Assembly (NCBI GenBank): GCA_964016885.1
Contig: OZ024750.1
Location: 36,270,001-36,334,000 of the forward strand
Reading direction: 5' to 3'
DNA: 64,000 nucleotides
Origin: Eledone cirrhosa
Lineage: Eukaryota
The first letter of the stretch is position 1; each line of letters opens with the position of its first letter. The position numbers and the translations under genes are program-made. Positions 1 to 64,000 of the stretch are shown here, in pieces. A model generated the notes under the pieces. The model ran no database searches, had not been told where the DNA came from, and saw only the letters and a list, made by a program, of their open reading frames with translations.

Positions 1-319
1 TTTCTCGTAAGAAATATCTCCAGGGATTCTATAATTTTACGAATGTGAAACCAATGAAGCTGTTGACATTGATATAAGGCAGAATGGTAAATCATCTTTT
101 CTAAAGAACCCATACATTGATAACATGGATTGGCAGTATCGGTAGAGGGTCGGACGCTATGCTTTGACATATAGAGTTACAGCCCTTGCCATTCTGAGTT
201 CAAATCCCGCCGAGATTAACTTTGCCTTTCATCCTTATGGGGTCGATAAAATAAAGTACCAGTAATACACTGGTTAATTGCTGGCCTTGTGCCAAAAGTA
301 GAAACAATTATTTTTGTTT

Positions 320-920
320 TAGTGCAAGTATAGCTGTGGTGGTTAACATTGTGTGGTTAATATTCTTCAAGATATGGTCCTATTGTGTGGTGATAAATTG
401 GTCCAGTGTCTTCTAATATAGCCTCTGGTTGACCAATTCTTTCTGAGTAGAGTTTAGTAGATGGAAAATGTGTAGAAGCCCATTGCATATATGTGTGTGT
501 GTGTGTGAGAGAGAGATCCCATTGGGCAAGTGTCTTCTTCTATAACCTTGGTTTTACTAATTCCTTACTAGTAGGATTTGGCAACTGTGCAGAAGCCCAT
601 TGCATGTGTGCGTGTGTATGTGTGTGAGTGAGCCCATTAAGTTCTTTTTTTACTATAGCCTCAGGCTGACCAATTCTTTTTTAATAGAATTTGCTTGATA
701 GAAAATATGCAGAAGCCCATTCTATGTGTGTGAGTGTGTGTGTGTGTGTGTGTATGAAATTGTGTGTGAGCTCATTGTGTAACACAATGAGCAAGTGAAT
801 TTTATCATAGCCTCAGGTTGACCAATTTTTTCAGGTTTACTAATTCCTTCTTAGTGGGATTTGGTAGGTAGAAACTATGCAGAAGTGCATTGCATATGTA
901 TCTGTGTGTGTGTGTGTGTT
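320..920 (+). repeat. SINE with about 5 tandem, diverged 120-bp tail units ending in (tg)n
   Basis: Repeated tatagcctc..tgaccaatt..gcagaagcccattgcat(tg)n. Confidence 0.7.
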
Positions 921-949
921 TGAGTACATGAGTTTGTGAGCATGGAGAG

Positions 950-1106
950 AAGCAGAATAGGAATAAAAGTTAGTATAAACCCGTCCACAACACCTAGTGG
1001 TTTCAGCTTGTATTGGGCAAGCCTCAGCAAGTACTTGCCAGATACAAGCAGAAACCACTAGGCATCACAGTTAGGTTTATAACTTCTTTTATACCCACTC
1101 TGCTGC
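950..1106. mobile_element. Older diverged fold-back palindrome
   Basis: cctagtggtttcagcttgtattgggcaag / cttgccagatacaagcagaaaccactagg, with degenerate outer arms. Confidence 0.6.
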
Positions 1107-1569
1107 TTTCATTGCATAAAATACTACCCTGATTTGTGATCTCCATATGCTCTGCACTGCAGACTGCATACACACAAACATACACATATATCTATATTTA
1201 CAAAGATAAGTCAAATTAAATATCATTTGTGTGAATCAGGTGCTCAAACAAAATAAATATGGAAGATTGATTACAAAATATTTTTCTCAGTGTGTTCCTT
1301 GCAATGTAGTAATTCAGTTAAAGAGGTTATGGAGAATATCACAGAGTATTTATAATAAAAATTATATATATATATATAGGCACATGGCTTAGTATGGAGG
1401 CACATGGCTTAGTGGTTAGAGCAGTGTGAGGTACGGTCCTAGCTGCTAGGTCAGTGCAGAGTTATAAATATTATTCTAGAGGAGACGAGAAGGAGGAGAA
1501 ATAGGTATAGGGGGTGGGTTTGGTGTCCCGGAGGCTCAGTGTGATGGGTTGCTATCCATATAGCTTGAG

Positions 1570-1835
1570 GGAAGTTCCCGGCCTAAGGTGTCTACAAGTA
1601 CCAAAGAAATCGGTCCTAAGGTTGATTAGATTACTCCCACCACTGAGTATCTCCAGAGTCTCAAACACCTGGGGAACGGGGTCGCCAAACTTAAGGAGTT
1701 GACTAGAATACTTGTCCATGCTGATAAAACCAGCAACCTCTACAGCATGGATGTAAAACTGTACAATAATCCTCAGGGAACTAAGGAAGAGCTACAGAAA
1801 GTGATTATCATGTTTGCTAGAGAAAGCAGTTAGTA
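1570..1835 (+). pseudogene. PLE ORF N-terminal fragment
   Basis: Frame reads LKELTRILVHADKTSNLYSMDVKLYN, the PLE DKG/DKT motif upstream of the RT core. Confidence 0.7.
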
Positions 1836-2265
1836 CACTGGGGTTAACTCAACCATAAGGGAGTTTGAGACAATATAATAATGAGATACACACATATACA
1901 TGTATGTATATATATATATACATATACATATATATATATATATATACACAGTTCAAGAGTAACCAAGAGAGGAGAAGAGAGATTGGTGAATTGGTTAGAA
2001 GCCAAAGTGTAAAGGCATGTGCTCAATGTGAAATATGCTGTGGATTTTTACCTAAGTTAATTATCTTCATCTGAACCAGATCAATAATGATCTATAATCA
2101 TTTGATCCAGAAACATTATATGGAGTAGCGAAACAATTGTAAACGGACATTATTAGTATTATCATTCTTTACATTCCTTACATTAAACTAAAACTATATT
2201 GACAATCTTTTAATAATGTCTTCCTTGTGAAATTTGTGGTCTTGTTTTGCTTAACTAACGAATAG

Positions 2266-2303
<38 letters not shown>

Positions 2304-2514
2304 TATATATATATTCACATGTATGCGAGTGTGTGTGGTGTCAACCTTAACCAGTGTCGCTCGATGATCGAAAGAATCAAAATAATTAAATTGACTCGAT
2401 AATCAGAGCTATATAACAAATTATAAAATAAGAGGAATTAATAGACACAGAAATGTACCTATTTTTTATTCAAAGTCCCGACTGTACAGTTTCGCTGTAT
2501 ATATATATATATAT

Positions 2515-2853
2515 GGAGGCACATGGCTTAGTGGTTAGAGCATTGGCCTTGCAATCGAAAGGTTGTGAGTTCAATTCTCAGACCGGGTGATGTGTTGTTT
2601 CCTTGAGCAAGACACTTTATTTCACATTGCTCCAGTTTACTCAGCTGTAGAAATGAGATGATAGGGACTGGGGTCCCTATCATTCCACTGCAAAGTGGTC
2701 GTGGAGGTGCCACGGCAAAAAAGCACCCAGCACTCACTGTAAATGAGGTTGGTGTTAGGAAGGGCATCCAACTGTAGAAATCAAGCCAGAATCAGTTCTC
2801 GTCCCACCCTTGCAAGCAGGGAAAAAGCGGACGTAAAATGAAATGATGATGAT
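2515..2853 (+). mobile_element. tRNA-derived CORE-type SINE with RTE-like (gat)n tail (family 1)
   Basis: A box tggcttagtgg, B box gagttcaattctc, core ccttgagcaagacacttt..cagctgtagaaatg. Other copies: 9868-10195+, 17820-18102-, 23484-23827-, 34646-35030+, 36297-36688+, 41756-42100-, 53240-53630+. Partials near 1378, 2880, 12440, 15188, 33580, 36980 and 49320. Confidence 0.9.
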
Positions 2854-3284
2854 GATATATATAACATCCAGTCCTAAATAAATGAGGTTGTGTAGGTGTC
2901 ATGACAAAAAAAAACACAATCCACACTGTAATGTGGCCATGTAGGTAACACGGTAAAAACCTCCCAGTCCACACTGTAAACGTGGTTGGTGTTAGGAAGG
3001 GCATCCAGCCATAGAAAACCTGCCAGACAGTCCCATACGAGCGAGACGACCAATCTTGCCTCAAGTGGGACAATTCCTGTCTAAACCCATGCTAGCGTGG
3101 AAGATTAAACGACGATGATGATGATGATGATATATATAAAGAACAAAACAAGTTTTCATATTGAAGTTTTTATTGATTAGGCTCAGTTACGAATGTTTAA
3201 CAGATGGGTGTGTCACTGTCCATATTAGTGTTGTAGCTAATATTGGTACCCTCATCAGTAAACCACACATCTACTGAATCACCT

Positions 3285-3320
<36 letters not shown>

Positions 3321-3345
3321 GATTCAGTAGATGTGTGGTTTACTT

Positions 3346-3714
3346 TATTGTATAAAGCTGTGCTTGAAGCGAAATCCTATTTCTTTTCTATTATAAGTTG
3401 AGCCAACTTATGCAGCTTCATATGCAAATGAGATTAATCACCTCATTTACACAGACGAGAAAACTATATATTCTCGGCTGTTTTCAAGTCCAGCAGTCGT
3501 AGAGCAGTGGGAGGGATTGTCCTGACGATGGCCAGTCAAGCCTGAAATGCATAGACGGTTGTCCCCTTTGCTTCTGCTGGACAACACCAGAGGGCGTTAG
3601 CCCTCCCTCGGTGTTCGCATAGCTACGGCTTCCTAAAATCGTATTTCTTTTGAAATAGGAAATTTCTATACATATTGTATAAAGCTATGCTTGAAGCTAA
3701 ATGCTATTTCTTTT
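3346..3714 (+). mobile_element. Retrozyme-like unit (327-bp period, terminal direct repeat, one HHR)
   Basis: About 42-bp direct repeat at 3346 and 3673, HHR at 3513, no ORF, TA flank. Confidence 0.7.
3513..3565 (+). ncRNA. Minimal type I hammerhead ribozyme
   Basis: gattgtc-CTGACGA-tggc cagtcaa gcct-GAAA-tgca (palindromic)-TA-gacggtt; stem I extends outward (gtccagcag/ctgctggac). Confidence 0.85.
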
Positions 3715-3989
3715 ATATATATATTTTGGGATTATAATGTCCAGTTACTGTAGGTTCACCAGAGTGAACATTCATTGCATAGTTTACAGTAGATATAGAG
3801 GTGTTGTACTAAGCAGAATGTAATATTAATAATAATAAAATAAAAAGGACAAAGTGTTAGATCTTCATTACGTTTATTGAGGTGTGACCCACGTTTCACG
3901 ATTGATTAGCTCAAGGTTCGATCTATATTGCTCTGACCCGACTCTGGAATCAAAAGCTCATCGGACTTCTGTAACCATAACAGTAACTG

Positions 3990-5118
3990 TATATTACAAT
4001 CCCTATATATATAATATAACCTACAATCTCACTTGGAGCTTACTGTCCAGAGCTAACTCTTACATGGGAGGACGCCGTCCGTGTAACTTATGCTCGGAGG
4101 AAACATTACAAATGCTGTTTTCGAAGGACCAACTCCTAAACAAGAAAGACGAACCGGTAACCGCATGCAAAAATAGATTGCGTAGGACTTACCTTGCCCT
4201 CAAACCCCATAACGACCCGGGTGGGTAGACAAGGGCTGATACCCCCACTTGCCGAATAAGTTAGGGGAAACCCCAGCTTACATAGGTAGATTTATCTCTT
4301 TTCTTTTCTTTTCCTCATTGTCTTCTCCTTCCCCCTGTCTCATCCTATCACTTCCTTCCACCCCCTATTTTCTTCCTCGTCTGCTTTTCCCCTTTCGCCT
4401 ACCCCGATGCAGCCCATCGGGCCTCTGTAGCATCAGTTCCCCCACCCCTGTAATTTTAAGATAGAATTGGCCGAATATGTTTTACTAACTACTTATAGCA
4501 GACATGTTAAACCCCTTTTATTTTTGTATCAGTTCTGGTACTACTCAATTTCTACAAGTTTTTTCTATTCTCAACTTATTAACCTGTAATTTTAAGATAG
4601 CATTGTGATTTTTTTTTTTTTTTTTTTATTCATTTCTCACTATCTAATTTTATATATTTTTTCTTTCTTTCTATTATCTTTTATTGTCTCCTACTCTCAT
4701 TCGATTTACCTATTCTATAACCTCCCTCCTCCACTTCATACACTATCCTTAGAATCTGCTGTATACATATCACTTTCAATGCTTGACCGCTCCACTCACT
4801 CCCCTATTGTTCTACAGGCAAGTTCAGCCACCCCTACCTCCCACCAAATGCCATGATAGACTTATTTGTGTTTACAACAAATTTTAACCAATCCTCTTGA
4901 CAACTACAATCTTCCCATATAAGGAAGTACCCCCTTGACAAGTTCGGCTATTTATTCACCAGGCTAAAAATTCTAATTTAGTCCAGAAATAGCCATCAAA
5001 ACGGCTTGAGCTCTGCCGTCGGGGTCATACTTTTTCCTATTTCCCACTCTACTACTCTAAGTATTGAGTACTCTGGTGCATTATGGTCCATCTGGTTACT
5101 TACCACATTTCCTTTGTT
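3990..5118 (+). mobile_element. PLE 3' fragment: GIY-YIG C-terminus, 3' UTR and degenerate HHR-bearing terminus (family A source)
   Basis: NITYNLTWSLLSRANSY..CNLCSEE..LLNKKDE..C aligns by eye with the 58.7 kb ORF C-terminus. Ends with the family-A tail at (TA)n. Confidence 0.8.
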
Positions 5119-5139
5119 ATATATATATATATATATGTA

Positions 5140-5573
5140 GATTTTGAGTATATGTTGGTTGTATACCAACACCTCAGTATGCAGGCTGGAGCACTCGACG
5201 AAGTGCACAGGTTGGTTTGGTTACTCCGGAGTAATGTAAAATAAAGTAAAATAAAAAGTGAAATGTTTAAAATTTAGCTTCGTTTATTATTGCTATATAT
5301 ATTTCGGTGACAGCCATCTTTGGCTGTGACCTCTTCAGGCAGTCCGAATTAGTGTGGTATAGACAAGTACATATGTTGTTGAGGTGTATAATTTTGTCAA
5401 TACTCTGATATGCCCACTTCCTGGTTGGGTTGTTATTTCATTGAGGAACTGGATATATATATATATATATATTGAAGAGGTCACAGCCAAAGATGGCTGT
5501 CACCGAAATATATATAGCAGTAATAAACGAAGCTAAATTTTAAATATTTGACTTTTTATTTTACTTTATTTTA
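5140..5573 (-). mobile_element. Family B non-coding HHR element (about 315 bp) plus partial inverted copy
   Basis: 5140-5452 is homologous end to end with 49958-50280; 5473-5573 is an inverted partial copy starting at the HHR core. Confidence 0.8.
5289..5343 (-). ncRNA. Type I hammerhead ribozyme (family B)
   Basis: actgc-CTGAAGA-ggtcacagcca aaga tggctgtcacc-GAAA-tatata-TA-gcaat. Confidence 0.85.
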
Positions 5574-8167
5574 TATATATATGTATATATATATATACCT
5601 ATGTGTGAGTATATATTTATGAGTCTGTGTGTGTATATATATATATGTGTGTATATACATACATAGTGTATGTGTCTGTAACAAATAAAGAACATAATGT
5701 GAATTGTTCTGATTCAAAATATATTTTAAAATATTAGAAACATTTTTTTATTAAATTGATTAATTGAATAATGTTGACATTTTGCATATGTTAGCAAATT
5801 GAATGCTTCAAGATAAATTCAATAAACTCTAAACTGTCAAATAGATTCTTTTAAGAAAAGGAAATGTATTAATCTTTAAAATTGTATTTTAACAATGGAA
5901 AGAAAATAAAGATGATTTATTTAAAAAATAGGCTTTTTTGGGGGGGGGGGGGGCGTCTTTTCAATCTGACAAAATAAAAATCAGACATGAATAATTGTTA
6001 GCCTCTGATTGGCTATTTATTTTCCTATGTTTTCATTGTTTGGTTGATCAAGGGAGTGAATTACATGAAGTTTACAAGTATCTTCATTATTTTTATTAAC
6101 AAAATTAATTTTTCTCAAGCAGCAGAAAATCTGGCAATTAAATTTAGCTGAGTTTAAATTGAATTTTAAATGTTCAATTTTAGATTCTGTCACTATAGAC
6201 TAACTATTTGTAATTATTTTCTCTTCAGTATTAAAGAAAGAAAAGAAAGAAACTAGTAACCAATCAGTCCATAGATACAGCAAGGGAAACTTATTCAAAA
6301 TTGTGTCAATAAGGTGGGATGTGGAAAGAAATACTATGAAAGGTCTATATGTGAATGCTACTTCATCCATATGATTCCATCATGCCCTTATATAGAGAAA
6401 ATATAGATGCTCCCATGTTGGATAATATCAGGACATAAAAAATAAGACTTAAATTAGAATTGAACTCCATTGAAAAAACAAAACAAAACAACGATTCCAA
6501 GAAAATGTTAAACCAAATATTTTGACAAGAATTTCAATAAGTCATAAACTTAGATGATGAATCAGTATTAAATTATGTAATTAATGGTTTTGAAACTTAT
6601 TCATTAATTTGTGTATTTTGTTGATAATGATTTTTTAGGTAGCATTAGAAAGTATTTTTTTTACAGCTTCAAAATTTTGAAACTGCTAATATCTATGAAG
6701 AAATATATTGGATTTTAACAAGGCAAATTTATTTCTTCAAATGAGTGAAAACACTTTTTGGCATATTATGGTCTCCCGAGTTTGAATTAACTGTCTAAAA
6801 CAACTAGATCAGAAATAATGCCTTTTCTTCATGAAATAATTATATTGTTTTTTATGTATCCCAGTTGTTCAATAAATTTGAGATTATTATCATCTAATTA
6901 CTATAATTAGAGATTATTTCTGATAAAGAAAGTATTGAACAGATAAGGAAGAAATCTCATAGAACTGTCAGAAGTGTCTAGTTACTATTATCCATCTTGG
7001 AATATAGAAACATATGGAATTAAAACAAGATTCTCAAAGATACAATGAAATATTTGTAGTGTAATAAGATCTCGCACCCCCCAAACTGATTTTTACCATC
7101 TTAACCGTTTTATCTTTAATATAATATGTAGTTCTGTATGAACAAGACATGATCATCTGATCTGGCTTGTCTCACAATTGGAAAACTCATCTAACCCATA
7201 CTAGTGTGGGGGAAATGGACATTAACAGTGATGTTGATGATTTATTTATTTGATATTTGTTACATTCTGGGGTAATATCCACCTGCCACCTCAGTGGATA
7301 ACTACCTAGGGTTCAACATATTTGTATGAACCCCGATGTAGCTCTTGTGCGATCTGGTCTATTTAAACAATAAAAGTGTTCTGTATAAAAATAAATAATT
7401 TTTCATCATTGAAAATATTGCACTAAAAAAAAGTGGTTTCTACTTTTGACTTTTCTTCAGTAACTTAGTTTTTTCTTATTATAATAATGAAATTATAAAT
7501 TATAAAATACAATGTTGTCTCTGATCAAGACGACATTGTATTTTCATCTAACTTTATCATAGTTATAATTAGCTTTCTATTTAGGACATACACTAGTGCT
7601 TGAGGTCCACTGTCCCATTATTTTATTTTTGTTTATTTTCTTTCATCCTTCTATTTGTGCTGTTTGTTTTATCACACACACACATCATACCAACAGAAAG
7701 ATTTATTTTGTGGTTGCACGATCCAGCATTTGAAAATGGTACTCTCAATTAAATTGTGTGAAACCATTTTGCTGGTTTGAAAGGGTGAGGATGTGTTTGT
7801 GTAAACTTGTCTTGTACATTGCCTTCCTTTATTTCCTTCTTCCAGTCACTTCTATGCACCAACACACTTCAATCTTTTCTATATTTCATCTGCCTGCCAC
7901 CCACCTTGTGGATTGTCTCCCCATTGACAACCAGTTACTGCTCTCTGTCCTCTGAGACATTTTTGCCCATCGCTGTCTTTGACAGCATTTGGCTGTTTTA
8001 ACGGCTGTTCTAGCGTTGAGTCTTCTCATTTTTATATGTATATAAATTATAAATTTTAGTTTTACTTATTTCATTTGCTTCAATGGTGTTAATAATTTAA
8101 ATAGATCACTGTATCTAGTTGAATATTTTATCATATATTTTGCTATATATCATCATCATCATCACTG

Positions 8168-8910
8168 TTTAGCTGTATTTGAACCTACATAGCTGTAGTT
8201 TAACCCACATAACTGTAGTTTAATCTACGTAGCTATATTTGAAACTACATAGCTGCATTTTAACCCATATAGCTGTATTTGAACCTACATAGCTGTATTT
8301 GAACCTACATAGCTGTATTTGAACCTACATAGCTGTATTTGAACCCACATAGCTGTATTTGAACCTACATAGCTGTATTTGAACCCATGTAGCTGTATTT
8401 GAACCCATATAGCTGGAGTTTAACCTACATAGCTGGAGTTTAACCCACATAACTGTAGTTTAATCTACGTAGCTATATTTGAAACTACATAGCTGCATTT
8501 TAACCCATATAGCTGTATTTGAACCTACATAGCTGTATTTGAACCTACATAGCTGTATTTGAACCTACATAGCTGTATTTGAACCCACATAGCTGTATTT
8601 GAACCCATGTAGCTGTATTTGAACCCATATAGCTGGAGTTTAACCTACATAGCTGGAGTTTAACCTACATAGCTGGAGTTTAACCTACATAGCTGGAGTT
8701 TAACCTACATAGCTGGAGTTTAACCTACATAGCTGGAGTTTAACCTACATAGCTGGAGTTTAACCTACATAGCTGGAGTTTAACCTACATAGCTGGAGTT
8801 CAACCCATATAGCTGGAGTTCAACCCATATAACTGTAGTTGAATCTACATAGCTGTAGTTTAACCTACATAGCTGGAATTTAATCCACATAACTGGAGTT
8901 TGACCTGCAG
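8168..8910. repeat. 20-bp minisatellite (agctgtatttgaacctacat), about 37 copies
   Basis: Exact 20-bp period, with two variant blocks and a 240-bp higher-order duplication. Confidence 0.95.
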
Positions 8911-10302
8911 AGAAATGGGTTGGAGAAGTTCCACACTGTGAGTAACCAAATGACATTAAATATTGATCAGGCCATGAAACTCTCTTAATCTCCTAAATGA
9001 AGTAGGAACAAGAGCATTCAAGACTGATTTCACCTTGTCACTGAGGATTCAAATTCCATGTTCACTGATGAGATCTCTCAGAAAATATAAAGAAATAGAT
9101 TTGTACTGCTTGAAGAGGATTTCAAGAAAATATGGATGATATTATTGCATTATGTTGAATTAACCTAACAAATAGGAGTTTGTGAGAGAGGAACAAAGTA
9201 CAACAATCAAATGACCATATTTTACACATAATAAAAATGTTTGTATTATCTTTTAGACCTTCTGTAATGTAAAAACAACAAAAACAGCTTTAATGTATTG
9301 TACAAAAATGTTTCCATAAATACTTTATTCTACTTTTGTAGCAGTCGATTAACATTCTAAAACCCACGCGTTTTGTTTGGTTTTGTCTTTTTTTTTTTTT
9401 TTTTTTCCTTATTGTTAGAGTGACAGAAGGAAACGAATGGATAGAGACTGTTACTAAGTGTCAAACAAATGATGAAAACACATGACAGTCGTTCAATAAA
9501 CAAAGATATTTGATAGATGGATGATTTGGTAAATTGTCTGCATTGGAACTGAAGCTGCATATATATTGAACAGCTGATGACACATAGAAAAATACTATTA
9601 GAATGATACAATGATATGCATTCTCTGGAAATAAGGAAAATGTCAGACTATTTCCTATTTTCATAGAAATTTCAATGTAGAAGAAAATAGTTGAGTAACA
9701 TTGCTACCTAAGATATATAGCATCTATTTTTATTAAACTTTTTCTTTATGTACATATGTGTTTATATATATATATGATATATTTATGTCTCTCTCTCTCT
9801 CTATAAATATATATGATGATGATGATGATATATACATATATGTCTGTGTGTATATATATATATATATGGAGGCACATGGCTTAGTGGTTAGAGCATTAGC
9901 CTTGCAATCAAAAGGTTGTGAGTTCAATTCTCAGACCGGGTGATGTGTTGTTTCCTTGAGCAAGACACTTTATTTCACATTGCTCCAGTTTACTCAGCTG
10001 TAGAAATGAGATGATAGGGACTGTGGTCCATATCATTCCACTGCAAAGTGGTCGTGGAAGTGCCACGGCAAAAAAGCACCCAGTACTCACTGTAAATGAG
10101 GTTGGTGTTAGGAAGGGCATCCTGTAGAAATCAAGCCAGAATCAGTTCCCGTCCCACCCTTGCAAGCAGGGAAAAGCGGACATAAAATGATGAATGAAAA
10201 AAAAATGAAAATATATGTTTGTGTGTCTGAGATATATATGTATGTCTGTATATATATATATATATATGTATGTATGTGTGTGTATATATATATATATATA
10301 TT

Positions 10303-10349
<47 letters not shown>

Positions 10350-10575
10350 GTGGAAAAGTAAGAAATCGGACAACAGACTGTTAAAACATGTTTTAAATAA
10401 ACATGTTTTAATGGTCTATTCTCTGACTTCTTACTTTTCCACCTACTTACGCTCTGCTAACTCTCTCGCCCACTAAATATTAACACTTCGAATATTTAAT
10501 ACTTCCGGCACTAGTATTGAGCACCTTTTGCATACGCTATTTGGCAAATAACTACATGTATCACCTATCCTTCCT
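10350..10575 (+). mobile_element. Diverged asymmetric fold-back with a TATTGAGCAC tail
   Basis: ggaaaagtaagaa..aaacatgttt / aaacatgttt..ttcttacttttcc; TA flank. Confidence 0.55.
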
Positions 10576-10613
10576 TTTTTTTTCTCTCTCTCGATACATA
10601 AATACTTTATTTT

Positions 10614-10679
<66 letters not shown>

Positions 10680-10737
10680 TGTGTGTGTATGTGTGTGTGT
10701 GTATATATGTGTGTGTGTGTATATATATGTGTGTGTA

Positions 10738-10768
<31 letters not shown>

Positions 10769-11109
10769 ATATATGTGTGTGTGTGTATATATATATACAT
10801 ATATGTGTGTGTGTGTACATATATTCGTGTGTGTGTGTGTGAATATATATATATATATTCGTGTGTGTCTCTCTCTCTATATATATATATATATTATATG
10901 AATGAGGCAATCCATTATGTTTTTTCTGTGTAAAATCAGAATGTCAGAATATCAGAATGTGTAATCATGCTGTTATTTTCACAGCAAGGGTTATAATTAA
11001 AAAAAACTGTAGTTATATCTACATTGAATAGAAAGAGGCAATTACAGAAGCATCAAACCATTGAATCATGTTATGAAAGTTATAGAAAGAGTGATAACAA
11101 AACTGTTTA

Positions 11110-12224
11110 GTGTGTCAGAATTTATCTTGATGAGATGCAGTTTGGCCATGAGCCAGGGACAGGTATTAACTAATGAGAGAACTGAAGGAGAAGGAATTAA
11201 TTAAGAATAAACGTCTATACTTACCATTTGTTGATCTCAAAAATGCATTTCTCACAATCTCATGCTCTGTAATCCTGTATCAACTGAAGAAGCGAGGGTT
11301 AGAAGGATTTAGTTAAGAATAAACGTCTATACTTACCATTTGTTGATCTCAAAAATGCATTTCACACAATCTCATGCTCTTTAATCCTGTATCAACTGAA
11401 GAAGCGAGGGTTAGATGAATCACTTGTGATGGCTGTACAAGTCTTATATAGGGGTGCAGTCATTAAAGTGAGGATCAGCAATGAGTACTATGACTAATTT
11501 AAGCTGTAACTCCCCGAACCTGTAATCTTGTATCAACTGAAGAAGTGAGGGTTAGATGAATGACTTGTGATGGCTGTACAAGTCTTATATAGGGGTGCAG
11601 TCATCAAAGTGAGGATCAGCAATGAGTACTGTGACTAGTTTAAGCTGTAACTCCCTGAACCTGTAATCTTGTATCAACTGAAGAAGCGAGAGATAGATGA
11701 ATGACTTGTGATGGCTGTACAAGTCTTATATAGGGGTGCAGTCATCAAAGTGAGGATCAGCAATGAGTACTATGACTAATTTAAGCTGTAACTCCCTGAA
11801 CCTGTAATCTTGTATCAACTGAAGAAGCGAGAGATAGATGAATGACTTGTGATGGCTGTACAAGTCTTATATAGGGGTGCAGTCATCAAAGTGAGGATCA
11901 GCAATGAGTACTATGACTAATTTAAGTTGTAACTCCCCGAACCTGTAATCTTGTATCAACTGAAGAAGCGAGAGATAGATGAATGACTTGTGATGGCTGT
12001 ACAAGTCTTATATAGGGGTGCAGTCATCAAAGTGAGGATCAGCAATGAGTACTGTGACTAATTTAAGCTGTAACTCCCCGAACCTGTAATCTTGTATCAA
12101 CTGAAGAAGCGAGAGATAGATGAATGACTTGTGATGGCTGTACAAGTCTTATATAGGGGTGCAGTCATCAAAGTGAGGATCAGCAATGAGTACTGTGACT
12201 AATTTAAGCTGTAACTCCCCGAAC
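11110..12224 (+). repeat. RTE RT fragment amplified as a 112-bp duplication plus about 6 x 141-bp tandem array
   Basis: RLYLPFVDLKNAF..LKKRGLDE.LVMAVQVLYRGAVIKVRISNEY; unit starts at 11389, 11530, 11671, 11812, 11953 and 12094. Confidence 0.85.
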
Positions 12225-12789
12225 TATTTCTACTTGGTTCTTCACTCTAGCTACAACACTCAGTACATTCACCCGGCCCACTACTGCTAATGAGGTCACC
12301 TAGATAACAAACACTTTCTACCACTTCCAGTGAGCCTTTTGAGCAATTGAGAGAGTTTTTTCACGCGTATTTTTACTGTTGACTACTCCTGTAACATGTA
12401 ATGTCAACTTTCCCTGACAGCCTACTCATGATCTCACTACATCATCATCATCATCGTTTAACGTCCATCTTCCATGCTAGCATGGGTAGAATGGATTGAT
12501 CCTTAGAGAGAGGATCAGGTCAGAGGACCATGTTTAGCTCACCCGGGGCAGATTTTGGCTTGGCTTCTACAGCTGAATGCCGTTCCTAATGCCAACCCCA
12601 TTTACAGTGCGTACTGGGTGCTTTTTGTTATGTCACCTACACGTCCACACTACATTAGGGACTTTTTGCTTGGAAGTAGGGAGGGGGAAGGAAGCTTGGA
12701 GAAAATTGTGTGCGTGGGTAATAGGGGAGGGATGGTTACCACAAAGGGAGGTGTATGGGAGGGGAGAAGGTTGAGGAAGGTGTTGCCTA

Positions 12790-13330
12790 CAAGGTATTGA
12801 GAATATTGTATGGGATTTCTAACTACTCATTTTCTGCATCTTGAACATGGTTATTTCCTTGATGGTAGCAGAGTTCTACCCTCTTTGCTACTTACTAAAA
12901 CTTTATAGGTTCATTTTTGAAGTCTTCTCATTCCAAATTTTGTTTCCATGTCTAATTCTTCTGTTGTCTCTGCTAGGAGTGCTAAGTCATCAGCATATAT
13001 ATGAGTTTCCATGGATGGCCAGTCTTGGAATTTTTTGTTATGGCCAGGAAGACTATAATAAACATGAGGAAGATGATAACCAAGACTTGATGGACTCCTA
13101 CCCCCTACCCACACACTAAATTCATTGCTGCATTTATTGTCAACCCTCACCTTCCTACCCATAAGATTACAGAGTGTCAAAGACCTTTTCCTTATCAACA
13201 AATGCTAAGTATAGGGTCTTAATCTTAGCCTAGTATTTTTCCTGCAGTTGTCTCACCTAGCAACAAGTAAAACTGCATATCATTAAGATTAATTCTGTCA
13301 ATAATCAATTTTGCTATCAATCTTTCTGTT
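12790..13330 (-). pseudogene. Degenerate RTE LINE RT fragment
   Basis: KVRVDNKCSNEFSVWVG and YADDLALLAET, with multiple frameshifts. Confidence 0.8.
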
Positions 13331-13794
13331 ACCTTCATACAGCAATTTAACCACTTCAGTGCCGTGAACGAGATAACTCATCCTAACATGTTTGAACTCT
13401 TTTCCAAAAGTTCATAACTTCAAAGCTAGATGAAGTTACTAGTTTATTGATGTGACATTTGTCAATCAAAATAGTCATTTTACTGAAAAAAAAACCCAGC
13501 ACAGCAACTGTAGCTATGTAAAATATACACAGCAGTCAACAGGTTAATGCTACTGTAATTGCCTCTATCTTGTGTGTCTCTTTTACCCTTTGTAACAGTT
13601 GACAATGTTGCTACTATGTCAGTCATTGTGTATGACACCTTCCTGTACAAACTAGAGTGGAAAGTAAAACTCCTCTTGTCTAATTATTTTTTCTTTAGAC
13701 TCTATGTGTACTTAGTTTAGTAAGGGAGATGCTACTATGCCAGTCATTGGATATAGCACCTTCCTGTACAAACTGGTTTATTATAAAGGTGATT

Positions 13795-14072
13795 AGTCTG
13801 TAGCCTAGTGGTTAGGGTGTTGAACTTACAATCATAAGCAGGTTCGATTCCTAGACTGCGTTGTGTGTTGTATTCTTGAGCAAAACACTTCATTTCACAT
13901 TGCTCCAGTACACTCAGCTGAAAATGAGTACCAACAATAGCTGGGGGTTTAAACCTATGGTGGAATGGTGTCCCATTCGGGGAGGAGTCTTGTTCTTTCA
14001 GTTGCTTAAAGCCAACGAAACCAGGATAAACACTGGCCTGATGAGCTTCCAGGCTAGAGACAGACTTTAAAC
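13795..14072 (+). mobile_element. tRNA/CORE SINE family 3 (second copy about 28280-28760 with tandem tails)
   Basis: tagcctagtggttag..ggttcgattcc..ttcttgagcaaaacactt..gacagactttaa. Confidence 0.75.
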
Positions 14073-14478
14073 TTTAGTCTGTCCTGACTCAAGTGAGTCT
14101 ATTTACTCCTTGTAACAGTTGACAATGATGCTACCACGCCAGTCGTTAGGTATGTCACTTTCCTGTATAAACTGGTTTACTATACGTATGAGTAATAATA
14201 GCCATGTTCTGATGGTTAATTTAACCATCTTGGCAGCAAATACTGTATTGTCTCCATTTCATTGTCAAACATTGTAACCTCCAATCTCTGATACATACAT
14301 ATACACACAAACTCACTGACTTACACATACATATATATGTACATACATACACAGACATGTGCATGCTCACATGCATACACTTACTCACACTCGCATACAT
14401 ATATATATACATACTAAAACACACATACTCGCTCACACTCACAGACACATACATATATATATACATATATATATACAT

Positions 14479-14940
14479 ATACATATGGTGGCTGCCAACT
14501 CGTTTTCGAGTACGGCCACTACTTTATATCCATGTAGGAGAACCCCTACCGATGCACTGAACGAGTGTGACATTTTAGTCCAGCCAGCGACTTGAAAACT
14601 CTGGTACAAACACTACACTTGTGACAATTATTGACACATAGTGCTGGGCCCATGGTACCATGTGACGACAAGTGCAGAGAGATCTCCAGATATAAAGCAA
14701 TGCCTGTGCCGTGAAGCTTTTATAGTGAGCAAAGGCACTGCACAAAGCCAGTCCCACTCTCTTAACCAAGATGATATTTACCAAAAAGAAGAACAAGTCA
14801 ACATCATTGGATACCATCAGGGTTGCAGATGTTATATCATACATATGGTGGCTGCCAACTCGTTTTCGAGTACGGCCACTACTTTATATCCATGTAGGAG
14901 AACCCCTACCGAACCCCACGCAGGTGTTATATCATACATA
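14479..14940 (+). repeat. About 359-bp unit bounded by a roughly 70-bp identical direct repeat
   Basis: catatggtggctgccaactcg...cccctaccga at about 14482 and 14841; diverged homolog at about 51455-51505 on the minus strand. Confidence 0.75.
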
Positions 14941-15342
14941 TACATCCATACATACACATTGATACACACATCCATATATACATACATACAGATACACACA
15001 TTCATATATACATAATACAAACAGATATACGCATCGATATATACAGACACATCCATATATACATAATACAGATATACACATATATACATAAACACAGATA
15101 CATATAGCTATACACATCCATATATACATACATACAAACAGCTATACACATCCATAGATATATATGTACAGATACACACATCCATATCATCATCATCATT
15201 TAACGTCCATCTTCCACGCTAGCAGAGGTTATATGGGTTTGTCCCATTTAGAGGCAAGTTGGGTTGGGTGACCATGTCTTGCTCCTATAGGACAGCTTCT
15301 GGCTGGTTTTCTATGGCTGGATTCCCTTCCTAACGCCAACCA

Positions 15343-16255
15343 CATTTACAGTGTGGACTGGGTGCTTTTTGTCATGACACCCACATGACCACTTTACAGT
15401 GTGGACTGGGTGCTTTTTGTTGTGTCTCCTACATGACCACTTTACAGTGTGGACTGGGTGCTTTTTGTCATGACACCCACATGACCACTTTACAGTGTGG
15501 ACTGGGTGCTTTTTGTTGTGTCTCCTACATGACCACTTTACAGTGTGGACTGGGTGCTTTTTGTTATGTCTCCTACACGGCCACCTTATAGTGGGGGCTG
15601 TGTACTTTTTGTTGTGTCTCCCACATGACCACCTTACAGTGTGGACTGGGTGCTTTTTGTCATGACACCTACATGACCACCTTACAATGTGGGCCGGGTG
15701 CTTTTTGTTGTGTCTCCTACATGACCACTTTACAGTGTGCGCTGGGTGCTTTTGGTTGTGTCTCCTACACGACCACCTTACAGTGTGGACTGGGTGCTTT
15801 TTGTCATGACACCTACATGACCACTTTACAGTGTGGGCTGGGTGCTTTTGTTGTGTCTCCTACATGACCACCTTACAATGTGGGCCGGGTGCTTTTTGTT
15901 GTGTCTCCTACATGACCACTTTACAGTGTGCGCTGGGTGCTTTTGGTTGTGTCTCCTACACGACCACCTTACAGTGTGGGCTGGGTGCTTTTTGTGGTGT
16001 CTCCTACATGACCACTTTGCAGTGTGGGCTGGGTGCTTTTTGTTGTGTCTCCTACATGACCACCTTACAATGTGGGCCGGGTGCTTTTTGTTGTGTCTCC
16101 TAGATGACCACTTTACAGTGTGGGCTGGGTGCTTTTTGTTGTGTCTCCTACACGACCACCTTACAGTGTGGGCTGGGTGCTTTTTGTCATGACACCTACA
16201 TGACCACCTTACAGTGTGGGCTGGGTGCTTTTTGTCATGAAACCTACACAACCAC
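15343..16255. repeat. 48-bp tandem array (about 19 copies) expanded inside a SINE
   Basis: Unit catgaccactttacagtgtggactgggtgctttttgttgtgtctccta, present 1-3 times in other SINE copies. Confidence 0.95.
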
Positions 16256-16654
16256 TATACATGTATACACACATACCCATACACACATCCATATATACAT
16301 CCATTCAACAAGTCCATACCAATTTTGTTATAGAGTTATAAAATACACTGAGTAAATAAGAGGTGAGAATATGAACACAAGATAAAGTTATTGGGTTTTT
16401 TTTTAAACAATGTTTAACAAAACGTCTGCTGCAATGCAAGAGAGATTTAAAGGAAACTTATTGACATTTACAAGAATTTGCCACTAACCTTTCTGGTTAT
16501 GTCTTTTGGTTCAAATGTTTGTTAATTGTCTGTTGGAATGTCAGCTTTGCAATTGCCTTCTCTAACTGAATATCTACTTCATTACCCTCTCACTTTATCA
16601 CTGTCACTCTCTCTTTATATTCCTCCTTCTCTCTTCCTGTCTCTTTTCCTCTGT

Positions 16655-16737
<83 letters not shown>

Positions 16738-18564
16738 TTCCCTTTCCTCTTTCTTTTTATTTATTTCTTCCCTCTCTCTCCTTTCTGTTATTCCTCTCAT
16801 TCACTTTCTCTCACTTTAATTCATTTTCTGCTCCTCTCCCTTGTTCCACAGTCAATCTCTACCCCCCACTCTCTCTCTCTCTCTCTTATAGTCTTTGATC
16901 TCTTTTATTTCTTGTTAAATTTCCCTTTTCTCATTAATCTCCTTTTATCACTTCAACCCCACTCCCCACCCTGTCTTTATCTCTCTCCATTCCCCCTCAC
17001 TCCCTCTCCTCGTTTCCTTATCTTCCCCGGGGGAGGCCCCATCTCATTGTACCTCCAATTTGTTATATTAAAAATATATCATAATCTTATTTAGAACCAC
17101 AATATCCACACATCTTAGCATTTTCCATCCATTTATAGCAATGTCATGCTCTACAAAATAGTTTCTTTTGCCTACATTGATGAATCATTCAAATATTTCA
17201 TATTTCAACTATTTATTTGTGAATTGGCAGTATCGGTAGAGGGTCGGACGCCATGCTTTGATGCATAGAGTTTCGGCCCTTGCCATTCTGAGTTCAAATC
17301 CCGCCGAGGTTAACTTTGCCTTTCATCCTTACGGTTTGATAAAATAAAGTACCAGTAATGCACTGGTTAATTGCTGGCCTTGTGCAAAAAGTAGAAACAA
17401 TTATTATTATTTTATTTATTCATTTTTGTTGTTGCTTGGTTGAAATGTGTGAGTGTGAGATGCAGGATTGGAAATAAATAGTAGCAACAGGTGGTGCTAT
17501 TAAGTTAGACATGACCTGGGCCAATACTGGCCGAAACCTATCAAAGTTATAACAAATACATGTTGGACACAACTATGTTATAATGTATCATCATCATCAT
17601 TTTACGTCCGCTTTTCCCTGCTTACAAGGGTTGGATGGGTCCTATTCAGCACAGCATCTCTCCATTTGTCACGGTCCTTTCATACACAGGAAGAAACCCT
17701 TCTCTGTCAACAAAGGAAGCAGGTCCCTAAACTTCTTCCAAACCGTCCTTATTCTAGATACTATGGCCTTGGAACATCCCCCCCCCCCCTCCCATGCTAA
17801 TCTGATCACCTATATGTATATCATCATTTCATTTTATGTCTGCTTTTTCTCTGCTTGCAAGGGTGGGACGGGAACTGATTCTGGCTTGATTTCTACAGCT
17901 TGATGCCCTTCCTAACACCAACCTCATTTACAATGAGTGCTGGGTGCTTTTTTGTTGTGGCACCTCCATGACCACTTTACAGTGGAATGATATGGACCCC
18001 AGTCCCTATCATCTCATTTCTACAGCTGAGTAAACTGGAGCAATGTGAAATAAAGTGTCTTGCTCAAGGAAACAACACATCACCCAGTCTGAGAATTGAA
18101 CCTATATATATATAATGATAAACTTAGGAGTATTAACAGAGAGGACAAGACAATGAATCAAAACAAGACAACAAGAAAAGCAATATTTTAAGGGGAATCT
18201 TAAAAAAATACTTTAAAAAATACTTTAAAAAAAAAATACAAACAAAAGACACAGAACTCCATGGTCATCAGCAGTTGATGTGGACTTTGGCAGTTTCGAC
18301 CCCTACCAATGGTACTTCTAGTACAGATGGGGGTCACAGAGTCTGACACAAGCCAAACGCTGTCCAGTGGAGTAAGAGATGAAAGATAAAACATTAATTT
18401 ATAGCAATTAAGCTAGAACAGATAGAATTTATGTGACGCGAGGAGAAAAGTGTGGTGCTTCTTATAGCACAAAAGTCTTAGGAATCGAAAAGTTATATAT
18501 AAATATATATATATATATATATGTATATAATAAATAAAAGACAGTTACTTTTAGTCCATCCCAC

Positions 18565-18637
18565 TTTTATTATACTTATTTCAAAGATGCAAGACTTATG
18601 TATAACATAAGCCAAAACATGTTCTCTTCAGATAAAA
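18565..18637 (-). ncRNA. Type I hammerhead ribozyme
   Basis: ttttat-CTGAAGA-(stem II containing ggcttatgt/acataagtc)-GAAA-taagta-TA-ataaaa; short tail to (TA)n. Confidence 0.7.
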
Positions 18638-19572
18638 TCCATGGGAAATGTAGAAATCATTTGATATGCAGGCGGTCAGACGAGCTGTTCAGATCTGTAG
18701 CCAGCAAGAATATGAGATAGAAAAAACAACAACACAGAAGATATATGAGTGAAAGAAATATTACAGTTGTTATTGATGTATTTGAACTGGCAAGAGTATG
18801 ATGATAGCGGATTGGTAAAAAAATAAAACCAATAACAAATATTGACCATGAGTTTATTTATTTATTTATAACTATTATTTATTTATAACTATTATTTATT
18901 TATAACTTATGTTAGATTAAATTAGATACTATACTAAAAAATATATTCAAAGATGCTAAAGTAATAATGTAACTATATAATAAAGAAAAATTTATAAAAG
19001 CCTAATTTAAAGACAATTTATGTTAGTTTATGTAAACAATTTAATTTAGTAAATATTATGAGAGTGGAGAAAAATATTTAACAATTGGCTTTGCTAATTT
19101 ACAACTGGCTATATAACATTATATGGGACTAATCAGTTGGTTCAAAGGAAAAGATGTATTTGTTGTAGCCTAATTAGTTAAAAGGAAAAATGCATGTATT
19201 ATAGTCTAAAATGTCAATTTATATTTAAATTAATTCACTTGTATACAAATTAAAGTTAAAATAGATGTAAAAGTTATGGTGAAAAAATATTATAATACTT
19301 ATTTGATCTATTTAGCTTATTAACGATTTAAAAATAAAAATAGCAGAAAAACTACATATAAAGAAATGTTATATTACTTATTTAAAAGTCTATTAAATTT
19401 TATTTAAAATTTAACTAAGTACCCTATGAAACGTTTTGCTAAACTTATGAAGACAAGAACTAAAGATTTCTGAGCGTTTATTTATAATCAATTGCCTATT
19501 ATGAATGATGTGGAGAATCTCTGTGGTACAGAGGTCACATCCCTTAGATATAGATGCATTTTCATAAGGCAA

Positions 19573-19990
19573 TATAGTGCAGGTAGTTCAGTGAAATACT
19601 GGTGTTGGTACCAAATGAAGCACTCGATGCACATGTAGAGTATCATCATCATCATCATCATCATCATCGTCGTTTAACGTCTATCTTCCACGCTAGCATG
19701 GGTTTAAAATAGAAAAAAGCGAGGAAGTTTCGTTTACATATAAAAAATATTTATTGTGTATCGACCTGTTACGTGCTTTTCACAGAGGATTGGTTCAATG
19801 TAACCACGACGCCTATGGGTCACCTTGAACCAATCCTCTGTGAAATGTGGGTAACAGGTCTATACACAATAAATATTTTTTATATGTAAACGAAGCTTCC
19901 TCGCTTTTTTTCTATTATATGCACTCTACATGTGCATAGAGTGCTTGGTTTGATACCAACACCAGTAATTTACTGTACTACCTACACTAT
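19573..19990. mobile_element. Symmetric fold-back (about 420 bp) with a SINE tail inserted in the left arm
   Basis: Arms match around a 25-nt loop at about 19800-19825; a (cat)n SINE tail sits at about 19641-19706; GAAA..TA and AATAAA on each arm. Confidence 0.8.
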
Positions 19991-20084
19991 ATATCATCAT
20001 CATCGTTTAACGTCTATCTTCCATGCTAGCATATATATTTGGTAAAATCTAAACTGAGAATATATAAATATGTGGGTTTCACTT

Positions 20085-20986
20085 AGAATATTTTCAAGAA
20101 AAGATGGTATATGCACACCCACACATTTAAAACCTCCACTTTAGCTAGATCTATGGCCTTTGTGGAACAAATCTGGGATCTGAAGCGGGCTAATATTGAA
20201 TACACACTACAATGGTCCGTGCTAAAATTCACCCATCCATACTGGAATGAAAGACGCCCCTGTGAACTATATTTGGCAGAGGTAATTGAAATAGCAACCG
20301 GAAAGGACCTTCTAAATTCCCAGCACAATAGGGTATTTAATTGCAAACGCAAGGTTCTAAAAACCTTCGCTAAATACAAACCGGTCTAGAACAAGATTCG
20401 ATCCCTAATATCTAGGTTTTACTACATCCTATTTGGTACATTTCCTGTGGCATTTGAACTTTTCAACCCAATGGGTTCAGTAATATTCAAAACAATCTCG
20501 TTTTCTTAATTCCTTTCCTCCTTATCCACTCTACCATACTCTTAATCTCTAACTTATCTTCCTCTGTCCCTCTCTTTATAACTTCTCTAACCTATATATG
20601 GCAAACATCAAAACCTTCACCCAAACCAATGGTCAAAGTATAATTGTTCCACATCACAGATTGATAGTGTGAAAGTCTTTATCCCCAATCCCTCTCCTCT
20701 CTACTATCACACTAACTGACTGTATTTCATTTTATTTTTAGTTTATTTACTTTTTCTTAAAGGAAAATCCCATTGCTGAATTGTACTGCGTAGTGAATAG
20801 TTGACTTCCACTACTCTAAGCTTTCTGATGAAGTGTAATAAATAATTAAGTATTGCATATGATTGAACAATATATATTGTAGTCAGCATATGTAGACAAT
20901 CTATAATAGACACAGAAACATATGTTAAAGCAAATAAATTCCTAATCTACACGCTGACATTTTATTTTTCTTGGTGCAATACCTTA

Positions 20987-20990
<4 letters not shown>
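20085..20990 (+). mobile_element. PLE 3' fragment: GIY-YIG C-terminus, 3' UTR and HHR
   Basis: RWYMHTHTFK..IWDLKRANIEYTLQWSVLK..PY..CEL..EVIEI..LLN; HHR at 20820-20931; ends at (TA)n. Confidence 0.85.
20820..20931 (+). ncRNA. Type I hammerhead ribozyme with extended stem II
   Basis: gcttt-CTGATGA-agtgt...acaca-GAAAC-atat-GTT-aaagc, followed by AATAAA; lies in a PLE 3' terminus. Confidence 0.85.
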
Positions 20991-21036
<46 letters not shown>

Positions 21037-21040
<4 letters not shown>

Positions 21041-21157
21041 TATAGAAAAGCTTCTACAGGACTAGAACTGTTTCATTCATGAGAAATTATCAGGAAGCCC
21101 CTGATGATTTCTCACAAATGAAACAGTTCTAGTCCTGTTGAAGCTTTTCTATATTAA
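21037..21157. ncRNA. Head-to-head hammerhead pair in a fold-back palindrome
   Basis: Plus strand: CTGATGA-tttctcacaaat-GAAA-cag..ctg-TT-gaagc. Minus strand: gcttc-CTGATAA..GAAAcag..ctgTA-gaagc. Arms about 55 bp. Confidence 0.75.
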
Positions 21158-21254
21158 AACATTTATACTCTGCTATGTATTGAGTACCTTACTTACTGTG
21201 GTTAACCCCGATTGAACCTGGAATAACATATATATATATATATAAATTTTCAAT

Positions 21255-21680
21255 ACCCGAATTACTTGATCGTTTTTTTGGCTATGCGAATGATTGTTTA
21301 ACCATTGTCTCAGTGTGTTTGGCGTTTAACATTTGTTATAGCTCTGGTTCATCTGAACCATTGAGCACTTGCCTCACATCTCGGAGGTTGTTTTTCGTTA
21401 TTTCGTCGGCTGAAATGCGAATCTCGATAATTTATGTTTGTATATATATATATATATATTTTTCAATCATATTTTATTATTTGTTTGACCCGAATAGCTT
21501 GTTCGCTTCTATGGCTTTGCGGTTAATGGTTTAACCATCGTCTCAGTGTGTTTGGCCTTTTAACGTATGTTTTCGCTCTAGTTCACTCGTTTATATTGAG
21601 CGCTTGCCACACATTTCGGAAGTTGTTTTTCACTAATTTCCAATAGCCGAAATGCGATTCTCGCTAATTTATATTTGTGT
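21255..21680 (+). repeat. Family C TA-anchored repeat, two copies (also about 42745-42935 and 55320-55525)
   Basis: About 190-bp homologous units, all ending at aatttatRtttg|(ta)n. Confidence 0.8.
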
Positions 21681-21752
21681 ATATATATATATAATCATCA
21701 TAATCATCATTGTCTAACACCCATCTTCCACACTAGCACACATATATATATA

Positions 21753-21954
21753 TAACGAAGGAAATGTGGTAAGGAACCAGATGGACCATAACGCACCAAA
21801 GTACTCAATACTTAGAGTAGTAGAGTGGGTAATAGGAACGAGTAGGACCCCGACGGCTGAGCTCAAGCCATTTCGACGGCTAATTCTGGACTAATTCAGT
21901 CCAGAATTAGCCGTCGAAATGGCTTGAGCTCAGCCGTCGGGGTCCTACTCGTTC

Positions 21955-21959
<5 letters not shown>
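21753..21959 (-). mobile_element. Family A fold-back hairpin insertion (HHR 3' half)
   Basis: Palindrome 21831-21959 centred on ggact-aattc-agtcc; long arm extends to (TA)n. Confidence 0.85.
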
Positions 21960-22020
<61 letters not shown>

Positions 22021-22030
<10 letters not shown>

Positions 22031-22495
22031 AATGAATAATAACAGGTAGACATCATAAAAAGGTAATTTATTCCGTGTGCTTACAAATGTTTCCACGGTG
22101 GTACTACAGCCTAGTTATGCTATGTGCAAATTTACAAGTATTTGCAGAACTCAAATATCCAATGCTGTGACCACTGTATCCTCAGACCATTCTGCTCTGA
22201 GGATACAGTGGTCACAGCATTGGATATTTGAGTTCTGCAAATACTTGTAAATTTGCACATAGCATAACTAGGCTGTAGTACCACCGTGGAAACATTTGTA
22301 AGCACACGGAATAAATTACCTTTTTATGATGTCTACCTGTTATTATTCATTCTTTATATACACTCCGGAATACAGAAGGATCAGGAACTAAGTTTCTTCA
22401 ACAATTCTTCCATAACTCATAGAGTAACCTCTCACCGTACGTCAACCATATCCAGTGTAGTAATTAACCATTACTACATCTTGGATAATCCTATA

Positions 22496-22500
<5 letters not shown>
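22021..22500 (+). mobile_element. Fold-back insertion with about 165-bp perfect arms containing an HHR
   Basis: About 22021-22186 is the reverse complement of 22196-22360, with a 9-nt loop; long arm continues to (TA)n at 22500. Confidence 0.9.
22193..22304 (+). ncRNA. Type I hammerhead ribozyme with extended stem II, mirrored on the minus strand
   Basis: tgct-CTGAGGA-tacagtggt...accaccgtg-GAAAC-attt-GTA-agca, followed by AATAAA. Confidence 0.85.
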
Positions 22501-22544
<44 letters not shown>

Positions 22545-24039
22545 GTGCTTATCTTCAACTGTACAAAGTGTTCTGGGTGCATTTTCATGGCTTCAGCACT
22601 ACCAATTTATAGAATTGTGAGTGTAATTTATTGTGATACTAATACGTTACAGTGTGTACTGAGTCCATTTTATCATGACACCAGCACTAAAGAATTTATC
22701 ATATTGTTGTATGTGGCCAGATAGAAGTATCCAATCAAACATTGTTTCTGTTGCTAATCTGTAGTGTCCAGTCCCTCACCATGTTTATAGTGTTACAGTG
22801 GCTGTAATGGTGGACAAGCCTTTTGTATTATGGCATATTTTTATACAACTCTCATTCCATTTCCATATAACATAAACATATACAATGAACTTGTATCAGT
22901 TTTCATCTACTAAATTCACTAACAGGCAGTGGTTTGGCAGGGAGTTGCATATGACACACACACATGTATGTGTGTATTTATCCATATATATATATACACA
23001 ATAATGGAATTGTGTTTTGTGAACTAGGTTTATGGGAATCCAAGATTTATGCTTGGGGATCACACCAGATTCCATCAGAGATGAGCAAAGCAACCTTTTG
23101 ATGACAGTTTGATCTCTTAATCTAACCTTTAATATTCATATTCATCTCTACGGATACTGTAATATACATGTTCATACCCAAGACCTTAAAAAAATTCATG
23201 GAACTCATCTCATTATATGAATCTAGTATTCATAACATCTGCTTTTGATGAAGATCCATGTGAAATTCTTCACCATGTTATCTGTAAGCAATCATACATG
23301 CATGTTCACAACTTCACCAACTATAATCACAAGTATCTAGAAATAACTCTAATCGTCACTGCTCGTTCTAGATGAGAATTATGAATTCAGCAATAAAATA
23401 CAAACTGACCCTCAAAAATGTTAACCTACCAAATAAATTCTGCTTAAAGAAGTGAAAACCTATTTAACAATACGATAAAATGTATCATCATCATCATTTC
23501 ATTTTACGTCCGCTTTTCCCTGCTTGCAAGGGTGGGACGGGAACTGATTCTGGCTTGATTTCTACAGCTGGATGCCCTTCCTAACACCAACATCATTTAC
23601 ACTGAGTGTTGGGTGCTTTTTTTGGCCGTGGCACCTCCACGACCACTTTGCAGTGGAATGATATGGACCCCAGTCCCTATCATCTCATTTCTACAGCTGA
23701 GTAAACTGGAGCAATGTGAAATAAAGTGTCTTGCTCAAGGAAACAACACATCACCCGGTCTGAGAATTGAACTCACAACCTTTCGATTGCAAGGCCAATG
23801 CTCTAACCACTAAGCCATGTGCCTCCATTACATGTGAATCTATATTGTGCATGTCACTACTTAAGGGTAGTCCATCTTGTGGTCCTGGTAGACAGGATGA
23901 AGAGGACATTGCCCTGGAGAATAGCAACAGTGACATGTTGGAACATCCATTCCACTTCATGTGGCTCAAACTTCCAGGTAGCTAACTCCCCTCCAATGGC
24001 AAAATAAATTATAAAATACATTTTTCATCAATGGTTCTT

Positions 24040-24790
24040 CTTCTTCTTCACCCTCCTATTCCTGAGAGGGTCATGGGGGCAGTGTCCTTAAACACTCCTC
24101 CCAGCAGGTCCTGTCAAAAACAATTGCCTTCAACTGATCCAACTGGATCTCCAAGCGAGAACAGCTAAGTTCATGGATGTTGTCCAACCACCTTGCTCAA
24201 GGTCTACCACTGGGTCTACTGCCAGTTGGTTTTGCTCATAAAATATGTCCAGCAATTTTTTCCTGAGACATTCTAACTACATGTCCATAATATTGGAGTT
24301 GTGATCGCTCAATTCGGAGAAATAGCGGCTCTACCTGGAGTGACTCTCTGATCTCTGAGCTACGAATCTGTCCAGTAATTCTTTCCTGAGACATTCTAAC
24401 CACATTCCTATAGTATTGGAGCTGTGATCTCTCAATTCAGAGAAGTTGCAGCTCTTCCTGGAGTGGCTCTCTGATCTCCGAGCTACACATCTGTCCAGCA
24501 ATTCTTTCCTGAGACATTCTAACCACATTCCTATAGTATTGGAGCTGTGATCTCTCAATTCAGAGAAGTTGCAGCTCTACCTGGAGTGACTCTCTGATCT
24601 CTGAGCTACGAATCTGTCCAGCAATTCTTTCCTGAGACATTCTAACCACATTCCTATAGTATTGGAGCTGTGATCTCTCAATTCAGAGAAGTTGCGGCTC
24701 TACCTGGAGTGACTCTCTGATCTCTGAGCTACACACTCTATAGAGTAACATTACTCCAAAGACCTTTTGGAGGGACTCCATTTCAACCTC
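24040..24790 (-). repeat. LINE 3' fragment with about 4 x 123-bp tandem amplification
   Basis: Period 123 (24246, 24369, 24492, 24615); single-copy homolog on the plus strand at about 30690-31085. Confidence 0.8.
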
Positions 24791-26331
24791 TGTTCAGCTC
24801 ATCAATTGTTTATTAAATAATTTCATTATTAACTACACTTATCATCTTTAAATTTAACTATAAACACTGAAATGTTTATGGTTAAATTATGGTAATTAAG
24901 ACATTTGAAATTAAATTTTAAAATGATATATATAGAAAACTACAAAGCAAGTGGTTTTCACCATCCTCATCATTACCATTTAATCATTTAACATCCATTT
25001 TTTTCAAACTAGCATGGGTTTGACGAGTTGTCCCATTGTGAGACAAGTCACATCAAGTGACCATGTCTTGCTCATACAGAACCAGTCTTATGATTTTATA
25101 TTATAAAAATGTAAAATTCTTGATTATTTTCAAAATTAATTGAAACACATTGTCAGCATATTCTATTAAAAATATGGTCATGAAAGTATTAAAGGAGCTG
25201 TGTGTTGTTTTGGTAGTAATTGCTTCTGTTGCCAGTTTTGCAAATTATGTGAAATGATAGTGATCAGTTTGAAGTAAATTTAACCATATTTAAAGTAGAT
25301 TAGTCCAGACCAAACACAGAACTACCATTAAAGAAATATAGATAAAAAAGTGCTAAGATTAAAATTGTCTTAGAAATATTTTCATATACTTGTGAGGTTG
25401 AATGGCTCTACAAATTTTGATATTTTCATTAATCATTGAAGCATGTTGTTTATAGCTTTGATGTCTTCAAATGCATCAATTAATCAACAGTTAAGTGGAC
25501 GACACATTCCTTCTATTCACTTTGGTTGATTGAAGCCAACAGAATTCTTATCCCCCCCTCTCCCTCAACACACACATCATCATCATCATCATCATCATCA
25601 TTTTTATGTTTTTCTACACTTGCATGCAATGCTAGTTGCAATATATGGTATCAGAATTGTTTCTACTTTTGGCACAAGGCCAGCAATTACCCCAGTATAT
25701 TACTGGTACTTTATTTTATCGACCCCATAAGGATGAAAGACAAAATAATAATTATTTCTACTTTTGGCACAAGGCCAGCAATTACCCCAGTATATTACTG
25801 GTACTTTATTTTATCGACCCCATAAGGATGAAAGGCAAAATTAACCTTGACAGGATTTGAACTCAGACCGTAAAGGGACGTAACTATGCTAGAAAGCATG
25901 GCATCCAAACCTCCTCTACTGATACTGCCAATAATGACATCTTAAGCCAATTTCTACCTATAAAAAGAATTTAGTAAAATCATCATCATTGTTTAACATC
26001 TGTTTTCTCTACTAGAAAGGGTTGCACATGTCACAGACTGGTCAGTATTTAGTGGAGACTCTGACCTTCAAGTGGGCCAGAAACTGGCATATGTCCCTGT
26101 GCTCTTCAATGTGTACATATGGAAGGCTGATTTCCTACAATAGTCTATCTGCTTTCTCTCTTAACCCTTTAGCATTTAAACCGGCTGTGTCCGGCCAGAA
26201 TTCTCTCACCTCTTTCTGTTCAAACTGGCTGTAACCAGCCGCTTATACTGATGTTAAGGTATTATTCTCAAAATGAATTATATCAAAATCTCCTAGATTC
26301 GATATTATGTGAGATTAAGTCTTTACAATGA

Positions 26332-27191
26332 AAATACAATAGTATATATGGAGTAATGTAAATACTAAAGGGTTGAAATACAATAGTATATATAGAGTAA
26401 TTTAAATACTAAAGGGTTAAAATATAATAGTATATATAGAGTAATTTAAATACTAAAGGGTTAAAATACAATAGTATATATAGAGTAATGTAAATACTAA
26501 AGGGTTAAAATACAATAGTATATATAGAGTAATGTGAATACTAAAGGGTTAAAATACAATAGTATATATAGAGTAATGTAAATACTAAAGGGTTAAAATA
26601 CAATAGTATATATAGAGTAATGTAAATACTAAAGGGTTAAAATACAATAGTATATATAGAGTAATGTAAATACTAAAGGGTTAAAATATAATAGTATATA
26701 TAGAGTAATGTAACTACTAAAGGATTAAAATACAATAGTATATAAGAGTAATTAAATACTAAAGGGTTAAAATACAATAGTATATATAGAGTAATGTAAA
26801 TACTAAAGGGTTAAAATACAATAGTATATATAGAGTAATGTAAATACTAAAGGGTTAAAATACAATAGTATATATAGAGTAATGTAAATACTAAAGGGTT
26901 AAAATACAATAGTATATATAGAGTAATGTAAATACTATAGGGTTAAAATACAATAGTATATATAGAGTAATGTAAATACTAAAGGGTTAAAATACAATAG
27001 TATATATAGAGTAATGTAAATACTAAAGGGTTAAAATACAATAGTATATATAGAGTAATGTAAATACTATAGGGTTAAAATACAATAGTATATATAGAGT
27101 AATGTAAATACTAAAGGGTTAAAATACAATAGTATATATAGAGTAATGTAAATACTAAAGGGTTAAAATACAATAGTATATATAGAGTAAT
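26332..27191. repeat. 44-bp tandem array (about 19 copies) derived from a MITE terminus
   Basis: Unit aaatacaatagtatatatagagtaatgtaaatactaaagggtta equals the end of the TTAA MITE starting at 26161. Confidence 0.95.
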
Positions 27192-29147
27192 TGTTTCTAC
27201 TTTAGGTACAAGGCCAGCAATTACCCAGTGCATTACTGGTACTTTATTTTATCGACCCCGTAAGGATGAAAGGGAAAGTCAACCTCTGCGGGATTTGAAC
27301 TCAGATCGTAAAGGGACGTAACTATGCTGGAAAGCATGGCGTCCGACCCTCTACCGATACTGCCAATCCACCGCCCTAGTATATATAGAGTAATGTAAAT
27401 ACTAAAGGTTAACCCTTAACTTTTGAAACTCCTAAACGGGTTGTAGTGGTGTTGTAGTGACACTTATATATATATAATGTATGTGTGTATGTGTATATAT
27501 ATATGTGTGTGTGTGTATATATATGTGTGTGTGTGTATATATATGTGTGTGTGTCTATATATATATATGTGTGTGTGTGTGTTTATATGTGTGTGTATAC
27601 ATATGTGTATGTGTGTGAGTGTGTGTGTGTGTGTGTTAGGTATGTTAAAAGCCTGGCTGAGCCAATCTCCTCTCTAAGGCTGAACACAGTGAATTTCTTC
27701 CAGAGAAAGTGACAAAGAGAGAGAGTGTGATAGAAAGGAAGTGCGAAAGAGTTATAGAGGAAGAATTGACCCGAGTACTGGACTAGGGCTTTATCAACTG
27801 TGATGGGATGAATGGCAGAGTTGACCTCAGCAGGTTTTAACCCTTTAGTATTCGCATTACTCTATATATGCTATTATATTTTCATGGTAAAGGCTTTACC
27901 TCACATAATTATCTCACATAATATCAAATCTATGAGATTTTGAAAGTATTTATTTTGAGAACAATACCTTAACATCAGTTTGAGCGACCAGTTACAGCCA
28001 GTTTCAACAGAAAGGGGTAGAGAATTCTGGCCGGTTTTGGCCGGTTTGAAGATTAAAGGGTTAAACTGAAAGAGCAGAGAGCTGGAAAAAATACTTCAAA
28101 CCATTCTAACTGAAGTTCAAATAACTCTGCTAATTAGCCACCTCAATGTATTCTATACTAGACATCAATTTAATATCAATATTTTACATATGTTTCAAAG
28201 AATGAAAAAATAGTTTTTCCTAATTAATTCTTCCATTTTTTTTTCAATGAATTTTAATTTTGGTATTTAAATAAAGTTCATGGCCTTGTGGTTAGGGTGA
28301 TTCGCTTAGGATCATAATGTCATAGGTTCAATTCCTGGATTGGTTTGTGTGTTGTGTTCTTAATCAGAACACTTCATTTCACATTAGCTGAGGCTTTAAC
28401 TTTACAATGGACTGGTGACCTGTCTAGGGGGGATTCTTGTACTCTCAGTCACTTAATGCCACAGATATTGAGATAAGTGCCAGCTTGATCAGCCTCTGGG
28501 CTTGAGACAGACTTTAACCCTGTGATGGACTGGTATCCTATCTAGGGAGAAGTTGTGTACTCTCAGTTACTTCATACCACAGAAACCAGCATAAGCACCG
28601 GCCTGATGTACCTCTGTGGTACATCAGGCCGGTGTGTTAGGTATGTTAAAAGCCTGGCTGAGCCAATCTCCTCTCTAAGGCTGAACACAGTGAATTTCTT
28701 CCAGAGAAAGTGACAAAGAGAGAGAGTGTGCTTGAGGCAGTCTTTAACATTGCAATGGACTGGTGTACTGTCCAGGAGGGAACCTTGTTCTTATACAACT
28801 TTTGATATAAGTTTCAGAGTATTAAGATTATTTCATTTACTTTCCAATCCCAACAATCGGTAGAGCTAACAGATCTCTATGTAATATATATATATATATA
28901 GTAATAATAATAAATTTGAAGGCTAAAATCCAAAGAGGATAAATATATATCAAATATATAAGAACCCTAGTGGTTTTGTCTTTGTGTGTAATTGTTCTCA
29001 TCGCTCCACATAATGACGTATTATCTTCGCTTTTTTCCGTTCATTGCCAGGCAACATCTTCATGAATCAAAGTATCGTCTTCCTGTTTTCCTTCGGTTGC
29101 AACGTTTTTCGAAATATTTACTTCTGTGTTCACAGATTGATTTTTTT

Positions 29148-29198
29148 AGTTTCAGAAGATCCCGTTAAGGGTGAAAGCAGCGATTCTTTGCTTAAACT
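29148..29198 (+). ncRNA. Hammerhead-like motif with variant core CAGAAGA
   Basis: agttt-CAGAAGA-tccc gttaa gggt-GAAA-gca..tgc-TT-aaact; second copy at 56138. Confidence 0.7.
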
Positions 29199-29226
29199 TT
29201 AATCGGTTATTTAATATATATATATA

Positions 29227-29420
29227 TATAGGAACCAGTAAGACCCCGACGGCTGAGCTCAAGCCGTTTCGACGGCTAATTCTGCAGAATTAGCCGTCGA
29301 AACGGCTTGAGCTCAGCCGTCGGGGTCTTACTGGTTCCTATTACCCACTCTACTACCCTAAGTATTAAGTACTTTGGTGCGTTATGGTCCACCTGGTTCC
29401 TTACCACATTTCCTTCGTTA
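29227..29420 (+). mobile_element. Family A fold-back hairpin insertion
   Basis: Perfect palindrome about 29227-29342 centred on ttctgcagaa; GAAAC-ggcttgagctcagcc-GTC; long arm to (TA)n. Confidence 0.85.
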
Positions 29421-30194
29421 TATATATATACACACACACATATACAGAGAGTGAGAGAGAAAATTCTTTAGAAATAACACAAATAATTATATATTTATTT
29501 CAACAATGGAAAAAGAAAGAAATTAGACTAAACTCTAGGTTAATATTCCCAGAGTGTCAGAAAATACCAACCTCTGTGAAACCTATTTAGAAGTTTATAG
29601 CATATATATTTCTTCACAAGGAAATATTATCGCTATACAACCGACAATTAATTTCTATTTTTCTATTAAACAATTGGTGATATGTTCTATAAATTAATGT
29701 AACATATCTAAAAAGGAAAACAGGCAAAATAATGTCAATATTTTTTTTTTTTCATTGTCTTTAAAAGCTATTTTAACTTGATAACTGTTGTTACTAAAGT
29801 AAATTGAAAACAATTTCTTTCAAGCTGTCTTCTGAAACATAACATTTTTTTGTGTTTATTTCCTTATCTTCATTATATAAGTGAATGAATTACTGAGACT
29901 GCGCTGCCTCTAAGTGTGTCTAGCTGTGTGTGTATCTAGGTATATGTGTGTGTATCGATCTTTGTGTTGTGTATAGCTAGGTGTGTGTGTGAGTGTCTCT
30001 CGGTGTTTTGTATGTGTATCTAGATATGTATGTGTGTGTTTCTGTATGCATGTACATACACATGCACACATACACACATAAACATACATCAATTCATGCA
30101 TACATACACACACATGCACACACAGATACATACTTATGTACAGATACACACACACACACACACACACACACAACATTCACATGCATACAAACAG

Positions 30195-30231
<37 letters not shown>

Positions 30232-30689
30232 CCTGTGGCAAGAAAACAGTGTAATTGGAATTCATGAAGAAAAAATTTGTGAGGTGATCTCTGATATGTA
30301 ATAAAAATGAACATCAGATGACGTAAGAAACCTGCAATCAGTCATATCTATTGGAATAAAAAAACAAAAACTTTTTTCATCATTGAAATTCGCTTTAGCT
30401 GTCTTTGTTTACACTTTACCATTTAAACCAGCCACATCTGACCAGAATTATTTCACCTCTTTCTGTCCAAACTGGTTGTAACTAGCTGCTGATACTGTTG
30501 TTTAGGTATTGTTCTCAAAATAAGTATCAAAATCTCATAGATTCGATATTATGTGAAGATAATTATGTGGGATAAAGTGTTTACCATGAAAAACAATAGT
30601 AAATGTAGAGTAATGTAAATGCCAAAGAGTTTAAACTGATGTTCTCTTCAGATCTGTATTTTCTTGGTGATATAGTGAGACAGCACTGA

Positions 30690-31085
30690 TTTTCATTCGA
30701 GCTATGGGGTTCCTCCTAAGGGTCTTTGGTGTAACGTTACTTGATAGAGCACAGAGCTTGGAGATCAGAGAATCACTCCAGGTAGAACAGCTACTTCTCT
30801 GAATTGAGAGATCACAGCTCTGATACTATGGACATGTGGTTAGAATGTCTCAGGAAAGAATTGCTGGATAGATTTTAGGGGCAAAACCAACTGGCAGGAA
30901 ACCCAGGGGTAGACCTCCAAGCAAGATGGTTGGATAACATCCATGAGCTTGGCTGGTCTTGCTTGGAGATTCAGCCGCATCAGTGGGAGACAGTTGCTTT
31001 TGACAGGACCCGCTGGAAGGAGTGTTTAAGGACTTTGCCCCCATGACCCCCTCAGGAATAAATGGGTGAAGAAGAAAGAAGAAGA
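30690..31085 (+). mobile_element. RTE-like LINE 3' fragment with (gaa)n tail
   Basis: Encodes degenerate IERSQL..YGHVVRMSQER..GRP..RW; homologous to the 24.0-24.8 kb region. Confidence 0.75.
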
Positions 31086-31516
31086 CACAAGGCAGTGTAT
31101 TGGCAGAGTCATTCGAACATCAGATAGAATGCTTTTGTAGTATTTGTTCCAGCTCTCTGCTCTCAAATCCTGCCGAGGTCATCTTTGCCTCGGCAGGATT
31201 TGAGAGCAGAGAGGTCATCTTTGCCTTTCATCCATTTAAGGTTGATAAAAAAAGTACCAGTCTATGTCTCTTTCTCACTTCCATTCTCTCAACCTCTATC
31301 CTTCTCAGGAAAAAGTCTGCTGTATTTGGATCTAGAGAGGAGATGGGCTTTGCCAAGTTTAAAAAGTTCTCTGGAAACACTGTATATCAATGTAGTACCC
31401 CTACGACTCCTTCAGGAGTTAGGGAACCATTGATAGACACATACATGTCTTTGTTTTGAATGTTTCCTGCAGAACATTTCTGTATTATTTTAATATAGAC
31501 ATATGATGTATTATTT

Positions 31517-31744
31517 TTAACCCTTTAGCATTCACATTACTCTATATATACTATTATATTTTCATGGTAAAGGCTTTATCCCGCATAATTATCTCACATA
31601 ATATCGAATCTATGAGATTTTGAAAGTATTTATTTTGAGAACAATACCTCAACATCAGTATGAGTGGCCAGTTACAGCCAGTTTCAACAGAAAGAGGTAG
31701 AGAATTCTGGCCGGTTTTGGTCAGTTTGAACATTAAAGGGTTAA
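31517..31744. mobile_element. piggyBac-type MITE (other copies about 26161-26377, 27837-28064, 30414-30634)
   Basis: TTAA-cccttta...taaaggg-TTAA termini, about 225 bp, four homologous copies. Confidence 0.8.
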
Positions 31745-31856
31745 ATAAACTTCTGATATTAGAATGAGCTAACTATGCTATTTCAAATTATAAACCTATT
31801 TTACAAAAGTAGGGTTTGATCGAATGAAGTCAGGTTACACCATAAATGAACTTTAT

Positions 31857-31948
31857 TGCATATGACAATTGTATCGATATCAATCAGCTTCTGGTACAAT
31901 CATAATGTTCAAGGCCCATCTCTGCACTGACTTCTCTTCAGATGTGTA
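31857..31948 (-). ncRNA. Degenerate hammerhead ribozyme
   Basis: acacat-CTGAAGA-gaagtcag..ctgattgatatc-GATAC (for GAAAC)-aatt-GTC-atatgc-AATAAA. Confidence 0.55.
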
Positions 31949-32644
31949 TTTGTAGGTGCATGTTACAGCTACCTTAACCTTGGAGTACACCGCAGAAGCT
32001 GATTTAATCTCAATTTTTTTCTATCCTTGTTTTACTTGTGAATTGTCATTCAAGCGTGGAAAGCTGTCTGTGAAAGCGATGATGATGATCATGAAGTAAA
32101 ACTACAACAGATGAGAGGAATTAGAGAAGAGCTTGGGTTTAACTTGAGTTTCTCTGTGTTAAATGAGCTCAAGCTTTTAATTATCATCATCACTACCAAA
32201 TCACTAAGACGAAGGTACGTGATAAGTGGAGAGATGCTGTGCTGAGAAGGACCCATCCAAAAATGCAAGCATGGAAAAGAAAAGCGGACGTAAATCAATG
32301 TTGATTATGTGTATATATATATATATATATATTTATATGTAATCAATAACAGTCGATTCGTTTGCAATTATGCAGCTCTGTTCACATGCCAACACAAGAG
32401 CAAGAATGAAGGGTTCATTCTACTGACATGGCTATAAAATGGAGGCTTGTTTGCATAATTGCAAATGAATCGAATGTTATTATTAATATTCGAAAAACTC
32501 AGATTACATTTATTTAGAAATAAATATATATATATATATATCAATATATATATATAATATATTTATATATATAATATATATCTATATAATATATATAATA
32601 TATATATAATATATATATGATATATATATATATAATATATCTAT

Positions 32645-33231
32645 CTAGGGCGGGTAAAATTCCCGAGATCCATGGACGAGTTCTCTCCAGCGGTCTCTGT
32701 CCCTCATTATTGCTGCCATGTCCTGCATCTCCAACAGACCAGTGTCTGTCCTTAGGGCATCAACATACATCAACCTTGGTCTTCCACTTCCAGTGTGTCC
32801 AGCTAACCTCAGTCTCCTCTGTGTCACTTTGGAGCTGACTTTTGGGAGGCTCCCATACAGCTCTGAGATTTTCATTCTCAGTGTATACTGATTAATGTTC
32901 AGAGCCATCCTCAGCATTCTTATGTAGCACTCATCCAACATCTGAGTGAGTTTCTTGGTCAGTGTCCAAGTCTCAGACCCGTACAGCAGCACAGACTCCA
33001 CTACAGCAATAAAGAGGCGGATTTTGAGAATGTTGAGGAGCCAGAGGGGATCACTAATGTAGGTGGGAAGCCGCTAGAATTGGTTGAGGACTTCCTGTAT
33101 TTGGGAGCAAAGATTGGGAATACGGAAGATGATGTGGTTGAGAGGAAGAGCAAAGCGTGGGCAGCGTGCCACAGCTTGAGATCGGTGTGGAAGTCGGACC
33201 TTCGTAAAGACCTGAAAATCCGCCTCTTCAT
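32645..33231 (-). mobile_element. RTE-like LINE 3' fragment with inverted 5' part, inserted in (TA)n
   Basis: Minus 32645-33001 reads ESVLLYGSETWTLT..RRLRLAGH..GRP. Plus 33002-33231 reads VEDFLYLGAKI..RKSKAWAAC..VWKSDL..LKIRLF. Confidence 0.9.
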
Positions 33232-33546
33232 ATAATATATATAATATATATATATATAATATATATATAATATATATATATAATATATATATATATTATA
33301 TATATATATTATATATATATATATTATATATAATATATTATATATATATATAATATATATATATAATATATATATATATATAATATATATATATATAATA
33401 TATATATATATATAATATATATATATATAATATATATATATATATATAATATATATATATATAATATATATATATAATATATATATATATTATATATATA
33501 TATATTATATATTATATATATATATATTATATATTATATATATATA

Positions 33547-33579
<33 letters not shown>

Positions 33580-33899
33580 ATATCATCATCATCACAGTTT
33601 TACGTCCGTTCTTCCACGCTAGCATGGGTTAGACGGGTTGTCCTGTTGTGGGCAGTAGCCGCTCGTCGGCTGACCATGCTCATACGGACACTGATTCTGG
33701 CTTGATTTCTACAGCAGGATGCCCTTCCTAACACCAACCTCATTTACAGTGAGTGCTGGGTGCTTTTTTGCCGTGGCACCTCCACGACCACTTTGCAGTG
33801 GGAGGGGGTGGGGGCATATTCTCTATATGCTTCAATTCCAGCTTGTAACCATGGGGAGGAGGGGGTCAGGTCGGGTCTTCTGTATTACTGCGTGATGCC

Positions 33900-34200
33900 A
33901 GAGGTCACAGTCTGTGTCATCGCCTTTGAGAGGTCTAATTGGGTTAGGTTGGCTTTTATCACCTCATCCCAGGTCTTCTTGGGTCTCCGCGGCTTCGATC
34001 GACTTCTAGTTCTCTGCACCTTTTTATGCAGCTGTCATCCTTTATACCCATCACATGTCTATACCAACACAATCTCTTCTCCTGCACACAACATTTGAAA
34101 CCTCTTATGCTCAGTCTCTCTCTCAATTCGTTTATGCTTTGCCATTTGCATATGTTACTATTACACATCCATGGGAGCATGCAGGCTTCATTTCTTTCTA
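33900..34200 (-). pseudogene. RTE LINE 3' fragment
   Basis: [27 protein letters not shown]. Confidence 0.85.
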
Positions 34201-34269
34201 AAATAAAGTACCAGTAATGTACTGGGTAATTGATGGCCTTGTGCCAAAAGTAGAAACAATTATTAATAA

Positions 34270-34304
<35 letters not shown>

Positions 34305-34309
<5 letters not shown>

Positions 34310-34610
34310 GAGTTCAAGCCCCAACGGCTGAACTCTTGCCGTTTCAACAGCTAGTTCCAAACTGCAGTAAACTTTTGTTAGACCATTACTCACCAGGGTA
34401 CTCAATACTAGGGGTAGTAGAGTGTGGTAACATGAAAGATTTGGGACCACGATGGTTGAGCACTTGCAATTTCAACAGCTAGTTCCAAACTAGCTGTTGA
34501 AACAGCAAGAGCTCAACTTTCATGGTCCCAATTCTTTCATATTACCATATTCTACTACCCCTAGTATTGAGTACTCTGGTGAGTAATGGTCTAAGAGATT
34601 TTTACTGTAT
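34305..34610. mobile_element. Family A-related symmetric fold-back plus a third partial arm
   Basis: Inverted arms about 34358-34606 around ctagttccaaactag; 34305-34362 repeats the inner arm. Confidence 0.75.
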
Positions 34611-35049
34611 CCATTTATATATATACATATATATATATATATATAGCTTAGTGGTTAGAGCATTGGGCTTGCAATCGAAAGGTTGTGAGTTCAATTCTCG
34701 GACTGGGTGATGTGTTGTTTCCTTGAGCAAGACACTTTATTTCACGTTGCTCCACTTTACTAGGCTGTAGAAATGAAATAATAGGGACTGGGGTCCATAT
34801 CCTTCCACTGTAAAAGTGGTCGTGGAGGCGCCATGGAAAAAAAGCACCCAGTACTCACTGTAAATGAGGTTGGTGTTAGGAAGGGCATCCAGCTGTAGAA
34901 ATCAAGCCAGAATTAGTTCACGTATGAGAAAAACAAGGTCAGCTGACCGGACACTGCCCACAACAGGACAACCCTCTAACCCATGCTAGTGTGGAAGAAC
35001 AGATGTAAAACGGTGATGATGATGATCATGATATATATATATATTTATT

Positions 35050-35250
35050 TACGAGAAACAGCTGAAAAGTTCATAGGCTGACCAAGATATTCTCATGGAA
35101 TGGCCAAATGAGATTTAATTTCCTCATAGACACTGGAAAGAAATAATGCAATTATTAATACGAAGAGTTGAAATTTATGCATGCAAAATTTCACAGCTCT
35201 AGCATCACTCCTTCATAATCCGCCTATGAACTTTTCAGCCAATCTTCATA
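35050..35250. mobile_element. Tc1/mariner-type MITE
   Basis: TIR gctgaaaagttcataggc / gcctatgaacttttcagc with TA-cgag..ca-TA ends. Confidence 0.75.
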
Positions 35251-38200
35251 TTTCCCCTGATGCTCCAATAATTCTGTCGAATCCAATGGCATTTGATTCC
35301 TGAGAAAATAATTCTAGTCATTTTATGCTGCACATCTTGAAAATATGTGAGCCATATTTCTAAACAATTCAGAGAGGAGATTCTATGGGAAAGAGAATTT
35401 CTCTACAGTTTAACAGTGCCAGCTAGTGATTCTGATCAAAGAAAAATACTTTCATTGATAGACCTTTATGCTAAAATGTTATTGCATCATACATAATCAA
35501 TACAATAAATGTTGTCATTGTTATTTTTGTAGTTATACTCCCTGTATTAACAAACATTGAATACGTTGGTAAATAAAAAAAAAATATGATCGGAAATATA
35601 AAGATTGCTAGATACTTAAATATGATACCATGCCAGAATACATTGTTAATATAAGATAGTAAAAGGATGTTCTATATAATTCTTTGATGTACCAAGATTG
35701 CAGCAGAGTCTGCCACCTTATCATCTTGGTAAGAAGAACTACAAACATCATGGTAAATTCTTAGGACAATATATTCAATAAAACTGTAGGGTGGCCATGA
35801 TTAAATGCTAATAAAACAATAACATTTGATTCTCTGCATCAATGTATTAGACTTTTTTCTTTTACCCGTTCTGTAACAGGAAGATCAAACAGACCATAGC
35901 ATCGGTGTAATGCACAAGTTGTCATTATTGGTTACACTTCAAATGCAGCTCACTAACCATATCCTGTGAATATTAAAGTGTCTAGAAATGCTTGTGACAC
36001 AAAATACACTGCACAAATTTAAAAAAATAGTCACATCAGGATTTCAGCCAAAAAAAAAAAATGGTGAAAGATTTTATTTTGAGAATTCAAACTTTAAAAA
36101 AGAGATGTGAAAGTAATAACATACCAGCACAAAACAGAGATCAAACAAGAATTATCACAACACCAGTAAAAATATGAACAACATATTTCAGGATATAATT
36201 ATAACAAAACAGCAATTTAACACTCTATACAACACTTCTTCACAAAAATATGGAAAATGTAACACCACTAACATTGCTTATAAATACTGCCTATATTAGG
36301 CACATGGCTTAGTGGTTAAAGCATTGGCCTTTCAATCGAAAGATTGTGAGTTCAATTCTCAGACCGGGTGAAGTGTTGTTTCCTTGAGCAAAACACTTTA
36401 TTTCACATTGATCCAGTTTACTCAGCTGTAGAAATGAGATGATAGGGACTGGGGTCCATATCATTCCACTGCAAAGTGGCCGTGGAGGTGCCATAGCAAA
36501 AAAGCACCCAGCCCGCACTGTAAAGTGGACGTGAAGGTGCCACGGGAAAAAAAAGCACCCAGCACTCACTGTAAATGAGGTTGGTGTCAGGAAGGGCATC
36601 CAGCTGTAGAAATCAAGCCAGAATCAGTTCCCGTCCCACCCTTGCAAGCAGGGAAAAGCGGACGTAAAATGATGATGATGATGATGATCACTAAATCAAT
36701 CAACATCTAAAACAGATAATAAAAGAGAAGGCAGTCTATGTGGCTTGATGACCTTCTAGAAATAGCAACTTGTCTCCCACCATCCACCAAAAAGCAGCTT
36801 AAACCTTTTTCACGTGATATAAAATAGAAAATTAAAAGTTATGTTATGATTAATAACATATAACACAGCTCCATCCAAAGCAACACCTTCTAGTCTTAAC
36901 CTGAAAATGTTAAAAACACTGTTGTGAAACATAAATAGCATTATAAACATCCATCAAATTAAAATGACTTCCGTCACAATCATCATCATCACCGTTTTTC
37001 GTCCATTCTTCCACGCTAGCATGGGTTAGACGAGTTGTCCTGTTGTGGGCAATGCCAGTCAAGGTGACCATGTCTTGCTCATACAGAACTGATTTTGGCT
37101 TGATTTCTACAGCTGGATCCCCTTCCTAACACTAACCTCATTGCTAGTGAGTACTGGATGCTTTTTGTCATGACACCTACACGACCACTTTACATTGTGG
37201 ACTGGGTGCTTTTTTGTCGTAACACCTACACAACCACTTTACAGTCGGAGTGTGTGTGTGGGGGGGGGGGGATACGGTCTATATACTTCAGCTTTGGCTT
37301 GTACCTGTGGGAAGTCAGGTCTTCTGCTTAACGCCAGAGGTCTCGGTCCTGTGTCATTGCCTTTGAGCAGTGCAATTGGGCTAGATCAGCTTATATATTA
37401 TTACTAGCTCACAAACCCTTCCTAAATACTAGGCTTCAGCAATGCAAAGCAGGACATGGAACATCCTACTAATGTAGGATCTAATAGCCATAAGGATCCA
37501 ATAAAACTTTCAAAAATAAACCTTAAAAATGTAATCATTAGATTTATCAAAATATTTATTCTACCATGAACTCTCTATATAGCCCCATCTGATTCCACAG
37601 ATCACATCTATATTCATTAAACTATGGTTGTGTAGTTAAGAACTTTGCTTCAAAACTACATGGTTTCTAGATGAATTCCACCGTGTGATATCTTGAGCAA
37701 TTATCTTCTACCATAGTTTTTGGTGAATCATTACATTGTAAGAGAAATGGATAGCTGGAAACTGAGTAGATTTTCATCAGAGGTACAATTCCTGTTTTTG
37801 TGTGGTAGGTGGATTGGCAGTATTGGTAGAGGATCGGACACCGTGCTTTTCAGCATAGAGTTACGTCCCTTTATGGTCTAAGTTCAAATCCCGCCGAGGT
37901 TAACTTTGCCTTTCATCCCTGCGGGGGTTGATAAAATAAAGTACCAGTAATGCACTGTGGTTTAATTGCTGGCCTTGTGCCAAAAGTAGGAACAATTATT
38001 ATAGTTTACGTTATAACCTGGTCCTCAGGGCCTTTCAGAAAAAAAAATACTCCGTTTCTGTCCCTTGTCAACAGACTAATTAACATAAGAATAGAGAACA
38101 CACACTCACATACATAGAAATATACACAGGCACACATACAAACATACACGTTAAGGCATCTGATAGAATGCTTTATGGTGTTCGACCCACCTCATTGTGT

Positions 38201-38277
38201 GTTCTGAGTTCAAATCCCACCATGGTCAACTTTGCCATTCATCCTTCCGAGGTTGATAAAAAAATTACCAGTCCAGA

Positions 38278-39573
38278 TGGGCGGAGGTTTATATCATGAT
38301 GATGCACTTTTTGAAGTAACTAATCATAATAACAGCGCCCTTAACAGAAAAAAGAAAATTATAACTGACTTGTTTAATAATTATGGCCTTAAACTTGAAA
38401 TTGAAAATAATAATAAAATAGTTAATTTCTTAGATATAACATTAAACCTTAAATCTGGCCTTTACTATCCATTCCATAAATTAAATGTAAACTTTAATTT
38501 TGTTAGTTTCCATTCAAACAACCCTAGAAATGTTAAAAAGGCTATAGTTAACAGTGTTCAGCAAAGAATCTCTAGACTCTCTGCTAATAAGGACATTTTT
38601 GATAAGGCTAAATACTTAAACGATGCATTAAATAGAGCAGGTTACCCTGATAAAATTGAATATATGGATAAAAATATATATACACATACATCTTATGATA
38701 ATATCCATAGCATAAATCATAGAACTACACCAAATCAATCATATAATAGATATAACTCCTATAAAACCAATAAGCCTAGTAAAAGAATCTGCTCTCATTC
38801 TATTTTATGGTATTCTCCACCATTGTTTCTTGGAATTAGGAAAAGTTTAGTCCACCTATTCTTCAATGCTCTTGATAAATGTTTCCCGAAAAAGCATAAA
38901 TATAGTAGAATTTTTAATAGACATACAATTAAACTCTCATACTCAACCACTTTGAATATTGCCCAAAATATAGTTAAAATTAATAATAGAAATCCAGGAA
39001 CTATTCATATGGAATTAACCACTAACGATAATCAGCCAATCACTATTAATCAACTCCCCAATTAACAACAATTAAACTATGAAAACTATCAACAATCAAA
39101 CTATGAAAACAAAGTGGCATCACTCTAATAACAGCGGAGGTAATTGCAATTGTAAAAATAGTTACTCTTGCTCATTAAATAATAACTGTCTTGACTGTAA
39201 TCTAGTTTACAAATGCATTGTCAAAACCAAAGATAAGTCTTATAATTATATAGGTGCTACTACCTCTAAATTTAAGGAAAGGTGGTATAATCACTGCCTC
39301 ACGTTTAAGAGAGAGGATAAGAGCTTTAGTTCTGCTTTATCTGAATTAATTTGGTCACTTAAAAATAAAAGTATAAAATATTCTCTTTCTTGGCAAAAGC
39401 TCTCTAACGCTTTACCTTATATACATTCTTCCATTTCCAAGGGTTGTAACTTATGTACCTCTGAAATTTTCTATATTCTTAAGAATAGGAAAATAATTAT
39501 TGATAAAAAGTCTGAGATATTTAATTCATGCCTCCACCGTTTCTCAAAATCTTTCCATAGAGTCTTTAGTTAG
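38278..39573 (+). pseudogene. 5'-truncated, disrupted Penelope-like ORF (RT C-terminus + GIY-YIG)
   Basis: GGLYHDD, VNFLDITLNL, HSNNP, WYSPP, CNCKNSYSC, LVYKC..NYIGAT..FKERWYNH and CNLC; split into two ORFs at about 39065-39079. The upstream part of the called ORF is SINE sequence. Confidence 0.92.
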
Positions 39574-40375
39574 ATTTTAAAATAGCTTACATAATTAATA
39601 GATATTCCTTTATATATAGTTTTAATTCTCACATCCACTTATTCTTGAACACATTTAAACATTTTCAATTAAACGTTATATATATATAAAAAAACCAATA
39701 AAATAAGATAGGTATTATTCCTTTATATTTTAAAGAAAATCTAAACTATACAACTAAATAACTTTACAACTAAATAACTAATTTCTTCCTTCATTATTTT
39801 CTCCGATTATTTTCCCTCTCTTATAATATTCCTTCAGTATAATTTTTCATCTACTTTAAATTTAGGTTCTATCTAAATAAGTTAATTTTAATAATTTGAT
39901 AAATTCGGCTATAATACATACATTTTTTTCTTTGTAAATAATTATACAAAGTTTTAATATCATCTACTTTAAATAACATTGTTGAATTGATAATTTTTTT
40001 AACATTGATAATTATCTCCTTTCTAAAATAAATAATTTATCACGTAATATTAAAGCATACTTGACTATATATTTAAAAAGATATATATATATATATATAT
40101 CAACCATATCAACTATTAAACACTTTCTATTCAATAATTTCAATATCTAAGTATACATAATAAAGGATAGCTTACCTACAAATTCTATAACCCAAATTTT
40201 TTCCCCTTTATTATTCTATCTCCATAATATTATTCCTGTCTTAACAGAATATTTTTTCCTGATACAATATATACTTTTGATTTAATACCTATCTATAATG
40301 ATCATAAGGGAAATGAGGACTGAATAACGCTCAATTTTTGTTTTGTTTTTTTCTGACCAATCAAATTACACTATA

Positions 40376-41545
40376 TCTGTATATATATATATAAAATTAC
40401 GTATGTGTGTGTGTGTGTCTGTGTGTCACCTATAAGGGCCTACATCTTACGACTGATTTTCATGAAACTTTACAGGCTCATAGATTAGTAATCGGGGAGT
40501 GTTTTTTTTATATATTAACGTGCCGTTTTTTTTATTCCGGGGTCATTCTGCAGATAAAAATCGATGGGGGGGGGGGTCACCTTTTTTTAGGTATCGAAAA
40601 ATAAGATTTTTGGCTCTAGCTCCCACATTTTGCCACCAATTTCGTTCAAATGTTAAAGCAAAATAGAATTTATCATTGCATATCCTGTAATGGCTTTATA
40701 TTTTGCATTTGTTGTTCAGCGACGGCGTGGCAGCCACTTAAATATTCAAAAATACCACTTTTAGACTCAAATTTCCACTTTTTCGGCTCTACCTCCCACA
40801 TTAATCAACCTACTTTGTTCAGATTTTACACTACGCTAGATCTGATTATTTCACGTCTTAAAGTGGCTTTACATTTTGAATTTTTTGTTCAGGAACGGTG
40901 TGGTAGCCGCTTAAATATTCGAAAATACCACCTTTTCGGCTCTAGCTCCCACATTTTTCCACCGATTTCCTTCAAATTCGAAACTTCGGCTCCACCTCAC
41001 ACATAAATCAATTTATTTGGTTAAACTTTTATACTACGATAGAACCTATCATTGCACATCTAATAGTAGCTTTACACTTTGCATTTTTTGTTCAGGGACG
41101 GCGATCTATCATTAGCTCCCACATTTTTCAACCGAATTCATTCAAATTCGAAACTTCGGCTCCACCTTACATATAAATCAATTTATTTGGTTCAACTTTA
41201 TACTACGATAGAACCTATCATTGCACATCCTATAGTTGGTCAAATGCAAAACGATGGCCCTGACGTCGTCTGAGTTTTTAGTTGTGTATTTGAGAATTCA
41301 TCGGTTTCCAATCAAGTAGCGTGAAGACATTTGGCTTAGTGTTAGAGGTCATTACCTCCCTCCCCCAGCATGCCCCTTCGTCAGTCACCCGCGTTTCTCA
41401 GTGATAGAGGTCATCACCACCCTCCCCCGCATGGCCTGTGTGTGGCCATAGATGAGTCATCGAGAAGCAGTCGCTAAGATCAACACCTTTTCATCAAAGC
41501 AGATATTATTTTACCTACCCAGGCAACGCTGGGTACTGCTGCTAG
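40376..41545 (+). mobile_element. Non-autonomous Helitron-like element
   Basis: 5' A|TC, internal diverged tandem repeats, 3' hairpin tacccag-gcaacg-ctgggta followed by CTAG|T. Confidence 0.7.
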
Positions 41546-42182
41546 TTTTAAATAATTTATGAACGTTTAAGCCAACTATAATGTCCCTCTCCCCAATCAA
41601 TTAATGCCCTTGCATGCTGACGTTTTTCTTGTCATATGCCTGGTGGCCATCAATCTGTCCAGTTTGTCTACCAGCATTTCAAGAAAAAATTATACATTTT
41701 CTCTGAGAACATGTTTTGCTTTATGCTATACATAAAACTTTGTATCTTCGAAATATCATCATCATCATCATCATCATTTTACGTCTGCTTTCCCTGCTTG
41801 CAAGGGTGGGATGGGAACTGATTCTGGCTTGATTTCTACAGTTGGATGCCCTTTCTACCACCAACCTCATTTACAGTAAGTGGTGGGTGCTTTTTTTTAC
41901 CATGGTACCTACACGTCAACTTTACAGTGTCATAATATGGACCCCAGTCCCTATCATCTCATTTCTGCAGCTGAGTAAATTGGAGCAATGTGAAATAAAG
42001 TGTCTTGCTCAAGGAAACAACACATCACCCGGTCTGAGAATTGAACTCAAAACCTTTTGATTGCAAGGCCAATGCTCTAATCACTAAGCCATGTGCCTCC
42101 ATATATATAATGAAATAGAGATGATATAAAGTATATATTTTTCGTTTATTGCTAATATTATTATCATTATATATATATATAT

Positions 42183-42383
42183 AACGAAGGAAATGTGGTA
42201 AGGAACCAGGTGGACCATAACGCACCAAAGTACTCAATACTTGAGGTAGTAGAGTGCGTAATAGGAACCAGTAAGACCCCGACAGCTGAGCTCAAGCCGT
42301 TTCGGCGGCTAATTCTGGACTCAGTCCAGAATTAGCCGTCGAAACGGCTTGAGCTCAGCTGTTGGGGTCTTACTGGTTCCTAT
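42183..42383 (-). mobile_element. Family A fold-back hairpin insertion
   Basis: Palindrome centred on ggact-c-agtcc (about 42322); TA on both sides. Confidence 0.85.
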
Positions 42384-43794
42384 ATATATATATATATATA
42401 TGAAAACAGGGAGAGAAAGAGACGATTATGAGGAAGAAAATTTTTTTTTTTTCTTTTCTTGTTTCTCTCTCTTTTTTCTGGGTTAGAAAATGATTAAAAC
42501 GAAATGTTTTACTTTGTGTGAAGTGTTAAGGTATTAGTTGATTTATTTATTATATAACAATGGCATTTATTTATCTATTTATATATTTAATTATTGTCTA
42601 TTACCGCTTTCAGCATGTATATGCATTATCAAATGATAGTGAAATGTATTAGTGTGGTGTCGCAAATGTTAAACAGAAGGTGCAGAAAGAATAATTTTAT
42701 ATACAAACAATGTTTAAGAAGTGAAAAGAAAAAAGAAAAAGGAAAATATCCTGAATTACTTGGTCGTTTCTATGGCTGTGCGGATGACGGTTTAACCATC
42801 GTCTCAGTGTGTTTGGCCTTTAATGTATGTTGTAGCTCTGGTTCGTCAGAATTATTGAGCGCTTGCCACACATCTCGGAAGTTGTTTTTCGCTAATTTCA
42901 AAGCCGAAATACGATTCTCGCTAATTTATATTTGTATATATATATATATATATAAACATTGAGTTATAGAGTTTGTTGATATGTAATCAACAGATTTATG
43001 TTCATAACAGTTAAGAAGCACTCGACTGAATAAAATTTATCTGGAGTATTATAATAATAATAATAGTAATAAATGGAATATATTTCACTAGAGCATCATA
43101 ATATATTTTGTTATATATATTTCAGGGATACTAAATTATAGTATGCCTTCTTCAAACAAAACACAATATTAGATGTATAAAATGTGACATACTCATAAAA
43201 GAGACCGCATGCAATCAATTCAAAACAGGCATGTAATATGTATGTTGTTGTTGCTGTCGTCATGGAGAAAGATGCCATCAAGTCTATGTATCAACCTACC
43301 TCAGAGTTTCGTTTATTGCTGTGGCTGTAATTATTGTTGTTGTTGTTGTTGTAGCTGTTTAATGTAACTATTGTTATCGTTGTTGTTGTTGTCAGCGGGG
43401 TAGTTCTATCGCTATGACAGCTGCGGCCAATGTGGGTGACGTTTGGTCGGTTTTGATGTTGTCGTTGTAGCTGTTGTCTTGAATATTGCTGTCAACAAAA
43501 TGTATACCCCCACCCTCCCTCAGAGCTCCATTTATTGCTTCCACTATCTGCTGGATTCTGGCTACACACAGTTTTTCGTTTGATACAGATCACATACTCC
43601 AAAGGTTAACTCTTTGCTTATTTACGACCGTGGGGGGATGCACGAATCCTGATTTCATTAATTGACACGTTGATAACACCTTACTACAGCAAACACGATG
43701 CCTGGGAGACCTGTTCAGGAACTCATATGTATGCCAGGCACTCAAACAGAAGGACGTGCGTTTTTTTCCTGCCAGCAGAATATCAATGATTCGG

Positions 43795-43886
43795 ATTTCA
43801 TCTGAGGATACCACTCTCATAACAACAGCAAATGCATGAAGGACTTCTTGATTGTATGGAGAACCGTGGAAATAATTATAACGATT
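43795..43886 (+). ncRNA. Hammerhead ribozyme with extended stem II and weakened stem I
   Basis: ttcat-CTGAGGA-tac..tctcata..tatggaga..gtg-GAAAT-aatt-ATA-acga; core flanks resemble the 22193 HHR. Confidence 0.65.
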
Positions 43887-44015
43887 AAATGATTTATGTA
43901 ACATCAGCATTTTATTTTGTTATTTTTATAAAATCTCCATCGTAGCTAAAAACTACAATTGTTGAGAGCTGTCTCCTGCTTGCTCCTGGTTTTACCGAAA
44001 CAATCGCTTCGGAAC

Positions 44016-45184
<1,169 letters not shown>

Positions 45185-45253
45185 ATCAAGGTTTAGCAAA
45201 TAAGAAAAAGTTTCAAAGTAAATTTAAAAAAATTAACTTTACTTACTATGGTT

Positions 45254-45339
45254 ACCTTTACCGAATCGGTTTCGAGTCTCAAAAATAAACGGACAGTCCA
45301 TACGGCATCCATTGCAAAGATAAACTCTCGTCAGAAGGA
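45254..45339 (-). ncRNA. Type I hammerhead ribozyme
   Basis: cctt-CTGACGA-gagtt...gactc-GAAAC-cgattcg-GTA-aagg. Confidence 0.85.
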
Positions 45340-45469
45340 TCTTTTAACTCGGAGAATATAAAATTCCCGAGTTCAAATTATGAACTGGCGCTATTCAAAA
45401 TTGTTCCTGAGATGAGAATAAATGAAGTGGAAGCCATTCCTTCAAGTGCCATGTGTAAAGATAGACGGG

Positions 45470-46415
45470 GGGTGTATTTTGGGATGGGGGTGTATTTTGT
45501 GAGAGGTGCCTACTGACTGTAGGTTTCACTCTGTACTTAGGCAAGGCGAGTCTTCTGTATAACCGTGTAGCGCCAAAGATCTCGCTCCAGTGACATTGTC
45601 TTGGAGAGGAGTAAGTGTGTGAGGTCGGAATTTATCAAGTCGTCCCAGGTTTTTCTGGGTCTGCCTACTCCGTGGCTACCGTCTATTTTTATCGCCCTGC
45701 ACTTTTTTATACAGCTGTCATCTTTCATGCGCATCACGTGACCGTACCAACGTAGTCTTCTCTCGAGTAAACAACATCTGGTCCCTCTTATTCCTAATTT
45801 CTCCCTTAGTTCGTTTATGCTTTGCCGTTCAAGTATATCACTATTACACATCCAGCGGAGCATGCAAGCTTCGTTTCTCTCCAGTCTGCGTATATCCTCT
45901 GCACACAATGCCCAGGTCTCACTGCCATGTAACATTGCTGTTCGTATGCAGGCATCATACAGCCTACCTTTCATTTTTAGAGAGAACCATTTAGCGGCCA
46001 ATAGTGGTAAAAGCTCTCGGAACTTTTTCCATCCCGTTCTGACTCTAGCTACTGTACTTTCAGAGCACCCTCCACCACTGCTGATTTTGTCACCCAGGTA
46101 ACGGAAGCTGTCCACTATTTCTATAGAACCATCTGTGCAATGGAATGAGCTAGTATTCTGTGGGCACTTGCTGCTACTTATTGCACCAGAGCACCGGCCA
46201 CATATAAAATCTATATTCTTAGTTAGCTTACCTGTGATCCCACTACATCTTTTATGCACCCATACTTTGCATTTGGGACATAAAATGGAGTTTCTGCCTA
46301 CTCCTTTCCTACACACTGAGCATGGCCATTTCCCAGATGGGACTGGTGCCTACAAACTAGAACTTTAGTCTTAGACAAGTTAACTTTAAGGCCTTTTGAT
46401 TCTAGGCCATGCTTC
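45470..46415 (-). pseudogene. RTE-clade LINE 3' fragment (RT C-terminus with Cys/His finger insertion)
   Basis: [77 protein letters not shown]. Confidence 0.92.
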
Positions 46416-46428
46416 CATGTTTGGAATT

Positions 46429-46506
<78 letters not shown>

Positions 46507-47755
46507 TAAAAAGGTAAACAGGAATAACAACACAATCGGTACAACATATGCCGGGTATATATTAGGTTAACGCAGGAAGAGCAGATATAGCAGGAAGAGG
46601 GTCTAATGTTTCGGAAGCTAGTCTTTCATGAGAAGAAAGAATGAGAAATAAAATAAAATAAGGGGACGGGCGGGATAGAATTGGAAAAAATGTCTTTAGA
46701 TAAAAATAATAGGTCCATTCATGTTGACATCTCTCGAAATTTAAAGAAAGATTTATGTCACATACATATATGTATATATAATTTACTACAAGCTATGATT
46801 TTATCTGCTGTGAGAAAATGTTTTAATTTTATTATATAGATATATATTTGGTAACTCTAGTAAAGAGCATGAAATAAATTAGCTCATATAATAGTAATAT
46901 TGAATATGTTAATCATATAAAATATAAAGTAGGACAGACTGGGCAGCAGAAGTGTACAATGACTTTATTGATATATCTCGGTAGATATGATGAAAGTAAT
47001 GGAATAGGTTCTGTCACTACTATATTGTTCTGAATTTATTATGAATCTCTTTTGAAAGTAAAAGAATCACTTGACTTCAAGCAGAAATATGGAAATAGCC
47101 ACTTCTATATGAAATAGAGAAACCTTGTAATTTCCTGTTACCATAGAGTAATGTTTCTGAAGAAAGACAGATTTCCCTGTAAGTGGGGAATAGCAAGGAA
47201 AAAGATTTATGCATTGACCTAGAAGGCAAATGAAAGCAAAATCTGTGCATGATTGTCAGATGTAATAAAGTGTAAATACAAATGAAAACAGCAGAGAATA
47301 TCTGAACAGTTACGACTTTTAGCATCAACAAAAATTGACTTTGTATCTTACTATCTAACAGAATGTTTATATCTGCTGCTCTTTCACTGTCTACCTACTT
47401 ATCTTTTTATGAAATTGTGTTTCTTTACTTTTTGGCTCATATATATATGTATATATGTATGTATATATATATATGTATGAATATATAAGTATGTATATAT
47501 ATATATATGAATATATATGTATGTATATATATATATATATATGTATGTATATGTATATGTATGTATATATATGTATATATATATATATGTGTGTATATAT
47601 ATATATATATGTGCGTATATATATATATATATATGTGTGTATATATATATGTCTGCGTATATATATATATGTGTGTATATATATGTGCGTATATATATAT
47701 ATGTGTGTGTATATATATATATATATGTGTGTATATATGTGTGTATATATATGTG

Positions 47756-47810
<55 letters not shown>

Positions 47811-47841
47811 ATGTGTATATATATATATATATATATATGTG

Positions 47842-47906
<65 letters not shown>

Positions 47907-48065
47907 ACAGGATGAAGCGTTATGTCCCTGAGCAAGACACTTTATTTCACGTTGCTCCTTCTACCTGGAGTTGCGACCGATAGATAGTATTAGCAATTGG
48001 AAAGACCAACAAAAATATTGTTTCCTTGGTCCGATTTGATGAAAGTCGATCGATATGAAAATATA

Positions 48066-48096
<31 letters not shown>

Positions 48097-48708
48097 GAGT
48101 ATATATATATATATATATATACACATAACGATATTTATATATATATATGTATTTATATATATAGACATGTATATATGTATAATAATTGTTTCTACGTTAG
48201 GCACAAGGCCAGCAATTACCCAGTGCATTACTGGTACTTTATTTTATCGACCCCATAAGGATGAAAGGCAAAGTCAACCTCGGCGGGATTTGAACTCAGA
48301 TCGTAAAGGGATGCAACTATGCTGGAAAGCATGGCGTCCGACACTCTACCGATACTGCCAATCCACCGCCCTTATTATTATACATGTATATATATATATA
48401 ATAATAATACTATTTATAGTTATGTATATAGTATAAACAACTATAAACAGGAAGGTCAGTAATTTCTTAATTACCTTATTACCAGTAAGAGAAATATATA
48501 CATATATATATATATTTATATGTATATTTATATATATATATGTATATATATATATATGTGTATGTATATATATGTATATACATATATATATATGTATATA
48601 TATATTTATATGTATATTTATATATATATATGTATATATATATATATGTGTATGTATATATATGTATATACATATATATATATGTATATATATATTTATA
48701 TGTATATT

Positions 48709-48741
<33 letters not shown>

Positions 48742-48827
48742 GTGCATGTATATATATGTATATATGTATATACATATATATACATATATATGTATATACA
48801 TTTATATATATATGTATATACATATAT

Positions 48828-49290
48828 GATATACGCAGACTAGAGAGGAACGAAGCTTGCATGCTCCGCTGGATGTGTAACAGTAATATACGTGAACGGC
48901 AAAGCATAAACGAACTAAGGAAAAAATTAGAGATAAGAGGGATCAGATGTTGTTTACTCGAGAGAAGGCTACGTTGGTATGGACACGTGATGCGCATGAA
49001 AGTCGATAGCTGTATAACAAAGTGCAGGGCAATAAAGATAGACGGTAGTCACGGAATAGGCAGACCTAGAAAATCCTGGGACGAGCTGATAAACTCCGAC
49101 ATCACACACTTACACCTCTCCAAGACAATGTCACTGGACCAAGACCTTTGGCGGTATTCAGTAACAGAGAAGACCCGCCTTACCTAAATATATAGTAAAA
49201 CCTACTCCAGCCAGTAGGCATCTCTAACAAAATACACCCCGTCCCACCACCACCACCCCCACCCCATCCACACCACCCCGTTCTATGTAA
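48828..49290 (+). pseudogene. RTE LINE 3' fragment, same family as 45.5 kb
   Basis: [35 protein letters not shown]. Confidence 0.9.
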
Positions 49291-49908
49291 AGTTATGTTG
49301 GTGCCGCGCCATCGAGGCCGAAACAAATGAGATCGTGTAGGTGTCACGACAAAAAAACACACAGTCCACGCTGTAATGTGGCCGTGTAGGCAACACGGTA
49401 AAAACCTCCCAGACCCACACTGTAAATGTGGTTGGTGTTAGGAAGGGCATCCAACTGTAGAAAACCTGCCAGACAGTCCTATGCGAGCAAGACAATCACT
49501 CTTGCCTCAAGTGGGACTACCCCCGTCCAAACCCATGCAAGCGTGGAACACGGACGTTAAACGTTGATGATGATGATGATGATGATGCATATACATATAT
49601 ATATATATGTATATATATATATTTGTATATATATATATGTATATATATATATTTGTATATACATATATATATATATGTATATATATATATTTGTATATAC
49701 ATATATTTTTATGTATATATTTATATATATATATTTGTATATACATATATATATATGTATATATTTATATATATATATTTGTATATGCATATATGTATAT
49801 ATATATATATATATATTTGTATATGCATATATGTATATACATATATATTTGTATATATGTGTATGTGCGTATATATCTATATATGTATGTGTGTGTGTAT
49901 ATATATAA

Positions 49909-49942
<34 letters not shown>

Positions 49943-49957
49943 TTACACAAATATATA

Positions 49958-50275
49958 TGATTCCAGCTTCTCGGAGGACTAACAACACACACCCAGGAGC
50001 TGGACATTTCTATGTATTGACAGAGTGAAACACACTTCAACAACATGTGTACCTGACTTTCCCACACCAATTCGGACTGCCTGAAGAGGTCACAGCCAAT
50101 GATGGCTGTCACCGAAATATATATAGCAGTATATCTATAATTTATAATAAACGAAGCCAAATTTTACATATTTGACTTAATTATTTTACATTACTCCGGA
50201 GTAAACAAACCAACCTGCGTACATCGTCGAGTGCTCCAATCTGCATACTGAGGTGGCGGTAAACAACCACATATA

Positions 50276-50280
<5 letters not shown>
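49958..50280 (+). mobile_element. Family B non-coding HHR element (about 320 bp)
   Basis: TA-flanked, contains an intact HHR, same boundaries as the 5.1 kb copy. Confidence 0.8.
50076..50130 (+). ncRNA. Type I hammerhead ribozyme (family B)
   Basis: actgc-CTGAAGA-ggtcacagcca atga tggctgtcacc-GAAA-tatata-TA-gcagt; stem I is perfect. Confidence 0.9.
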
Positions 50281-50339
<59 letters not shown>

Positions 50340-50340
50340 G

Positions 50341-50413
<73 letters not shown>

Positions 50414-50879
50414 TATATATATATATATAGTGTATATATATATATATATATGTGTATATATCTATGTGTATTGTATATATCTATGTGTATTGTATATATC
50501 TATGTGTATTGTATATATCTATGTGTATTGTATATATCTATGTGTATTATATATATATGTATGTGTATTATATATATATGTATGTGTGTATATGTACATA
50601 TATACATGTATATATATATATGTATATGTATGTATGTATGTATATATATATATATGTGTGTGTGTATATGTATATATATACATATATATATATGTAATGT
50701 GTATTTATATATATGTGTGTATATATATATATGTATATATATATATATGTGTGTGTGTAGGTGTATGTATATATATATATGTATGTATGTGTGTATATAT
50801 ATATATATATGTATGTATGTGTATATATATATATATATGTATATATGTATATGTATATGTATGTATGTGTATATATTCT

Positions 50880-51430
50880 ATGTCAGGTCACTCTTGGGTG
50901 CTACTGGTAACATATAACTCAGTACAACCTGTTGTATGGTCGGGTCGTTGGCAACTAAACCGGCAACCCCACCAAGTTTACTTGGTGAGGAGGGTGATTT
51001 TGGACACCCTGCAGGACAAAAAACAAAACCTGACAAAGGGCGGAAGACCTCATAAGAGATAACGGCCATACAAAAGTGTTGTAAATGTGTATATACACAT
51101 GTACATATGTATGTATATGTGTATATACATGGGTGCATGTGTATGTATATGCACAGGGACATAGAAATAGTCGGCCTGGACACCCGATCGCGCCGTTAAA
51201 CCACTGGGAGTGAAGGACCCCTAGCCTTTGTCAGGGCATTCTTCTAGGAGAAGGCAACTCAGGAAACTGGGTTATCTCCGATATAAAACCTGCGGCTCAG
51301 TAGTTGCCGATGATGTTGATCTTTTATTCTTTTCGGGTTATAGCTACTGTCGCTCAGAGAGTGGGATTGGCTCAGTGCACAGTCTTTCCTCACTTTAAAA
51401 AATATCATCACGCACAGGCATTGCACGATA
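50880..51430 (+). mobile_element. Probable RTE 5' UTR-derived segments split by a microsatellite
   Basis: GC-richer islands; cagggca..tctaggagaaggcaactc resembles a recurrent RTE 5' UTR motif (from memory, not searched). Confidence 0.4.
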
Positions 51431-52169
51431 GAATTAATTAATAATTATTAATAATGGTATATCGTGCAATGGCCATACTTGATAATGAGGGCGCAGCCAT
51501 CATATGTATATATATATATATGTGTATGTGTATATATATGTGTATGTGTATATATATATATATATGTATGTGTATATATATGTATGTGTATGTGTATATA
51601 TATGTATGTGTATGTGTATATATATGTATATGCATGTGTATATGTATGCATGTGTATATATATATATATATGTATGTATGTGTATATATGTATGTGTATA
51701 TATATGTATGTGTATATATATGTATGTGTATATATATGTATGTGTATATATATGTGTGTGTATATATATGTATGTGTATATATATGTATGTGTATATATA
51801 TGTATGTGTATATATATGTAGTGTATATATATGTATATGCATGTGTATATGTATGTATGCATGTGTATATATATATATGTATGTATGTGTATATATATGT
51901 ATGTGTATATATATATGTATGTGTATGTATATGTATGTGTGTATATATATGTATATGCATGTGTATATATGTATGTATGTGTATATATATGTATATGTTT
52001 GTATGCATGTGTATATATATATACGTTTGTATGCATGTATATATATATGTATATATATATGTGTATATATATGTGTATGTATGTCAATGTTGACCATGGT
52101 TATATGGTTGTTCAATCATACATCAGACAGCAACTTATGTAATAATGTTACATTTATTCACCTCAAACC

Positions 52170-52827
52170 ATGATATTCCTCTCTCATTCTTTTATTCTGT
52201 TGCAATATGATATTCCTCTCTCATTCTTTTATTCTGTTGCAATATGATATTCCTCTCTTATTCTTTTATTCTGTTGCAATGTGATATTCCTCTCTTATTC
52301 TTTTATTCTGTTGCAATATGATATTCCTCTCTCATTCTTTTATTCTGTTGCAATATGATATTCCTCTCTTATTCTTTTATTCTGTTGCAATATGATATTC
52401 CTCTCTTATTCTTTTATTCTGTTGCAATATGATATTCCTCTCTCATTCTTTTATTCTGTTGCAATATGATATTCCTCTCTCATTCTTTTATTCTGTTGCA
52501 ATATGATATTCCTCTCTCATTCTTTTATTCTGTTGCAATATGATATTCCTCTCTTATTCTTTTATTCTGTTGCAATGTGATATTCCTCTCTTATTCTTTT
52601 ATTCTGTTGCAATATGATATTCCTCTCTCATTCTTTTATTCTGTTGCAATATGATATTCCTCTCTCATTCTTTTATTCTGTTGCAATATGATATTCCTCT
52701 CTTATTCTTTTATTCTGTTGCAATATGATATTCCTCTCTTATTCTTTTATTCTGTTGCAATATGTTATTCCTCTCTTATTCTTTTATTCTGTTGCAATAT
52801 TCCTCTCTTATTCTTTTATTCTGTTGC
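52170..52827. repeat. 37-bp minisatellite, about 17 copies
   Basis: tgatattcctctctYattcttttattctgttgcaata, head to tail with no spacers. Confidence 0.95.
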
Positions 52828-54762
52828 TTCATTTATTTGATTCTCGCCGTGCTGTATTGAATTCTTCTTCTCACAAGACATTGGTTCTGTTGAGGCTCTA
52901 TTAGAAGACACTTGAACAAGTTGCCACATGGTGCTATTGAATCCAGATCAAACTGGTTGTGATGTAAACTTTTTAACCACTCAGCCGTTGCTTCATTACT
53001 TACAAAATTACTAGAGTGTCAGGAACCATGCTTTGCAGCATACAGTTATGGTCCTTTACAGACTAACTTTAAATCCCGCTGATGTTAGTTTTGCCTTTCA
53101 TCCTCACGGGGTCAATAAAACAATGCACCAGTAATGCACTGGGGCCAATTTAATTGACTTTCCCCTCCCAAAAATTTTTTGACTTCATGCCTATGGTTGA
53201 AATCGTTATTATTATTATCATTATTTTCTTTTATTATATGGAGGCACATGGCTTAATGGTTAGAGTATTGGGCTTGCAATCGAAAGGTTGCGAGTTCAAT
53301 TCTCAGACCAGGTAATGTATTGTTTCCTTGAGCAAGACACTTTATTTCACATTGCTCCAGTTTACTCAGCTGTAGAAATGAGATGATAGGACTGGGGTCC
53401 CTATCATTCCACTGCAAAGTGGTTGTGGAGGTGCCATGGAAAAAAAGCACCCATCCCACACTGTAAAGTGGACGTTTAGGCGCCACGGAAAGAAAGCACC
53501 TAGCACTCACTGTAAATGAGGTTGGTGTTAGGAAGGGCATCCAGCTGTAGAAATCAAGCCAGAATCACTTCTTGTCCTACCCATGCAAGCAGGGAAAAGC
53601 GGACGTAAAATGATGATGATGATGATGATGATTACTATTTCTTTATCAACTATTTACTACATGTACCATAAAGCTAATGCATGTTCAGTCTATCAGATGT
53701 ACAAAGACAAAATATTTTCAAGCTATTTATACTTAAATGAAGTGATTAAGGCATTAAATATATTTAGAAAATGGCACGAAGAATGAAGTAGAATGTCTTA
53801 GAAATGACAACTGCAAGAACAAAAGACTAGATTAAGCTTTCTATTGCCCAGAAATCTAGTAAAAAAGACTAACATGAAATAGATTTAAAGAAATACTGTT
53901 AAAAAGTAGCATAGTAAGATATGGTAGTATTTGATGATACTGTCAAATGTATATGGAGATGTAGGAATTGGAGATTTTATGACATGGCTGATGGAAAGAA
54001 AATAGGTAGAAAACAAATAACTACACTTCCAAAACAAATGGCATTACATGTACAGAGGATTAACAGGTATTCTAATAAAATATGACGGAATAACAACTTA
54101 TTTTGTTAAACCACGATAAAAAAAAGTCAAACAAGCAAACAAACATACAAAAAATAAAACAGATATGGGTTAAGGTGGAAGCAGAGGTGCTCAAAAATAT
54201 ATTGAAACATTCTTCATAGAATTAGAAATTCAGAAGTATGCATCTGGTTGCTACCAAAGTTAAAAAAAGAAAAAAAAAACTGGTAGAGTAAAGGATTAGA
54301 AAAGAGTAACGAAACATTGACAATAATGGTTTTCCACAGCATCTTCTCTTGAGATTTACACAGGAAATATTATATATACATATATCATCATTATTTTACG
54401 TCCGCTTTTCCTTTCTTGCATACATACATACATACATACATATATATATATATTATATATGTGTGTCTATATATATATATATATGGGAAGTAATTCCGTC
54501 AGAAAGGTCCAGGAAAAAAGATTGCTCTATGTAGGTTACAGAGCTTAATAGTTATGTAATAAACAACATTAGATAATTATTTCATTTACCAGTGGTTTCT
54601 TGAAGGCAAACAAAATTTGCTTTCAAGAAACTCACAAGTCACATATGGTACCTCAAGGACTCAGCCATAGACTACTCCTTCCAATGGAAAGCTATTACTG
54701 TTGTGGAACTACTTCTATATGTATATACACATATATATATATATATATACACATATATATAA

Positions 54763-54807
<45 letters not shown>

Positions 54808-55049
54808 CAGGGTGCGGACGGTATTTAGTGTCTAGGAAAAAATAGCACAGTAGTTTTGTTTTAAGATATATTTATCAAACTTGGGTCCGTTTGTCTGTAT
54901 GAATTGTTCTTTCGATCTCACTCGATAAACCCGCCAACTACAGGGCCTTTGTCACTGTCCCCCGACAAAAACCTGTTGAGAAAGCGATGCCTTGTTCGAT
55001 CATTATACCAAAAGCTTATTTTTTATAAGCAGACAGTATTATTGATTTA

Positions 55050-55235
55050 GTGGATTGGCAGTATCGGTAGGGGGTCGGACGCCATGCTTTCCAGCATAGT
55101 TACGTCCCTTTACGATCTGAGTTCAAATCCCGCCGAGGTTGACTTTGCCTTTCATCCTTACGGGGTTGATAAAATAAAGTACCAGTAATGCACTGGATAA
55201 TTGCTGGCCTTGTGCCTAAAGTAGAAACAATTATT
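55050..55235 (+). mobile_element. tRNA-derived SINE family 2 (about 185 bp)
   Basis: A box tggcagtatcgg, B box gagttcaaatccc, tail gtagaaacaattatt. Copies: 128-312+, 17222-17408+, 25660-25930-, 27190-27377- (about 18-bp TSD tagtatatatagagtaat), 37810-38002+, 48182-48372-; diverged copies near 31090, 38150 and 53020. Confidence 0.9.
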
Positions 55236-55524
55236 GATTTAGGTGTTGCAGAAACCCAATTTTGGAGTATTCCATCTTCCCCGAGGGTCCGGGTAACTAT
55301 TTCAATCATATCTCATTTTGTCTGACCCGTTTAGCTTGTTCGTTTTTTGGCTAATGTGGTTAATGGCTTCTTAACCATCGTCTCAGCGTGTATGACCATT
55401 TTAACTTATGTTTATAGCTCTAGTATCTTCTTCATATCCATGGAGCGCTTGTCTGCACGAAAAGGAAGTTGCGTTTCGCTAATTTCTACCCGCCGAAATG
55501 CGATTCTCGCTAAATTTATATTTG

Positions 55525-55564
<40 letters not shown>

Positions 55565-55732
55565 TAGCGTGGAAAATGGACGTTATACGAAGATGATGTT
55601 GATGATGATATATATAATATATATATAAAAATATATATAAATATATAATATATATATATAAATATATATATATAAATATGTATATATAATATATATATAT
55701 AAATATATATATATAAATATATATATATAAAT

Positions 55733-55799
<67 letters not shown>

Positions 55800-55968
55800 G
55801 TTAAACAAGTTTCAATGAATAAATCAAAGAATTAGTTTTACAATAGTTTGGAAGCACTCAACAGTAATGGTATTTAAGGTATATAAATATTGAGTTTTGT
55901 CATATCTTACTCACTACCATGATTGGATCTTAACCATCTACTATGTCAGGGTATGTCATGCATCATCT

Positions 55969-56035
55969 TATTTTATCTGATGAGGATGTACTATTGAAGT
56001 TAGCTCAGTACCTCTGAAATATGTATAATAAAATA
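55969..56035 (+). ncRNA. Type I hammerhead ribozyme
   Basis: tattttat-CTGATGA-ggatgtact..agtacctct-GAAA-tatgta-TA-ataaaata. Confidence 0.8.
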
Positions 56036-56137
56036 TACTTGATCACAATGAAGTTCTATTTTTGTTAATATTTCGAATGAATATATATAATATATATATA
56101 CATATATATATAAATATTTATAGTAATATATAATAAT

Positions 56138-56188
56138 AGTTTCAGAAGATCCCGTTAAGGGCGAAAGCAGCGATTCTTTGCTTAAACT
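56138..56188 (+). ncRNA. Hammerhead-like motif with variant core CAGAAGA (second copy)
   Basis: Near-identical to 29148-29198; isolated between TA repeats. Confidence 0.7.
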
Positions 56189-56247
56189 TTAATCTGTTAT
56201 TTTAATAAATATATATATAAATATATATAAATATATATATATATATA

Positions 56248-56279
<32 letters not shown>

Positions 56280-56338
56280 AATATATATATATAAATATAT
56301 ATATATAAATATATATATATATAAATATTTATACATAT

Positions 56339-56369
<31 letters not shown>

Positions 56370-56493
56370 AATATATATATATACATATATATATATAAAT
56401 ATATTTATATATAAATATATATATATACATATATATATATATAGAAAGGATGAATATAAAATGAAAGTGCTTTTGTTAAAAAAGGAATTTATT

Positions 56494-56614
56494 AGGTATT
56501 GACATATGTTTCTGTAACAGACCGAATACCTATGTATCGCTGCTTGCGTAATCATATAATGTTAGCAAGTATTCGATAGCAAATGTATAATCAGTTGTCA
56601 CTTCTTCAGAGATT
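56494..56614 (-). ncRNA. Hammerhead ribozyme with extended stem II and poor stem I
   Basis: CTGAAGA-agtgaca...tgttaca-GAAAC-atat-GTC, followed by AATAAA. Confidence 0.65.
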
Positions 56615-56740
56615 TTGGATAAACTGGATAAAATCAGAAAAATTGAAGTATTTATATTAGTAAAAGAGGAAGGAACAGAGGGGATAGAATATGACAGATG
56701 GTAAAATAATTTACTGCTAAACAAGTATATATATATATAT

Positions 56741-56828
<88 letters not shown>

Positions 56829-56834
56829 AAATAT

Positions 56835-57845
56835 ATATACATATAAATATATGTAGATAAATCTACCAAGAGTTTACGGTAGTGTCCAATCCGTATGAAG
56901 AACTCAATGTATTCCGGATATCATGGAAAGAAGAAATGTAATGAAAAATCACTTTCGGTGAAAGATAAACGGTATACAGAGTCAAGATAAAATATTAAAC
57001 AAATAATGAATAAACAATTCCTTATATTAAACAAAAAAAGTTCATTATTTAACGATCGTTTCTAGGATATATATGTGTTAGAGTTGGCATGCATATTCAA
57101 CAGATCTATGTACAAAATTATACAAAATTATACAAACTATCAAGATTAAATATACATACCAACACATATATACGCCGTCTTCAGAAATAATGAAATATAT
57201 TTATTGATAATAACAACAATTCAAACTTTCAGGTCCGTTTGGGAACAAAATTGACCAATGAAAATACAAAAGGTTTAATGCCGTTCGGTGTGTGTATATA
57301 CATGTAATAACCCTTACACATATTTTACAAAAATGTATGCACAACCTGTATACTCATACAAAAAGGATGGATGCAAATACAAAATTTCAAGGTTAATGTC
57401 TCTGTAAGTTTATAATGCACAGATAAGATGCGTATAGATACATAAATATGAAATAAATGTATACACATATTTTCATACTAACACATATCCGTACAATCAC
57501 ACATACACGCGCGTATATGCATAAACATACACATAAACTACAAACATACAAACACACACACACCACCACTCACATATATATATGTGGATATAAAATCCTA
57601 AGCACATGGATATTAATTCACTCACATAAACACTGGCACACACATTTAGATAAAGATACAGAAATTAGGTGGGATGGGGGGGGGGGAGAGGTCAGTATTC
57701 AACGGTTTGGGCTGCCTGCTTAATATAGATGTATCTATAAACTAAGAAAATAAAAAATAAAAAATAATAATAAATAATAAATAAACATTAAAAAGGAAAG
57801 AGAAGAAAAAGAAAAAAGAAAAAAGAAAAAAGAAATATATCAAGA

Positions 57846-57877
<32 letters not shown>

Positions 57878-58105
57878 CCATATATATATATATATCTATA
57901 TATATATATACATACACATATATACATACATACACATACATACATACACACACACACATATACATATACACATACACATATACAAACACATACATACATA
58001 TACACACATCCCCACTTAGAACATAACATACACACACATATATAAACATATAGATATACACACATAGATACAAATACACACATACATATAAATACACATA
58101 TATAT

Positions 58106-58158
<53 letters not shown>

Positions 58159-58449
58159 CATACACTCATACATACGCATATAATCACACATACTATATAG
58201 ACACACATATATATACACACATACATACACATATACCTACACTTACATACATATATACATACAGATATACACATACATACCTATATATACACACAAATAC
58301 ATACAGACATATATACATACATAGAGACAAATACTTACGCATCTATATATCGGTATATACATACAAACACCACTACACTCTCACACAACTCAGACATACA
58401 AAGAAAAAGGTATATACCCATACACATATACATATACAAATAGAGAAAC

Positions 58450-58481
<32 letters not shown>

Positions 58482-58686
58482 ATATACATATATACATATA
58501 TATATATACATACATATACATATACACATACACACATACACATACAAACACATACATACATGCACACACACATAGATATATATACACACACACACATACA
58601 CACATACACATACATATATAGTCATACACACACATAGACCTACACGAACATACACATACACATATACAAAGATATATATACACACG
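56835..58686 (-). mobile_element. Inverted pseudo-LTR (inverted copy of the 3' end) of the 58.7 kb PLE
   Basis: 57820-58686 matches 63138-64000 in reverse. It continues through an HHR at 57041-57194 and ends in TA-rich repeats. The left boundary is inferred. Confidence 0.8.
57041..57194 (-). ncRNA. Type I hammerhead ribozyme with about 110-nt stem II, in the PLE inverted pLTR
   Basis: ttcattattt-CTGAAGA-cggcgtatatatgtgttgg...ctaacacatatatatccta-GAAAC-gatc-GTT-aaataatgaa; perfect 10-bp stem I and palindromic stem III. Confidence 0.85.
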
Positions 58687-58689
58687 ATA

Positions 58690-60646
58690 TAATTAATTCC
58701 TGTCGTTTATTTAATAGGATATCCTTAGATTTCATGCATTGAAAAGGCCACACTTCAACCTGAAAGATCATAAATCAAATTTTAACTCAAATCCTTCTAT
58801 TAGACTTATATGTCCCTCCAAATCAGATATTGGAATAATTAGCAAAAAAATTTTGGATAGAGTCATCCCACAAATAAGAAAACACGTTATTTTACCACTC
58901 TGGGAAAACACCTCCCAGGTAATTAACTGGTTTAAAAATATTAGATGTAAATCTTCTGCTTCATTTCTACAATTTGATATAGATAATTACTATTCTTCTA
59001 TATCACCTATACTCCTGAACAAAGCATTGATATTTGCTAAAAATAGATCTAACTTAACTTTGGATGACATTAATATTATTACACATGCTAGACTAACACT
59101 TATTGAATTTCAGAATGAATACTGGACCAGAAACACATATAGTAATCTTTTTGATATTACTATGGGTTCAAGCGATTCCGCCCAAATTACTGATCTTGTG
59201 GGCCTCTTTCTCCTTTTCAACATAAATGCCTCCTTTCCCCACCTCAAAGGTGGTTTATATCGTGATGACTGTCTTCTTCTTTCTAACAACCTTAGCCTTT
59301 CAGAAATTGAAAAAAACAAAAAACATATTAGAACTTTCCTTAAAGACTATTATAATCTTAATATTACTTTTGAAAAAACAAGTAAAGTAGTAAATTTCCT
59401 AGATATAACTTTAGATTTAGCTACGGGTATCTACCAACCTTACCATAAACCAAACCAAAACTTACATTACATACACTCACAATCTAATCACCCTAAATCT
59501 ATCCTTAAAAACCTTGCATATAATATATCACTTAGAATTTCTAACCTTTCTTCTAACCAAGATGTATTTGATAAAAATGCGACCTTCTATAACGAAGCTC
59601 TAGATAGAAGTGGCCACAAAAATAGATTAGAATATATACCTTCTACTAAAAATACTGAAAGCATACAACCTAATATTACCAACAAACACCAAATGAAAAG
59701 TACACACCTAAATGCCACCCACACTATACCCCAAAATACCAAATCTTCTAATATAAAGTATAGTAACTCTCAAAAAACTACTTATCATATTAATAAAACT
59801 CCTAATAAAAAGGATAAAACACCTAAATCTACAAATATAACTAAAAATGGTTGTGGTGAGTTCATTAACATTAATCCTCCTAGTAAAAATCACGATACAA
59901 CCTATAAAAATAATAAAAATAATAAACAACATAGAAACCGTAATAGACGGGTTACTTGGTATAATGCTCCATTTAATTTACAAATTAAGGATAATATTGC
60001 TAAAAAAATTTTTTACATCCTAGAGAAAAACTTCCCGCCAAACCACAAATACCATCAAATCTTAAATAGGTCTACAGTTAAATTCTCATACTCTACAACA
60101 AATAACATAAAACAAAATATAAGTGCCTATAATGCATATAAATGTAAGAAAACCATAAGTATACCACCAGTACATCAAATTAACCATAATATCTCCTCAA
60201 ATACAGAATTAACGAAAGGTTGTAACTGTAGAAACAAAGCAAACTGCCCATTAAAAGGGAATTGTCTTGTTAACAACATAGTATATAAATGTAATGTTAA
60301 AACTAAAGATTCTATTTGCTCATATATAGGAGCTACCTCTAACAATTTTAAGACAAGGTTTAATACCCATAAGCATAGTTTTAAAAATGCCGCACTGGCT
60401 AATACAACATCTCTAGCAGAAAAAATCAATAGTTATAAAAATAAGAATATAGAATATGATTTGACCTGGAGTGTGCTCAAAAGAGCCACCCCTTATCAAA
60501 ATAATAGAAATGAATGTAGATTATGTTCCCAAGAACTATTTGAAATAATGAAATCTAAGGATATCCTATTAAATAAACGACAGGAATTAATTATATCGTG
60601 TAATCATAAACTAAAAAAAACATTTAAATATTATAAACCTAATTAA
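58690..60646 (+). CDS. Penelope-like retroelement ORF (RT + GIY-YIG endonuclease), 5'-truncated, Naiad-like
   Basis: 635-aa ORF with LKDHK..F...P..RLICPSKSD, FDIDNYY, ITMGSSDSAQITDLVG, GGLYRDD, VNFLDITLDL, HSQSNHP, WYNAPF, CNCRNKANC (CxCx5C), IVYKC..SYIGAT..FKTRF..H (GIY-YIG) and CRLC..C.H. It begins mid-RT. Confidence 0.95.
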
Positions 60647-61989
60647 TAACATTATTTTAGAAATTAATTTAATTTAAATGTTAGTTAACCTATAAATTTA
60701 ATTTAATTAAAATTCTATTACAGATGAGATTATAAAATATTATGTAATCATAATTGTGAAAAACCTTTAAATATTACTAATATATACTTAGTATTTTAAT
60801 TTATAGATTAATTTTAATTTATTTAAACCCTTTATTATAATTTTTTTTATTATAATTCTTTTACAAATAAAATATAGCAAAATATAGTGTATCCAATGAC
60901 AGAGAAATAATTTTTAGTAATATAGACCTAATTAATATACATTTTAGAAATATATTTATAATTTGGTTTTAATTTTAATCAACCTAAAAATTTAATTTAA
61001 TTGGCTTAAAATTAATATCCTTATACAGACGAATTGCAGAATGTCATCTAATCATAGAATGGGATGTGTTTTGGATTTATACCTAGTTAATATATTCTTT
61101 GCAATTTTTGAAAAAATATGTATATGTATATGTGTATGTATATGTATGTGCGTATGTATATGTGTATATATGTGTATATATATATATGTATATATATGTG
61201 TATATATGTATGTGTATGTATATGTATATGTATATGTATTAATTTTGATTTCTATTTGCATATAATTGTATTCTGCTATTGATAAAATACAATATCTGTT
61301 TTATTTATTATATACCTAATTAACATATACTATAGAAATAAATATATAATTTTTAATTTAATTAACCTATATTTTATATTCTACTACCGATGTAATACTT
61401 TATTTGTTTTTTCCCTATTACTAAATTCATTTCCTAATATTGATACCATAAAGTTATTAACTTTAATTTAGTTATACTATAATTAATACTCTACTACTAT
61501 TTAACTTCAAAATTCTACTTCAAATATTATAAACCTAACTAATTTACACCTTAGAAATCAATATGTTAACTATCTTTAGTTTAGTTAACATATAATTAAT
61601 GGTATACTTATTTATTTTGAATTGCATAAATTTTGCCTTATTCCTTGTTTATTGTATTTCCTAACACTGATACTATGTATAAACATACATTGGATCTAGA
61701 TACGGATAATATTCTATGTTTCTTGAAACATATATTTACTATAATCCCCTTCTCCACCCCCCCCCCCTTTCCCCCATACTATTATCATCTGTGTTTGTAA
61801 GCGTGTATGTATGAATATATATGTAGGTAGGTGTATATATATTTGGGTATTTATATCTGAATATAAAAATACATATATGCGCATGCAAATAAGAATGTAT
61901 GATTGTGTGTATATATATATGTGTGTGTATGTATGTGTATATGTGTATATATATGCATGTGTGTATATGTATGTGTATGTGTGTGTCTG

Positions 61990-62042
<53 letters not shown>

Positions 62043-62343
62043 GTATGTGTATATGTATATATATATATGTGTGTGTATGTATGTGTGTATATGTGTGTGT
62101 GTGTATATATATGTATGTCTCTCTATTTATATGTATATCTTCGTATCTATGTGGATATATGTGTGTGTGTGCATGTATACACATATATGTGTTTATGTGT
62201 ATATGTGTGTATGTATATATATGTGTGTATGCACACACATGTATATGTTAATGTGTATATGTGTGTGTGTGTATATGTATGTGTATATATGTATGTATAT
62301 ATATCTATGTGTGTTTATATGTCTATATTCATATGTGTGTGTG

Positions 62344-62374
<31 letters not shown>

Positions 62375-62533
62375 GTGTATATATATATATATATGTATGT
62401 GTATATATATATATATATTATTTATTATTATAATATAACTTATGTGTATGTGTATATGTGAGGGTGTGTATATGTATATGTATGTGTATATATATGTGTA
62501 AAAAAATATATATGTGTGCATGTCTGTTTTTTA

Positions 62534-62564
<31 letters not shown>

Positions 62565-63017
62565 GTGTATATATTTATATATGTGGGTGTTTGTATGTGT
62601 ATTTATGGTTGTATGTGTGTGTGGGTATATGTATATAAGTGTATATGTGTACACACATATATATATATATATATATATGTGAGTATATATATCTCTATTA
62701 ATGCGTGTATATATGTATATGTATATGCCTTTTTCTTTGTATATCTGAGTTGGGTGAGGATGTAGTGGTGTTTCTATGTATATACGCATATATGGATGCG
62801 TTTGTATTGGTATATATGAGTATATGTAAGTGCGTATGTATGTATGTTTATATATCTAATTCTATGTATGAGTGTATATATGTGTGTATGTATGTTGTGT
62901 GTGTATGTATGTATATGTCTATGTGTGTATATATATATGTATGTATGTATGTGTAAGTATCTATGTATATGTATGTATGTACATATATGTCTATGTATGT
63001 GTGTATGTATGTGTATG

Positions 63018-63090
<73 letters not shown>

Positions 63091-63658
63091 TTTTTTTTTT
63101 TTATATATATGTGTGTGTGTGTATGTGTGTTGTGTGTGTGTGTATATATATCTTTGTATATGTGTATGTGTATGTTCGTGTAGGTCTATGTGTGTGTATG
63201 ACTATATATGTATGTGTATGTGTGTATGTGTGTGTGTGTATATATATCTATGTGTGTGTGCATGTATGTATGTGTTTGTATGTGTATGTGTGTATGTGTA
63301 TATGTATATGTATGTATATATATATATGTATATATGTATATATATGTGTATATATATATATGTATATGTTTCTCTATTTGTATATGTATATGTGTATGGG
63401 TATATACCTTTTTCTTTGTATGTCTGAGTTGTGTGAGAGTGTAGTGGTGTTTGTATGTATATACCGATATATAGATGCGTAAGTATTTGTCTCTATGTAT
63501 GTATATATGTCTGTATGTATTTGTGTGTATATATAGGTATGTATGTGTATATCTGTATGTATATATGTAAGTAAGTGTAGGTATATGTGTATGTATGTGT
63601 GTATATATATGTGTGTCTATATAGTATGTGTGATTATATGCGTATGTATGAGTGTATG

Positions 63659-63713
<55 letters not shown>

Positions 63714-63941
63714 ATATATATGTGTATTTATATGTATGTGTGTATTTGTATCTATGTGTGTATATCTATATGTTTATATATGTGTGTGTATGTTATGTTC
63801 TAAGTGGGGATGTGTGTATATGTATGTATGTGTTTGTATATGTGTATGTGTATATGTATATGTGTGTGTGTGTATGTATGTATGTGTATGTATGTATATA
63901 TGTGTATGTATATATATATATAGATATATATATATATATGG

Positions 63942-63973
<32 letters not shown>

Positions 63974-64000
63974 TCTTGATATATTTCTTTTTTCTTTTTT
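60647..64000 (+). mobile_element. Long 3' UTR of the PLE, largely microsatellite-like, running off the window
   Basis: Follows the ORF stop; about 63138-64000 is the near-perfect reverse complement of about 57820-58686 at the element's 5' end. Confidence 0.8.

Follow-up and report, generated by a model that had tools for sequence, protein, structure and literature searches.

Hairpins and Parent Element in the Window

The window, a stretch of 64,000 nucleotides from Eledone cirrhosa (contig OZ024750.1), contains three lopsided hairpins, A1, A2 and A3, each lying within a (TA)n tract and made of a long and a short arm in inverted orientation, together with the unfolded parent sequence that terminates a fragment of a Penelope-like element (PLE) (Table 1). 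Positions are numbered from the hammerhead cut, +1 being the first base 3' of the cut and 0 the C before it. The outer end is +99 for the long arms and +20 or +21 for the short ones, and the turns occur at -36 to -44, i.e., on the 3' side of the extended stem II in the fold of the parent, in agreement with the initial annotation of the locus. The extra base found between the arms of A3 at 42322 is a G on the sense strand of the long arm, and could be either cap-derived or templated.

Table 1. Coordinates of the PLE-derived features of the window
Feature	Position	Strand	Characteristics
Decayed C-terminus of Hydra-type PLE ORF (endonuclease end)	3875-4228	+	tblastn match 3875-4210; matches the end of the intact L061 ORF
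PLE 3' UTR (pseudo-LTR part), partly decayed	4229-4928	+	Sequence identity to long copies
Parent PLE fragment end, unfolded	4921-5119	+	Hammerhead and tail
Predicted type I hammerhead, unfolded	4929-5025	+	Stem I 5' strand ~4929-4934; core TTGACAA 4935-4941; long stem II; stem III
Initiator-like motif TTAGTC	4978-4983	+	A at 4980 = position -40, putative capped RNA start
79-nt tail	5041-5119	+	Bounded by putative RT start sites +20 (5040) and +99 (5119)
A1 long arm	21753-21894	-	Spans -42 to +99 (PLE ribozyme and tail)
A1 short arm	21894-21959	+	-44 to +20/+21; 2 nt further 5' than A1 long arm; 1-nt microhomology
A2 short arm	29228-29284	-	-36 to +20
A2 long arm	29285-29420	+	-36 to +99; blunt junction, no spacer
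Older compound fold-back, fourth relative	34301-34591		Oldest subfamily, 73-75% identical; arm starts -31 to -40
A3 long arm	42182-42321	-	Initiator-like motif A (-40) to +99
A3 short arm	42323-42383	+	-40 (-42 if template variant) to +20

The parent had been recognized as the end of a PLE fragment, which is confirmed by the tblastn match upstream of it and by its 75-78% identity to long copies over 4011-4475. Its hammerhead had been described as degenerate; this holds for the GAAA box, which carries a mutation in this copy (the cut being predicted between 5020 and 5021), but not for the core, since UUGANAA, in which N7 differs between subfamilies, is conserved and represents the U3-A8 core variant, already known (PMC4209133). 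Together with the three predicted stems, this core corresponds to a type I hammerhead, and the three-way junction is present in the MFE fold of the intact long copy L061. The fold z-scores are weak, the window parent excepted (-3.0). Rfam returned no hammerhead among the best 150 of 237 matches of the window, mostly to (TA)n microRNA, and none for L061, which gave two chance matches. Arms ending at the predicted scissile bond bear indirectly on self-cleavage.

Element Family and Abundance

The hairpins are the minimal insertions of a Hydra-type PLE, in line with the PLE origin initially assigned to them. Copy L061 harbors a single intact ORF, 787 codons long from stop to stop, which has 528 homologues at E<=1e-20 and in which YRDD and a VIY...YIG stretch are recognizable by eye; a Pfam scan of the PLE ORFs yielded 0 families, and the domain names therefore rest on motifs. 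On this basis the ORF associates a PLE-type RT with a C-terminal GIY-YIG-type endonuclease, as in the EN+ PLEs, and the layout of L061, an inverted segment from -493 to +20 followed by a direct one running from -703 through the full unit to +99, similarly comprises a partial tandem serving as pseudo-LTR, an inverted 5' copy and a tail at one end. The motifs SDKTG, CNCPDRSIC, CNLC and CKH correspond to the DKT (replacing DKG), the CxCX5C linker, and the CxxC and CxH flanking the conserved E and N of the Hydra clade (PMC8557442), with which the element also shares the C-terminal endonuclease, the hammerhead and the (TA)n targets, TATATA following the +99 end in 119/142 ends of the ten commonest classes. 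The clade is further characterized by an RWK motif, which reads RWI in L061 and RWR in the codons of other copies, and by the absence of the CCHH finger; one Cys lies within the L061 VIY...YIG stretch, as judged by eye only. The unit differs from the clade by its length (3,557 nt instead of generally <3 kb), its U3-A8 ribozyme core and its long stem II. Membership of the Hydra clade is suggested by motifs and target.

The genome contains at least 27,576 short-arm ends and 13,713 exact matches to the junction pattern, in which one locus may count twice, versus 0 for the reversed control. In raw reads from reduced-representation data, mini copies reach a depth of ~8,000-11,000x versus 20-60x for ORF copies. 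This disproportion, and the exact recurrence of some junctions (A3, L025, L034), would suit a self-propagating non-autonomous element of MITE or SINE-like type that is copied in its entirety, or an artefact of assembly or amplification, but this is the least credible of the explanations considered. The junctions are heterogeneous as a whole and the recurring ones sit on different subfamily backgrounds; moreover, for 13/16 long copies, no other long copy is closer than the nearest mini copy, which indicates that the minis are probably interleaved with the autonomous subfamilies. Raw reads from three runs of one study contain both opposite-strand joints and loose (TA)n ends at +99 and +20, so that the fold-backs are not assembly artefacts, a support that applies to the family, the window's own copy being spanned end to end in no read set. 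A MITE was rejected on account of the unequal arms and heterogeneous junctions, no single internal junction being shared and no symmetric terminal inverted repeats being present; target site duplications are unreadable in (TA)n. The earlier view of a fresh junction at each locus stands.

Architecture of the Junctions

Junction parsing left out 105/248 tail copies, namely those with no short arm, a low score, an arm extending >57 nt upstream or an insert >25 nt, and 5 symmetric +99/+99 cases. Deletions at the palindrome centre after insertion could obscure which arm had been the longer one.

The outer ends +99 and +20 are common to mini copies and multi-kb copies (L061, L062, L063, L081, L145) and match the "inverted copy plus tail" architecture known for PLEs. 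The +20 end is identical in inverted arms of 60 nt and of 2.9 kb and is followed by ATA, of the (TA) type, in 128/143 hairpins. Such constancy at all arm lengths fits a second fixed PLE RT start site (PMC11167929) better than the chance TA microhomology by which the short arm had been assumed to close.

That closure formed part of a more general proposal, in which a single cDNA started at +99 is arrested in stem II, folds back on itself, is extended on its own sequence and finally closes at +20. The proposal accounts for the non-uniform distribution of the turns, 115/150 arm ends being located at -30 to -47 in the 3' strand of stem II, and for the agreement of the two arms at subfamily-diagnostic sites in 73-79/79 hairpins, which indicates, as initially claimed, that both arms derive from one template. 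The supposedly private variants shared by the arms were only partly so: among the 79 hairpins, ggtcCtact (23 loci), tactCg (25) and cagcTgt (23) are subfamily alleles, and gaaaTggc alone is rare (3 loci, in both arms of 1, at a CpG site). Self-priming has, in addition, already been published as an explanation of the palindromic junctions of PLEs (PMC3846280, Discussion). The relative extent of the arms does not support the proposal. Among 75 junction-unbiased hairpins, the long arm is further 5' in 21, as expected from a snap-back, the short arm in 41 (by >=5 nt in 21/75), and 13 are ties; in the long copies L062 and L145 the short arm extends further by 51 and ~1,100 nt. Since a copied-back arm cannot exceed its template arm at the 5' side, these 41 hairpins speak against the snap-back. 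Furthermore, what faces the 3' strand of stem II in the hairpins is a perfect inverted copy of itself, the parent's 5' strand being absent, and all 23/23 long cDNAs that reach the upstream complete ribozyme read through it, although these copies belong to the youngest subfamily only and are possibly enriched for processive events. Together with the constant +20 end, these features leave the snap-back largely refuted and very improbable.

Instead, two separately target-primed cDNAs running off one RNA 5' end and joined head to head by microhomology probably account for the hairpins. Microhomology averages 2.3 nt at the 47 insert-free junctions versus 0.66 under a random-join null, with 0/2000 draws reaching 2.3. 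Since both cDNAs would run off the front end of the RNA, the turns likely mark either the RNA start or the ribozyme cut.

Turns as Putative RNA 5' Ends

As judged from the sequences at the junctions, the hairpin turns resemble RNA 5' ends. They accumulate mainly near -40, at the initiator-like motif T(C/T)AGT(C/T), which is kept in every subfamily examined. The untemplated base located 5' of arms ending at -40 is G in 14 and A in 3 of the 17 arms tested, some of which come from loci chosen for reaching -40, versus G 8 and A 33 at control positions (Fisher p ~1e-5), as would be expected from a copied cap. The G occurs on 7 long and 7 short arms, on both in L169, and the 7 short-arm cases also speak against the snap-back. 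At the uncapped +1 site, the untemplated bases are G 4, A 9 and T 13. An untemplated G is an established cap footprint for L1 and SVA (PMC4859970). An initiator plus DPE promoter similarly occurs inside the pseudo-LTR of Penelope from D. virilis (PMC2377424). Arms often reach -41 to -47, and up to -57, so that the RNA start would consist of several sites. Against this reading, none of the 26 long ORF-bearing copies begins at -40, although full-length transcripts started there would be expected to yield such copies now and then; the -40 RNA would have to be short, to come from the terminal pseudo-LTRs or to be loaded only at its 5'-proximal site.

Other promoter elements were set aside. The young subfamily has a TATA-like TATTTAAA 29 nt further upstream, which was dropped because older subfamilies do not conserve it, and the DPE and MTE matches, judged by eye against the consensus sequences, are not claimed. 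A splice acceptor at the AG of -40/-39 was rejected, the AG being retained in the arms.

A minor class consists of hairpins in which both arms stop precisely at the ribozyme cut (11/19 parsed), and 553 tiny hairpins around this site serve as an internal positive control. Template jumps starting from +1 occur in L252 and L256.

Twin priming could also combine with a pile-up at -40 due to an RT roadblock, at the protein-bound ribozyme domain of the copy used for RNP assembly, rather than to an RNA end. A roadblock accounts for the contrast between the terminal arms that stop there (87/103) and the upstream ribozyme that is read through, as well as for the absence of long copies starting at -40, and the protein of PAc, the Poseidon element of Anolis, binds near the ribozyme and aids its cleavage (PMC11167929). 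It does not predict the G excess at -40, absent at +1, and the stronger, GC-rich stems I, III and lower II would have been passed first. Moreover, the peak tracks the initiator-like motif where stem II has been remodelled: in the oldest subfamily it is again located at -39 to -41 (21/50 of the arms listed, only 2 being further upstream), in a predicted bulge. The roadblock is accordingly regarded as unlikely.

Perfect palindromes are unstable. Snap-back products or longer palindromes could have come first, and later deletions at their centre, of which junction microhomology is also typical, could have generated both the clustering and the two-way asymmetry. This scenario is very unlikely, since the youngest copies (98-100% identical to L061) already show the same junction pattern, and deletions would neither add G specifically at -40 nor account for pairs of arms that terminate at the scissile bond and carry untemplated A/T.

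Proposed Mechanism and Known Systems

Twin priming from one RNA 5' end starts from direct observations, namely the parent element, the fixed +99/+20 ends in (TA)n, the junction positions, the microhomology and the untemplated bases, and would proceed as follows. The RT-endonuclease, probably as a dimer, would nick a (TA)n target on either strand, and the two DNA ends would each prime a cDNA, at +99 and at +20 respectively. Where the RNA starts only a short distance upstream, both cDNAs would run off its 5' end within 60-140 nt; this end would usually be a capped start at the initiator-like motif close to -40, with the hammerhead cut site, +1, taking its place in a few percent of cases. The cDNA 3' ends would be slightly trimmed, then joined via 1-6 nt of microhomology or untemplated fill, and long read-through RNAs would give kilobase arms of the same architecture.

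In the L1 twin priming reportedly described by Ostertag and Kazazian in 2001, two target ends are said to prime two cDNAs, which join by microhomology to give an inversion. Both features recur here, but in L1 the second site is opportunistic and the parts barely overlap, whereas here it is fixed at +20 and the same stretch is copied twice, resulting in a palindrome.

The closest biochemical precedent is the in vitro TPRT of PAc by Frangieh et al. 2024 (PMC11167929), where the tail is delimited by two internal RT start sites lying 3' of the ribozyme, an AT-rich target is cut and extended on both strands, and a dimer is predicted. The text of that study does not relate this pair of sites to the arm pair of a single inverted insertion. 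None of its RNA reads terminates at the ribozyme cut, and cleavage is dispensable in vitro; in contrast, a class of insertions ending exactly at the cut exists here. The complex units of EN+ PLEs (PMC8557442, PMC3846280) resemble the present copies by their head-to-head inverted arms, one without tail, their junction palindromes or overlaps and their partial tandems (L061), but possess tails of 30-40 nt instead of 79 nt, and the dominant product here is a 200-nt hairpin whose copies number tens of thousands. The units described in those papers were explained by endonuclease resolution or by self-priming with an antisense template, whereas the present data favour two primings on sense RNA. The non-LTR retrozymes (bioRxiv 10.64898/2026.07.22.740005) are likewise short PLE derivatives without coding sequence, related to the ribozyme of the pseudo-LTR. 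They form direct tandems with complete hammerheads, unlike the hairpins, which are inverted single units, contain no more of the ribozyme than its 3' half and apparently arise de novo with every insertion; this assignment was therefore rejected. The terms "hairpin" and "palindrom" are absent from the main text of that preprint, and no description of a twin-priming mechanism for PLE hairpins was found in the open-licence literature.

Significance

The inverted architecture itself is already known, and the value of the present family resides in the mechanism. In this respect, the origin of the tandem and inverted insertions of PLEs and the role of their hammerheads have both been named as open questions (PMC8557442). 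The chances appear evenly balanced that twin priming is programmed in PLEs at large, i.e., that two RT start sites make both arms of every PLE inverted insertion from one RNA. The mini-hairpins would then be a fossil 5'-RACE library, pointing to a capped promoter inside stem II, whose transcripts would be unable to self-cleave, and to cleaved PLE RNA being reverse transcribed and integrated in vivo. If true, thousands of natural integration products would become available to discriminate self-priming from twin priming, and the family would both place a promoter and show the use of cleaved RNA, with L061 as an intact, recently active element usable for biochemistry.

Hairpins and Related Repeats of the Window

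The three lopsided family-A hairpins (A1–A3) reported in the initial annotation were recovered in place, each consisting of a long arm of 136–142 nt and a short arm of 57–66 nt, with both outer ends running into (TA)n. According to a numbering based on the predicted hammerhead cut, in which the first base 3' is +1 and the C before the cut is 0, each long arm terminates at +99 and each short arm at +20 or +21, and the hairpins turn between -36 and -44. The interval between the fixed outer ends, +20 and +99, is called the tail.

Features of the window: Penelope-like elements (PLEs), hairpins and inverted repeats
Feature	Position	Observation
A1	21753-21959	Family-A hairpin
A2	29228-29420	Family-A hairpin
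A3	42182-42383	Family-A hairpin
Unfolded parent copy	4921-5119	Downstream of a decayed PLE ORF end and 3' UTR
Older relative	34301-34591	
Further lopsided hairpin	21037-21240	In (TA)n; sequence family differs from family A
Near-perfect hairpin	22019-22363	168-bp arms; directly after the (TA)n tract closing A1; one arm continues, like the lopsided pattern
PLE ORF or fragment, other family	58718-60646	tblastn; flanked by 656-nt inverted simple-repeat-rich arms
Flanking arms	58030-58685, 63132-63787	
PLE ORF or fragment, other family	38208-39573	tblastn
PLE ORF or fragment, other family	20042-20383	tblastn
Inverted repeats	3255-3346, 5230-5580	(TA)n at or near centre; tail-to-tail arrangements of other repeat ends

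The further lopsided hairpin (21037-21240) contains CTGATGA...GAAA in its direct arm, turns just 5' of that core, outside stem II, and possesses a AGTATTGAGTAC-like stretch in its tail which resembles family A; it probably represents another PLE family. The PLE pieces of other families share 37–48% mutual identity.

Parent Element and Ribozyme

The intact element, found at genome locus L061, consists of an inverted arm (-493 to +20) followed by a direct partial tandem; the latter holds an open frame of 787 codons, then a ~1.2-kb 3' UTR and a second ribozyme, and terminates at +99. As judged from sequence, the element fits the description of the Hydra clade in PMC8557442 by its motifs (DKT, YRDD, CxCX5C, CxxC and CxH), its insertion into (TA)n and its ribozyme; a Pfam search of the PLE ORF gave no match. 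Reads of other organisms (X4, X6, X7) contain 22–62% of the sampled L061 element words, which indicates close relatives of the family in other species. At another locus (L063:1046-3366), long ORF pieces upstream of the PLE insertion appear by eye to be hAT-type transposase-like.

The predicted fold of the ribozyme region is that of a type I hammerhead in which stem II is long; an Rfam scan did not detect it. Most subfamilies have the core UUGANAA, in which N7 can be any of the four bases; two copies have CUGAGAA. UUGANAA corresponds to the U3-A8 variant noted in PMC4209133 rather than to simple decay. The subfamily with the CUGAGAA core (L181, L233), in which C3 is mismatched with A8, has related minis, i.e., short hairpin insertions.

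Abundance and Authenticity

An evenly spaced sample of the 3.0-Gb Eledone cirrhosa assembly (96 stretches, 960 kb) contained 34 tail copies; a separate parse counted 43 events, among which were 21 head-to-head pairs. Genome-wide, the exact pattern (TA) plus the +20 end yielded 27,576 matches, and the junction pattern with an arm reaching -40 yielded 13,713, some loci being counted twice; both reversed controls gave 0. In raw RAD reads (three runs of one study), depth amounts to ~8,000–11,000x from +99 to -33, 100–350x just upstream of -45 and 20–60x in the ORF. Both +99 and +20 show an accumulation of loose (TA)n ends, and joints between opposite strands are present, so that the hairpins of this family are not assembly products.

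Origin of the Two Arms

The initial annotation proposed that a cDNA copied from the RNA 3' end stalls or snaps back at the ribozyme hairpin and primes itself, an idea that is not new, self-priming at PLE palindromes having been proposed in 2013 (PMC3846280). The parser accepted 143 hairpins out of 248 distinct tail copies, and 75 of these were chosen regardless of junction. If one cDNA had folded back on itself, the arm copied second could not extend beyond the 5' limit of the first. The short arm nevertheless reaches further in 41 of the 75, the long arm in 21, with 13 ties; leads of at least 5 nt favour the short arm in 21 hairpins and the long arm in 12, and in L062 and L145 the +20 arm exceeds the other by 51 nt and ~1,100 nt, respectively. 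Among 30 copies picked by ORF start, 4 were short template-jump or truncated products; 3 of the remaining 26 end downstream of the ribozyme and all 23 reaching the upstream ribozyme read through it, with 5' ends from -67 to beyond -1,390. Stem II is thus no general roadblock, and snap-back at this stem fits poorly; the initial interpretation is upheld in part.

The derivation of both arms from one template or master is retained, because the arms of one hairpin agree at subfamily sites in 73–79 of 79 loci. Of the four variants regarded as private to single hairpins, three are subfamily alleles present in 23–25 of 79 loci. Among rare variants, 65 are confined to one arm and 5 are shared by both, the pattern that mutation after insertion would give.

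The best model, which we consider probable, is twin priming, in which two cDNAs of one RNA would each run off the RNA 5' end. Unlike the long copies that read through the upstream ribozyme, terminal arms reaching -30 stop by -47 in 87 of 103 cases. A roadblock formed by protein bound at the initiation-proximal ribozyme is an unlikely alternative explanation. The T(C/T)AGT(C/T) motif is conserved in the oldest subfamily, although a remodelled stem II is predicted to place it in a bulge; the peak of arm ends is again at -39 to -41 (21 of 50 listed, ~7 of the 50 arms being stray matches at -30), and 2 lie further upstream.

Probable RNA 5' Ends at the Turns

Beside arms ending at -40 and followed by untemplated sequence, where only purines are scorable, the neighbouring base on the sense strand is G 14 times and A 3 times, which leaves only 17 informative arms for the cap test; control positions with an upstream pyrimidine give G 8 and A 33 (p about 1e-5). 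Seven G belong to long arms and seven to short arms, L169 having both. A by-eye tally of 100 listed matches of the -40 junction pattern again gave 14:3, from overlapping and not independent data. For L1 and SVA, an untemplated G is accepted as the trace left by copying of the cap (PMC4859970), and the pseudo-LTR of D. virilis Penelope contains an initiator plus DPE promoter (PMC2377424). Insert-free junctions (47) show a mean microhomology of 2.3 nt vs 0.66 in the null.

At -40 lies the A of the T(C/T)AGT(C/T) motif, which resembles the animal initiator consensus. Many arms extend to -41 to -47, and no long copy begins at -40 (0 of 26 ORF-start copies). Both a start site near -40 and ribozyme cleavage are inferred here from DNA.

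The ribozyme cut site, a known kind of RNA end, serves as internal control. The tiny-hairpin pattern around +1 has 553 genome matches; of 20 loci taken from the first 21 listed, 19 were parsed; in 11 of these both arms stop at the cut, and in 16 one or both do. Their untemplated bases are mostly A or T, with no G excess. Since symmetric hairpins of the same kind arise at this end, run-off is supported as their common cause. The frequency of +1/+1 pairs suggests that, as a rule, the two cDNAs are copied from a single RNA molecule. Of the 75 junction-unbiased hairpins, 7 likewise have an arm at 0 or +1.

Template jumps, located at reverse-strand position 1709 of L252 and L280 and at about 1925 of L256, leave from an RNA 5' end (+1 or -34) and land on internal ORF positions. 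In L252 and L256 the jump proceeds from +1 onto another stretch of RNA at its 3' end, which is A-tailed in one of the two. The landing base is +326 in two independent loci and may be a recurrent RNA 3' end; a third locus lands on an A-rich end near +545.

Minis and Long Copies

Five loci (L061, L062, L063, L081, L145) possess arms of 0.2–2.9 kb with the same +20 and +99 ends as the minis, which are the short end of one continuum with the long copies. Both share with the PLEs of PMC8557442 and PMC3846280 the layout of an inverted 5'-truncated copy and a tail at one end; element and architecture are of a known kind. The retrozyme preprint (bioRxiv 10.64898/2026.07.22.740005), in its accessible part, covers direct tandems only, whereas the minis are inverted. 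Frangieh et al. (PMC11167929) showed in vitro that the tail is delimited by two internal RT start sites and that cleavage and extension affect both strands of the target; they predicted a dimer. Neither two RT start sites tied to the two arms of one insertion nor cap and ribozyme-cut ends read from PLE junctions were found in the main texts of the open-licence literature.

Inverted arms end at +99 instead of +20 in L260, L269, L271, L274, L279, L280, L256 and L049, the latter being a symmetric +99/+99 hairpin; in L256 and L280 the direct arm ends at +16 to +20, so that the start sites of the two arms can be exchanged. Of 16 long copies, 13 have a mini that is at least as close to them as any other long copy; each autonomous subfamily therefore seems to have made its own minis.
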